Source: Epithemia pelagica
Lineage: Eukaryota > Protista > Bacillariophyta
Reading direction: 5' to 3'
DNA: 64,000 bases
NCBI GenBank assembly: GCA_946965045.2
Contig: OX337241.1
Coordinates: forward strand, 2,294,001 to 2,358,000
The position numbers were made by a program, and so were the translations under genes. Below, piece by piece: positions 1 through 64,000 of the stretch (positions are counted from its first letter, which is position 1; each line of letters starts with the position of its first letter). The notes under the pieces were generated by a model. It worked only from the letters and a program-made list of their open reading frames with translations, was not told the DNA's origin and did not search any database.

Positions 1-911
1 TCCGAATCATTTAACTGATTTCCTTGACTTTCTATGGGAGTAGAAGCTTCTTCTTGTTCAGGTGGGCCTGTTCCATCATCGACCAATTGTTCTTGAGGTT
101 CTGTTTGCTCTACAGACGAGATTGTACGGTTGTTTTCAACGTCATCTTCATCATCCTCTTCTTCAATGTCGGAGAGAGTAGCACTAGGTCCCATAACAGG
201 AGGTTGAAATCGACTTGTAGGTATGGGCTGGGGGTCATTTCGCCTCCTCTGCCGTCGATCTTGTCGTCGTTTCTTCTTGTTGATTCTTGGGGGTGGACCA
301 TCAGGATATCTACGGGCCGTTGGTTTAACTAAATTACGGTGCTTGGCAATACATGTATAGGGACCCTTTTTCCTCTTCCGATTTACCTTGAGCTTTTCGC
401 CAGACTTTTCATCCCAGTCAGCGTTGTCACATTGACCACAGAAGAAAAAATCTTCATCCTCCCATTCTTTCAAACGGTTAGATCCGAAAACAGAGCAGGG
501 GACCCAGTCTTCATTCTTGAAGTCTTCGATGATCTTGTGGATGCGGCGGAGCTCGAAAACAGTGTCTTCAACGGGTGCATTATCTTCTTGGCGTTGGCTT
601 CTTGTTCGTTTGTTTGGAGATGCCGCAGAGGCAGGAGGTGGAGGACCGCCTCCTCTCTTTCTCGAGCCACGAGAGGGCTGTCTCTGCGAACGACGTTGTG
701 GTTGTAAGGGAGTTTTAGCTGGTTTCTTCTTGTTCTTTGTGACTTTCGTTGAGGTGGAACTGATTGGATCACCAGTATTTTCTTTGTTGGCAGAGGTGCT
801 GCAATTCTCTCGCAATGATGAGGGTAGAAATAGGTCGTTGCTTAGGGGGCAACAGGCGCAGGGATCCATGGTTCCTGTTTCGTTTGCTTGGTGAGAAGAG
901 CATGCAGACAT
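1..911 (-). CDS. Hypothetical protein, open reading frame running off the left window edge (>=303 aa), basic/acidic low complexity with a possible CxxC...CxxxH zinc site
   Basis: Manual translation from ATG at 911 (MSACSSHQANETG...FFFCGQCDNADWD...PYTCIAKHRN...IEEEDDEDD...) has no stop down to base 1; it is absent from the ORF track, presumably because it is unterminated. Confidence 0.6.
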   Translation of the reverse strand, partial: MSACSSHQANETGTMDPCACCPLSNDLFLPSSLRENCSTSANKENTGDPISSTSTKVTKNKKKPAKTPLQPQRRSQRQPSRGSRKRGGGPPPPASAASPNKRTRSQRQEDNAPVEDTVFELRRIHKIIEDFKNEDWVPCSVFGSNRLKEWEDEDFFFCGQCDNADWDEKSGEKLKVNRKRKKGPYTCIAKHRNLVKPTARRYPDGPPPRINKKKRRQDRRQRRRNDPQPIPTSRFQPPVMGPSATLSDIEEEDDEDDVENNRTISSVEQTEPQEQLVDDGTGPPEQEEASTPIESQGNQLNDS

Positions 912-1174
912 TGTTGTTTGTTGTCTCTCGGGGATAGGGATGTAATCCTTATAATGGTATCGAAATCAAGTCAAACGCAGTTGGACGAGATGGTTGGTTT
1001 TTGGAAAATTGGATGAGACTAATGTGCGATTAACATAGATTTACTGTAGTGGTATTAATGTTAGTGTTAGTGCGTCGGCTGAAGTTCCATAGGCCGCTCA
1101 TTTTTTGGTGGGTACCATCCGACGAAAAAAGGGGCTGTTCTTTTAGGAGCCAAATTTGGGAACCTATTGGATGT

Positions 1175-1251
1175 CTGAGAGCGAGACCAACGGCGGGGAA
1201 TGTTGCTTGGATGACCATTGGATCATTTCCGACCGTTGGTCTCGCTCTCAG
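1175..1251. repeat. 19-bp perfect inverted repeat (hairpin) with 39-nt spacer
   Basis: CTGAGAGCGAGACCAACGG (1175-1193) is the exact reverse complement of CCGTTGGTCTCGCTCTCAG (1233-1251). Confidence 0.9.
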
Positions 1252-2176
1252 GGGTCCAATTGATCCGTTGAAACGGGTCCAAGCTAGGGGCTACCCTAAA
1301 TCTCCAAAATTTTGGCTGATGGTAGTTTTTCATTTAACAAAAGGGCTTCTCACTATTTGTGTCATAGTAAATGAAGGCGCTTCTGGCCACGTCTCGGCAA
1401 GGCCGGCTACGACCGTTTACACCGTTAGCTGGTATTGATCGCCATGCCATCGGTTTCTTTCCGTTAGGCCTACTGTTTCGTTCATATATTGCTTGCTCTT
1501 CTGACTTCTCATCCAATCCCAACAGCGACCAACGATTGAAAAACTGGGACCTTTCATCAGTCATGGCTGGAGTAACGTTCTCGAACCACCATGGCACGCC
1601 AGCAATAAATTCAAAGTGGCAGTTCGATAACTATATCGATCTACCCACACTGTCCTCTTGAGATCATCCCTATTCGTAGCCGCCTTTTCGACTAACATGT
1701 CTCTACCCATTTGTTACCGTCATCTATTACATCCTTCTTTCCTGCTAAACTTTTGGTAATCTGCTCGCTTTCTTGCTTCGATTTTTTTCACCACATACAA
1801 CATTCAACAATCATCTTCTCCTCCAACCCCGTATGCTCACGCTAACAACCACTTTTCTCCTCCTGCTTCCAACTTTTCCATACGTAGCCTTCATCTAACC
1901 AACAATCTTTTCATCCCATCCTACTAGACGCAATAAAAACAATACCTAATGCATGTTCGTCCGATGCTGTTGATCATCGTAAAAGTTGCCTATGTAATCA
2001 CAAAATTAGAAGCGACGTTTTTCCCGTAAGAAGATTTCAGATAGAAATTTTTTGATTTTTGAAGTCGCTGATAGGGCCCCTACCCCAAGACGCTCCGACA
2101 TTGCGGGGCGATCCACGCGGTCGCACCCCGTATACCAAGAGAGGGCATATGCGCAATGCGTACGCGCAGCGCGAGA

Positions 2177-2290
2177 TAGCGGCGTTCCTTTAACGGAGAT
2201 CGTGGAGTTTATTTCCCTTTGGCTCCGCTAATCCGCTATCCGGATAGCGAGGCCAATCAGAAAGCCCCAATACGTCAGCATAGCGGCGCT
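2177..2290. repeat. Cluster of ATAGCG/CGCTA motifs including a 16-bp perfect palindrome
   Basis: CGCTATCCGGATAGCG at 2234-2249; ATAGCGGCG near 2177 and 2280; CCGCTA near 2225. Confidence 0.6.
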
Positions 2291-2851
2291 CGGGTGGAGA
2301 TAGCCTTATAACTAATACGAGAAATAATAGTGTCCCAAAACCCACGACATACAACCTATCAGTAGCTATCACTGGATCCATGTTGTCATCAGGAGCACTT
2401 ACGGATAGGAGTCGAACCTAAAGCACTAGGAGTAGGTAGCTAGTGAACCCTTACTCCACTTAAGTCTATAATAATAGAGCATAGGAGTAGACATCAAAGA
2501 GTCAAAGTGGTTGTTCCAACAGAGCATGGAGCGCAGAACTACAAGCAGTTCCGTTTTCGTTCCAATCTCCTGTACTCGGTACGTTTTTGGTGTCGTGGGA
2601 TGCCATATTTGAAATGAAGAACGTCTTTAACTCTGTAGCTGTTGAATGAAAGGAAAAAGGTGTACCTCGCACATCGCTCCATTGATTCGGACGCTCCCAC
2701 ATAATGAAATGCCACAGACGTAAACGAACATATGAAGTCTCCGAATTCACAACTCACACTAGACTGCTAGTTGATCTGATTGCATCGAACTTCATCAAGC
2801 AGTCCGCAATTTATACGCGCTCCTACACATTACATTGCACAGTCTGTTCGT

Positions 2852-3370
2852 TCACAGGTACGGAACTGGAGCTGCGAAGGTGAAACTTTCCTCATGCATT
2901 TGTAAGCCAAATCTTTCCAACATTAGCATACCCAAGATATTTCCTGGTTGATGCGTGTGTGGTGTGATGCGGACGGCTGACTTTCTCCCGGCAGTGGTAA
3001 TAAAAAGAGACCCCAAATCATCTGTTTCGATGCGACCGGCCGCTTCCAGCACGCTCATAGCCGGTTCCGAGAGATAAATATGAATTGGTGCACCTGTATC
3101 GCAAACGAAGGTGTACGGGACAAATCGATCGTCTCCGAGTCGCAGAGAAATGCGAACAAGCATTCGGAAACGTCCCCGCCGTGAATGGCGGATGAACTCT
3201 GGTGTAATAGGAGTTGAGCTGACAGTTCCGTCATCAGGATGGGCCATGTTGACATAATTTTCCGGAAAATCGTACTCTTGCAAAAGCAGATCAGCGTCTG
3301 CCGCATCACTCTGATCAACCATCAGTACTGATGCTGACGTATCTTCGAAGGGCTGCGGCATTCGGCTCAT
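2852..3370 (-). CDS. Stand-alone retropepsin-like (clan AA) aspartic protease, 172 aa
   Basis: Catalytic-type FVCDTGAP motif and downstream NILGMLML (hydrophobic-hydrophobic-Gly) motif typical of single-domain aspartic proteases; intact intronless ORF. Confidence 0.7.
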   Translation of the reverse strand: MSRMPQPFEDTSASVLMVDQSDAADADLLLQEYDFPENYVNMAHPDDGTVSSTPITPEFIRHSRRGRFRMLVRISLRLGDDRFVPYTFVCDTGAPIHIYLSEPAMSVLEAAGRIETDDLGSLFITTAGRKSAVRITPHTHQPGNILGMLMLERFGLQMHEESFTFAAPVPYL

Positions 3371-3840
3371 GGTATGGCGTCCGATAGGAGTGGACGGATA
3401 GAGTTCGTAATATCTGTCTTAGTCTGTTGTGTTTTCCAAGACCCTCATAGCATCGTATGATCACGACGATCCGTCAGACCGCCATTCACAAGGAAATTCG
3501 GGAATCTTGGCACGAATCCGAGATCGTCTCAAGGTTTATCATGTTGGTGTCCGCAGCCAATTTGGGTCGATGGTGGTGGACTGTCACTTTCTGTCCACTC
3601 TTGCAAAGTCATACGCCCAATCGGTTAATCTCTCGGATATTCGAAGAATCAAAACCATCGAAGAGCATTACGGCCTCTCGAGGTGTACGCGTCGCGATTA
3701 TGGACGCTGGGGAGTTGTTGAAAAAATGTCGTTCGCAGATCTCACGAAGCGTGAAGCGTGAACATCTCTGCATCTTTTGTCGGGCGGGTACAGCGAGAAG
3801 ATTCGAGAGTGCTTCTGTTGCTTCTATTCGTTGTCCTACC

Positions 3841-4630
3841 ATGAAGATAACAATCATATTCCTGCTGTTACTATCTGGGATCTCCCTGGCCAAAGGCGGA
3901 ACCAATGAAGAAGGAGTGGAGTTTTTGAAGGCGAACAAGGCTAAAGAAGGGGTCATTGAGCTGGCCTCTGGTTTGCAGTACAAGGTCTTGACGAACGGCA
4001 CGGGCGTCTACCATCCATTGGTTGGTACCCCTTGTTCTTGTCATTATCAAGGCCAATTGATCGACGGTACCGTGTTCGACTCTTCGTACGAGCGAGGAAG
4101 CCCCACAACATTTGGTAGGTCGAATTGAACACGCTTGTAAAATGTGATGCCTCTTCTTTTGTTTCATCGTTGATTTCCTTTGTGTTTTTCGATTACCAAT
4201 AGCGCCAAACCAAGTGATCAAGGGGTGGACGGAAGCAATGCAACTCATGGTTCAGGGCGATAAATGGGAGATGTACATTCCGAGTGAGTTAGGTTATGGC
4301 GACGGTGGAAGTCCTCCCAAAATTCCCGGTGGATCTGTCCTTGTGTTTCAAATGGAAATAATGGAACTGCTCGGTCCTGGTAAAATGGCAATGAAATGCA
4401 ACGTGGAAACTGGAGATTTATGCAGTGAGAAAGAATTGGCCTACATAGCCAAGGTAAAGGCATGGGAAGACGTGTCGAAAGGACCTAGTGAACTGGCTCG
4501 ACTACGAAAGATTATTGCCAGCTCAGAGAAATCGGTGAAACCAGAATTGGTTTCGTGGATGCAAAATCGGATATTTCTCCTGGAAAAAATGCTTGGAACA
4601 GCTTCAGGTGAACCAGAACAGGAACTCTAG
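3841..4630 (+). CDS. FKBP-type peptidyl-prolyl cis-trans isomerase with signal peptide and helical C-terminal extension; exons 3841-4114, 4203-4630
   Basis: MKITIIFLLLLSGISLA signal peptide; FKBP motifs SGLQYKVL, HYQGQLIDGTVFDSS; the GT-AG intron 4115-4202 restores F-APNQVIKGWTEAMQLM; GYGDGG-P-IPGGSVLVF; C-terminus EQEL resembles an ER-retrieval signal. Confidence 0.93.
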
Positions 4631-5076
4631 GTCGATTGTCCTATGAGCTTCATGTTTCCCTGTGCATTCTTGAGAGTTTCATGACTATTTAATCTAACAC
4701 GATAACCCTATACCATTCATTTCACGGTAGGTTCTTCTTCCATAGGTAGGTTAGAAGCGTATTCAGTATCCACCAAGAACCTGACCTACATACAAAGCTC
4801 TTTTGTTGTTGATGACAAGAAAAAAAAAGAGGCATTTTGGGGAAAACATGGCCCACCGAAAGATCCCCACCGTCGCCGACGGAAGATCGCGCGGTGGGAG
4901 TATGACCCCAATGACAGTTTTGTTAGCTTTGCCTTGCGACCGCTGGAGTGTAGTATCCTGTGGATTTCATTTTTGGCCACTTCATCCACAGCAACCTTTG
5001 GTGAAAAGCAATAAGCAAAAGAGGCAACCAAATTGCCACCAACGCATCCTCACCCAGACATTCAGTAACCCACATA

Positions 5077-6604
5077 ATGGCAGACAATGCAGACGATGAT
5101 TTGGTCGAATACGACGAAGAAGAAGTAAGGAAGCTGTTGCATAAGCGCTCGTCGTGATCACGTGAAATTTTGGTATTGCTCCGTCGTGTTTGGCGCGTTT
5201 GTACTGACGGGTCTCGGCTTGCTGCTCCTAGGTCGTCGCGGATGTAGCTGGTGGGAGCAAATCGAAAGATGGCAGTAAAAAGGGACACTATGTGGGCATT
5301 CACGCATCTGGATTTAAAGATTTCCTGTTGAAGCCGGAGTTGTTACGGGCCATTGTGGACGCAGGGTTTGAGCATCCATCGGAAGTGCAACATGAATCCA
5401 TTCCTCAAGCAGTCTTGGGTGGGGATATTGTCTGTCAAGCAAAGTCAGGAATGGGGAAGACCGCAGGTACGACCATTTTCGGGTGACAGGAAGAAGTTCT
5501 ATCGTATTTCTCGTGTGGAATGATGAATTCAATTGCCTCATTGCCCGTTTGCCATGCAACCTACAATTTCTGCACCCTCTAGTCTTTGTATTGGCGACTT
5601 TGCATCAACTGAATCCAACGGCATCAACTGGAGGAGAAGGTGATGAAGAGGAAAAGAATGATGTGCAGGTTCTCGTTTTGTGTCACACTCGCGAATTGGC
5701 CTTTCAGATTGCCCATGAATATGAACGTTTTTCCAAGTACCTTTCTTCCATTAAGACTGCGGTGTTCTACGGTGGTGTGAACATTAAACAAAATCGCGAA
5801 ATCCTTAAGAAGGATCACCCTCATATCGTCGTTGGAACGCCTGGCCGTATTTTGGGCTTGGCCAAGGAAAAAACTCTCAAACTCAGCGGAATCAAGCATT
5901 TCGTCTTGGATGAGTGTGATCGAGTGTTGGAGTCGCTCGATATGCGTAGAGATGTGCAAGAAATTTTCCGCATGACGCCTCATGAAAAACAGGTGTTGTT
6001 GTTTTCTGCGACGTTGTCAAAGGAAATCCGACCGGTCTGCAAAAAGTTTTGTCAAGATCCCATGGAAATTTATGTCGACGACGAAACCAAACTCACTCTT
6101 CACGGGTTGCAGCTTTATTATGCCAAACTTGCCGAGGCAGAAAAGAACCGAAAACTGAACGACTTGCTCGATGCACTCGAGTTTAATCAAGTGGTGATTT
6201 TTGTTTCAAAGGTCGCTCGTGCCAAGGAGTTGAATCGGTTATTGACGGAATGCAACTTTCCTTCCATTTGCATTCATGCGGGGATGAAACAAGAAGAGCG
6301 GATTTCTCAGTACAAATCCTTCAAAGAGTTCAATGCCCGCATCTTGGTCGCAACCGATTTGTTTGGACGTGGTATTGATATTGAACGTGTCAATGTTGTG
6401 ATAAACTATGACTTTCCCGATGATTCAGACCAGTTCTTGCATCGTGTCGGACGTGCAGGTCGATTTGGAACGAAGGGAATCGCCATCTCCTTTATTAGTT
6501 CGGAGCCCGACCAAGAGATCCTCAACAAAGTCCAGTCACGTTTCGAAGTCAACATTCCTGAACTTCCGGATGAGATTGACATGTCCACTTACATGAGCAC
6601 GTAA
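5077..6604 (+). CDS. UAP56: DEAD/DECD-box RNA helicase UAP56/SUB2 (DDX39); exons 5077-5124, 5232-5466, 5583-6604
   Basis: [45 protein letters not shown] restored by splicing, DECD motif, [14 protein letters not shown]; two canonical GT-AG introns. Confidence 0.97.
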
Positions 6605-6965
6605 TTGGACAGTGAACGTTAGACTTATATGATTTAAGGGGAAGAGGAGGTTGGTGGACCGGTTGATAATGAAATGTCTAGGTAGTATAGGCTTATTGCA
6701 CTTTCACTTCAAAAAGCGAACGCTGACATGCTGTTTAAGTGGGTATGGGCAAAAGTTACAGGCCAATCAACGTTGCCCTACAGCAGCAGAGACGGTGATG
6801 TTTGTGAGACCAACAAATCTCGTGAGAAAGACGCAATCTCGTCCTTCATAGATGACCCAGAGTTCACTCCAAAGTTAACAACTTCGATTGTAGTTGAAAA
6901 AGGAGAGGTAGTTCGACCCGCAATTTTTTGGAGTCCACGTCATTCCACGGCGATATTTCTCACTG

Positions 6966-7940
6966 ATGATAAGACCAGTCCTAAGGATAAGTCGTAGAAG
7001 TCCCCAAACCCCAACACACAAACACACAAACGACGATGATACTTGTCGTGTGGACTCGTTTGGTTCCATGTCGCCGCTACTAGTAAAGACAGGTCGAACC
7101 ACCCGCAATGAGTTTCCCACCATTCGTAGCAAAGCTGTATGGATGACCCTCTTCGTGTTTGTGTGGGTGTTCCTATGTCAGATCCTTTTAAGTGTGCGTC
7201 TTTCTCAAAGCATGTGGACCCCGTTCGCAACTGTTATGAACAATCAAGCTTTCACAACGGCCGCAGATCCTTCCGCACAGGACGTCGACAATCGGACATC
7301 TCAACGTGATCCGGCAACCGTTGCGAATGATACATCCATTGGGGAGCACAAAGAGTCCTTGCCGGTCCCTTCTGCTCGTTTGCGACTGGATTGGACGCAA
7401 TTGGACCTGCACTCTCCCATGGCCAAACGAATCGCAGCTCATCAAAGTTCTTGTACCTTAGTATGCCCGAGGCAACATTTCGATGGCGAAACTGCTGCGG
7501 AATGGGCAGTGATTTGCACCTGTGGTCCCTTGCCATGTGCAGAGGCATGAGGCTCGGCCAGCGTCTCATCTCAGCTCGACCATGGAACTTTCGGGACCAA
7601 CTTACTTGCCCCAGCAACGACAACTCGTCCACGACGTGCTACTTTTTACAATCCGAGGATTTGTGTCCCATTTCCGATGCGCACGCCGCTGCCAAGAACA
7701 ATAATATCACAAGCTATCCTTCACGCTCTCAACTCAAGATCAGACAGATTAATCCTGCTATACACGATGCATGCTTGTCGACACTGCAAAAGGCAAATAT
7801 CACCAAGGAAGAATTTCGTGGGTCGGCCATGGAGTTTCTGTTTTCAAGAATTTCTTCCAGAGTTGTAGACGCTGCCCGTTGAGAGACTCCCACGTGTCTT
7901 TCCACCTCATGGCATTGTGCCACCCAACTTGATAACCGTA
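6966..7940 (+). pseudogene. 5' half of a GT23/FUT8-like (alpha-1,6-fucosyltransferase-like) gene, frameshifted
   Basis: TM anchor (TLFVFVWVFLCQILLSV), AHQSSCTL then a frameshift at 7461-7465 to PEATFRWRNCCGMGSDLHLWSLAMC; a second +1 shift near 7880 gives ARERLPRVFPPHGIVPPNLITV, ending just before the HIRWGDK motif found at 18677. Confidence 0.7.
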
Positions 7941-8247
7941 GACATAATAATGTGTGTAATATTTTTTATAGCAAATAGCTTGTTATATTCTAGAATATTA
8001 GTTCTGGCGAGGCCCATGCTGTAGTGCGGCCGATTCCAGGCAAGTATATCATGTCGGCATATTCTTAATGTTGGGACTGCTTCGTATATCTTCCCCAATG
8101 CAGAGCTTACCAAATGGAGCACGTGATCCATCAATAATCAAAAGTTAGAGGAAAGATCGCTAGCTTAAAGAACCCAAGAAAGAAAAGCAAGCGCGAGCGG
8201 ACCGACCATGAGCAGAGTTCTGTTCGTCGTGCGTGACGAAGAGGAGG

Positions 8248-8368
8248 CGGGTTGTGGGCCTCGGCAGGGCTCGTTCCCAATGGACATTACCAACAGACAA
8301 TATTCGGTCCCGTCATCCACGATTTCCTTGGTCATGTATCGGCGGCTGCTGCCGGCCTTGGGCTCGAT
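8248..8368. repeat. 121-bp exact direct copy of 9688-9808 (coding fragment of the neighbouring gene)
   Basis: Base-for-base identity at an offset of 1440 bp. Confidence 0.95.
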
Positions 8369-9553
8369 TGTGACATTTGCGATTCGGATTCGGACTGTTG
8401 CACGGCATGTCTTGATGGATAGAAAAGCTTCTCCGCCTCAAGTCTAACGCAGTGTCTTTGTATTTTGTATGTTATTCCACAACAAGGACATTTTCAACGG
8501 AGCTTGTTGAAATTGCAATAGTGTTGCAAATTGATAGGATATTTAGGACCAACCAGTGTGGTCTTTGGAATCAAAGCTGAACTTCTACCTGCTTTATCCA
8601 CACGAATACGAGATACGCGTGCATCACAGTTCTCGCTGCTAGTGTGCTTGTGTTTTTGTGCTTGTGTAACAGCAGTTTCGAGGAGAAGAAGGAGAAGTAG
8701 CGTTCGTGTGGATGAAAGAGATACAAAATGATTCCCTCTTTATTATGGGTTGGGCGCTTCTGTGGTACATGTCGCCCTGCGTGTGGATAAAGGCAGACGC
8801 GGGAAGGATACATCCGAGAGTTGTTCTTTTAGGTCATTTCTAGTTTTTCTAAACACTTAAGTTACGGCCTCGCTGGAATGTGTGGATGGCGCGGCATTTG
8901 AAAGAGGAGAAAACCGTTGGAATTAGGTCCCCAACTCCCCAATCCTGAATCCTTATACAGCCGAAAGCCACAATTCGAGCACACAACGAACACAAACACA
9001 ACACTTCACTACTAGAGAGTAGTCCCATGACATGACTATCATTGGCAATTGGAGTAATAACAGCTTGCTGATGAGTCGAGAAGCCAATGGAGCGTTCTCC
9101 TGCACCTTGACGAGACAATGCTGGTCGGCGGCATAAAAGGAGGAAAGGACGGTTTCTGGCTAAAGGCCAAGGCCAGTTCCACGTCCGACGTGGGATATTG
9201 ATCACAGGCCGGCGGACAAGGGCCGCTGTCGGGACACGGAGGAGGACGACATGTTGGTGGTGGTTGTATGGGATATATGGTACAGTTTTCTTGATGATCG
9301 AACGGCGTAATGTTTTATTGACTCCGCCTCTCGTCTTCTGTGAGAGATGATGATTGATGCGTTCGGATATACACTACCATCCTATCACCATTGAAGGCGA
9401 GTTCTCAACAACGCTGTACTATATATGATCAAACTAGGTAGTCCTTGAGCTGCGGTTTTGGCAGTAGTACATCGCAGCGCCTCATGCACAAACACGCAAT
9501 CGTTATTCAAACAGATATCATCATTCATCATCCATGTTACTACAAGGCCATGA

Positions 9554-10471
9554 CTAGAAGAGCAAGGCCGACGACAAGAACAACAATGTGGTCGTCACGC
9601 CAAGAACTGTCACTCGGGAGGCACTCGAGTCAGGAGATGGCGCTGGTGTCGTCGGAGCCGCGGTAGGCTCCAACAACTTTCCTCCTTCGGGTTGTGGGCC
9701 TCGGCAGGGCTCGTTCCCAATGGACATTACCAACAGACAATATTCGGTCCCGTCATCCACGATTTCCTTGGTCATGTATCGGCGGCTGCTGCCGGCCTTG
9801 GGCTCGATCCAGTCTTCCCGTGTCAGGGAAGGAGGGAAAGCTTGTTTGTCGTCGCCGCAAAGATCCAGGTCCTCTCCGAGGATCGCGTGGATGGAAATCC
9901 CATCCTCGTACCCGCCCGTAATGTTCTTGTCGGGTGAATTCCATGATTCGCACGCAAAGGATACCTTCAGCGTCGAATTGGTGGTGGGAAGCGTCATTCC
10001 CAAGGAGGTACAGGCTCTCGGTTCGACTCTGAAATAGGAATTTCCGGAACCAAACTCATCCTCCTCGTCTGGGTCTTGGTTGCTTCCGTCAGTAGCCACT
10101 GGACAGGAATTCTGCTCAGCAATCAAATCCTCGCAACTTCCCTGGGCGATCTTCATGGCCACGAATCCCGTTCTGTAGTACGGCTCGCCCTGTCCATTGA
10201 TATAGTAGGGGATCGATTCGTTTCCCACGGCTCGTTGGAACTCGGGGTCGGCTTCCAAGCCATCGCAAAGGGGTTGATCCAAAACGTCAGGAAAGCGATA
10301 GGGAGGGTCGCTGCGCTGGGCCAAGGAGCACGCTAAGACGTGGGGAACCAAGGAATTCGTTCCGCAGGTCGTGTCGGCCTGGCAAGCACATCCCGGGACG
10401 TCGTTGTCGGCATTTATCGTCGTGGCTAGTAGTAGTGCCAATGTGAGGTAATGAAGGTTGGGCGTTTGCAT
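9554..10471 (-). CDS. Secreted, probably GPI-anchored or membrane-tethered Cys-containing surface protein (~305 aa)
   Basis: MQTPNLHYLTLALLLATTINA signal peptide, multiple Cys, Pro/Thr-rich linker PTAAPTTPAPSPDSSAS and hydrophobic C-terminal tail; start taken at the in-frame ATG at 10471 (ORF track extends to 10603). Confidence 0.8.
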   Translation of the reverse strand: MQTPNLHYLTLALLLATTINADNDVPGCACQADTTCGTNSLVPHVLACSLAQRSDPPYRFPDVLDQPLCDGLEADPEFQRAVGNESIPYYINGQGEPYYRTGFVAMKIAQGSCEDLIAEQNSCPVATDGSNQDPDEEDEFGSGNSYFRVEPRACTSLGMTLPTTNSTLKVSFACESWNSPDKNITGGYEDGISIHAILGEDLDLCGDDKQAFPPSLTREDWIEPKAGSSRRYMTKEIVDDGTEYCLLVMSIGNEPCRGPQPEGGKLLEPTAAPTTPAPSPDSSASRVTVLGVTTTLLFLSSALLF

Positions 10472-10946
10472 CACGGTTGGTTGCTGTAGTTTAAGTTTGA
10501 GGCTTGATGAAATTGTTTTCATGAAATAATGAGAACAGGAAGTCAATGAGAACAAAATGTCATCTTTGACGTTGAAATGCTCCCGCGGAAAGGTATCGCT
10601 CACTCATAATCGCTCATAGCATTGAGGCGCGAATGAACCGATTCGTGCCAAAATCAATCGTGCGCTCTCGAAGGAACTCAAAGGAACATACACGGGAATA
10701 GCGAAACTCGCTAATGATTAGCGAGAATTTAGCGACGAGCCAGTAAAATATTGGAAAAATTAGAAATGCTAAGTAGACGTTTTCCTGTGGCATATACATA
10801 GGTAAAAATAGAAATATTTAGACGAGAAATCAAGACTAAAGGCAATATTCTCTTTATCATGTGTTGATATTATGCCAAATGTTCGGAGTTGGTTGGGAAC
10901 ATACTTATAGTATTGTATCTAGATACTACAGAAGAAAAAAGTTTTC

Positions 10947-11053
10947 CCGAATGTCTGTCAAAAAGCTACCTGAAACTCCGAATGTCTGTCAAAAAGCTAC
11001 CTGAAACTCCGAATGTCTGTCAAACAACTACCCGGAAAGTCTGTCATTTCACT
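10947..11053 (+). repeat. 31-bp tandem repeat (2 full copies + 1 degenerate) carrying the GTCTGTCA motif
   Basis: CCGAATGTCTGTCAAAAAGCTACCTGAAACT at 10947 and 10978, partial at 11009; further GAAAGTCTGTCATTTCACT at 11035-11053. Confidence 0.9.
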
Positions 11054-11607
11054 TTTTCATGCCTGAATCAGGGTTGTGAAGCTACTTATTCATATTTCAA
11101 CTGATCTGACGTAATTTGGTCATTAAATTCATATATCATATATTTTTCGAATTAATTCTCCCATTTTTCCTGCCATGAATTATTCTAAGAATTAATTCCT
11201 CATATCTCTCGCCATACACATATATTCTATAATGATATTACCCACCATTCTAGTAGGGTAATATCCCCCCACATTCCTCACGACCTCATTGTCTGGCCTC
11301 CGTTCTTGACCAAATTAATCCTCATCCTACGAATATGACATCATTTACTGACATTTGTCAGTTAATAGTGTCATCGCCGCAATCACTGTATTTACCCTTA
11401 GTAACTGACGCAAAGATAGACACTGCCCCCCTCTGCGAATCTTATTATTGAAAACAAACAGATGAGAAATGGATCACATGGTCACTGCACCTCCAAAGAT
11501 TGCGTACCTCTACCTTCAACAATCAGCCAAAGTTCCATCGCAGGATCAGACTCACTCTCCCACCGATCCCTGATCACTAGTTGGTGAAGTTATTGACAAC
11601 AAGAATC

Positions 11608-14600
11608 ATGTCACCTTCGTCGAAGAAGAAGAAGACTCCTCTTCCAAAGCAATCGGCAGCCGTTTCTGCAAGAAACAAAATCGTTCAGGAGGAGATCGAA
11701 GACCAAGTCAATGCCAAACAAGAATTCATCCTGTCTGAAAAAGAACTTATCCCTGTCCACAAGGGGAAGCCTAACCTCTTATTCTCCAACAGCCCCTCGA
11801 AACGTTGGGATTGGGTTCTCCATGTTGATTGGCAAGCCCTATTCAAGTGGGTATGGGATGGCACCGTGAAGGATCTTCCAGCCTCTTTTCGAGGCTTTAC
11901 GAAAATCCATGATATCATGGGTGAGTTCTTGGGAGAACCACCCGTACAAGACCAAGAATACGATGCCGATGGGAATCCTCTCCCTATTGTTGTTGAAGGA
12001 GAACTTTCCAACAAGGAGTATAAGGCCAAGTACAAGTTACTCGCTCACCGAATGGTTCTCTGTCCGCTCTGTTTTAAAAACCCCGATGTCCCTTTGTTTA
12101 AATGTTGCATTACCTGCAGCGATGAGAAGCCATCCAATGTGAAGCAGCACATTGACAAGCATCATGGGGGCGACGAAAAAGTATTTGGAGTGTCAAGTGA
12201 AGAGAAGTTGAACCAATTTACACTAAAAGGGTTCACATCCGACCTATCTCCTCGCAAGGAAGCCGTTGGACAATTAAGACAGCTCATATACGAGTTTGTA
12301 AATGATTGTTGTCTCCCCGCCAATACCGTGGAAAAACCCCAGTTCCGGGAACTCCTCCGATATGCTTTTCAAAATGGTGGCCAACTAAAGGACACCCGTG
12401 CCGAAGTCATGAGCCGCCGCCAGGTCACCAAGCTTCGAATGGATTCATACAAGGACTATGTCTCAACTGTTGCCTCTCTAGCAAGGAACGTCCGAGAAGA
12501 ATACAAGACCCTATGTGGCAAAGAGATTGCGTTTGCCACGGTCTGCCACGACATTTGGCAGGCGCGACGTCATGATGTCCTTGGTGTCACTCTCATGTTT
12601 GCTGACCCACGCAATAGTGTTGTATATCGAATCCCCATTGGCTTGGCTGAAACTAAGGGCCATGCGGCCGTGGATGTGGCTAACCTAACACACTCCCTAC
12701 TCATGTCTGTCGGTTTCAATCAAGACGACCTTGTGGCTTCGGTAAATGACAATACATCAGCTGCTGTCCTTGCCGGTAAATACATTGTCGGAGATCATGC
12801 CAAGGTGGGCCGATGCGATATGCATCGGGCCGAATTGGTCCTCAAGCACGCCACAGGGCTTGTGCAACGGTTCAGGAAAGGTGTTCTTATCGATTCTTTT
12901 CCAGAATTTTGTGAACTGTATGGAAAATTCAAGAAACTGGCTGGGTGGGTGACTAGCAAGCACGCATTTCATCGTTGGGAGAAACTCAAGAAGAAGGCCG
13001 AAGAACTGGGGTTCACGTTGATCTTAATCCCCATGCCAAACGACACCCGTGTTGGTGGATGTGTCATTCTCATCCAAGCTTTACTGCGGAACAAATGGTT
13101 TTTCGATCTTTATGTCCTGACATCAAAACTCAGTGACCCTACTTTTGTTTCTCTATATCCTACTCAAGACGAATGGGACCTTCTGGCCCAATATGAAGGT
13201 ATCCTCAGTCCTCTGAAGGCTGTTGCTCTACAGCTCCAAACCGACGAACCTGGCGCCAGTTCGGCCACGCTTCTGGAGATTTATCTCTCTCATTTCAAGA
13301 CTGAACGAATGAGGATGAGCAAAGTCTCCTGCGTTCCAGTCAACGAGGCGGATCTTGAAGAAGACGAGAAATGGGATGCATCTGCACCCATGAGTGAGTT
13401 GAACGCATTGCGAATTGGAGTGTCTTACAATGAATTGGGTGATGGTCCCAAGAAGCTCATTCGCCGGATTCTGCATGAGTACCGCATCTATCTTTTGGAT
13501 ACAGATGAGGATGCGTTGAAAGCAGTTTGCTGCAATCCTATGTTGGCGAATATTTATGACGACATGTTCCAGTCTTTGGCCATGTTCGATTCCGAAAAAG
13601 TAAGGAAGGCTCGTCGTATTTTCTTAGACGACATGATGTCCAAGTTCAGCAACGCTAAGGCTTCACCTCTTGGCGCGCTACTTGAAAAACAACGACAGCA
13701 ATCCCAGGGGGAACCAACTACTCCACCCAAAGAGACTACAGCAACTCCCCCTACCAACCCAGGCAACACAGGATCTTCACGAAAGAAGAAGGAACGGTAT
13801 GAAGAAGAAGATGTTTTTGAGTCCATACGCAGAACAAGAGAACTCAAAGAACAGGCCCTTCTCCAGATCACTGGAGCGGCCTCTATGGGAGGCACAGAAA
13901 CAGAGGTTCTGGTGGCATTAAAAAATGCTTGCACAGAAGCCTTCGATTCCTTTAAACGAATGTGTGGGGTCCATATTGACAAGCAATGGGCCAAGGTCAT
14001 TGCAGACTATCCAACAGAGAAATATTCAAACGAGGCACCAAAATGGAACGAACAGGAGAAGACTGCTTTTCGAAAAGCCTGTTTGAATTCGAATTATTGT
14101 CAGATATCAAAGTATTTCGATATCATGGCCTGGTGGAGCGATCACAAGAGAGAATTCCCTCTTATGTATGTGATGGCAATGATATGGCTCACAAAGCCGT
14201 CCACCAATGCGTTCCAGGAACGCATTTTTTCGTTAGGAACGTGGTTTCAACAGAATAAACTTATGGCGAATATGCTGAAGAAGCATTATGAAATGAGGAC
14301 AATGGATTTTCTAACCAGGTCACTTAAGCGGGAGATTATCGCCAGAGAGTTGGAATTGCAACGAAATACTAAACAACAAATATCACACTACGTTGGAATT
14401 GGTAACTCCGAGACGTCTGATACAGTGAACGAGGCAGGCACAACTATGGATTCATCCACAAAGGAGAAAGCGGCCACCAAGGATTTCTCTACAAGACAAA
14501 CTGCTCTTGTTCAGATGAGTGGCATGAGGGATGCAACTCAGAGTTATGTGGAGTACAACAAGAAAGCAGATGCAGAGAAGGGGCTAGTCACAAACGATCA

Positions 14601-15378
14601 GTCCATTGGTATGACGTACTTTGAGGAACTTTCTGAGGACGAGGATGAACGCTCTCTCTTGTCTGGTGGATTGGAAACACCTGAAGTTTGTGCTGAAATG
14701 AGCAAAGAAAAACGAATTCGTGAAGCACAACGTCTTTCCCAAATGGTGAGAGATGGAAGAAAGAAACCTATTGAATGGGACACAGTGAAGGTGGTTCGTT
14801 TTGAGCGTCACCCAGACGATGACTCGGTCCAACATTCATCGGAAGACGAAAGTTTTGGTGACGAAGACAGTGATGCGGCAATGAATGAAGTGTTTGATCT
14901 GGAATTGAAAGGATTAGAGGAAGCTGTAGTACAAGAGGCAATTGACCTGACGGCGTCTCAGACCGAGCAGAGGGATAGTGACAGGGATACATCTGGGAAT
15001 AAGAGAAAGACAGATGCTCAACGTAGAAAGAAAACCAAGCAGCAAAAACTTTTGCCGACTAGACAGTCACCTCCTCGTCAAGCCAAAAACAAAAGCCGTT
15101 TGAAGCAGGCATCTATGAAACAAACATCTCTGTCCCTGTCAGGTGGACACGAAGAAAGGCAGAAACAATCTCAGTCGAGAAGCCAGGTGAATGCCAAGAA
15201 ACATGCTAAAGGAAGAAAGGGACAACCTAAGGACGACAGGAACTATGAGGATGAACAACAAGATGATACCAAGAACGATCAGAGTATTGAGGATGTCTTA
15301 CAGGAACTGGAGTCGGACTCGGAGGATGAAGAACACGGGAATGAAGAACACGATGATGAAGAAGTGTATGACGACTAA
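11608..15378 (+). CDS. hAT transposase with N-terminal BED-type zinc finger and long charged C-terminal tail
   Basis: CPLCFK...SNVKQHIDKHH (BED-like); putative DDE residues VCHDIW, VNDNTS and STNAFQERIFS; CDMH (CxxH) motif; NDTRVGG at the position of the usual TRW motif; uninterrupted ORF (track 11581-15378, first ATG 11608). Confidence 0.9.
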   Translation: MSPSSKKKKTPLPKQSAAVSARNKIVQEEIEDQVNAKQEFILSEKELIPVHKGKPNLLFSNSPSKRWDWVLHVDWQALFKWVWDGTVKDLPASFRGFTKIHDIMGEFLGEPPVQDQEYDADGNPLPIVVEGELSNKEYKAKYKLLAHRMVLCPLCFKNPDVPLFKCCITCSDEKPSNVKQHIDKHHGGDEKVFGVSSEEKLNQFTLKGFTSDLSPRKEAVGQLRQLIYEFVNDCCLPANTVEKPQFRELLRYAFQNGGQLKDTRAEVMSRRQVTKLRMDSYKDYVSTVASLARNVREEYKTLCGKEIAFATVCHDIWQARRHDVLGVTLMFADPRNSVVYRIPIGLAETKGHAAVDVANLTHSLLMSVGFNQDDLVASVNDNTSAAVLAGKYIVGDHAKVGRCDMHRAELVLKHATGLVQRFRKGVLIDSFPEFCELYGKFKKLAGWVTSKHAFHRWEKLKKKAEELGFTLILIPMPNDTRVGGCVILIQALLRNKWFFDLYVLTSKLSDPTFVSLYPTQDEWDLLAQYEGILSPLKAVALQLQTDEPGASSATLLEIYLSHFKTERMRMSKVSCVPVNEADLEEDEKWDASAPMSELNALRIGVSYNELGDGPKKLIRRILHEYRIYLLDTDEDALKAVCCNPMLANIYDDMFQSLAMFDSEKVRKARRIFLDDMMSKFSNAKASPLGALLEKQRQQSQGEPTTPPKETTATPPTNPGNTGSSRKKKERYEEEDVFESIRRTRELKEQALLQITGAASMGGTETEVLVALKNACTEAFDSFKRMCGVHIDKQWAKVIADYPTEKYSNEAPKWNEQEKTAFRKACLNSNYCQISKYFDIMAWWSDHKREFPLMYVMAMIWLTKPSTNAFQERIFSLGTWFQQNKLMANMLKKHYEMRTMDFLTRSLKREIIARELELQRNTKQQISHYVGIGNSETSDTVNEAGTTMDSSTKEKAATKDFSTRQTALVQMSGMRDATQSYVEYNKKADAEKGLVTNDQSIGMTYFEELSEDEDERSLLSGGLETPEVCAEMSKEKRIREAQRLSQMVRDGRKKPIEWDTVKVVRFERHPDDDSVQHSSEDESFGDEDSDAAMNEVFDLELKGLEEAVVQEAIDLTASQTEQRDSDRDTSGNKRKTDAQRRKKTKQQKLLPTRQSPPRQAKNKSRLKQASMKQTSLSLSGGHEERQKQSQSRSQVNAKKHAKGRKGQPKDDRNYEDEQQDDTKNDQSIEDVLQELESDSEDEEHGNEEHDDEEVYDD

Positions 15379-15531
15379 CATGAAGAGAGGTATAAACGAG
15401 AATGAAAACAAAAACGAGCAATAGCAGTTGAGCCAAGTGAAGCAAATTGATGATGAGAGATATTGACAGTGAAAACAATTTAATATTAGGAACGTAATAC
15501 ATGTACTGCAGTAAGAATCAACTTTCAACAA

Positions 15532-17406
15532 CTAGTACGACTTTCTTTTGTCCATGTACTTGTCAAACATAGAAATGACCTTCTTTTTGAAAAAGGGACA
15601 GAAATTTTTGCTCTTTGCAAGGCGCTCCCGCACCTTGGATCCTTCACCAGATACAGCGATCTGACTCAACGATCCCAATAAAGGGTTGATGTCTCTCCAG
15701 AACTTTTGGGGAACCCATGATTCCAAATGTTTTGAACACTCATAAGCTTCACATTTCGTGGGTACCCATCCAAGATTTTGGGACCATCGCATCACGTGGA
15801 TGTCGGAGGGAATTCCTTCGGACCGATCAAAGGAAGCTTCGATTACAATGGCAGCAGTCTTGTACCCTATACCGAGCAGAGTGGTAAGCTCCTGGATAGA
15901 AATATTCGTCGGAATAACTCCATTGTGTTCTTGGATAAAGTAATCCGCGGCATTCACAATGTGTTCAGCATTTTTGTAAAAACGTCCCGGTTCGGAAAGA
16001 ATGGAGCACAAGGCGTCCATGCCGTATCTTTGTGAAATGTCAATCACCGCCGTTGCGGATGTCAATCCAAACGAGAAAATACGAGGCATCACAGTGCTAA
16101 GTTGTGCATCGGAGGTACTTGCACTCATGCATATTGTCATGAGGAACATGAAGGCTTTGTCTGCCTGTGGGTCGTCTGCAGTGATAGAAGAGTCGACCCA
16201 GTCCTCCCAAGAATCCCGAGGGACGTTGATGCCATCCTTTTTCAAACTTGTCCAGAAGTTCAGAAGAGAGTAGAACTGAAAAGTTCGTTCAAGCAATATT
16301 TCTGGAAATTTGTCACAATCAGGAATTGATACATGACTGTCACATGGTGGTTTGACGATAGCTTTTTCCCCAGGCATGTGTCTCTTTGTTCCACTTTGCA
16401 CGTATTTAATGGCTGACTTTGAGCGTGAAATCGACCCAAGGAATGCCGCTATTTTTTCATTTCGAGATCTCGTTGAGTACGAGTGCAATGCAAATTGATT
16501 GTGGAAGAGCTTTTGTTGCTTTCTGGTAGGAGGAGAGGCAATATCTGTCGTGTCTGATGGAAGATTGGTTGTTGTACTTGTGTCAGTAGAACGTTGTGGA
16601 GTTTTGTAGGGGGATGGTAGACGGTGGATTGTTTCTTGTGGAGGAGTATATTGTGATGCGGCAGGCAAAATGGTATCAATTTGGGCATGAGCAGAAGACA
16701 TGTTCAACAATACATGATGTTCAATCAATGATAGGAAAGGAGATACCGTTGGAGGATTGTATAAATCGGTAGGAAAAGAATCATAGTCCACTGGAATATT
16801 TGGAACGTCGATGATATTGAAGCCCTCCACTCGTTGGGCGCTTGCATGGACACCAATGAGTGGCTTCTTTCGGATCATCCAAGATGTAACAAGAGTGCTG
16901 GTTGAAGTTGTCGGTGATATGGCTAGCTGGTTGTCGATGTAATGAACACAGTCATCCAGTACCTTGTTCCGAATGATTGAAAATTGTGTTTTACAATTTA
17001 GAGACAGAATGACCGTCGTACAGGTGATGGTCTGATCCACCATGAGAAGTTGTTCTGTGTTGCTTGAAGAAAACCTGTAAGTGTCCTTGTCAGTTTCTTG
17101 GAAAATGGCTTGGTATACGATACTCGAAAGCAAATCGAGTTGTTGTTGGAAAGAAAGAGTGGGAATACAACATTTGTGTGTAGGGGGGTCATGAGGAGGA
17201 CATGAAATCTGACCACCAACGCGAATGAGCCAGTGAATGGTTTTTTGTTGGATTGCCTGAAAAATCTCGGAAACAGGACGATTCAGGATTCCATCTGTTT
17301 CTTTCAAATCAATCAATAGTGCATAAAGAGAAGGGTTGCAATGCATGACATATTTGGGACAGCATTTTGATTCGAAAATGACATTTGGGTGGGAAGCATC
17401 ATCCAT
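15532..17406 (-). CDS. Transposon-encoded protein with C-terminal endonuclease III/NTH1-like HhH-GPD DNA glycosylase/AP-lyase domain (624 aa)
   Basis: FMFLMTICMSASTSD, GRFYKNAEHI...EHNGVIP, HhH LLGIGYKTA (Lys codon 15859-15861), GIPSDIHVMR (Asp codon 15802-15804), LESWVPQKFWRDINPLLGSLSQ; these match by eye the conserved EndoIII/NTH1 blocks; the C-terminal four-Cys Fe-S motif is reduced to one Cys (FCPF). Confidence 0.88.
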   Translation of the reverse strand: MDDASHPNVIFESKCCPKYVMHCNPSLYALLIDLKETDGILNRPVSEIFQAIQQKTIHWLIRVGGQISCPPHDPPTHKCCIPTLSFQQQLDLLSSIVYQAIFQETDKDTYRFSSSNTEQLLMVDQTITCTTVILSLNCKTQFSIIRNKVLDDCVHYIDNQLAISPTTSTSTLVTSWMIRKKPLIGVHASAQRVEGFNIIDVPNIPVDYDSFPTDLYNPPTVSPFLSLIEHHVLLNMSSAHAQIDTILPAASQYTPPQETIHRLPSPYKTPQRSTDTSTTTNLPSDTTDIASPPTRKQQKLFHNQFALHSYSTRSRNEKIAAFLGSISRSKSAIKYVQSGTKRHMPGEKAIVKPPCDSHVSIPDCDKFPEILLERTFQFYSLLNFWTSLKKDGINVPRDSWEDWVDSSITADDPQADKAFMFLMTICMSASTSDAQLSTVMPRIFSFGLTSATAVIDISQRYGMDALCSILSEPGRFYKNAEHIVNAADYFIQEHNGVIPTNISIQELTTLLGIGYKTAAIVIEASFDRSEGIPSDIHVMRWSQNLGWVPTKCEAYECSKHLESWVPQKFWRDINPLLGSLSQIAVSGEGSKVRERLAKSKNFCPFFKKKVISMFDKYMDKRKSY

Positions 17407-17877
17407 GGTGCTCTCTTAAAACACAAGGCGATGAGGCACAAGCAGCAACGTGAGTTGTGTGAGTACTATTTTCATCTATTGTGGTGTCAGTCGCGAAACA
17501 TGTAATGGGTGAAATATTCAGCGTAGGTAATAATATTACGTAATTTATGGTAATTAATTTATTAAATTAAATTACTGCAAATGAATGAAGGGGTAATTCC
17601 GTTGGGTGAATAAATGAGTCAAATTCATTCTTGAAAGGATTCGCCTCTAATTTATTAAAAAAATTAATTCTCTTTAAAATTTGACAAAGAATATATTACG
17701 TAAATGATATTACATGAACTTGGGAAGGAACAATTTTTGGAAAACGGAATTCATAACGTTTGGTTATTTTGAATATAATGATAAAACTTAATTCTTCATT
17801 ATTATGTAATGGAATAAATTACGTTAATTCTATTCATATAAGAGGTTATGGTAATTCACAACTCTGGCCTGAATAGC

Positions 17878-18111
17878 GAAATGACAGACATTCGGGTAAA
17901 CATTCGTTTTTAGAGTTAGGGTTAAAACTTTATGAAGTTGAAGTGGCACTGATAAGACAAGAAGGGCTGAAGTAGAGTGCCCTTTTATTATTGATGGGTG
18001 CATGTGGAAGAGCACCTGTGACATGGAGGGCAACCGGATGGTCTGTCCGTATGTCAGCCTACATTTTGAAAGTTTATCCGAAAGTCTGTCATGAAAGTCT
18101 GTCATTTCACT
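17878..18111. repeat. Right-hand continuation of the GTCTGTCA motif array interrupted by the hAT element
   Basis: GAAATGACAGAC (17878-17889) is the reverse complement of 11039-11050; GAAAGTCTGTCATTTCACT at 18093-18111 is identical to 11035-11053; another AAAGTCTGTCAT lies immediately upstream. Confidence 0.85.
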
Positions 18112-18676
18112 CCTCTCAACATACACATACTCCATGTTGGATCGATACTCACCTGGCCGAAATTTTGTTTGATCGATTCGACTCAAACTCCAAACATTCC
18201 TCCATCTTTCTTGTATTGAATCTGACTTGATATATTATTATATGGAATGTTTGTTTGCTAGAGTAGACGGTTGCATATCCAAAAGATACCGTCGCCTTTT
18301 AGCAAACGAATTTCCTCCACTTCGATCCATGATCCGTCCACACTACCACCAGCGATTCCTCAAGGGCTGCCTCTCGGTGGCTAGGAGAAGCTATGCAGTC
18401 AAGAAAGCACATCGATTTCGCCTTGCAAACCCGCGCTCCTATCATGCCACTGCGTGTGAAAAGGCATCCTCGAGAACTTCTTGGGCGGACCTGATTGCTG
18501 CCAAGATTGGCAACGACGAGACATTCGAAAAGCCCTCCTGGAGCGAGGAATGGAAACGCCTGGGCCTCGGTGCCGACCTGGTCGAGGACAATGGAAGCAG
18601 CAATGCCAATGACGACGACGACAAGTATTTTCCGAAACACCTCTTTTTTGTCCAGCTCGGTTTTGGGGTCGACCAG

Positions 18677-19200
18677 CACATCCGGTGGGGCGACAAGGGA
18701 ACTGAAATGAAGTTAGTGGATATTCACACCTATGTTGATATGCTTGTCATCGAATTCTGCAGCAACGAAGAGACAAACTCGCAGGCGTCTATGGTGCAAA
18801 CCAGACAAACGTGACGCAGAGCACACTCATTCACACCAACAACAACAGCAGTCGGGACGAAGATCCGGTGCACATATTTTTTTAGCCACTGAAGATCCAC
18901 GTGCAGTTCAAGCCATGCGTAAAAACATACCATCGCATTGGAGACCCCTTTGTAGAAGAGTTTTCGAAACATCGGAAAAAGAGGGTTAATGGGAATGCCC
19001 GAATGGCCAAAGCGCAGAAGGGGGCACCTGGTTTGGCCACCTTAGCTTCACTTTTGATTGCAATGGAAGCCAACGATTTTTTCCTGACCACAGCTAGCAA
19101 TTGGAGTCGACTCATGGATTTGCTTCGGGGGTTCATTTTGGAACACCACTACTCAACCACCGTCATTGACTTGCAAAACCAGAGACATGAGAATAAATAG
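18677..19200 (+). pseudogene. 3' half of a GT23/FUT8-like gene, frameshifted
   Basis: HIRWGDKGTEMKLV, then HIFLATEDPRAVQAM, then GLATLASLLIAMEANDFFLTTASNWSRLMDLLR in three successive frames; these correspond to FUT8-type VHVRRTDK, YLATDDP and CTFSSQVCR blocks. Confidence 0.75.
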
Positions 19201-21563
19201 ATCATACTGGGTGATTCCACTGGAAATAGCAAATTCTCTAGCAACAGCCAACTTTTGAGTGACAAAACCGACGTTTGCAGCTTTGTTTTTTTTGTCTTCC
19301 ACCCCGACACCCGTGAAAAACGATGCCTGCTGTAGTTTGTTTGTTTATTATTTAGTGCTTGTTCGTTCTGGGCGCATCTAATGTTATATATTATATCATC
19401 CCCAGGCCCCCAGGGCTCTCATTCTCAGGTCATGTGACGCAAACCATTTTTTTCGAAGTCATCCATAATCCATACTGCATTGAGACTGACGTTTGTTTCT
19501 AATTTCTGTATAATGTGCTTAGTGTGTAAAATACGACAATGCAACAAACACAGCCTGAATGTTCGTGCGTATGCTTTTTACAGTAAGTATGATGGAAGGG
19601 ACATCGAGTGTTCCCCCGGCAAATCCATCCAGCGTCTTCTTTCATAATATAGTTTCAGCTTTATTTTCTCTAACTAGTAGCCAATTCGCTGGTCGGAATG
19701 ACGGTTGTCTCGGCTCTTCTTCCTCAAACTAGAATGGCACCCAACCAACCCTTCAATTCATCTCGGGAAGGGACCAAGACAGCGGTTAGAGTGTGCCAGG
19801 GTAGTTTTTTCTCTCTCTTTTAGTCCTATCTCACAGCTACATTGTGTGTATATAATGGAGGTTATTGTTTGCTGGATAATTCACCAGAGGATGTATTATG
19901 ACAAGACACACAAGAGAGAATACACAAGGCGGCAGGTATTCTTCTTGCATTCCCAACGTTGTCGGATAGGATGGTTTATTAGAAGTTATTTTCCATTTTT
20001 CGGTCGGTGGATGATTTGTCCGTTGGAAACGTGAGGTTGTCATATCTGGACCCGTCCGTCTTTTGTGATAGATTATTTTCAGTAAGAGAAAGAGTCCTCC
20101 GTGTATGTACCTAGTTCGACTTTCCACCTCGCGACGGTCCCCTCTTGCCAGTCACCTTTTGCATTGCGGAAGTCGCTGTGATAACTAAGCAGGGAAGCCG
20201 AAAGCAGCAAGGAGTACGCATACTAATCAAGTTAGGATCTACTTTGTCATTAAATATTTATCTGCTCTTGTTTTTCGTCGTGTTTTGGGTGGCACCATGC
20301 GGTGGCCTACGTCGTGAGCCAGCGTTGCTATTTCCCTTTTTCGATATAGGTTGCCCTTGGACGAGGCACGGGCTCCCAAAATAAACACGACGTTGCTAAA
20401 ACAATCCTAGAACTCACAATTTCAATGATCCCAGAATTTGCCATCAAGTGATGAATCAGGGAATGAAGAAATTGAAACTTACCCGGACTACGCACATAAT
20501 CTGGTGCCTATTACAACTTCAAACTATATCCCCCACTGTTCCGAAACACCTTGTGAGCTGCCGAGGCTTCATGGAAGCTCACATTTCAGTTCTTCTTGAT
20601 TATATTTAGGTCAACTACCCTGTCTACTTCGTACGGATTTGACTGGTGACCTGTGTTACCCCGAAAAAGGGACACGATACTGGTAGTCTGAATCGAAAAT
20701 CCATCAGTGAAGAGGCATTATCAACTACCAAACTCCTTCGATGCCGGAATTTCAGTCTCGTATGGCGCTGCCCAGATACTTAGAGGATGAGTTCAAAGGA
20801 TTTGCGTTCTGGATTCCCATAAGGCGGTATTTTAATCGAGGATATTACTGATGAGCGTACACAAAGAATCTGTTGGATTCTTCTACGTAGGTTCGAGGGA
20901 ATCATCAGCTCTACAACAACGCGTTGCTAGTTCATCGGAATTGTTGGACGAGAACGAGCACAAGTTTCGCGCAAATGGGACAAGATCCTGGTTATTGGAG
21001 TGCTTGCAGCTCCTCCGTACGTGTACCTTCGTGGCTGTGTCCAGGTCAATGTGTTTTTGAGTTGAGTTTCGATGTTTTGAGTTGAGCCAATAGGATATGG
21101 CGAAAACGCAAACCTTTCTAGAATCAAGTTTTAAAGGTTTGCGAAGACCCCACACGCTCCGCCAAAACCTCACTGGCAATTGCCAAAAACAAATACCAAC
21201 GACCATGCTGTCATCTCTGCATACATGACATGGTTACGGAAGAAAGCATGAGTCCTTCTACATGCATCGCGCAGCCTATTATTAGGAGTACTGAAGATAC
21301 CTCGAACAGCGGTTGCATGCTTTTACCCACATTTCGAATCTCGAACCTGCACATAAGACCTTACCTCACGTCAATAGTCTCCGGGCCATTGGTGCGTTGA
21401 CGACCTTGATGTATTGTGCTATAGTTTGCTATGAATTCCTTTGCAATCCCCAAGTTTGCCGGAGATTTCCTATCTTTCGTTCTCTGTCGTAGACGTGCCG
21501 CACATCATTGCTCTCTATTCACGTCAGATTTAAGAACGAAAGACAGCTGACGATCGACAATCG

Positions 21564-21605
21564 ACAATAATGTAACGACAATAATGTAACAACAATAATG
21601 TAAAT
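21564..21605 (+). repeat. 14-bp tandem repeat x3
   Basis: ACAATAATGTAACG / ACAATAATGTAACA / ACAATAATGTAAAT. Confidence 0.85.
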
Positions 21606-22427
21606 GAGATGCCCGAAAGAAACTCCGACAACGAATACAAACGACAAGTCTATCCGGAGTCTGGAAAGGCATGTTGGGAGACTATGAAATATCGATAACG
21701 ATTGGTTTTAACGACTGTGAAATGTCAACTGAAATATTTCCTGTAACACAAACCTGGATATTTGACCCTTTTCACAGACGTTGGTGGAAACTACCAGAGA
21801 GTGGGGTTTTGGCCTGCCCAAATCAAAACAACAACAAGGCAGACATTTTTTCACGATGGAGTCGTCTTGCTCAGCACCTTTGGAAGATGGTCCAGAGAAA
21901 AGGAAGCCCAATCGAGTTGAGAAGCCCTTTCCCGATCATCTACGAGAAATATACGGGATGATTTGATCAAGACCGAGAGGAAGTTCGACAATCATATTCG
22001 TTGAAGATGAATGGATTCGGGGGATGGGGCTTAGTCGTTTGTCTTGAAGCTCTGAATTCTTCTTCCTCTTCCATTGCCTGTATCTCTTTGTACTTGGAAA
22101 AGTCCAGTGTTTCGGAGCACATAGAAGCACGGGATTCAAAGCGATTGTCCCCTCTTTTTTCACGCCTATAAAAGGGCTACCATTTGAAATGCCTTGTGGA
22201 GACTGGACTGTTCTAGAGACACGTTTCCAACAATGGTCCACACAGTGATACGTCCAAACAATATTGTGGACTACAAGATAAGTACTGATGGGGTGCAGGG
22301 TATCTCTATTTTGCAAACAGTTCACTGCTATTGCGCAATAAGGTGGGATAGAGCCGAGAACTAAATCTTCGATCCCAGCCATCGATTAACGCCATTCGTA
22401 AGCGAGTAGCCTAAATGCTACTCCCAT

Positions 22428-22681
22428 ATCAAAATTCAACTTTATGCAGATCTTGGAATTCTGAACAACTTCATATATTACAGTCTACAGTAAAGATCCA
22501 TTCATTAGCTTGATTTTCCTCATTTTCCTCATTTTCCTCATTTACGTCTTTCATCGGCTGAGCCCCAACTGTAGTACCCTTCACATGAAATGTCGTCCCA
22601 ACCCTTCCCTGTGGAAATGATGACCCGGAGTCGGCACAACTGGATTCGTCGCAACGGCTCATCAATCCAGATGTCGAGCAA
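22428..22681 (+). repeat. Diverged direct duplication, copy 1 (copy 2 at ~23930-24271)
   Basis: Shared blocks ATCAAAATTCAA, AGATCTTGGAATTCTGAACAACTTC, GATTTTCCTCATTTTC, CATCGGCTGAGC, GAAATGTCGTCCC, CAACTGGATTCGTCGCAA in the same order. Confidence 0.8.
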
Positions 22682-23808
22682 CTGCTACCCACACGTACCG
22701 TGTTAGCTTGAAGTATCTACTTGAGGTAGATTACTGATAACTCCAGCAAAGTATTCTGCGTGCAATTTCAGTAGCCTTAACAGAACACACTATTGGTACA
22801 ACATAAACAGGCCATCTGCTGTCCGCAAGTGAGTCATCCGTGCACGAAAGCGTTGTAACGGTGAAACAAGTCGTTGGAGCTGCTAACTTTCCGTGCATTC
22901 CGCGTGGAGTCACAGAAGTGGATTACCTGAGCTTTTGTGGAGGATCTTACTTTCCGGGAAGGAGAGTAAGCAACTGTAGGAACGCCAGTCGGAAAAACGA
23001 ACGCCGAACCTCCCTAAATCAATCACTCCGGCATTGGTCCACCCCCAGCGTATAACGCGACTAGGATAGTCGTAAAGTAACGAGTTGACTATAAAACCCG
23101 CCGAACCTTTACTTATTTACATTCTCTCACTGTTTACTTGTTCGTCAATATGACATTTCATTCTCACTATTTTGCTGATTCGTAAAATTGACATTTGATC
23201 GATAGGAGAACAAAAAGTCGAGCTTACTTTGTTACATTTTGGTAATTTTCGACCGGCTTCTACCTGGTTTGGCCATCGCTTAGATTAGAAGCGACGTGAA
23301 GCTATCGAAATTCTAGGCATCAGAAGAGGAGACTGACTACCTAGACAAGCTGCCTTGTTTATCCGGGGAGTACCTAGGAGCACTTTTTATTGGTGGTATT
23401 TTCAACGACACTCCCAATCTATGCTGTTTTGGGGGGGCTATTGTACGATGACTGACGTACGACTGCAACAAATCACATTTGGAAAAATATCGACGAGCTT
23501 TGACAGCGCTTTCAGTTTTCAACCTGAACCAAAAAGTATGACATTGTGGAATTCTTTAGTTGAGTCAATTTGTTTTTGTCATGCAAATGAACTGCGGTCT
23601 ATGTGGTATAGGTAGAGACTTTCATGGAGGAGGGTTTTTCCAGGCAACCCCAACGTAAGAAGAGACACTCACTTTATTTAGATGCACTCTTGAAAGTTGC
23701 GTCAGCCGCCTAATAATTTAGAGTCCTTGAAAAGTTGCTAACGAAGAAGTATTTACGTAGAGAAGTTCAAGCATTGTCATGGGTCACGAGCAACTGGGCT
23801 TCGTGCAG

Positions 23809-23824
23809 CCCCCCCCCCCCCCCC
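23809..23824 (+). repeat. Poly-C homopolymer (16 nt)
   Basis: Direct reading. Confidence 0.9.
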
Positions 23825-23929
23825 AAAACCCATGTTCAGTTTGACGCCAATCGTAATGAGCACCGTATACGCTACTCTAATGCGATTAGCGTATACGCTA
23901 CTCCCTTAACTTTGACTTCCTATAACTTC

Positions 23930-24271
23930 ATCAAAATTCAATTTCATGCAAATCTGACTTCATCGTTCTATAGATCTTGGAATTCTGAACAACTTCGTGA
24001 TAGTAGCTTGGTTTTTCAACTTGAAAAACTGGTGATTTTCCTCATTTTCGCTCATTTACATCTTCCATCGGCTGAGCGCCAACTTTAGTACCCTTATATA
24101 TGTGACATCTGCACCGATTGTTGCAGGACTCTCCATTCTGCAGGTCTACTATATGGAAAGAAGGCCTTGACCAAAGGAAATGTCGTCCCGACTTCCCTGT
24201 GGAAAAAAGACGACCGTGAGTCGGCGCAACTGGATTCGTCGCAATGGCTCATCGATCCACATGCCGAGCAA
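23930..24271 (+). repeat. Diverged direct duplication, copy 2, with extra internal sequence of roughly 80 bp
   Basis: Collinear blocks with 22428-22681; extra sequence between TAGTACCCTT and GAAATGTCGTCCC. Confidence 0.8.
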
Positions 24272-24899
24272 TCCGTCCAAGATATCGATCCCAGATGCCA
24301 AGCGACCCGTCGAAGATGCTGCCAACCTTGCACCTGAAGCCAGTACAACAGTACCAGAGCTATATTGTTGACTTCTCGTATCACTCCATCATGGTCGCTA
24401 CATCATCATGGTCACAGACTAGGTGCCAACATCATGGACTTAGGTGCCACTTGTAACGGAGAGGGCCATTGTTATTCATTCCATGAGACCTGTGTCGTAT
24501 AGAACAACCTCTGTTAAGGCGGTCGTACGGGAGACAGCAAATTCGAGCAGCATGTTGATTCCCATAAAATTAATGGGAGACAGCTATATGCTATTCGGTC
24601 TAGCTTAATAATACCCGTTCTCTATGATTGATTGGCGTTAAGCCTTCCCCTATTTTCACTATACTCTGCTGGCGATGTTCTTCGTCAAATATTCGTTGGT
24701 TAGGAGTTTGGCCCCGCTTAGCACTAGCTGTTTTACCCTACTCGATTGGCCATTGAGGTTTTCATGAAAGAAACCTTCTTTTCCCAGCATACGCATTATC
24801 CGTTGTCAATGCTTATTGTTTCATTATTTCGCTTTGAAGCATCGGATCGGTTCCCCGTCACCCCATTTTCTTCTTTGCGTATCGTAACTAAGTTTGCCC

Positions 24900-25800
24900 A
24901 GTGGTGATGGCTTTCCTCAATGTACTGCATCGTCAGTTTGTTTCTGTGCAGCAGGAATGGAATGTTCGGCTCCTTCCTGTGATCCCGGCGATGGTGGCGC
25001 TCCGCCGCCAGCATCGAAATGTTCAGTCAGTTGCTTTCTCCACGTCAGGGGTCGCGGGTTCCCTTTGAGCCTCGATCTTTTCGTGTGAACGCGGTGATGA
25101 TGGCTTTCCCTCGATTTGTTTTTCAGGTACATCGTCAGGTTGTATCTGCATATCAGTGATCGTGTTTTGAACGCTTTCTTGTGAGCCTGATGATGGCTTT
25201 CCCTCGCTATCATGACGTACTTTCGTAGGTGTATCGTCAGTTTGTTTCTGTACAGCTGGAATGGAATATCCGGCTCCTTGTGAACCCGGTGATGGTGACG
25301 TTACGTCGCCAGCATCGAATGGTTCGACAGAAGGGACGGTACTTGCTTTTTGCACATCAGGGGTCGCGGGTTCCCTTTGAGCCTTGGTCCTTTCTTGTGA
25401 AAGCGGTGATGATGGCTTTCCCTCGATATCATCGGGATATTTTTCAGGTTTATCGTAGGGTTGTATCTGAACATCACTGATCGTGTTTTGAGCGCTTTCT
25501 TGTGAGCCTGATGATGGCTTTTCCTCGCTATCATCATGACGTACTTTTGTAGGTGCACCGTCAATTTGTTTCTGTACAGCAGGAATGGTGTCCGTCCGGT
25601 GATGATTTTTCGTCGCCAGCATCCGCGGGTTGATTTTCAGGTACAGCGTCCGCTTCTGTCTGAACATCAGTGATCGTGTTATCAACGCATTCTGGTGAAC
25701 CCAGTGATGATGAATTTCCCTCGAAATCATGTTGTGCTTCGCCAGGTTCAGGTACATGGTCAGTTGGTTTCTGCACGGCAGGGATAGTAGTTACCCTGTC
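24900..25800 (-). repeat. Coding tandem repeat array of ~300-325-bp units (about 3 copies) in the BTB gene tail
   Basis: GGAATGG anchor recurs near 25583, 25258 and 24954; translated units IPAVQKQ.D..PTKVRHD.E.KPSSGSQES.QNTI.D.QIQP...EGKPSSP.S.E...AQREPATPDV. Confidence 0.85.
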
Positions 25801-28686
25801 AGCCTCAAGTTTTCCTTGCAAACCCGGTGAGGATGGCTCTTCCTTTACATTTTGGTGTGGTTTCTCAGTTACATCGTCAGTTTGTCTCGGTCCATGATCC
25901 ATGTGTGCCCCATGAGTCGGTTTCTTTATGTCGATTTGTGTTGGAACATGCAGTGTATGGCTTTCAGTACTCTTATTCTGTTCGTCTCTCACTGTGTCGC
26001 CTTGTCGTGCCATAAAGTCTTCTTGTTGGTTACCGATTCCCATGTGAGTTTGCAATGGAGCGACGACGTTTCCGTTCTTATTAAGGTGGCTTGCTATTTC
26101 TTCTTTTGTTCCGTGGTCGAGTTCATTCGTAGCAACACTCTGTTGGTCATTGTCGATGAGTACTTGCAATTCTTCTCCTGTATGGCCTCGTTTCCTTGCC
26201 AAAGCATGTTTGGCTTCCTTTTCTTTGCGTTCTTTGGTCACAGTCTCAATTCTTCTTGCAACGAGGCGTTGCCTTGTACGGCTACTTTTTCGTTCTGGTC
26301 TTCCTCTTTCAGTTCGCTTTGGAATGACAACAGGCTGCTTAGCTTCGCCCTCTTTCTTCTCCTCCGCCACCTTTTCCCTCCGATTTCGAACGACGAAATG
26401 ACAATCTGCACTCTTATTCGGTTCTTCTTCATTGGAGCATTCTCCAATTAATTTCTCTGGAGCAGCATTATTTTTCTTTTCTGTGCTGCTGTCACTTTCT
26501 CGATTTGCAGGGATGTCACTTCGCCTGGAAAGAGAACTGTCATTTGGCTTGAGGACACTAGATGGACCACCAATTGCCAACTTTGCAAGTTTCAGTTTGT
26601 CACGCTTCAGCGCTTGTTCTCTGCGACACTCGGATATGTCCGACGTTAATTTGAGAGTTTTTGTTCGAAAAGAACTCAATTCGTTCCTCAGGTCAACCGA
26701 ATCTTGTTCATATTGCTGTCCTAGAGCTTGCAACTCCAGTTGCGATTGTTCACGAAGCAATTGGATTTCTCTCTCATGTCGAAGTCTTAATTCTTGATTT
26801 TCCCGACGCAGGCTTCGAACCTGCTGTTCCATCTCACTCTTAAGTGCTTGTATTTCCTCAGCGTGAATGAACCTTATGCCGTCCAATTCTTCCCTAGTTT
26901 CCTTCAAATCTCCCCTCAAAAAGTCTTCCATGAGCGTGGCGGCCTCGAATTCCGTTTTCCACTTGTACAACAAATTCAAGTCATCGGATAACTTCTGGTT
27001 CGTTCTTCGAGCCTGAAGAAGGACCTCTCCTACAAAATTGCGCAATGCCTCACCCTCAAGATAGGGTAAGTCAAGCTGGATATCGTCTCCTCCATCTGTA
27101 TTTCCTTGCGCGATGTGTTGCATTGAGTTCGGATTGGCCGGATCGTTCCGCTGAGCGTCCGATTCGGTACGATGTTCCTGAGAACGAGGAGCAAGAGTAA
27201 AACAGCTTTCTTCCCATGTCTTTGCCAGGACGCCAATCGCTCGTGTTTTCAATGGCGTCATGAGCGCAGCTGAGTCATAGATTTCATTTTCTAGTTCCAA
27301 GAGAAATTTCGCTGCCTTGCACTCAAGTTCAGGGATGTGATCTTTGCATGTAAGGCGATTGAACATTATTGAATTCAATTCATTTTTGTGGATCCCACTG
27401 TACACAGCGATCAAAAGCGACAATCGCACGGGTTTATCTTCGTCGTCATCTTCGTCATCACATTCATCGTTCCCGTCCTCTTCTTTTGAAACCGACTTGC
27501 CTTCGCCCATGTCGAGTAAGTTCACGTTGTCGTCGTTATCTCTGCCCTGTTTGACACTTATCTCACCTAGCTCTTTCGCTTGGAGTTCACTACAAATGGC
27601 GACAATTCGTAAGAAAAACTGAGGGTCAATAGCCGTCAGAATTTCAACAACTGCGGCTTCAGGAATTTCAAAGATATGCTCGGCACAGTGTTCCTCAGCA
27701 TGTGCCAGGATTTTGGAATCTTTGAAAAGAGTCGCATGTTGATAGTATGTGATCAAGTTATCCATATTGAGATCCTCATGCCAAAACGCCTTCACTCTTC
27801 TCCGCAACATTTTCATTTGCAACATCCCAGACAAGTAATGAAGGGCAGAGGCATTGTAGGTGTTGAGATTTACCTCATTGTTCGGGTTGTACAGGAAGTC
27901 CAAGAGGAATGGTAAATTCTCGGCAGCGACTTGCTCGAGTTCCAGCTTTGTGGTGTTTTTCTCCTGATCCAACTTGTTGGTTGAGTTTGGTGTATCAAGA
28001 AAAGGATCACGTCCGGCTTCTGCGCGTGGGGCGACAAGGGAATCTTGCACAAAGTCGCAAAAGCGCGGTCGGTTGGCCAACAGTTGTCTTGAAGTCTGTT
28101 GCTTTTGATTATGCTTTTGCATATTTTGATTCATTATGAATTTTTGCTTTGCTTCATCGGCTTCTTGGTCCAAGGCCAACTGTCGGAAAAGCGAGGCAAA
28201 AAAGTTGGATCGTTTTGGTCCCACCGCCAAAGTGGATTTGTGTACGTAATATTTCTGCGATGGCGCGTTACTCCCTTTGACGACAATTTCAATGGTCCAA
28301 TCTGCGAGCGAGAGCTCCTTGGGACTTCTCCACGTTAGCTCAGGTTCTTCGTCGAATGGATCATTCGCCTCCTCGTCGGAGGAGTCCCCTTCGTCATCCG
28401 TTACTTCTCGCACCGGTTGTTTCTTGTCGTGGTTGTTGTTGTTGATGCGACGGTGACCACTTTTCTGACTTTGCTTTTTACGGTTCGTCGGAAGGGATGA
28501 AGCAGTCCAACCATCGTCGTCATGTTCATCGTCAGCACCTACAACCGGAGCAGTAACAATGTACTTGTCCTCGTCACCATTGTCACCCAACATGATTTCT
28601 ACCGACTCTCCACTCATGTCAGAATTGTGACTGTTGTCGTGCGCAGCGTCGGCTGATTCTCTGCTGTCGGCAAATCGGACCACCAT
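25561..28686 (-). CDS. BTB/POZ-domain protein with coiled coil and repetitive C-terminal region (1041 aa ORF; repeat array continues out of frame to ~24900)
   Basis: DWTIEIVV...YYVHKSTLAVGPKRSNFFASLF, FLLDFLY, HYLSGMLQMKML (BTB type); heptad-rich middle; downstream frames encode further copies of the IPAVQKQTD...EGKPSS repeat. Confidence 0.85.
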   Translation of the reverse strand: MVVRFADSRESADAAHDNSHNSDMSGESVEIMLGDNGDEDKYIVTAPVVGADDEHDDDGWTASSLPTNRKKQSQKSGHRRINNNNHDKKQPVREVTDDEGDSSDEEANDPFDEEPELTWRSPKELSLADWTIEIVVKGSNAPSQKYYVHKSTLAVGPKRSNFFASLFRQLALDQEADEAKQKFIMNQNMQKHNQKQQTSRQLLANRPRFCDFVQDSLVAPRAEAGRDPFLDTPNSTNKLDQEKNTTKLELEQVAAENLPFLLDFLYNPNNEVNLNTYNASALHYLSGMLQMKMLRRRVKAFWHEDLNMDNLITYYQHATLFKDSKILAHAEEHCAEHIFEIPEAAVVEILTAIDPQFFLRIVAICSELQAKELGEISVKQGRDNDDNVNLLDMGEGKSVSKEEDGNDECDDEDDDEDKPVRLSLLIAVYSGIHKNELNSIMFNRLTCKDHIPELECKAAKFLLELENEIYDSAALMTPLKTRAIGVLAKTWEESCFTLAPRSQEHRTESDAQRNDPANPNSMQHIAQGNTDGGDDIQLDLPYLEGEALRNFVGEVLLQARRTNQKLSDDLNLLYKWKTEFEAATLMEDFLRGDLKETREELDGIRFIHAEEIQALKSEMEQQVRSLRRENQELRLRHEREIQLLREQSQLELQALGQQYEQDSVDLRNELSSFRTKTLKLTSDISECRREQALKRDKLKLAKLAIGGPSSVLKPNDSSLSRRSDIPANRESDSSTEKKNNAAPEKLIGECSNEEEPNKSADCHFVVRNRREKVAEEKKEGEAKQPVVIPKRTERGRPERKSSRTRQRLVARRIETVTKERKEKEAKHALARKRGHTGEELQVLIDNDQQSVATNELDHGTKEEIASHLNKNGNVVAPLQTHMGIGNQQEDFMARQGDTVRDEQNKSTESHTLHVPTQIDIKKPTHGAHMDHGPRQTDDVTEKPHQNVKEEPSSPGLQGKLEADRVTTIPAVQKPTDHVPEPGEAQHDFEGNSSSLGSPECVDNTITDVQTEADAVPENQPADAGDEKSSPDGHHSCCTETN

Positions 28687-29422
28687 GATTGCAGAGTATT
28701 TATTCCCCGCTCAGATTCAACAAAGCAAAGGGGAGCAATAGTGCTATGAAACTTCGTTACAGACTCAAGTCTTAACGTTTCAATAAGCCCGAAAAGTAGC
28801 TGATGTTGTTGGAAGTGAAGAACGTAAACGAATCAATGTATCGAGTATCGAATGACAAACTTCGGCCTTGTACGATGGCAATGGCACAACACATACAAAA
28901 AAGCCAATCAAAAGGAAAAACGAGAGCAAATCCTGCGCATGCGCCCCTCTCCCTATTTCCCATCCGAGAAGCCATAGTAGTAATCGTGTTACGGTGTGTT
29001 TTTGGCATTGCCAATTGCCACTGGCCAACAGCCAATCCAACAGCCAATTGAACGCCTTCCGACCTTTTTTCGGTGGCAGACCTCGAAACTGGACACAATT
29101 TCGTTGGAGAATTTTGTCCATGCGCAATGCGCGTCTCTAGAGCGACTCATGCGCTTCCTGTGGAGAATGACGCACTCGCCACAGAAAAACTTTCGCCCAT
29201 CAAAGAATCGATCGCATCAACCATTCATCAGTTTTGGATGCTGTGTCATCGCGGTCGTCGATTGAAAGATCTCATCTTGCATCATCGACAAGGGTCAAAT
29301 CTTTGGTAGGATTTGAAACAGGCGACTTTCTAGGATCTCCTCTGTGATAGTTGCGAGGTGAACCTCGAGGACTACAAACACATTGCCATCATCATCACGT
29401 TGATTGTCGGACGCGAAACAGA

Positions 29423-31259
29423 ATGACCAATTCGCTCTTGTCTTCCTTGTGCATCATGGTCATGTTCGCGCAGTATCATCGCCATGTCGCATCCTCCTTT
29501 ACGGTTCTGCATCCTTTTCGACGACACACTGGATTTCGATCATTGGTCGCACGATCCTCCACGGCGGTGGATGGAGAAAAGACCGAAAGTAAGGTGAAGG
29601 AATTGCCCGTCAAGTACGATATGGATGAAATTGTCAGTTTGTGCAAACGCCGGGGCATTATCTTTCCCTCTTCCGAAATTTACAATGGATATGCGGGATT
29701 CTTTGATTATGGCCCCTTGGGCAGTGAATTGAAAAAGAATGTCAAGGATGCCTGGTGGCGTTACTTTGTCACACAACGCGAAGATGTTGTTGGGGTGGAC
29801 AGTTCCATTATTCACAATCCGGCAACGTGGAAATCCAGTGGTACGTGAAGCTAGTGTTTTGAACGAGGAGGGATAGGACGCAGCTGGAGGAGATTATGTC
29901 GTTTGACATGCGTGTGACGACACATATTTTCTCAAATGTCGTGTCGTCGTCGTTGTCGTTACTCTGTTTGTTCCCCCGCAAACAGGTCATGTCGATGGTT
30001 TCTCGGATCCAATGGTGGATTGCAAGGAAACCAAGCTTCGATTCCGTGCAGATCAATTGTTCTTTTCCCCTGTCAAGGTTGGAGACGAATTTCTTGGCTT
30101 TGTATGTGTACAAGAAGCCAACGATGAAACCATGGTCAAGGAGGCGAAAAAGCAAGCCAAGGCACTGCTCAAAGAGTTGGATCGGGGTGGCGAGCAAGTG
30201 GAGCCCTTTGACTTTCGAGAGGTTGTGGAAGCATCCGAAGATGAAATGACCAAGATACCATCGCCAGCATCGGGCAAACCCACATTAACCATGCCCCGAG
30301 AATTCAATCTCATGTTTCAAACACAAGTCGGCGCCCTGTCGGACGAGTCCAGCGTAGCCTATTTGCGACCCGAAACGGCACAGGGAATCTTTCTTAATTT
30401 TAAAAATGTTTTGACGACCAGTCGGCAAAAGATCCCGTTTGGGATCGCACAGATTGGCAAAGCCTTTCGCAATGAAATTACTCCTCGCAACTTTATTTTT
30501 CGATCCCGTGAATTTGAACAAATGGAGGTTGAATATTTCATTCCACCAGGCGATGATGTCTGGCCTCCCTTTCATCAACAATGGTTGGATGACAGCAAGA
30601 CTTTTCTCTTGTCTCTGGGACTTCGAGACGATCTCCTCGGTTGGGATGTACATGAGGGTGATAAACTTGCCCACTATGCCCAAGCTTGTACCGACGTTAC
30701 CTTCAAGTTTCCGTTTGGTGAACAAGAACTCATGGGCATTGCTGCGCGAGGAAATTATGATTTGACACAACACACAGAAGGATCGGGCAAGAACCTAGAT
30801 TATTTCGATGACGAATCGAAAGAAAAATACATCCCTCACTGTATTGAACCGTCGTTGGGTGTGGACCGGCTCATACTGGCCTTGATTTGTTCTGCGTATG
30901 CTGAAGATGAAGTTGCGGGGGAAAAGCGAAGTCTGCTGAAATTTTCCCCACGAATCGCGCCAATCAAAATTGCTGTTCTTCCTCTACTCAAGAACAAGGA
31001 AGCTCTGGTTTCCAAAGCAAGAGAATTGTTTGATCAACTTCGCTTACGGTGGAATTGCCAATGGGATGCTGCTGGTGCCATTGGACGTCGGTACCGAAGG
31101 GCCGATGAGGTCGGGACGCCTTTTTGTATAACGGTGGACTTTGATACAATCGAAAAAGACAATAGCGTTACGGTACGAGATCGGGACACAACCGAACAAG
31201 AGCGCGTTCCCATTGACGACCTGATCCCGTACTTGAGCAAGGCGATTGACGGCTTCTGA
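29423..31259 (+). CDS. GlyRS: Glycyl-tRNA synthetase (class II, alpha2 type) with organelle-targeting presequence; exons 29423-29840, 29986-31259
   Basis: [41 protein letters not shown] restored by the GT-AG intron, [55 protein letters not shown]; N-terminal signal-like segment ending ASS-F followed by an Arg/Ser-rich transit-like region. Confidence 0.95.
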
Positions 31260-31500
31260 GACCAAAACTTAATATGTGTACAAACACGAAACCTAAACTT
31301 TTGCGGAAACGGTACTAGTTATTTCTTATTTTCACACACATGTAATCAAATGATTATCCCAACCCGATCTTTTGGTGAAACGAACTTTTGGTTTTGTTGC
31401 TGACTGACATGCCAATAAAACAATAGGAACCAAAAGAGATCACTCATCTTTGTTTTGTGGGGGACATTCATAGGAGAGGCCCAGTCCCCGCCGCCTAAAT

Positions 31501-34500
31501 TCAGTTTCCTTCTTCGGTATAGATGGAATACGTTTCATCCAATTCTTCTACAGCAGCTGCTGCAGCGGAGAGTTGTCCCAACAACCGAGCCAAATTTTCC
31601 CGTTTGGCTTGTGAGTCTACTTCATTCCCTGCAGCTGCCAGTTGTGCTTGTGTCTCTTCAATTCGATTCAACAAGGCATCAATCGCTTCAGAGGTTACCG
31701 ATGGCGTTTCACTTACACTTGGAGTGGTCACAAGTTCGGGTTCCTCCTCGATGACTTCATCCAAGATGATGATCGTTTCGGGTGAATGGCTTGCTTCGGG
31801 GCGAACGCTGTAGTTCAGTCGGGGCTTCATAGTGTCGCTACCAACGTAAATAGGAGTCATCGATGAACCTCCAGATGAAGCATTATACTGAGAGTTTAAT
31901 GGCTTTTTGTGGTTCAGTGCGGAGTACACTTCAGAGGATGTTGTGTTCGATCGACTCGAAAGTTCGGACATCCCGTGTCCAATCGGATGACTACGGCGTG
32001 TTCGATGTAACGCCTTCTCTTCCTCATACGAACTGGATCCACTGGAAGACGAAGAATGCTCGCTGCCGGCATCCGTCGAATTAGACTCGTACTGATCATC
32101 AATGCTGTTGTTCTCGCTGGGTGATGTTGGAAAGCGTTGGTTACCACCACGTCGCATCGTCGGAGAGACATTACTGTGACCTTCTGTTTCAGAAGCCAGA
32201 GAATGCGTAGTTTCAGTATTTTCAGAAAAGCTTGCCAAACGTGTCATCTGACCTCTTTTTACGACGGCACTAGAAGATCGAACGCTTAGAGGCTGTTCCG
32301 GTGTGAAGCCTGAAAATTTGCTCGTAGAAGCAGTTGTTTTCGCTGTTTTGGTAGACCCCCTGGATCGTGTCATATTCTCTGGAGTGATACGGGCCCGTGC
32401 CTTAGAGGACGACGGGCTGTACGCAAACCTCTCCGATGGCTGACTCGTCGTGTCCACAGTCGCTCCACTCATCGATTTCCCATCACTGAGAGGAAATCGA
32501 GGTGCTCTTGCAGCGGACAGGCCCGGACTCGCTGCGCGATGAAGGTGCAGCTCATCATGGTGAAGATCAGTGTTGACGTTCAAAGGTATTCCCCTTTTGG
32601 CAGCTGCAATTAGTTGACGCAAGGCGATTTCGTTATTGACGTCGAACCCTGCCGGGATTGCCAGTGTAAAGACTTCATTCTCTTCAGCACCTTCCACAAT
32701 AATCTTGCCTGCTTCGTGTCTGACTGTTCCGGTGGACATCGGAGAGGAGGGCTCTTGATCCAAAGCACCTGTGTGGGTACGCGTCTTTTTGGTGTCGGAT
32801 TCATTCACACTGACAGAGTCACCGGCGAAATGTTCATTATCAAACGGCTGTCGAACTCGGTCTCTCGATACGGCTACCTCGGAGTCTGCATCAGATTCTG
32901 TTTGTTCAAGCGCTGGTGGTTCTTCCCGGGAGCGTTCACTTTCATGTTCCGCAAGGTCCTGAGCGTCTGATGTTCCCCATGGTTCAACGATTGCAGACTG
33001 TGGGCTTCTTTGATGGCTGATGTCGTATGGATCCCTTCTTACGTCATCTTGTTCTGCTGCAAGCTTCCGCTGACTCTCCACCATGTCTGTTTTCGTCCGA
33101 CTCTCATTCGTGCTTGGATGCTCTCGCATTTCGACCGCAGATTCCGGATCACGAGGTGCATCTGGTCTTGCTTTTCTCAATTTTTCCGAGGGGTCCTTCT
33201 TCCTTGCGTCTGAAGAAAGTGATTGAAAAGCATGGATTTCCCGTTTGATGCTTTTTGTTACCGGGTCACAGTCCTGGGCTTCCCTCCGTCTCAACGTGTA
33301 GCCTTGCATCGCTGGAGGATCGCTGGGTACACTTTCGTTGTCCATTCGAGAATCACTCTTTTTTGACGCAGCAGACGACATCGCCCTCGCACTATTTCTC
33401 TGATGATTATTGCCCATCATACTGGAAGTGCTCTTAAGATATGTCTGCATGTCTGATGCTTGTTCAGAAATAGATTCATCGAAGGATTCAACGACCCCAG
33501 GATCCATAGGTGCTCTCTTCATTGCTGAAGCATATGAGGAGGCAGTGTACAACGTAGAATCCGATTGAGCTACGGAAACCGCAGATGACTCTCTATCGTT
33601 GGTATCATTTTCTTCTCCACCGATTGGTCCACACATCACACATATCTCATTCTGGCCCATAGTATCAGCCATTAGGGGAGTTGAGCACTGGGGACAAGAA
33701 CTGTTCAGGATGATCCATCCTTCGGACATCCTTTTTCCAATTTCCTTGCTAGCTACTTGCCGCCTTGATTCAAAAGCACCGAGGTGTGTCTTGCGGAGGT
33801 CGTTGTTGATTTGGAGCTGATTGATACCTCCGTAGGGTGAGAATGTTGGAGAACCCGCAAGCATTCCCGGCATGTGGAAATGTCCTAGTGTTCCGTTTCT
33901 CAGCGCAGTTGATTGAGAAAGTGAAGATTGCTGATAAGGAATATCGCCAAACTCATCTGAGGGTTCCTCCACTTCTCCATTGTGCTCCGATCCTGCCTCG
34001 GCTGCTGTGTACGAGTTTTGCAAATCTGACGACATCTCCTGTCCTCCATTCTCCTTGTCAGAGTCTTGGCGTTGAATTCCTCCAGTGGAATTCCCGCCAT
34101 CTGTGGAAACAACCTTCGCGCCTTCTCCGCTTACATTTTTGTCCTTCCCAATACCTTTTTCTCTGTTTGTGAGATCGAAATTTTCAGAAAGTTGCGGGTT
34201 CGTCTCCAGACAACTCGGGTCCTCAATGTCGTCAGCATCTCCTACCGTAGGATTGAGTATATCTACATCTTGATTCATAATTCGATCCTCTTGGGTAGAC
34301 TCGGTGGCATTCAGGTCGTCTCGGGTTCTCTCGTACTCACTTTCCGTAGTCTCAACTCCTTGCTCGACATCGTCGGCAACTACAAAAACATTTTCGGCAT
34401 CTTCTACTGGAATACCTGCCACGACCGGGATGTTCCGTTCCTCTGCAACGGGAAGTTGTTGTTCCTGACCTTCCTCCTCTTCGCCTTCGATCCCAGGAGA

Positions 34501-36824
34501 AACCGGATACTCTTCGTTGTTGTTTGCCCATTCATCTTGTTCTTGATCTTGCACACACTCTGTCGCCAGATCTTTTGCTCTCTCTCTGTCAGCAGCTGTA
34601 TTTCCATGGAGGGACGTCGGAGCATCGGCTTCCGGTTGATGCGTCGATGACGATTGTTCGTATGAGTAAGCCTTGTCGTCATCTCTGCCCTCCTCGTCGT
34701 CATCCGGACATGTTTGAAGTGGTTTGAGGCCTGGGCGTTTGTGCATCCCACGGAAACGCAACGCCTCAAAGCCAGTTTCTCTGAAGAATACCTTTGTCTT
34801 GGACGAGATTGTGCTGTCAGAATGTACGGAAGAGATCTTGGTCGAATTCTCATCAGACGGGGTTTTGGTTTCGGGTTTTTCGTCGGAAGAATTCGCGTTC
34901 GGTGTCTGCTGTCGATTTTTTACCAATGCAGGGGTATTTGTTGTGTCTTGTGACGGCTGGGGCATGACTTTGGATATTCCCATGACAGGTCTGGCAGGCC
35001 GCCCCTTTGTGACCACATCAGCTGTCTTCGATTCTTTTCCGAGAGCAGGCTCGAAAGTCCGTTTCAGATAAGGCTTTGCAATATTTGGTCCAAGATTGGA
35101 AATGTTTCTCCGTCGTGCTTCTGAAGGGCGTGATGAAGCTTTTGAGAGAAGACTTGCGTTTACCGACTCCGGATCCGAAGCAAGGATGCTATTGTTGGCA
35201 CTCATCCGATTACCACCGCTTGCGCAGAGGAATCTATTGCCAACAACGTTTGGAGCAACAGGGTGTTGGCCTGCAACAAACATGCTTGTTGGTCCAAAAG
35301 ATTTCGTTGCACGACCTTCCACTCCAGTGTCATTGATTTCCGGTCGAACACCCGGTGGCCCAGTCGTTTGTGGCAGCTGATTCTCAACCATGGTATTGTC
35401 TTCTTCTCCGGTGAAACTATGATCGTTGGGAATGCTATGATTCTTGCCACGTGTCTGTGTATCGGATGAAAGGGGTTCATGAGGACCCGTGGTATCGAAC
35501 GCTTCTCCTTTGGAAGCACCAAGACGGTTCTTTGCATTTTCGAAAAACTGGTTTTTGTTCTTCTGAACAGCCGTCCTGTTATCCTGAATTCCATTTTCTT
35601 TAATTTTACGATCATCTTCGTTTGCTTTCGATACTCTTCGTTGAATAACAGGGCATACAGCACAAGAAACGGCTCCTTTGAACTCTGTCATCGGCATGCT
35701 GCAATTTCGACATTGTTTTTGTAGTAGTTTATGACCTTGGAGCATTTTCACACTCAGAACCTTCGTTGCAATGAGTTTTCTGTTCAACGTGATGAAAGTG
35801 AGTTTTCTTCTATTTAGATTTCTTTTGAATGGATACAAATATAGACTTACCGTTCCTCAAAGTTGGGCCATCCCTTTGGGTGTTGATTCTCAGATGTTTC
35901 GTCACTGCCGTCGTCACCATCTCTTTCGGACCGAGAACTGTCGTCGCTGGTAGTAGAATAAGGACTGGCCTGGCTGCTGTGAATTGATGCAGTACTGGGA
36001 CTTGCAGCTTTAACAACGGTTTTGCTGATGGTACTTCCAGGAGTCATGCTCATTTCGCTGGTTGGGGTACTATTTTCCGTTGCCTTTGTCAAGCCTGTTC
36101 GCGCTTTCGAGATTGTCTTACTGTCGGGACTAGAGGTCTTGCTGTAGGCAGATGGAGTTGTGACATCTGGAGCACTGGTATCTCTACCTTCATGATTGTC
36201 TTCTTGATCCTCAAAACTTTCCACCATGGAAGCAACCAAAGACTCCGCGTCGGAAATTTCATCAGCCGCTACATCGTGAACCGGACTACCCAACGACATA
36301 GGAGTTTCTTTTCCTGCATTGCTTTGGGATTTCACCAGCTCAACCTCATTCGTTTCGAGAACATTAATATGTGGATTGTGACCGTCTTTCGTCGTATTTG
36401 TTTTTTGCCCGTCCACCATTTCAGGCGACGAGACACTAGATGCTTCGGTGTCCACCGTCTCGTCATCGTCAATAAGAGAATGAAGTTTATCGGGGTCTTT
36501 CTGAAAGTCGATCAATATTCGCCCTTGTAGAGCTTGACCGTGAAAATGGCGCTGGATCCGAACAATGTCGGCTTCGTCCGTCATGATGTGGGCTCTACAA
36601 CTGACACAGAAAGGGACTCCAGGCACCGGGGCATTGATATCACATTGCTTTTTAAACCGAAGCCCATGACCAACTTCTTGTTTAACCAAAGGAGTCACAC
36701 ATCTCGGACAAACACGCTCCATTAGCAAGAAACCATGCATTAGCTTTTCGCTGAGAAGCTCTTCAATGCGACCCTCATCCATCAATGTCGCGGTTGAGCC
36801 TACCGCAGAGCTGTCGTCCGCCAT
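31501..36824 (-). CDS. Large low-complexity protein (~1750 aa) with three SSSCA1/ZNRD2 (autoantigen p27)-like Zn-ribbon modules; exons 36824-35851, 35779-31501
   Basis: KLMHGFLLMERVCPRCVTPL...FCVSC; KMLQGHKLLQKQCRNCSMPM...SCAVC; KRMSEGWIILNSSCPQCSTPLM...ICVMC; a 71-bp GTAAGT...AACAG intron joins the two track ORFs in frame (total 5253 nt). Confidence 0.8.
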
Positions 36825-37355
36825 TGTCTCCGTACGATTAATAGAAAAGCCTTCACCAGAGAATCCTTTTGTAAACAATCACTTCTAGCAGCGATCAGTC
36901 TCTGCAACCAACTCGCTAAACATCCAATTTGCTCTTATCAATTTTTGAGGTTTGGCGAACAGCGAATTTGTTGGCAAATGCATTGATCATCGCTGTAAGG
37001 CGCATTCTTTTAAGCCTCTTGATCTTGATCCTGATTACATCTGAGAGATTATAATAAATATTTTATGTTTCTTGATCTTGATCCTGTAAATACTTTACTA
37101 GCAATTGTAGGTCGATTGGCGAGCATTAGTCACAGCGATCAAAACTTCGAGTGGGTTATGACTTACTACATATGCCTATTTGCTCTTGATCCCGTTAAAG
37201 TCCCGAAGAAAAGAGTATTGCCCTGACTTCAAAACGACACCCCCGAAATCGAAGACCCCCAGTTTGACCCCTTCGTTTTGAATAGGGTATCTTTATTCTG
37301 ATGTCCATGAGCCATCGCCGCCGTCGTTGGCATTCATCCCAGTGACTTTTCGGAC

Positions 37356-37910
37356 ATGAACTCCCACATACTGTCGGGAATCGCTTCAATGACGAGGCGT
37401 GTAGTCAAAACCACGTCGTTTGTGTCATCATTCTCAGGCCAGCAGAACGCCGGTTCTGCAGCGGCGCATTCTTGGTTGGGTAGTTTCTGTCAGCAACCGA
37501 TTCAGATCCGGTCTTTCGCCTCCAAGTACATGTCCAAGTCAGCACGGAAACGCATGCCTCTGACAACGAAGATGGCGAGGAAAGGCTACTACAAAGGGAA
37601 ACGATGTACATCAGAGGGGCGCATCAATTCCAAGGGGAGGTATTTTCCCAATCCGTTGAAAAAGCTTCAATTGGTCATTCCTGATCTTACTGGATTCAAG
37701 GTAAGCGCGACAAGGCGACTATAACCAGACACGCCATCGTGAGGTCTCTCTCAGGTACCCTTGTTTTGATTATTCCGTGATTTTTTCCATTCATGTCTCA
37801 CGTGGATATTGTTACTTGTACTCTTTCCATCAAAGTTGAAACCGTACATTGCTTCGAGCGCGTCAAGGTTCCCACCAGAGAAAAGGAGAGACGCCGTGCA
37901 GAACAAGTAG
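37356..37910 (+). CDS. MRPL41: Mitochondrial ribosomal protein mL41 (YmL27/MRPL41-like); exons 37356-37700, 37836-37910
   Basis: RKRMPLTTKMARKGYYKGK...G...SKGRY...VIPDLTGFK-LKPYIA restored by the GTAAGC...AAAG intron; N-terminal presequence-like region. Confidence 0.85.
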
Positions 37911-38419
37911 AAATTCCATTTTCGAATGACTATCCGCAGTCCGCAGTTCTGAATCCAGGGTTTCCACAAACGTCGTTGGGTGGATTTGAAATTTCTCCTT
38001 GAACTTCAGCAGAAGTATTTGAATTAGTACTATTTCGGATGCAACAGAACCCCCTGTGTCGGACAAAGACAATTTTTATATCCTAGGAAGTCGTTTGATT
38101 TACAACTCGTCCCTTCTCACTAGCCCCACATGCTTATCTTGTGATCACGAACTCACGGCTACTACATAGTCCGCAACGTGGAATAAACTCTCAACTGATA
38201 TGGACGAATCAAAGGAAGACGAAAACATTTGAATATATGGAATTATTTAAGCTACAGAAAACCTCAGTAAAGTTCATTCGTCATCTGTCATCATGACTAC
38301 CTAGTGAGACTGAACGAAAGCGCTCAAATTCAATGCCTTAGTTGCGAGAAGACTGGAGGCCAACAGCATGGAATCAGACACGGTCCACTCAATGCCGGAC
38401 GCAAATGGGGAACGATCCC

Positions 38420-38935
38420 CTACAGACGTCGACCACGACGTCCAGACTTGCGGCGTGTGGAATCACTCGGGATTGGGGTAACATCCTCAATACGTCCAAT
38501 TTTAAGTCCATTTCGTGCCAAAGCTCGAAGTGCAGATTGTGCGCCTGGTCCAGGTGATCGGCTTTTGTTACCTCCAGTTCCCCTTACTTTGATGTGGAGA
38601 GCCGTAATGCCCAATTCCTTGCATCTAGCCGCAACATCTTGGGCGGCCAACATGGCTGCGTAAGGCGATGATTCATCGCGATCTGCCTTCACCTTCATTC
38701 CACCCGTTACACGAACCAAAGTTTCCCGACCCGACAAATCAGTCACATGGACAAACGTATCATTGAAAGAAGCGAAAAGATGAGCTACTCCAAACACCTC
38801 TTCACCCTCGAGCAGCTTTACGCCGCCCATTACCTGTCCGCTTTCTTCACTAGAGAACAAACGCAGCAACAATAATCCATGTGAGTCCAAATGAATACGT
38901 CACAGACCGAGTTTTTCAAGATGGACTTACGCCAT
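38420..38935 (-). CDS. RPS14: 40S ribosomal protein S14 (uS11); exons 38935-38931, 38849-38420
   Basis: [25 protein letters not shown]...[25 protein letters not shown]...[14 protein letters not shown]...[23 protein letters not shown]; 5-nt first exon ATGGC followed by GTAAGT. Confidence 0.97.
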
Positions 38936-39218
38936 GTTTGTAATTCTATGTAAAAGAAGCTATTTGAACCAAACAAGTCGTTGTACCACTACTTGTACCA
39001 CTAACGTGACGCTCGGATCTCGGATTACCGTCGTCGCAACGTTTTCCGTCAATTCTCAAAAAAGTAAGGCGGAAAGAGGTAAAACCCCGCATGCGCGCGA
39101 AAAAACTATGCGACGCTCGATTATCTTTCCACATAGCTACGGACAGCGTTTTCTAGAGAGGAACGACGTGTGGATGGGATCAGTTCAACGTTTATGAATC
39201 TGCTAGAAAATACTAGAA

Positions 39219-42201
39219 TTATGTTGACGATGCTTCTAGTGTGTCAAGTTGGAAGAACCTTTCACCCTTATGCACAATACAGAAAATTGTTGCGATCCAA
39301 GTTCGTCTCTCGTTTATTGTCTCGCGAAGATGAGAGAGGGCGTCACTTCTAGCTGGGGTCGATTCATGTTCTCCAAGCGTCCGGAGCAAAACTTGTGCAG
39401 CGGATGAACTTAGACCAACTATGACATCGATGCACTCAAGATCGTCGTCGTCCCCTTGAAGCCTCAAACCCAATCCTCCCTGAGAGCGGAACGTGTTCTC
39501 CAGTTCAGAAGTTGATAAGGCTTTGATAGAGGGGAAAGTGTCCAGAATCTTCACACCGCCAACAAAACACGACGGTTCGGGAGAGGCAGCGAATTGTGTC
39601 AAACTTGAGGTTGTTTTATTCTCGTCAATCTCTCTCGCAGCGCTTGCAGAAGTGGTATGTTCACCTTCCAGTTCCAGGGATTCTTCCTCTCTTGAATCCC
39701 GTGTAGTGTTTGACGATAGGGGGAGAACTCCGCTATTTGGATTCAAAGGATCCTTCAGCTTCAATCTTTCATCATGCGCTTTGATGAGCTCTGCCACCTC
39801 ATAGGTCAAACTTGGCAGCGGCGTAACATGAGTTTTCGCAGATAACATGAGACAACGTTGCCCACCAGCCAGCTCTCCCATCCTGACATTTCGTAGCCTT
39901 ATAAAAGAGCCTATTTGCGTTGTCTCAACGAGAAGATCCCAATGAGATTTTTCCCACACTGCTACATTTGCCACTCGACCTGTCACTGCTTCCGGTACAG
40001 CAAGGTTCTCATACTTCTTCATCTGTCGGAGGGACATGACTACACGCGAAAGATTGGAAAGTGCCGCTGGTGGTGGGTCGCCTCCCGCTGTCGGCGACCA
40101 AAAGGGCAGATACGGTTCTGACGAAGGAGCACCCGTCCCATCCCAAACTCTCAAAAAACCATAAGCAGAAATGCCACTTGTGGTCGGTGACTCTATCATG
40201 GCAGTCACCATCACTGTGAGATCGCCCTCTTTTTGGCTATCTGGTTCGGCACTGTCAATAGAGAAACGATGCACATCAGCCATATTCCAGAAGTAGTCGG
40301 ATTTAATTGTTGCATACTGAAATATTCTTTTCTGGCCCCATTTCCACAGTTTCGGAAACCGCTCTTCATCCTTTTCACCCACTGAGCACTTTTTGCTGGG
40401 CGAACGGACGATCCAGTCAAGACTACTCGAACTGTAGTCTTGACGAAAGACAAGATAAGATGTACCTTCACCACCCATAAGTTGAACATCACCTTTCCAT
40501 TTCTGCACTTTGACTCTGTGTATTCTAACCACATCACCGCAGTATCTTACGTCCGGTAAGGCGCTTTTCGTCTTGGCAAAAGCAATAATCGCCACAGCTG
40601 GTACGTGACCATTGAACGTCGGTTCCAAACTATCATCAACCAGGGCTATCGAAATCATCCACTGCTGTCGCTTCGTTAAAGACGGTGGACAAAACCCAAG
40701 GGCTACACCGTAAATGTTGACAACACACGGACGCATCGGCGCCGAAGCATTGTGACTATCATAATGTGTTTCAAGCTCACTCTACCCAATAATCCACGTG
40801 AGTTTGCACCATTCATGGCAATGAAACCATAGTAGATGCGTATTTTTCACTTACCAGCAGAGTATACTGAGTGGCACTGCTTTCATTCTTGTTGGCTCGA
40901 GAACCCAACTTATCTGCTACCAACGTAACCTGTCGTCCATTGTCAGGATCCAATGAAACTGGTATCCTCTGCCTTGCACCAATTGCGGCAGTTTCCGTAA
41001 CCTCGGTAATGTAGTTCTTGTGTCGGTGTGAAATTTCCCATTCTCGGACGACTTGACGGCTTTCAATGGACACTAATAAGACTCGAATTTCGACCGCATC
41101 ATCTTGACTTGGACTGGCACCATCAAATCGATGATAGGCCATTGTCGTTGCTGCCGAGTCGGTTTGATCTAGCGGTTCCTCTTGAGTGTCATGAAGTCGC
41201 GATTGATCTCCAAAACAAAGGCAATACGGTGAGGCATCGTGCTGATTGAACCAATCCGATGATCCGGCAGAGTTGGGCAAAATGCTGACCGGTTGTACGT
41301 TCACCAGTTGTAGCTGCAAGGAATGACCAAGCAATACTTTGTTGGTCCGACAAAGAGGCAGTATAGAATTCAAGGCTTTGGCGTAACTGTTGTAGAAAAA
41401 GATTTGCATTCGCTTCACTTGGGGAGGTCCAAGCTCTGACATGACAGCCACGGCCAACTGCCGTAGTCGATTATTGGGATTTTGTGGTGCCAGAGACGAG
41501 CTTTGCTGTTGCTGCGTGACTTCGATACTCAGAACGGACCGATAAATCATATCGAGCGGTCCATCGTCTTCACACGGCAACAGACTCATGCGCAAGAAAT
41601 CGGGATGTTCACAAAATGCAGTCTGGTTTCGGGGTGAGGCTTTCAATACTGCAGGGCGACGGATAAGGCGGAACGGCCATACTTTTTGTATTGTAAGATT
41701 TCCCAGTTGAACAGACTTCGTGGACAAGTTTATATCACCAAATGCGCTAGCGGTGTGCAGTGTGTCTCGAATATTAGGGATGTTGCATTGTAAATCCGTC
41801 TCATTCTGATCGAGGTCGTCATTGTCAGCATGTAATTCATCTCCCACAGCGGAATGATAAGGTCTCTTTCTAGTCCTACGGTCCACTTCGCTTGGGAAGG
41901 TGGTTTCGTGTTCTTCTGGAGGATCCTGAGAAGTGGATTCATGTTGTTGCGTTGTTTGCAGACACAATCGTTTATTCATGAACGACTGAATCCACTCTTT
42001 TTGGAACCCTGACCACTCCTCGTACGCCAGTTTCCCCGTTTCATTGGGGCGACGGTGGGGGACTCCTCCTTGTCCAGAACCACCCTTTGCTAGAGTGACT
42101 GTCGATCCGTGGTACTGTGTCCCGTGCGCTGCTGCTGGGCGATTCTGCTCTCTAGCCGTTCCTCGTAGCTCCTCCTGAAAGAAGGAAACAAGACCACTCA
42201 T
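39219..42201 (-). CDS. POT1: POT1-like telomere ssDNA-binding OB-fold protein with ~450-aa N-terminal extension; exons 42201-40855, 40781-39219 (~969 aa)
   Basis: VVNIYGVALGF, IALVDDS, LPDVRYCGDVVRIHRVKVQKW (OB1) and LRVWDGT (OB2); a 73-bp GTAAGT...GGTAG intron fuses the two track ORFs in phase 0, giving QYTLL-SELE before OB1. Confidence 0.75.
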
Positions 42202-43781
42202 ATTCTGCTCCCTATTCCCATTTTCTCATGCCTCTGCTTGCACAACAAACAACGAGATGCTACCAAAATCTAATCTTTGGGTGGGGGTAATGGAGCTCCA
42301 ACTAGAATGGGGGTATCTATCCCCTGTATTTCGCTATTCCCCTTTTTTGACTGGGGAGATTGTGGAGCTTGCCGAAACTCTTTACATGGCCATACGGCCG
42401 AAGTGGAACCTAAGTCGACAAGTATCCATCAGCCATCAGGGCTCCAATGTATCTCTACCTAGCTATCATTGAAAAGAAGATGGAGAACGACCCATTCCTT
42501 GCGGAAGTCCAGCTCATCGAGCATCGAGAGGAAAGAACAAACGGATACAGGCAATCAGTCCTAGCCATTGCCAATCTCCATAGAAAGCATCAAAGCAATC
42601 ATAAGATGGTACAAAAAGATGGCTTTGAAATGGACAGTCAGTCAACAAGGCAGTTATCCAGCTTCAACGCAAAAATGTTCTCACAAGTGGTTATCAAGCA
42701 CAGTCATCGCAATCTATTAATATGCATGGTTTCTATTCACTGACTGATCATCAACCATCTTTCGAACCTCTTCATTTTCAAAGAAGGATCCATTGCCAAA
42801 GCAACGACATCTCACCCTGTTCGTGAAAGCAATAGCATTTGCCTGTGGACTGTGGATGTGGATTGTGGAGGCAAGAACCAAGAATACGATCAAGCTCGTA
42901 GCTCGTACTCGTACGAGTACTCCTCTACGAGTACGAGTTACGAAGAAGAAAATGTGATATTGTACGCGACTGTCTGTCGTGAGCCCAACGCCCTACCAAC
43001 TAATAGTAAGCAAATGCAAACGGAAACTATACAAGATGAAATCTGTCAAAATGTCCCAACAAGATGTCTCTGGAAACTCCAATTCGCAAACCACGCTCAC
43101 GAACAGCCCAATGCACTACCTCTATAATCTACGATACTCGGAGTCTGTTGAATATATGATTTTTTTGTCAAAATATGATTTGTATTGTAATTCTACATAT
43201 CGGGTTCTATGGGGAAGATTATGGCCTTACATTCAGAATTCAGGGAATAAGGTACAAACATATTTAAATATGAATATATTGTCATATATTTTTCTTTCTT
43301 TTACTTCTGGAGAACACATTTCCGCTACCAGTTTCGTTATCATCAATTATCAATCATGATGATGTGCAATTCCTCTTCGCTCTGGGATGGTACACGAGTA
43401 CGAATAGCGGGAGTGTTGTAGATGGTAGACCAAGATCAAGAATCAAGAATCAAGATGTGCCAAGACGAAGTAAACGAGCGTCTACTCGTAAAACCAATGA
43501 CTACTCCTCATGATCTATCTCATTCTAGAAAGCAATAGGACGCGTGTTGTTCCTTTATAATGCTTCCGATCTCTCTGATAGGGTGTGGTAGGTTAACAGT
43601 CAAAGAAGTGTAATAGGTACGATGACTGTGACTGCCATCTGCCATTGTTGAAAGAGAGCGGCATGCTTTCACGAGCTGGGATGAATTTTGCCTCAAACTT
43701 TTCTCATTAATCTCGTTCCAAAACATACTTGGCAGAGTGACCAGCATTCAACATCGAACAACTATTCTTACAACGCGTAAC

Positions 43782-44123
43782 ATGAGAAGCGACTGCGCCT
43801 CTTTGAGTTCCACGGAAGATACAAGAGATTGGAATCAGGAAGCGTCAAAGCGAGAAGATCGGGGGAGCATGAGGTCATCCGGCAAAGTCTTATTCCGAAA
43901 CGATTCGGCAAGTATGCCGGAAGATGCTTTACGTCGTGAACTTGCATACCAGTGGTACACAAGATGTGGAAGGCCTTCACGTAAAAACATGAAAGAACGA
44001 GTGTGCAAGATCGATGGTTGCGACATTACCTCTTCCGATGTTGACCTGTTGCCATGGAAATGCAAAGGTCTGATGGTGGACCACGGCGCCATGATGAAGA
44101 TGATGAAAGAAGCGTCAGTATGA
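43782..44123 (+). CDS. Small conserved-looking hypothetical protein (113 aa)
   Basis: LAYQWYTRCGRPSRKNMKERV...DITSSDVDLLPW resembles a motif I recall from small diatom proteins; intact ORF. Confidence 0.6.
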   Translation: MRSDCASLSSTEDTRDWNQEASKREDRGSMRSSGKVLFRNDSASMPEDALRRELAYQWYTRCGRPSRKNMKERVCKIDGCDITSSDVDLLPWKCKGLMVDHGAMMKMMKEASV

Positions 44124-44999
44124 GTAGCCTTACTCGTGACGAGGAGATGGGAACGATAATAGAGGGAGGAGAACAAAAATAGAATCCGACGATGGATATT
44201 TTTGTGTCCGTCCACCGTGAGCGGGGTGGCAGGGGTGCAGGGAAAAAGCATTTGTATTCACGCATTGCTCATAATGCATAACAGCGCAAGTTTGGAGATC
44301 CAATGTGACTGCGCACGAACACCGTTCAAAGTGGTTGTTACTTAGCTAAACAACTACATCTTTGATAAAAATCACCCTTACCGAGCATTCGACATTGTGG
44401 TAGGACGCAATAGGAAGGCTGCATGCATTCATGGGTTCATTGTCTGCTGGCATGGTCTTGAAGTCAGAATGGAAGTCAAACTTTCAACGAAAACAAACCA
44501 TTTAACGTTTTTGTTACGGTCCAAAGGTTATCACTCCAGATTCGACCGACCATCCGATTTCATCATGATCCCGCCCGTTGGATACAGTCCTCGTCATTGT
44601 AGTAGTATCTTCATCATTCAACAAGGTCTTCACAAAATCAAGTTCATTATCTATGCCAGCCACTTCTATATGGATCTGATAAAACTCCAAGTATGGTTTA
44701 GCTACACCCACAAGGACAATTTCGCTACGATCACTGAGGGAAATAACATGACTTGCCCGATTACGGATACACAACTGCGCGACAGAGCAGCGATTGCTCG
44801 ATCCAACTGAGATTGCCGCTCCCCACTCCACCGATCAGCACAAGTGATAGGACGTGTCAGATGTACGTCTTATGTCAGGATCATTTTTAAGAAGCGACGA
44901 CTGTTGGATTGTCATATAAAACATATAGTAGTCATCGCTATCTCACATGTTTCAGCAGAACCAAGCGCCAGAGAGAGCATACTCCAGGCTTACAATTGC

Positions 45000-46084
45000 G
45001 AGATGACGGCATAAAGGAGATTTGTTATCCCCAAGAACCCCGGAGCAAATCAATCCCAAAACACCTGTGGATTTTCCGCATCGCGCGTCGACTTGCCTGG
45101 TTCGACCTGAGATTAATTCCTAGCTCCAGCGCTTGGACGTGGCTGAACAAGATTATGACCAAATGGTCGAATGGTTTGGTGACATTTATAGTCGCTATTA
45201 TTTTCTTGTCCCGCCTCTGCTTGAACGATGGAAGAACCTGAAGCAGGAACTTACGACAGCGACACTTGCTGATGCTTTCTTCTCTGCAGAAACAATGCAA
45301 GATCCGAATAATGCAAAACACTACCGGTTTTGGACCAAGACATGAAATTTCTGCTACTCAAGGTGTGGAAAGGCACTGCCACCAATTCTGAATGTGCCAC
45401 ACTTGTCCCGTACGGTATTCTCAAGCAGGAAAACAAAGAGTGGTCCTGCGAACATGTCCGCCGAAAGTACTTCTTCGATCTTTTCCAGACCGGTATGACG
45501 ATCCCAGACCTCTTTGATGCCACCGATAATCTACCCAGAGAACTTGATCTTGCAAAGGCAGGCTTGAAGGACATCAATTGATGAGTCTAGTGAGTCTGGC
45601 TTTCCGGTTGAAGATATCTGGCAGGCCGAATTCTACGGATCCATTGGCCAGCACGTTCCACGACCGTACGTTTTCTGTAAAGAATATGCAACATCTTCAG
45701 GGAGGCGGACTGGGAGCGTGGATGGATTTTGTTCTTCGAAACGGCGAGACTCGTGCAATTGAGTTTTTGACCAAGTCTGACAGGGTTGGTGAACACCACC
45801 AGCGTTTCGAGACACGAGTATACCAAAGTCTTCGTTTGAGTGGCTCTTATTTAGTGGTGGACATCAAGCCATGGGGCCGCATGCCGGACATTCTTGATGT
45901 TGCTGAGGAGGAGCGGCTTAATGTTGCATCTGCATGTTTCCGCGATCCGCATGTCCAATGGGGATCTCGGCGCCTCCATCATGCTGTTTTTCTTGTTTCC
46001 AATGACGTATCAAAGGGCATGCTGTTTACCTACGATCAAACCACTGATCGAGCGCAAGTGGCACAACTGTCAGGACACGTCTGA
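45000..46084 (+). pseudogene. Degraded Crinkler-like (CR) gene ending in a restriction-endonuclease-fold domain
   Basis: Protein-like text switches across several frames; the terminal segment MDFVLRNGETRAIEFLTKSDRVGEHHQRFETRVYQSL...YLVVD resembles the DF...IEL...EH..RF...Y...VVD pattern of CR-REase domains. Confidence 0.5.
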
Positions 46085-46291
46085 ATCGGCAAGGCTGCGA
46101 GTTGGCGGTGGAAGCACGACAGTCATGTCTCACCACCCCCAGGACTAGCCATTTGACGGCTGGTATGCTACGATTGGCCAGAGGAATGCAGAATAATCTG
46201 TAGCAAATCACAAAGTAGACATTGTCTTGCTGTTGGTGTTGACGCTTTCGTTTTCGATTGCGACAAAGCTTTTGGTAGGTTCTTTCATTAG

Positions 46292-46546
46292 GTGCAGCTC
46301 TTGACTTTGCGTCGCTTGTTGGGTACTGGAAATAACATCAAGGCGTCCGAAGAAATGAATCATGTCTTGGCGCAGATGGCGACCAATACGGAGACATCCA
46401 AGAACCCGACAATGCCATTCTCTACGAATGCGTGTAAACGATTATGGGTGTAGAAAGCGAGGATCGCCTTCGTGTCTTTGGCGGTGAATATTCTTGGCCG
46501 CTTTTTACTGAACCATGACAACAACATTCGATACGTGGCCCTCGAC
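46292..46546 (+). pseudogene. Isolated fragment of AP-1 adaptor complex gamma subunit
   Basis: VQLLTLRRLLGTG...SEEMNHVLAQMATNTETSKN / NAILYECV*TIMGVESEDRLRV / AVNILGRFLLNHDNNIRYVAL; matches the conserved gamma-adaptin block, with one stop and two frameshifts. Confidence 0.85.
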
Positions 46547-47180
46547 GCACCCTTTCCAAGTGCATTGTCGACCAAAAACAATCCGGTCACGATGACATGC
46601 CCGTCGGAGAAGGAGAAGCCAACAGCGCCATGTCTGCTTCGCACGACCGTCGTGGATTAGTCGATCATCCGCTTTGAGGGTATAAAGTACGAGTATACGG
46701 GGGACTCCTGGGGGATAAAAAGCGGATGTTTCTACAATTGCCCCGAAGGTCTTTCTGTGATTCAAGTTTCCAGTGTCGATGTCATTCCCGCTGGATATTG
46801 TATCTCTGAGCCTCCCAAGCAGGGGTTAGTCGCACATGAGTGGATGAGCGATGCGCAGTCGAATGCCGGTTTTTGCCGACTAAGGCGTGATTCCGATATA
46901 AACTACCGCTAAGGTGATGGATATGAGCCCTATCATTTCGATTAAAACCGGGCGATACCACAACACGTGTGCGTGGGACATAGCAAGCAAGACTAATCGA
47001 TGTCCTTAGCTCTCACAACCCGGTCCAAGGCAATTATAATGGTGACTGGTCGATTCTTGCGAATTGGTTGTGCGTATTCGAAAACAATCATGACAAACGA
47101 GAAACGAGGGAGATCGCGCAAAACTTCGCAAAATATGCGGAGGCTCCACTTTTTCAACACATTCTATTCGAATTTGAACC

Positions 47181-47696
47181 ATGTCTCTCTCGTCGCTGTT
47201 GGAAAAGAACTTGCCTGGAGGCAAAGAAATGGATGTTGAATCATCCTCGGTTGATATGACTGTGTTTACTCAAGATTCTCTCAACAAAGTTGGAAATCTC
47301 ACAATGACAAAACGAGGAGGAAAACGCCGTGTCGCTCGGACGGTTTCAAACAGTTCAAGCAAGAGTCTGGAGGATGCGCTGGGCGCCTTGAATGAATCTT
47401 GGACAAGCGTAGGAAGCGACAATGATAACATTGATGGTGCAACCTGTGCCTTAGCATCCATCGATTCAAGGGAGCACTACGTTTCTTCCAACCGCAAATC
47501 ACGTCGTGGCGGCAAACGGAACAAGGCCTCTCACACCAGTCCACTGTCACCCAAGATGGACAACACTCCTCGAACTCCAACGGTTGATTACGAGTCCAAG
47601 GGCCATGGAGGACGAAGGACGCGGAACATGTCTCTTAGGGAGAAGCTCGAAGCGGACGAGCATGCCTTCAATCCTCTCATGGACTGGGTGGAGTAA
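47181..47696 (+). CDS. Hypothetical Ser/Arg-rich protein (171 aa)
   Basis: Intact ATG-initiated ORF, plausible composition, no recognisable domain. Confidence 0.5.
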   Translation: MSLSSLLEKNLPGGKEMDVESSSVDMTVFTQDSLNKVGNLTMTKRGGKRRVARTVSNSSSKSLEDALGALNESWTSVGSDNDNIDGATCALASIDSREHYVSSNRKSRRGGKRNKASHTSPLSPKMDNTPRTPTVDYESKGHGGRRTRNMSLREKLEADEHAFNPLMDWVE

Positions 47697-48344
47697 GAGA
47701 AAAGGCCTGCCGTTTCTGAGGTTTGGAAGCACAACTTGCGATCGTCAAAAAATTACAGTTCCTCACTGCAGCAATCCATCTCTTATGGGTCATGGGATGG
47801 GTTTTTCATAACAAAGACGCTAAATTAGACATGTAAAGTTAACTATACGAACTTGCTACTATATCGTGGTATTTCATTCAAGTGATCATCGAGCTGAGTC
47901 ATCAGGTCGGTGGTTCTATGCCACAGATGCCGTATGTCGAAAAGTGCCAAACGCAAGACCAACAACCAATGTAGCAAAACCCTTGTCTTCTTCGCATACA
48001 AAGCGAGAAAGACCACTACAACATATGAATAGCAAACTAGCGTTATCAAAGGGCAAAGAAACGATTTAATTGACGCAGAAGAACGAGACTCGATTCCAAT
48101 CTGCTCCTCGGAGGTGTACAATAGGCGCGGAGGTTTCCCGCGAGGCACTTCATCCGGAAGCTCTGACCTATAACTTGACATCGACTCTGTATCGTCCCTC
48201 CATGACGACCGAGCCGAATTGGTCAATGGGGACCTCAGTCAATAAACTTATGTCCTCCAGAAATTGATTTACTTAAAACTAGGAGACCAACGATGTGCAT
48301 ACTCCCAAATCTCGCTGAGCCCAAGTGATGTTTACATCACAACA

Positions 48345-49472
48345 TTATAAACAATTGGCACCGGAACCAACAACAAGTGACTCTCGGTGGATAATCTCGT
48401 TGTTGGGACTACCGTGAACGGATATTTTCGGTTGTTGGTCGGGATTGCTTTGGTATTGACGATACGTCTGTTGGAGCAAAACAGGAGGACACTGTCTGAC
48501 AAGGAAGTAAATTGTCTCCAGGCTTAAATTACGGGCCGCCGCAAGGGTCAGTGGCGTCCATCCTTCTCGCGTTTTCGCGGTCAACGCAGAGGGATTCTGT
48601 TGTGTTAGATACTCAATCACATCAAAGGAATTTTGATAGTAGCACGCGCAATGCAAAGGAAGTTCGCTCGCACTTCCACCGGATTGCAACGCCCATGGAT
48701 TCTGTTCCACCAGCTCCTGAACCAATTCAAGAGAACATTGTGAACCAGAGCGGCATGCCAAATGCAACGGTAGCCATCTTCCTCGTTCTGTGTGCATTGA
48801 TAATGCCTCTGGAAACGCCTTGATCAATATTTGTATAGCCTTTGCCGAATGGTTTCGCCAGGCTGCAAAATGAAGAGGAAGGATTTCAAAGCCATTGCCG
48901 GTCGTTGCGGTTTTTTGTAAAGAGTTTGCTGGATCATTTTGGACCAAATAATCAATGACGCTCCAGTGCGAAGAATAAAGACATGCCAAATGCAATGGAA
49001 AGAGTCGATTGGAGTCCTCGGTCTGCAAGACACAAGGTCGCAACGCAATGACATTTTGTATCATCCTCAACAGCAAAGACCCACTCGTTTTGCAGTGCTT
49101 GTGTTGGATCATCAAATGACGGAGGAGATCATGAGCTCGCATATCCATCTCGGAGTGACGAGTTGTATCGGCGGGATGCTTTCTCTCACCAGAAGTTGTT
49201 CTGGGCCTTTCTGGACGATGCTCACCTTCGGCAGATGACGACTGTTTCATAGCAAACATTTGAAACAAAATCCAGGCAATGCAGAAGATCACGGTACACT
49301 CTGCCAAGCTCAAGGCTACTGTTCTTGAAAAGGGAAACTCTGGAATGTCGTACCCGTTGGATTCTTCGTGATTTCCGTCTTTAGCACAGGAATTGTCTTG
49401 ATAGTCATGCAAAGCAGTAATGGATGGATAGGCCAGATGAATCAAATGAGGATTCTCGTCCAGAAAGTCCAT
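48345..49472 (-). CDS. Ankyrin-repeat protein with one TM segment (~375 aa)
   Basis: Repeated LFPLHLAC, ILPLHFAA, WLPLHLAC, ELPLHCAC, WTPLTLAA units; TM VIFCIAWILFQMFAM; start placed at MDFLDENP (track ORF extends to 49949). Confidence 0.85.
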   Translation of the reverse strand: MDFLDENPHLIHLAYPSITALHDYQDNSCAKDGNHEESNGYDIPEFPFSRTVALSLAECTVIFCIAWILFQMFAMKQSSSAEGEHRPERPRTTSGERKHPADTTRHSEMDMRAHDLLRHLMIQHKHCKTSGSLLLRMIQNVIALRPCVLQTEDSNRLFPLHLACLYSSHWSVIDYLVQNDPANSLQKTATTGNGFEILPLHFAAWRNHSAKAIQILIKAFPEALSMHTERGRWLPLHLACRSGSQCSLELVQELVEQNPWALQSGGSASELPLHCACYYQNSFDVIEYLTQQNPSALTAKTREGWTPLTLAAARNLSLETIYFLVRQCPPVLLQQTYRQYQSNPDQQPKISVHGSPNNEIIHRESLVVGSGANCL

Positions 49473-50160
49473 CGTGTACAGAATGTGAGACTGTCTGTCA
49501 CGGGATGCTTTCAAGGAATGCAATGTCGATCTTTTCTTGTTGCTCTCTCGACTTTGCCACCAGAAGCAAGGGGGAATCGATTCAATTTTGTGAGACCGCT
49601 GCATCCAAGTTTTGTTTGAGACATCGGGAATCGGGACCGGCGCGGAGAGGGTAACAGTAGCACGCTTTCCTATAATTATTGCATCGGCACGCGACACCGG
49701 CCAGAATACGTACGACAGACATGCATTGATGGAAAAATATCTGTCGTTTTGATAATATGTAGAGAAAATCTCGATGGAAAATTGAAAATTTTGCCCCAGG
49801 CCCAGGCAGGACGTCATCGAGACAGAGTTTATGGATCCCGCCATACGTGTCACCACGTTCCATTCCCGGTTCGCGTTCTTGACACTGCGACATGAATCTT
49901 CCGCCATCTGGCTGTTCCTCCTCCAGTCATTTCTCGTCGCACGTGGCACTGTGGATTCCTCATTTCCCCTAATTCCTCGTAATTCCTAAAGATCACAATT
50001 TTTATACCGTGTTATTTTACATGGGTATGGCACTCTGATCAGAAGCTCGAAAACTTCCCCCAACACTCTTTCACCATAACCACCTGCCGTTCTTTGGCCG
50101 ATCCTCGTTGATCTTATCATCCTTTGATTCCTTTCCTTTTCTTTCTTTTGCAGTCTCATC

Positions 50161-53100
50161 ATGAGCACAGGATCTTCCCTCGTCTCCCTTGCGGATGTTC
50201 AACGCTTCCAAAAGCGCTTCGATCAAGCCTCGGCTTCAGATTCTTCCTCTGCTCTTTCCACCCTCAAGTTGAAAGACGACGACGATGACAAGTACTACGT
50301 CCGTCTCTTGCCATTCCGAGATGGCGTGGATGAAGAGCCCTCGAATCTCTTCCTGTGGGTCCTCCATTTTGTTGACAAGGTCAAGATCTCCGGTCATCCA
50401 GAGCCCTTTGCTGCCTGCTGCACCTACTTTCCCCGTGTTACCACAAGTCTCGTAGCGGACAAGTTCCATGATGCATTCCAGGCTTTGCCTGATGGCGCCG
50501 ACCTCGATGAGGCGTGTTTCAAACGGTTGATTGCTATGATCTTCGAACCCAAGTTGACGGTTTCCGAAGTCAATGCCTTTCGGGCACACCTTCTTAGCGG
50601 TCCTCGCAAGCCACCTGATATGAACGTGGATATCCATTATCACACCCTCCAGAAGATTTCCAACGGTCTCCGTTACTTGTCCAACGACAACGCTGTCCAA
50701 GCCCTCACTGACGATGAGTTGAAGCAAGCCTTCTATCTCGGCTCCCCTGTTGCTTGGCGCAACGAGTTCAAGACGGCCAATCCCTTGGTTGCAGATTTGG
50801 TGAATCATTTCAACATCACCGACCTTCTTCATGCGATGCGTGGCTATCAAAAGGTCTCCCAAGAAAAGATGGCTGCCAATGCACAGTCCCAGGCCAAGTC
50901 CCGCAATCCTCGCAATGATTCCACTTCTCGCGGTTCCACGAAGCGTTTTCGCTCCTCTAATGGTGGCCGTGGCGGTCTCCGCGGCGGCAATCGCCAGTCC
51001 AATGGTGGACGCCAAGCGTCCGGTGACCGTCCCGTCAATGACGGCGATGCCTGTCCTTACAAGGACGCGATTCCTTCGCACGCCAATCATACTTGGGCCA
51101 ACTGCATCTACAACCCGCAGTCCTCCAATTTTAACCAAGAGCGTTTCAACGCCTTTCTTGCCCGTACCGGGTCTGGTCTTCGTACCCCTACTGGGTCTCA
51201 TCCCAACAATGGTTCTCAGAACCAAGGCCGTAACGGCCAAGGCTCTCGTAGCCAGGGAACTCCCTCGTCTGGAGGATTGCGCCCTATTGGTTCCAGTTGG
51301 GGCGCTGTTCCCCGTCGTTCTGGATCTGGCTCAGACCAGCATGCCTCTGAAGGCACCAGCACAGGCGACAATCCACCGGTTGATCCGTCGTTGGCCGAGC
51401 CGTTGCCTTCTGTGCAAGACGCGGCTTATTGTGCTCGTCAACGCCCTCTCACTGATATCCGTGATTGGTCAAGTCTCCGCAATGCCGATCGAACGGTCCC
51501 CGGTATGTGTTCTTCTTCCTTTTTTACCTCATCCTCTCCGGATATTTCTCATCATCTTGATGTTCTTTTTGCTCAGCAATGTCACATCCAGACTGGCCCT
51601 CCACAGGCTATGCCGGCCGAGAATGCCATCCTCAGGCCCCAATTCTCGAGGTCCGCGAACAATTGTACAAGATCTACGGGCGTAACATGGACATCGCCCA
51701 CATCTACGACTTGTCCTCCCCTGGAGGCAACGACGAATACTGTCGCTTCCCCTTGTCTTAATCCTACGGATGCTGTCATCGCTGACATCGTTGATCCCAA
51801 TAATGGTTTTTTATCTAACCTAGATCACTATGAAGATGTCTACTCATCTAGTTCTGTCTCTGACGCTCCTAGTTTATCTAGTCCCCTTTCGGTCGCTCCC
51901 TCTGAGCCTCCGTCTGTTCCCCTCACCATTTTGATGGCTCGGTCCATTGGTGGAGTCGAGAACACCGTCCCGTTGCGTGCCCTGCTCGATTCAGGCGCCG
52001 ACAAAACGATCCTGCACGCGCGCTGTCTTCAGCCCGGCATGCATCCACGTGTAACCAATCGGTCTGTCAATACCACCAACACCCCGGCTGTTAACCATGG
52101 TGGCAAGATTGCCCAGATTTTTGTTGGTCGTGATACTTTGGTTACTGACATTTATGGTATCAAGTCTACCAAGCAATTCGTCAATACCCTCCAGGATAAC
52201 ATTCGTACACGTGGTGTCATGGAGACTTTGATCAGTGATGGTGGTTCGTCACTTATTTCTCACAAGGTCAAGGATATTCTTCGCACCCTTCTGATTGGTG
52301 AATACCGTTCCGAGCCCTATCATCAACACCAGAACAAAGCTGAGAACCGCTACCAGACCGTTAAGCGTATGACCAACGCTATCATGAATGCCTCTGGCTG
52401 CCCTGCTTCTGCATGGTTACTTTGTTTAGAATATGTGTGTGACCTCCTCAATCACACTTCCTCTCCCACCCACTCTGGCCGCACCCCTCTTGAGGCTCTT
52501 ACCGGTACCCCACCCGACATTACCCATCTCCTTTTCTTTCCTTTCTGGGATGAGGTCTACTATCGTGTCGACCCTTCTGAACCTACCTCCGGTTCTTACC
52601 CTTCGTCTCCCGACGAGAAGCTTGGCCACTGGGTTGGTTTTGCCCACAATGTTGGTGATGCCTTTACTTGGAAGATCCTCACTGCCGACAACGTCATCAT
52701 CTATCGTTCCGCTGTCCGTCGCGTTGCCTCCACTACCCCCAACCTTCGTGTGGATATCTCTTCAGGGGAGGAGTCGCCGCATAAACCCACTGACAAGCAA
52801 GGTGACACTGTCTTTATTCGCAGCAGAAGTGAAGACCCATCCACACCTATGCCAACAATTGACTATGACGATTTAGTTGGACGCACATTCCTTTGTGACA
52901 CTGAAGAGAATGGGGAGCGCCACCGAGCACGAGTAATCAAACGAGTTGTCGACCTGGAACAAGATGCAACCAAACAAGAAGATCGACTCAAATACATCTT
53001 TCGCAAGTCTAACTCCAATGTTGATGAGATGATCTCCTACAACCAGCTCATGGAATACATTGAAAGGGATAATCAAGCCCAAACGACAGGGGATAGTCTC

Positions 53101-55149
53101 TTCCGATTCAGAGACGTTATTGCACACCAAGGACCTTTGAACTCAAGCGACCCAGACTATAAAGGGAGTAAATATAATGTCCTTGTTGATTGGGAGACTG
53201 GGGAGACGACATACGAACCTCTATCTCTTATTGCAAATGATGACCCCATCACAGTCGCCATCTATGCCAAGAAAAATGGTTTGCTGGATCTACCTGGATG
53301 GAAACATCTCAAGCGATACGTCAAGACAAGCAAAAGACTCATTCGAGCAGCTAAACAATCCAGGATCAAACAAGTTCGTCGCTCTATCAAGTACAAGTTT
53401 GGTTTCCAAGTACCTCGCACCTATGAAGAAGCAGTGGAACTAGACAAGCAGTTTGGGAACACGAAATGGCAAGACGCAACAGAATTGGAACTCTCACAGA
53501 TCCAATCGTATAACACTTTCAAGAACCATGGAAAAGCCAAGTTCATTAATGGGAAATTGGCCAATGCACCAGAAGGATATCATAAGATAAGAGTACATCT
53601 GGTCTTTGATGTCAAGCATGACGGAAGGCACAAGGCACGACTTGTCGCAGATGGACATCTTACCAAGGAACCCGTTGAGACCATCTATTCAGGGGTTGTC
53701 TCCATTTGCAACCTTCGCATTGCCATATTTCTTGGAACCATGAACGACATGGAAATATGGGGAGCAGATATTGGGAACGCATACCTAGAAGCATTGACAG
53801 GAGAGAAGATTTTCATCATTGCAGGACCAGAGTTCAAGGAGTTAGAAGGACATATCTTGATCATCTACAAGGCATTATATGGTCTCAAATCCTCAGGTGC
53901 TCGCTGGCATGACAAACTGTTTGATGTTCTCATTGATATGGGATTTTCTCCAAGCAAGGCTGACCCTGATATTTGGATGAAGAAGGCTCCTGGAGAAGAC
54001 TGTTATGAATATATCGCTGTATATGTTGATGACTTAGCTATCGTTGCCATGGACCCTGAAGCTGTCTGCAAGATCTTTACAGAAAAATACAACTTCAAAC
54101 TCAAAGGAGTCGGACCTATCGAGTATCATTTGGGGTGTCGTTATACCAAAGATCCAGACGGTACACTTGTGTCTGACCCACGAAGGTACATCGAGAAGAT
54201 GATGGATACCTATGAACGATTGTTCAATGAGAAACCCAAGAAAGCAAAGCCGCCAGTCATTGCTAACGATCATCCTGAACTCGATGACTCTGAGCTCTTA
54301 GATGAAGAAGGGACCCAGCATTTCCAGACTCTTATTGGACAACTGCAATGGCTAATTACCATTGGCCGTTTTGATGTCTTTCCTGCTACCATGACTCTAT
54401 CAAGGTTCAGAGCTGCTCCAAGGATTGGTCATTTGAAGCGAGCTAAGCGCATCTATGGATACCTCATGTCATTTCCTGATGGGTCTATCAGATTCCGCAC
54501 TGGGGAGCCAGATTTATCAGCTTTACCTATCCAAGAATACGATTGGAGTCGTACTGTATACATGGACGCCAAGGAACGTATCCCTGAGGACTGTCCAACC
54601 CCACTTGGGCGTTTTGTGACAACTATACATTATGTCGACGCAAATCTCATGCATGATATTGTTACTGGGAAAGCAGTTACAGCCATCCTGCATTTTGTAA
54701 ATGGTACACCCGTGGACTGGTACAGTAAGCGACAAGCCACAGTGGAAACAGCCACGTATGGATCTGAATTTGTTGCCGCAAGGACTGCAGTTGATCAGAT
54801 CACGGAGCTACGCCTTACACTCCGATACTTGGGAGTCTTTCTGCGAGAGAAGAGTTACATGTTTGGAGATAACCGCTCTGTTGTTATCAATAGCACCACA
54901 CCACACTCAATCATCTCCAAGAGGCACCATCTCCTATCCTATCACCGAGTCCGTGAAGCTATCGCTGCAAAGTACGTCGCATTCTACTGGAAAGATGGAA
55001 AGACAAACCCAGCTGATATCCTCAGTAAACATTGGGAATTCGCCGCAGTTTGGCCCATGCTCAGATCTTTGTTATTCTGGAGAGGAAAAATCCAGGAAAG
55101 TGATGAGGGAATTGACAATCCTCATTCGACGAATTGTGGGGAGTGTTAG
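50161..55149 (+). CDS. Copia gag-pol polyprotein (gag, protease, partial integrase, RT, RNase H)
   Basis: ALLDSGA (protease), LISDGG and NKAENRY (integrase D and E), KARLVADG, ALYGLKSSG, YVDDLAI (RT), VDANL, GSEFVAA, FGDNRSV, NPADILSK (RNase H). Confidence 0.93.
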   Translation: MSTGSSLVSLADVQRFQKRFDQASASDSSSALSTLKLKDDDDDKYYVRLLPFRDGVDEEPSNLFLWVLHFVDKVKISGHPEPFAACCTYFPRVTTSLVADKFHDAFQALPDGADLDEACFKRLIAMIFEPKLTVSEVNAFRAHLLSGPRKPPDMNVDIHYHTLQKISNGLRYLSNDNAVQALTDDELKQAFYLGSPVAWRNEFKTANPLVADLVNHFNITDLLHAMRGYQKVSQEKMAANAQSQAKSRNPRNDSTSRGSTKRFRSSNGGRGGLRGGNRQSNGGRQASGDRPVNDGDACPYKDAIPSHANHTWANCIYNPQSSNFNQERFNAFLARTGSGLRTPTGSHPNNGSQNQGRNGQGSRSQGTPSSGGLRPIGSSWGAVPRRSGSGSDQHASEGTSTGDNPPVDPSLAEPLPSVQDAAYCARQRPLTDIRDWSSLRNADRTVPGMCSSSFFTSSSPDISHHLDVLFAQQCHIQTGPPQAMPAENAILRPQFSRSANNCTRSTGVTWTSPTSTTCPPLEATTNTVASPCLNPTDAVIADIVDPNNGFLSNLDHYEDVYSSSSVSDAPSLSSPLSVAPSEPPSVPLTILMARSIGGVENTVPLRALLDSGADKTILHARCLQPGMHPRVTNRSVNTTNTPAVNHGGKIAQIFVGRDTLVTDIYGIKSTKQFVNTLQDNIRTRGVMETLISDGGSSLISHKVKDILRTLLIGEYRSEPYHQHQNKAENRYQTVKRMTNAIMNASGCPASAWLLCLEYVCDLLNHTSSPTHSGRTPLEALTGTPPDITHLLFFPFWDEVYYRVDPSEPTSGSYPSSPDEKLGHWVGFAHNVGDAFTWKILTADNVIIYRSAVRRVASTTPNLRVDISSGEESPHKPTDKQGDTVFIRSRSEDPSTPMPTIDYDDLVGRTFLCDTEENGERHRARVIKRVVDLEQDATKQEDRLKYIFRKSNSNVDEMISYNQLMEYIERDNQAQTTGDSLFRFRDVIAHQGPLNSSDPDYKGSKYNVLVDWETGETTYEPLSLIANDDPITVAIYAKKNGLLDLPGWKHLKRYVKTSKRLIRAAKQSRIKQVRRSIKYKFGFQVPRTYEEAVELDKQFGNTKWQDATELELSQIQSYNTFKNHGKAKFINGKLANAPEGYHKIRVHLVFDVKHDGRHKARLVADGHLTKEPVETIYSGVVSICNLRIAIFLGTMNDMEIWGADIGNAYLEALTGEKIFIIAGPEFKELEGHILIIYKALYGLKSSGARWHDKLFDVLIDMGFSPSKADPDIWMKKAPGEDCYEYIAVYVDDLAIVAMDPEAVCKIFTEKYNFKLKGVGPIEYHLGCRYTKDPDGTLVSDPRRYIEKMMDTYERLFNEKPKKAKPPVIANDHPELDDSELLDEEGTQHFQTLIGQLQWLITIGRFDVFPATMTLSRFRAAPRIGHLKRAKRIYGYLMSFPDGSIRFRTGEPDLSALPIQEYDWSRTVYMDAKERIPEDCPTPLGRFVTTIHYVDANLMHDIVTGKAVTAILHFVNGTPVDWYSKRQATVETATYGSEFVAARTAVDQITELRLTLRYLGVFLREKSYMFGDNRSVVINSTTPHSIISKRHHLLSYHRVREAIAAKYVAFYWKDGKTNPADILSKHWEFAAVWPMLRSLLFWRGKIQESDEGIDNPHSTNCGEC

Positions 55150-55901
55150 GATTCTCACCGAAAACTAGGTGGCGAAACCTACAACTCATCGAATGATGCT
55201 AGTATTTTATGGCATCCGATGACATTTTCCTAAAAGTGAGAAAAGAATGTCGGCATGCTCGCGAAACTATAAATTTGGCCACGGCATGCTCGCAGTGCAC
55301 GCGTTATCGGCGACCGCTCGGATATTAACTATGGCCCAACACGTGCGCGCCCAAAACTATCAAGTGCGCGCCTCTACTATCCGAGTACGCGCATCCACGA
55401 TTCGACCTAACGGTCTATGTAATCAAAGCACGAATCACGATCACGCGAGACCATATCTCTGTTCCCACAAATCCAAGAATGCAAACAGCAACGCGCCCAG
55501 GACAAGACTTATACCACGACAAAGCAAGAGCTGTTGCATCCCATACATGTTATCCATCACCCTATACATTCAATATACACCAATGCCGGTCCACTCCAAC
55601 CAGTGAGGACCTATCACACCAGATCCATGGCCGTATGCAAGAGCCAGGACTTCGGCACCGTCAACCACCTTAGTTAGTAATCGTCTCACAATCATTAATA
55701 TCACCATTTTAACACTCATCTTAAGACTAACCTCTTATCAGTGGACCGACTGCCCCCACCCACGGCGGACTTCGACTTGCAACTCTTCTCTGACCCGTGG
55801 AGGATTGTTGTATCGGTTGGTGATTCGATTGTCGGCTCAGCGAGCCTTTTACCTATCCTAACTATCTGTCTAACCCCTGTTGAATCGAGAGAAGTTTATC
55901 A
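55144..55901 (+). repeat. Probable 3' LTR (TG...CA); end uncertain (55714 TAACA, 55740 or 55901 TATCA)
   Basis: Starts TGTTA directly after the PPT; the CA at 55900-55901 coincides with the point where the neighbouring element's pol is cut; contains three imperfect 21-bp repeats at 55343-55405. Confidence 0.6.
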
Positions 55902-58900
55902 CGACCCAACCACTTGACTGCTTCGCCATGTTCCTTGCGCGGGTCCGAGCAAAAGCGTGCGCATTGGTGAGTCGCGTAGGCTATGTCGCTTCGTGATCCC
56001 GCTTCCAAGTAATTTAGCATTCCCACCACCGAGCGATAGTTGAAGTGGTTGTCGAATGGTGCCGAGTCGGTGTGGCGCTTTAGGAGCTTTGATGACGCCG
56101 CTGGAACATCCTTTGGTTTCACCGTTTTTCCATCCAATCGCAGTGCGGATAGCACCTTGTCAATTAGGTGCGGTTGTGTGAATTCGATGGTCCCATCCTT
56201 TTGCTTTTCGATGTTGACTCCCAAGAAATCTTTGATTGTTCCTTCGACCGTGATGTTTAGCCCGGCGTCTTGGATTTCCTTGATCACTTGGTTGATCTCC
56301 TCTTGGTCTGGTCCAGTGATTATGGAATCATCCGTATAAAGCACGTAGACGGTGTTCCCTTTGTAGAAGACACACTCATCGATGCGCGACTTGGTGAATC
56401 CCACATCTTCGACCAATCGTTTAGATAGGTATTGATACCATACTCGTCCTGCTTGCTTCTGGCCATATAGGTTGGCGTGGAGTTTGAACGCGTAGTCGCG
56501 CTTATCCTTCCCATCCGCGAGCTCGTATCCTCGCGGGATTTCCATGTAGACTTCGCGTTCGACTGGCGCTTGAGGGTACGCCAGGACGTAGTCTATTTGC
56601 GTTGTATGCCAGTTGTTGGCGGCTACCAGCGCCAAGACGAGTCGGATGGATGCCCATGATGCGACTGGCGCATACGTTTGGTCGTAGTGTTTCCCTTTTT
56701 CCATTCGGGATCCATCGAAGTTGAGACGTGCTTTGTGTTTCTTAATCTCCCTCGTTTTGATGTCTCTCTTCCTTCGCATCTGCCATACTCCTGGGAATAT
56801 CTTTTCTCCCTTTGGTATTTTGCTGCGGTGGATGAGTGAGAAATTGCCGTCAGTGAATTGTCGGTCCATTTCCTGTTGCATCCCATCCATGAAGCGTTCC
56901 GCATCGGGTTCCTTCATTGCTTCATGATGGTACATGGTGTCGGGATCCGATGCCGCTGCTTTGAATGCATGGAATGGGTCGCCAAGCAGATCGGAGTCGT
57001 CCGTTGGGAACATCGTCTCCAGACAGAACAATTCACCGTCTACTGTATGATTGTTGCTCTTGGTGTTGGTCGTTGTTTCAGCCATCATGATTTCTATGAG
57101 CCTCTGTACGGGCTTGACGATCCTGCCGAACCTTGATCGTTGTGGTGGAGTTGACTCAGTGGGAGTACTACCGCCATGCTCCCTCTGGCCCTCATTTCCA
57201 CTTGTTTCTCGTTGTTGTTGTCGGCTAGCCGAGCCCTCACCCTGTGCGTACGGCGTCCCGGTTTCCTCGCTGGGTTCTTGGCCGTCCTCTGTTGGGACCG
57301 TTGGCGGGTCATCATTTGTTTGCGCATTGGTGCGATCCTCCCTTTGGGGATCATTGGCTGGATCGTTACTTGGTTTGTGGATCCTTATTCTCTTGTTCCT
57401 TTGCTTTGGTGGACCCTTTGTCTCTCCCTCTGGCTCTGGCGTACGGTGGACGCTCGCTTTACTTGGTGCACTGGTAAAGTGCGTCTTGTACTGCCAGTGG
57501 GACTCCAGATTCTCCTGTCTGGTGGAATCGAATGCCTTGTCAAATTTCACGTGGAACTGCGGGCTGACATGCCCCGTGAATCTGCTGAGGACCAAGGCGA
57601 CGTTCCGGTTGTGAATCGGTGATTGGCCAAGATAAATCCCGACCTTTGCCCTATGCTTCCATTTGTGGAAGGGCTTATTCCCTTGTAATGCCTCGTCCAG
57701 GACGTACACTGGGCAGCCGAATGGCTTCCAGTGCTTCCTGTTGATGTTCACTGGTGTTTTGCTAAACAACTGCAGTGGAGACATTTTGTTGGGTTGTTGC
57801 ATATTTGGTGCTGCATTGATACAGTCATTGGCGTGACGTATTGCGTATGGCCATAAATTAGCAGTGATAGCGTTTGGCCATCTCCTGTTGGCGTGTATTA
57901 GCATGGTTCTCGCCATGTCCTGTAGTTCTCTGATTCGTCGTTCTGCCTTGCCGTTGGTGTGATGTGCGCCAACTCCTGCAAAGGTCAGTGGTTGGTTTTG
58001 GTTGTTGCAGGCTTCTACCCATGCTTTGGCCTTAAAGATACCATTGTCCGCATGGTATGCCGCTATCGTTACTCCTCTAGCCATCGCGTACCTCTCGAAT
58101 GCTCTCTTTCCTTCGAGTGTTTCCTTCGCGTTGGATGATTTTTGGAGGTAGACGAATCCCAGTCCCGTCGCTTGGTCGACATAAACTGTCGCATACTTGT
58201 ACTGTTCTCTAGTTATGAATCCGGTCATCTGTGCTACCAGACCGGGTGTCGGTGATTCCATTTGGTCAACTGACACCACTGCTCCTGGTCTGTTGTTTGG
58301 TCGCTCCGCTTCGCGGTCGCGTACATTGCGTGAGCGCCATGGGCGTTTGGTCGCTCTAGCGTACTGACATGCAGAGCACACTGGCACCTTGCATTTTGCC
58401 AGCTTTGAGGGAAGGACACCATCCCTCGCCATTCTCTGGAGTTTGGTAAAAGGTAAGTGGCCAAAATCGTAATGGCATTGAAGCAATTCCGCTGTTGGTG
58501 TTGGCAACCTTTCCTCTTCATCTATGATGATATTGGGAGCCGGTTCCTCCAACTCGGTTGTTTGTTTTCCGTTCAGATCGAACTCACGGGGTTTGTCGTT
58601 TTGCTCGTTTTCTTCTGGCCATTCGTTTGGCTCATCCGAGCGTTCCTCTCCCATATCATCGTTGATTGATGCCTCGTCGTCCGATATGACCGCTGTCGCA
58701 TCGACTTGAAGCTCGTCTATGATGATTGGGTCTCGATCGTCTTCCTGGTTCCCAGTGTTCGTCTCTTGGCAGTATCGATGGTACGATTCGTAACCATTTG
58801 AGAGCGCGAACGTGGCGACGTTGGTTTGGCTGCGGTTCAATGGGACTGTGCGTTTGCACTCCCTCTTGTTCCAGAACATGGTGACATGTTGGGCAGTTGT

Positions 58901-59581
58901 TGTTGAACCTGCTCCTCCACGTTTGTCCTCACCTTGCCTTGATTGCGCCCAGTGTTGTGGACTCAGCAGTCTCACGTTGCCATCGGGAACGTAGTATGCT
59001 TTTGGTATGACCATTCTGTGTGGGACTCCTTGGTCGTCATCCCAGTCCCACTGCAAGGTTCCTTGCCATACGTTGTACGTCTTTGAGCCCCCAAATCCTT
59101 TGATGGCTCTCTTACATTCCAACAATTCACCCGGGAAATCGGATCGTTTGTGGCTGATGCATCCCGAACATCGATTATCGATCCCGACCAGCCGTGAGTC
59201 AGTGTCGAAGGTTCCAACTTGTCGTGCTCCATTGGACATTCCTGCTGACATGGCGATGACGGCTGCCATGATTCGAAAGCTCGTCCTGTATCTTCGTCTT
59301 GTGTTGAAATGGTGTTGGATTCTGTGCGTCCTGCCACTCCGATTTGATTTGATTCGGGCGTGTAATCTGCCTGCTATTTGTTCTATTCCTTTGTTGGTGA
59401 CGTGGAGTGCACGTGACAACCAATCTTTCGGGTCCTGTTCCTCCTCGGGATCGTCGTCCACTATGAATGTGACGAGTTCCGTCATTATCAGGATTCCCTT
59501 GATTACTTGGTGCGCTATCCCAACAATCAACCATTCTATGGCGTGCCTAAGGGAGAAAGTGGTGAACATATATACCATCAT
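55862..59581 (-). CDS. Copia pol (protease, integrase, RT; RNase H missing)
   Basis: GIDNRCS (protease), HYDFGH...CSAC (Zn finger), VSVDQ, HADNG, GKAERRIR (DDE), HKARLNFDG, NLYGQKQAG, LYTDDSI (RT). Confidence 0.92.
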   Translation of the reverse strand: MMVYMFTTFSLRHAIEWLIVGIAHQVIKGILIMTELVTFIVDDDPEEEQDPKDWLSRALHVTNKGIEQIAGRLHARIKSNRSGRTHRIQHHFNTRRRYRTSFRIMAAVIAMSAGMSNGARQVGTFDTDSRLVGIDNRCSGCISHKRSDFPGELLECKRAIKGFGGSKTYNVWQGTLQWDWDDDQGVPHRMVIPKAYYVPDGNVRLLSPQHWAQSRQGEDKRGGAGSTTTAQHVTMFWNKRECKRTVPLNRSQTNVATFALSNGYESYHRYCQETNTGNQEDDRDPIIIDELQVDATAVISDDEASINDDMGEERSDEPNEWPEENEQNDKPREFDLNGKQTTELEEPAPNIIIDEEERLPTPTAELLQCHYDFGHLPFTKLQRMARDGVLPSKLAKCKVPVCSACQYARATKRPWRSRNVRDREAERPNNRPGAVVSVDQMESPTPGLVAQMTGFITREQYKYATVYVDQATGLGFVYLQKSSNAKETLEGKRAFERYAMARGVTIAAYHADNGIFKAKAWVEACNNQNQPLTFAGVGAHHTNGKAERRIRELQDMARTMLIHANRRWPNAITANLWPYAIRHANDCINAAPNMQQPNKMSPLQLFSKTPVNINRKHWKPFGCPVYVLDEALQGNKPFHKWKHRAKVGIYLGQSPIHNRNVALVLSRFTGHVSPQFHVKFDKAFDSTRQENLESHWQYKTHFTSAPSKASVHRTPEPEGETKGPPKQRNKRIRIHKPSNDPANDPQREDRTNAQTNDDPPTVPTEDGQEPSEETGTPYAQGEGSASRQQQRETSGNEGQREHGGSTPTESTPPQRSRFGRIVKPVQRLIEIMMAETTTNTKSNNHTVDGELFCLETMFPTDDSDLLGDPFHAFKAAASDPDTMYHHEAMKEPDAERFMDGMQQEMDRQFTDGNFSLIHRSKIPKGEKIFPGVWQMRRKRDIKTREIKKHKARLNFDGSRMEKGKHYDQTYAPVASWASIRLVLALVAANNWHTTQIDYVLAYPQAPVEREVYMEIPRGYELADGKDKRDYAFKLHANLYGQKQAGRVWYQYLSKRLVEDVGFTKSRIDECVFYKGNTVYVLYTDDSIITGPDQEEINQVIKEIQDAGLNITVEGTIKDFLGVNIEKQKDGTIEFTQPHLIDKVLSALRLDGKTVKPKDVPAASSKLLKRHTDSAPFDNHFNYRSVVGMLNYLEAGSRSDIAYATHQCARFCSDPRKEHGEAVKWLGRDKLLSIQQGLDR

Positions 59582-61386
59582 GGTTAGTATGTTTATCTTC
59601 CACTTTCTCCAGGTTCGTCAGGTGCTGTATTCGGAGTCCTCCGCGTCCGAATGGTTCTTGTCCTCGTCATCGGACATAATGGTCTCGTTGGCTACCGCTA
59701 GCTTGATGGCATCTTGCTTGCGTTTCTTTCCAGAGAAGGTGGTCGACTTCTTTCGTCCGCCTCCATCTTCCTTCTTCTTGCCTGCGGACGGACTAGCTTC
59801 GCGCTTCTTGGATCGGCACTCGGACGGTTGATGGGTCCTCCATCCGCCGCCACAGTTTCCTCCCGTTTCCGGACCACACCACCACCATTTGGCATTATTC
59901 CAAGTCCGGAAGCGTCGTTCGGATCCCTCTTTTGGTGGGACATTGTTACGGAGCCAGTTCGGACGGGGTGGCTTGCTCGAGGATCCGTTTTCTTGGTTTC
60001 CTTGGCGCTTCCCATCGGTCGCCGTCTTCTTAGCTCGGTTCTGTTGCTTTTTCAGGGACTCCACTTGGGTTTGCAGCGCTAACACTTCTTTCTGTTGTTC
60101 CGTTGGCTGTTCCCATTCGTTCCTGGTCAGTCGCGTCTTGTAGAAGTTAACTGCCCGCAACATGAGCGTTGGGGCATCAACCTCAACTGATCCGTCCTCA
60201 TGGCTGTTCTCGATGCCTTGGAGATAGACCTTGAATTTGTCATCTTCCACGGCTCTGTAGCCTTTGAACAGGTTGACTACTAGATCGCTTGTGTTATGGC
60301 CCCTTGCTTTTAGACCATCGACTTGACTCTGGACGTAGGCGTTGAAAGCGACTAGGTCGCTTCCGTTCTCCCTGATGTACTCGTCCAAGTTCGTCAAATT
60401 GAGTCTGATTGTTGATACTGTCGCGTTTGAGTCGAGGTAGCTCTCGCGGACAATAATCTTAAACAAGCAGGCTCCCGCATCCATCCCATCTACCGTGTAT
60501 TGGGATCGCCAGATTTGGATGCGTTGTGCTCCCTTCGCTGTCAGGGAGTTCATCAGGAGGTCAAAGAGGATCTTGGAGTTTTGACTCATCCTGGATTCTT
60601 GGTTCAGGATCTCCTTCTCCCACTTGGTGATGTCTTCCAGCTGAGCTCTTCCATAGTCCTTGATGATATTGATAGCTCCATCGTCCGTGGGATTCCTTGG
60701 ATCCTTTGGTAGCATGGCGTTTCCATGCGTAGTTGGTGAGTCGAGCATGCCTAGGTCCTTAGCTCGGTTTAGCAGTAGCGTGATGAACAGCTGGAACTTG
60801 CTCGGCTCGACGTCAAATTTGTCTTCGCTACTGGAGAACAGGGATCGAGTCGCATTCTCGTAGTACTTGCGTCCTTCCTTCTGATGGAAGTCCAGTGTTT
60901 GATCCGTCCTTGCTTGCAACGGTGTGCGAATGAACGGATTTCCTCCCGGAGGTGCTGCTCCCCCAGGAGTTCCCATGGCTGTGACTGCGCGGTCGATCGC
61001 CATCACGATTCGTTGTGTGGCGCTACCTAGCGCGTCGATAAGGTCTTGATTCATCACTTGACGTGCCTCGAGGTAATCGTCTTCCTCTTCCTCCTCCTCT
61101 TGCTCGTTGGGGTTTCCTTGATTGCCCGCAAGTGCTTCTTCTTCGTCTTCCGGCGCTCCGACGCCGCGTCGTGGTTCTTCGCCGCGAGTGCGACGTGCCA
61201 TTGTTGTGCTTGCGGGTACTTCGGATGGTCGAAGGCGATTGATCGAGGTTGTCGAGTGAACTGCACTTTAGCGCAGAGGAAGCGTGTGAAAACTCTCCTA
61301 CGGCCCAAGTAGATGAGTTGGACTCAGGTGGCAAAAGAGATTATGGTTTAGATCTAGAATGTTTGGATCTTTTAGGGATCGTGTAA
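55902..61386 (-). mobile_element. Second Ty1/copia (CoDi-like) retrotransposon, 3'-truncated before RNase H; right boundary approximate
   Basis: gag 61201-59618 and pol 59581-55862; the RT reading breaks after HGEAVKWLGR at ~55901. Confidence 0.88.
59618..61201 (-). CDS. Copia gag (527 aa)
   Basis: DAGACLFKIIVRESYLDSNAT, VVNLFKGY, and a C-terminal Cys/His knuckle WWWCGPETGGNCGGGWRTHQPSEC. Confidence 0.85.
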   Translation of the reverse strand: MARRTRGEEPRRGVGAPEDEEEALAGNQGNPNEQEEEEEEDDYLEARQVMNQDLIDALGSATQRIVMAIDRAVTAMGTPGGAAPPGGNPFIRTPLQARTDQTLDFHQKEGRKYYENATRSLFSSSEDKFDVEPSKFQLFITLLLNRAKDLGMLDSPTTHGNAMLPKDPRNPTDDGAINIIKDYGRAQLEDITKWEKEILNQESRMSQNSKILFDLLMNSLTAKGAQRIQIWRSQYTVDGMDAGACLFKIIVRESYLDSNATVSTIRLNLTNLDEYIRENGSDLVAFNAYVQSQVDGLKARGHNTSDLVVNLFKGYRAVEDDKFKVYLQGIENSHEDGSVEVDAPTLMLRAVNFYKTRLTRNEWEQPTEQQKEVLALQTQVESLKKQQNRAKKTATDGKRQGNQENGSSSKPPRPNWLRNNVPPKEGSERRFRTWNNAKWWWCGPETGGNCGGGWRTHQPSECRSKKREASPSAGKKKEDGGGRKKSTTFSGKKRKQDAIKLAVANETIMSDDEDKNHSDAEDSEYST

Positions 61387-62735
61387 ACGTCCCCAAAATT
61401 GTGTCGCGTATACGTTGTGACCGTTGAGCACGCGAGGCGAGAATGCTATTATTTTAACACTCAAAATGATTCTGGACTGCCCTATTTGTCGGATGTCTTT
61501 CGAGATGCCACGCAAACACAGGTGGTCTTTGTGGCCGTGACCAGCGATGGCTGCGAACCAGGCTATGAATCGTACGATCGCAATTTCTTTTATTCGCCCG
61601 AGCATCGAGTCCGATTTTTATGCGAGTTTCAACCAGGAAACTACAAAGTTTGGAGTGACTACGTCCATCCCGATGGCAATGGCTGGACTCCCTCCTTTTC
61701 CTTTCGATGCACTATCCCACTTGCCTTGCGCAATGTGACCACTGTGGGATCACAATCCACAGATTTGACAGTTTCTCTCTATGCCATTCAGGACGAAGGT
61801 CACCAAGTTGAGAAGAAAAGTAATGACCCTCCCAGCTCGCTCCAGGTCCCAAGTACAGAATTGGTGGAGGGAAGGGATTGTATCAAGGACATTCCAGTTT
61901 GCTCCAATCTGTGGTACCAGCCGGATACGCCCAACCATCTGGCCCTGGGGCATGGAAGAAAACACTATGACATGATCATGAGAGTGATTATCCGGCTCGT
62001 GACGCCAAATTTTGTGCGCAACTACGTGAATGTGAAAAATAACACGCATGGAATCTTTCAAGATCATGGCCGCTACTTATTGGAATGGATCGAATATCAC
62101 TTGGAAATTGGTGTCCAACATTTCATTGTCTACGACAATGAAGAGGAACATGTTGTGGGGCGCTTACGAACGCTACTCTTGCCGTATATTCGTCGGGGGA
62201 TTGTGACCTATGTATGGTTTCCCCACCCCTTTTGTTTGCAACCTGGTGGGTGGCCCGTGACACGAGGACAATTTGCGGCCGACTTGAGTGCTCTGCATCG
62301 ATACGGTGCGTATACGCGCTACTATGGAGACTGGGATGTGGACGAGTTTCTCTATCTCGGAGGAGACGAAGGAGGTTCTGTACCCCCTCCCTCCTCATTG
62401 ACTGCAACCAAGACGGTCCCTGTGAAGCAGCGTACCAAGAAAACAAATTTGGTTGCATTTTTAGATTCGGTATTTGAAGAATCGGATCGGGAAGCAAAAG
62501 AATGGGATGCTGTGCACTTTCGTCCGCATGTGTTCACCGTTTGCGATGGAACCAATACAACGTACGACCCAACGAGGCTGCTCATGGAGGCGCGACGATG
62601 CTTTACAGGACAACACCATTCCGACAACAAACTGATTTTGAAACCGGATCGGATTTTGCACTACGTGGTGCACTATCCCCGCCTCACGGTGAATTGGACA
62701 CAGCCTCGCGTGTACTTGGTCAATACGACAACGCA
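61387..62735 (+). pseudogene. GT92/DUF23-like glycosyltransferase, main body (5' end missing; 3' end displaced by inversion)
   Basis: YLLEWIEYHLEIGVQHFIVYDN, GIVTYVWF, DWDVDEFL, KLILKPDRI; no initiator ATG or anchor next to the retroelement; reading switches to foreign sequence after VNTTT. Confidence 0.8.
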
Positions 62736-63041
62736 CGATTTCTGTGTACCATGGTTGCCGTGGGATCTTGTCTGGTGGTGGCGGGAGGACGACGCAATTT
62801 CACCGTGCAAGTATTGGATACGCATCATCACAACCGCATTTGGAATCTCCCACCATTATTGGGAAATCGCCTGGAACTCTGCCGCATGGTGACTGTGACC
62901 AATCAAATTGCCGTGATTGGTGGATCTATGAATCCTACCTGTGCGACATTCCCACTCATGGACAAGCATACGTGGTGTTTTCGACGACTCCTCTGTGCGC
63001 AACCGGCCAACGGGTGGTATCAGTTTCGACAGAAGGAATGA
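62736..63041 (+). pseudogene. Displaced 3' end of the Kelch-repeat gene
   Basis: RFLCTMVAVGSCLVVAGG...VQVLDT...IWNLPPL...MVTVTNQIAVIGG. Confidence 0.85.
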
Positions 63042-63397
63042 GCAGTTTGCCCTGTTTCACCTGGACATTCAAACTGACCAGTACGTACCGTAGTGAGAAA
63101 GGCAAGGATGAAACATGAAATGGGAAACATGTTGCATGTATATCCTACCTAAGACCAAAGGGAATCTATTATATATATATAGCATAATCATTTAGTTCTT
63201 AACCCATTGTCTTGGACTGTGAAAGGGGCGTCGGGATTTGCCATGTGTCACGGCAGCGATGGAGGCGATTCGCGCAAGGATTCCAGTCCTACAAACTCAA
63301 ACTGCTTGTCCAACAACCGTTCCTTCTCTCTCTATATATAATATCTACTAGTGATTTTTACGAGTCTGTGAGTCCGAGGAGTTTATCATCATCATCA

Positions 63398-63566
63398 TCA
63401 TGGGAATGATGATTCATTCCGTGATTCTGGTTGTTGTCCCTTGAGTCGGGCCTTGATTCGGGGAACAAACGGGTCCATGAGGGGCCAAAGTGTCGATGTT
63501 TTCTGATCCTCCTTGGAAGCGTAATGGTCCATGTCTGCCGCATGGCGATAATGGACCAAAAGACCT
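63398..63566 (-). pseudogene. Displaced 3' end of the GT92-like gene
   Basis: GLLVHYRHAADMDHY...LMDPFVPRIKARLKG...SSFP then TGA at 63400-63398. Confidence 0.8.
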
Positions 63567-64000
63567 TGGGTCGGAAAGCACCAAATCCGATCGAGTCGTC
63601 CAGCCAGACAAGGAGGAACTGACTGTAGTAGTCAAAGCGTTGTCTTTTCGTTCCTCAGTGTCACCACAAGGCTTTGCAAATTCCAAATACTCCACCGAAT
63701 CAAGTTCGTCGTTCTCGTTCGTACGGCCTCCAACGACAAAGATGCGGTGGCCAATCACTGCACTGGCGCAAAATTGTCGAGGAACAGTCATGGACGGTCC
63801 CGCAGTGACACTGTGATTGTTGGTATCTATAATATCCACCGACGACAAATAATAACGATCGTTGTAACCACCCATTACAACAATGTATCGGTTGTGAACC
63901 GCAACAGCACTACATCCTTTTCGTCCCGTTGATAACCGACAATCCAACATGACCCAATGGATCTTCTGTGAACTTGAAATCGCAGATGGTGGCAGCAATC
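63567..64000 (-). pseudogene. Kelch-repeat gene, upstream part (starts at or beyond the right window edge; broken by the inversion)
   Basis: RKGCSAVAVHNRYIVVMGGY...SSVDIID...GPSMTVPRQFCASAVIGHRIFVVGG...DSVEYL. Confidence 0.85.

What the first reader, a model, noticed from the sequence alone, without database searches (positions are those of the whole stretch)
11069..17866. Intact hAT transposon carrying its own EndoIII/NTH1-like DNA glycosylase
Seen: a fully delimited element (12-bp TIRs, perfect 8-bp TSD GCCTGAAT) with exactly two long uninterrupted, convergent ORFs, a BED-hAT transposase and a 624-aa protein ending in an HhH-GPD domain. The HhH Lys (GIGYKTA) and the Asp (PSDIH) are both present, 19 residues apart as in eukaryotic NTH1. 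Established: hAT elements normally encode only a transposase; HhH-GPD enzymes include the plant 5mC demethylases DEMETER/ROS1; diatoms methylate transposons; some transposons encode anti-silencing factors (e.g. VANC of VANDAL elements). Inference: the second ORF is functional cargo, either a base-excision anti-silencing enzyme acting on the element's own methylation, or an AP-lyase/repair helper for the hairpinned flanks left by hAT excision. I do not know of a described hAT plus glycosylase system. The intact TSD and two open ORFs in an otherwise decayed neighbourhood suggest a recent insertion.
Basis: partly seen in the sequence, partly recalled or inferred. Interest (0 to 1): 0.92.

Follow-up and report, generated by a model that had tools for sequence, protein, structure and literature searches.

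The report
Diatom hAT transposons carrying a glycosylase
A recently mobile jumping gene in a diatom always carries, next to its cutting enzyme, a second conserved gene for a DNA base-removal (repair-type) enzyme; no such cargo turned up in the literature I could search, and it may help the element escape silencing.

Summary
Window 11069-17866 is an intact 6,798-bp hAT element: CAG...CTG inverted ends (11/12 match), a perfect 8-bp target duplication, and two convergent ORFs. A second copy elsewhere in the genome is 99.96% identical, and identity stops exactly at the ends. At least four insertion sites and the empty-site allele appear in DNA reads.

The second ORF is not a one-off capture. Five further diverged elements in this genome (six subfamilies in all) have perfect ends and duplications enclosing the same gene pair. 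A sediment-metagenome contig carries the pair too.

Synonymous sites are saturated, while the glycosylase domain stays conserved (dN/dS at most 0.19). The catalytic Lys and Asp are invariant in 29/29 family representatives. The family is one clade on a long stem outside cellular NTH1, and none has the Fe-S motif.

AlphaFold and Foldseek give an NTHL1/EndoIII fold. The N-terminal ~240 aa is an internally duplicated domain with no known fold relative. RNA contigs cover only this gene, weakly.

A related hAT element in another diatom lacks the gene, so it is an accessory rather than core transposition machinery. Anti-silencing base excision is my best guess for its function; this is untested.

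The scan's first readers noted two similar pairs elsewhere in this genome. I found no published hAT-plus-glycosylase system.

The parts
11061..11068 (.). Left copy of the 8-bp target-site duplication, GCCTGAAT
   Evidence: The empty-site contigs in X1 and X2 carry a single copy.
11069..11080 (+). Left terminal inverted repeat, CAGGGTTGTGAA
   Evidence: Identity with the second copy L004 starts here.
11069..17866 (.). Complete autonomous two-gene hAT element, 6,798 bp
   Evidence: 99.96% identical copy at another locus, with its own 8-bp duplication.
11149..11198 (.). Subterminal palindromic GAATTAATTC motifs at 11149-11158 and 11189-11198. These are candidate protein-binding sites.
   Evidence: in the 64-kb window the motif occurs only in the element's subterminal regions (0.33 matches expected by chance); all nine AATTAAT/ATTAATT sites lie within 500 bp of the ends.
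11608..15378 (+). hAT transposase ORF, 1256 aa from the first ATG. It has a BED-like Cx2C...Hx4H at residue 152, a DIW motif at 314-316 and ERIFS at 871.
   Evidence: and 29 for homologues.
15379..15531 (.). 153-bp spacer between the two convergent stop codons
15532..17406 (-). Partner ORF, 624 aa: a duplicated novel N-terminal domain, a disordered linker, and an NTH1-type HhH-GPD domain without an Fe-S cluster
15637..16224 (-). HhH-GPD glycosylase/AP-lyase domain (about aa 395-590). The Lys516 codon is 15859-15861 and the Asp535 codon is 15802-15804.
16477..16686 (-). Low-confidence, Pro/Ser/Thr-rich linker (aa 241-310)
   Evidence: pLDDT below 50
16687..17406 (-). N-terminal domain (aa 1-240): two tandem ~110-aa alpha/beta modules, each with a W[LM]IR motif. 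No fold relative was found.
17661..17670 (+). Subterminal AAATTAATTC motif at the partner-gene end
17855..17866 (-). Right terminal inverted repeat (TTCACAACTCTG on +)
17867..17874 (.). Right copy of the target-site duplication, GCCTGAAT

Best explanation
This is one recently active copy of a family of autonomous hAT DNA transposons in a diatom. The family has two obligatory genes inside its inverted ends, each reading inward from one end. One is the hAT transposase. The other is a 570-640-aa protein: an NTH1-derived HhH-GPD base-excision domain with the catalytic Lys and Asp intact and the Fe-S cluster lost, fused to a fast-evolving, internally duplicated N-terminal domain of unknown fold. 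Shown: the element's anatomy and mobility, co-inheritance of the two genes through deep divergence, purifying selection, the fold, and conservation of the catalytic residues. Inferred: the protein is an active bifunctional glycosylase/AP lyase that works for the element rather than in transposition chemistry. Most likely the variable N-terminal domain brings it to the element's own DNA. There it would excise a modified base (5-methylcytosine, or an oxidised or deaminated derivative), so that base-excision repair resets silencing marks at the element's promoters and transposase-binding ends. That would make it an anti-silencing enzyme.
For: Anatomy and mobility. At least four insertion sites, the empty-site allele, and about three times the flank depth. 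Same gene pair inside perfect ends with perfect 8-bp duplications in the window copy and L004 and in five more diverged elements, L002, L003, L006, L008 and L009; the pair also in the truncated L001 and on metagenome contig L007. Selection: pS 0.65-0.89 (saturated) against pN 0.17-0.38 in the HhH domain, and dN/dS 0.19 for the closest pair. Partner and transposase distances co-vary (Mantel r 0.875, p 0.001). Lys516, Asp535, Asp433, His537, Asn574 and Gln582 invariant in 29/29. NTHL1 hit at E 1.4e-19. AF2 mean pLDDT 82, with Foldseek to 7rdt at E 1.5e-7, TM 0.69, rmsd 2.4 A. Separate clade, SH-aLRT 100. Accessory rather than core: a related hAT element with perfect ends and duplication in another diatom assembly (L010) has no trace of the gene. 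From established knowledge, Hermes-type hAT transposases also suffice for transposition on their own. The N-terminal domain evolves faster than the catalytic domain (pN 0.27-0.57), and subterminal motifs differ between subfamilies; both fit sequence-specific targeting. Elements are slightly CpG-poor relative to their flanks (0.64-0.91 against 0.79-0.98). RNA-like contigs cover only this ORF. Precedent: fungal DNA transposons, including hAT7, carry TET/JBP dioxygenases (PMC12730594).
Against: No substrate is known. By sequence the domain is closest to NTH1/EndoIII, which act on oxidised pyrimidines. The PDB profile search returned no ROS1/DME or MBD4 entry at E up to 1. Methylation of this genome or of these elements was not measured, and the CpG deficit is small. 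DNA binding by the N-terminal domain is pure inference, since it has no fold match. Expression evidence is weak: depth 2-5, one run, contigs without strand. All full elements come from one genome plus one environmental contig.
Confidence: 0.5

Rival explanations
1. The partner is a transposition or repair cofactor. It binds the element ends or the donor or target DNA, and its AP-lyase/dRP-lyase or nicking activity helps process the hairpinned donor flanks, the gapped 8-bp target duplication, or lesion-marked target sites.
For: The gene is kept in every full element of this clade examined in this genome. The catalytic residues are invariant. It co-diverges with the transposase. Two-gene DNA transposons with an essential non-catalytic partner exist, for example PIF/Harbinger (established knowledge).
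Against: hAT transposition needs no such factor elsewhere (Hermes and Ac; established knowledge). A related element with perfect ends and duplication, from a clade with 205 member transposase sequences, lacks the gene. AP-lyase chemistry neither opens hairpins nor fills gaps.
Confidence: 0.2
2. The partner is an anti-mutagenesis enzyme. It removes deaminated or oxidised bases (T:G or U:G from 5mC or C deamination, or oxidised pyrimidines) from element DNA, which slows the mutational decay that methylated or host-edited transposons suffer.
For: It has NTH1-type ancestry with an intact active site. Elements show only a mild CpG deficit with TpG/CpA excess. One of the three differences between the two young copies is a C/T change at a CpG.
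Against: A diffusible repair enzyme would benefit the whole genome, so selection to keep it within the element would be weak unless it is targeted. The host presumably has its own NTH1. Three differences are too few to show any mutational spectrum.
Confidence: 0.15
3. The partner has a non-catalytic role. The HhH-GPD domain serves only as a DNA-binding or bending module, or as a transposase-recruiting or nuclear-import partner, like the Myb-like protein of Harbinger elements.
For: HhH motifs bind DNA non-specifically. The Fe-S cluster is lost. There are family-specific changes at positions that are otherwise conserved, for example Asn479 where 91/97 cellular NTH proteins have Lys.
Against: The Lys and Asp needed only for catalysis are invariant in 29/29 representatives despite divergence to about 30% identity. 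Fe-S-less active NTH enzymes exist, for example yeast Ntg1 (recalled knowledge).
Confidence: 0.1
4. The gene is a one-off or neutral passenger: a host NTH1 gene captured by chance in this copy, with no function for the element.
For: Pfam scores the single sequence below its cut-off. DNA transposons do pick up host fragments.
Against: The gene is present in six diverged subfamilies, forms a monophyletic clade outside cellular NTH1, shows strong purifying selection, and co-diverges with the transposase.
Confidence: 0.02

Closest known systems
Classical hAT elements (Ac, Hermes, Tam3, Tol2)
   Same: 8-bp target duplications, short CAG-type inverted ends, subterminal repeats, and a transposase with the hAT C-terminal dimerisation domain and the DxW and ERxFS motifs.
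   Different: Classical elements encode only the transposase. This family always carries a second, convergently transcribed enzyme gene, and its transposases are unusually long (1,200-1,365 aa).
Fungal DNA transposons carrying TET/JBP dioxygenases, including hAT7 (Kojima 2025, PMC12730594)
   Same: DNA transposons, some of them hAT, carry within their ends an enzyme of DNA-base modification or removal, and that enzyme is proposed to erase silencing marks.
   Different: The enzyme class differs (Fe/2-oxoglutarate dioxygenase there, HhH-GPD glycosylase/lyase here). The host is a fungus rather than a diatom. The fungal cargo moves between transposon superfamilies, whereas here it co-diverges with a single hAT clade. 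hAT7 elements make 7-bp duplications.
NTH1 / endonuclease III (human NTHL1 7rds/7rdt, E. coli Nth 2abk, yeast Ntg1)
   Same: Same fold, HhH motif with catalytic Lys, GPD loop with Asp, and the best sequence and structure matches.
   Different: No Cx6Cx2Cx5C Fe-S loop (0/30 family sequences against 49/97 cellular). About 400 extra N-terminal residues with a novel duplicated domain. Family-specific residues (Asn479, Pro533, Gln435). Encoded by a transposon. Separate clade on a long stem.
DEMETER/ROS1 5-methylcytosine glycosylases of plants
   Same: HhH-GPD enzymes with a catalytic Lys and Asp that descend from the Nth lineage and act in demethylation. They show that such a specificity shift is possible.
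   Different: No detectable specific similarity: no ROS1 entry appears in the PDB profile search at E up to 1. There is no Fe-S cluster and no DME-specific domain. DME/ROS1 are host genes, not transposon genes.
VANC anti-silencing proteins of VANDAL (Mutator-like) elements (Hosaka 2017, PMC5735166)
   Same: An accessory gene inside an autonomous DNA transposon. It evolves fast, is subfamily-specific, and is proposed to act on the element's own non-coding ends to reverse methylation.
   Different: VANC is not an enzyme of base excision and is unrelated in sequence. Its action has been shown experimentally, whereas here it is only inferred.

Membership tests
hAT superfamily DNA transposon | 8-bp target-site duplication | tested here: met
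   Perfect 8-bp duplications in the window copy, L004, L002, L003, L006, L008, L009 and L010. The empty site carries one copy.
hAT superfamily DNA transposon | Short terminal inverted repeats of the CAG.../...CTG type | tested here: met
   CAGRGTNNNGA(A) ends, 11-12 bp matching (up to 21 bp in L006).
hAT superfamily DNA transposon | Transposase with the hAT C-terminal dimerisation domain (PF05699) | tested here: met
   E 4.5e-7, 30 bits against a 21.4-bit cut-off. The same region matches Hermes weakly.
hAT superfamily DNA transposon | Complete DDE catalytic triad in an RNase H fold | tested here: inconclusive
   The DIW and ERIFS motifs align with Hermes DLW and ERTFS, but the alignment is weak (E 0.02-0.03). 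The second Asp was not located, and the transposase structure was not predicted.
hAT superfamily DNA transposon | N-terminal BED zinc finger | tested here: inconclusive
   A Cx2C...Hx4H pattern is present at residue 152. Pfam gave no zf-BED hit at E up to 0.1.
hAT superfamily DNA transposon | Evidence of transposition | tested here: met
   Two 99.96%-identical copies at different loci, at least four flanks in the reads, and a precise empty site.
Endonuclease III / NTH1 (HhH-GPD superfamily) | HhH-GPD fold | tested here: met
   In the AF2 model, residues 310-624 have pLDDT mostly above 85. Foldseek best hits are NTHL1 and EndoIII, with E down to 1.5e-7 and TM 0.69-0.77 by target.
Endonuclease III / NTH1 (HhH-GPD superfamily) | Catalytic Lys in the HhH motif and Asp in the GPD loop (bifunctional type) | tested here: met
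   Lys516 and Asp535 are invariant in 29/29 family and 97/97 cellular sequences.
Endonuclease III / NTH1 (HhH-GPD superfamily) | C-terminal [4Fe-4S] cluster loop, Cx6Cx2Cx5C | tested here: not met
   0 of 30 family sequences have the motif, against 49 of 97 cellular hits. The tail after Gln582 has a single Cys.
Endonuclease III / NTH1 (HhH-GPD superfamily) | Groups within cellular NTH1 orthologues | tested here: not met
   The family is a separate clade, SH-aLRT 100, on a stem of 2.14 substitutions per site. HMM scores are 167 bits or more within the family and 103 or less for cellular NTH.
Endonuclease III / NTH1 (HhH-GPD superfamily) | Glycosylase/AP-lyase activity on oxidised pyrimidines | not testable with these tools
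   Needs biochemistry.
DEMETER/ROS1 5mC glycosylases | DME-type glycosylase domain with an Fe-S cluster, plus the DME-specific flanking and C-terminal domains | tested here: not met
   No Fe-S motif. No ROS1/DME structure among the PDB profile hits at E up to 1. Pfam found only HhH-GPD.
Transposon-encoded anti-silencing factors (functional class: VANC, TET/JBP cargo) | Gene lies inside the element's ends and is inherited with the transposase | tested here: met
Transposon-encoded anti-silencing factors (functional class: VANC, TET/JBP cargo) | Reduces methylation or silencing of its own element | not testable with these tools
   No methylation data are available. There is only a mild CpG deficit and weak transcription.

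The most novel reading that the evidence does not exclude
A transposon lineage has independently turned an NTH1 repair glycosylase into a targeted DNA demethylase or base-editing eraser. The fast-evolving duplicated N-terminal domain would read subfamily-specific subterminal motifs, and the Fe-S-less HhH-GPD domain would excise 5-methylcytosine (or another silencing-linked base) from the element's own ends. That would be a second, non-plant origin of 5mC glycosylases, used as an anti-silencing weapon.
Probability: 0.3. Interest if true: 0.92.

Novelty: new variant of a known kind. Interest (0 to 1): 0.8.

Why it matters
DNA transposons that carry enzymes acting on DNA marks are rare. The main case is TET/JBP in fungi, and none in the literature I could search carries a DNA glycosylase.

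Here the cargo is clearly part of the element. It is conserved, under purifying selection and catalytically intact, and it has been inherited with the transposase through deep divergence. The element is still moving.

That gives a tractable system for three questions. How do transposons fight methylation-based silencing in diatoms? Can NTH1-type enzymes evolve new base specificities outside plants? What does a new, duplicated N-terminal domain do, and is it a DNA-targeting module?

A compact, Fe-S-free, possibly sequence-targeted glycosylase would also interest people who build epigenome or base-editing tools.

Tried and rejected
- **Other copies in the window:** none found by tblastn or blastn. 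There was one weak 55-aa hit at 46489-46653, which I did not follow up.
- **Right end of L001:** not found; that copy is truncated near position 16200.
- **Ends on metagenome contigs L007 and L012:** none found. The 480 bp after the transposase on L012 shows no partner homology and is too short to judge.
- **Fold of the N-terminal domain:** nothing above noise. Foldseek against PDB gave best E 0.57, AFDB clusters best E 0.2, VIA-align wide best Z 5.6, and ESM Atlas features at most 0.56.
- **L010 cargo region:** tblastn and hmmsearch --max found no partner remnant.
- **Basal family member P0057:** the contig table shows the same convergent layout, but no DNA was served.
- **Nearest cellular sequence P0099:** it comes from a third assembly, not this host, so the host's own NTH1 was not identified.
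- **dS estimates:** saturated in all but one pair, so only upper bounds on dN/dS are possible.
- **Literature:** five searches for hAT or transposon plus glycosylase, HhH-GPD or endonuclease III found no such system.
- **One-off capture reading:** rejected.
Full report
**1. The observation**

The stretch 11069-17866 is bounded by CAGGGTTGTGAA on the left and by the reverse complement of CAGAGTTGTGAA on the right (11/12 match). It is flanked on both sides by GCCTGAAT.

It holds two long convergent ORFs. One runs 11581-15378 on the + strand (1265 aa from TTG, 1256 aa from the first ATG at 11608). The other runs 15532-17406 on the - strand (624 aa). A 153-bp spacer separates the two stop codons.

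Pfam places ORF1 in the hAT family through its dimerisation domain (E 4.5e-7, above the cut-off). ORF2 matches HhH-GPD only weakly as a single sequence (21.6 bits against a 26.2-bit cut-off).

Lys516 (GIGYKTA) and Asp535 (PSDIH) are present and lie 19 residues apart.

**2. Boundaries and mobility have independent support**

The window is part of an ENA assembly contig (L005, reversed). A second copy on another contig (L004) is 99.96% identical over exactly 11069-17866. It differs at three sites, all within the transposase ORF, and has its own perfect duplication, TTGTTCAC.

Three DNA-like runs of the same organism tell the same story:
- Element depth is about 440-480, against 127-187 on unique flanks.
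- Loose ends at the right terminus show at least three further flanks.
- Contigs in two runs join position 11068 directly to the sequence that follows 17874. This is the precise empty site with one copy of the duplication.

The insertion is therefore young and still polymorphic or heterozygous.

**3. The second gene belongs to the element family**

A word-indexed protein search found only three relatives, at 58%, 41% and 32% identity. Each lies tail-to-tail with a large hAT transposase gene.

Following the transposase relatives and more distant partner relatives gave further loci. In all, six diverged subfamilies enclose exactly this gene pair between perfect 11-12-bp (or longer) CAG-type ends and perfect 8-bp duplications:
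- the window copy and L004
- L002 (ATCGACAC)
- L003 (GTTGGCAG)
- L006 (GTACTAAC)
- L008 (GTCCGCAC)
- L009 (AGTAGAAT)

Other loci add to the picture:
- L001 is a truncated copy.
- L009 has a second copy directly adjacent.
- An 8.7-kb sediment-metagenome contig (L007) has the same pair.
- A Logan contig carrying the most basal family member has the same convergent layout, but no DNA was served.
- Two other first-reader notes describe similar pairs elsewhere in this genome.

Cluster membership indicates dozens of gene copies.

The host is a diatom. A conserved neighbouring enzyme has only diatoms among its top named hits apart from one insect-labelled entry, at 63-67% identity.

**4. Selection and ancestry**

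Between subfamilies, synonymous sites are saturated (pS 0.65-0.89). Non-synonymous divergence in the HhH-GPD domain is only 0.17-0.38, similar to the transposase. The closest pair gives dN/dS 0.19. Partner and transposase distances co-vary (Mantel r 0.875, p 0.001), which fits joint inheritance.

An exhaustive profile search found 41 clusters (at 50% identity) with E below 1e-30. After a clear score gap comes the general EndoIII/NTH1 background. The nearest cellular hits are ordinary eukaryotic 'endonuclease III homologs'.

In a maximum-likelihood tree the 29 domain-complete family members form one clade (SH-aLRT 100) on a stem of 2.14 substitutions per site.

Conservation within the family:
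- Lys516, Asp535, Asp433, His537, Asn574 and Gln582 are invariant in all 29.
- None of 30 family sequences has the Cx6Cx2Cx5C iron-sulfur motif, against 49 of 97 cellular sequences.
- The family has its own fixed residues, for example Asn479 where 91/97 cellular enzymes have Lys, and Pro533.

**5. Structure**

A four-sequence profile hits human NTHL1 at E 1.4e-19.

AlphaFold2 with a 25-sequence alignment gives mean pLDDT 82. The model has a folded N-terminal alpha/beta domain (residues 8-240), a disordered linker (240-310) and a confident C-terminal helical domain. Foldseek matches the C-terminal domain to NTHL1, EndoIII and MIG-type structures (E down to 1.5e-7; TM by target 0.69-0.77).

The N-terminal domain, modelled alone (pLDDT 80), has no match above noise in PDB, AFDB clusters or a Foldseek-independent search. 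It is an internal duplication of a module of about 110 aa with a W[LM]IR motif (hhalign probability 93%, E 3e-7).

**6. Expression**

Run X4 behaves as RNA. The neighbouring gene reaches depth about 76,000, and a loose end carries adapter sequence.

Within the element, X4 has only five low-depth contigs (2.3-5x). All lie inside the partner ORF (15985-17366), and none lies over the 4.7 kb of transposase sequence. This shows weak transcription of the partner. Because these are assembled contigs, absence of transposase RNA is not proven.

**7. A comparator without the gene**

In another diatom assembly, a transposase 38% identical to the window's (its 90%-identity cluster holds 205 sequences) sits in a 7,065-bp element. 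That element has perfect 12-bp ends and a perfect duplication. The 3.3 kb downstream of its transposase has no long ORF and no partner homology.

The partner is therefore lineage-specific and not needed for hAT transposition in general.

**8. Mechanism**

*Shown:* a mobile two-gene hAT family whose second gene is conserved, under purifying selection and structurally an NTH1-type glycosylase/lyase with an intact active site.

*Inferred:* the protein is catalytically active and serves the element in its dealings with the host genome.

I favour targeted base excision that reverses silencing marks, for four reasons:
- hAT chemistry needs no such enzyme.
- The gene is absent from a related element.
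- The N-terminal domain evolves fast (pN 0.27-0.57), while subterminal motifs differ between subfamilies.
- Transposons carrying TET/JBP enzymes give a precedent (PMC12730594).

Ac transposase binding is known to be sensitive to methylation. This is recalled knowledge that I did not check here.

The weak points are that the substrate and the genome's methylation are both unknown. The elements' CpG deficit relative to their flanks is small.

The rival readings are a transposition or repair cofactor, an anti-mutagenesis repair enzyme, and a purely DNA-binding partner. None of these is excluded. A neutral one-off capture is excluded.

**9. Novelty**

Five full-text searches found no transposon-encoded DNA glycosylase. 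I classify this as a new variant of a known kind: an autonomous DNA transposon with an accessory DNA-mark enzyme. The cargo class is new, and the N-terminal domain has no recognisable relatives.

Noticed in passing
window 10938-11060 and 17875-18118: The element sits inside a high-copy repeat. There are three tandem 31-nt units (CCGAATGTCTGTCA...) on the left and inverted copies of the same motif on the right. DNA depth here is 800-13,000, against about 150 on unique sequence. This may be a foldback or MITE-like element, and the hAT copy is nested in it.
   Followed up: partly
window 9373-10550 (ORF 9554-10603, - strand): The neighbouring 349-aa ORF has a Pro/Thr/Ser-rich hydrophobic tail. It is covered at depth up to about 76,000 in the RNA-like run X4, so it is among the very highly expressed genes.
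   Followed up: no
L003 11935-15936: In this subfamily copy the transposase is split over three reading frames, while the partner ORF is intact and the ends and duplication are perfect. The partner's 90%-identity cluster has 19 member sequences.
   Followed up: partly
L009 1-5427 and 6467-13392: Two family elements lie side by side: a second partner-plus-transposase pair lies directly upstream of the complete one.
   Followed up: no
L001 16435-16527 and 17910-18056: Short fragments of another partner gene (71% identity over 31 aa) and another transposase (62% over 50 aa) lie just beyond the truncated end of the L001 copy. This looks like a nest of decayed family members.
   Followed up: no
L010 4950-12014 (other diatom assembly ERZ25042306): This related hAT element has perfect 12-bp ends and the duplication AGCACCAC. 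It has a 905-aa transposase, then 3.3 kb with no long ORF and no partner homology. A piggyBac-type DDE_Tnp_1_7 ORF and a Copia RVT_2 ORF lie nearby.
   Followed up: partly
window 46489-46653 (- strand): There is a weak tblastn match (29% over 55 aa, E 0.002) to partner residues 130-184, in the second N-terminal module. It could be chance or an old remnant.
   Followed up: no
window 16375-16470 (partner residues 312-352): A conserved motif (TR...SRSK..I.Y.....RHMPG..P.LK) lies between the disordered linker and the glycosylase domain. It is modelled with pLDDT 80-96 but has no assigned function.
   Followed up: no
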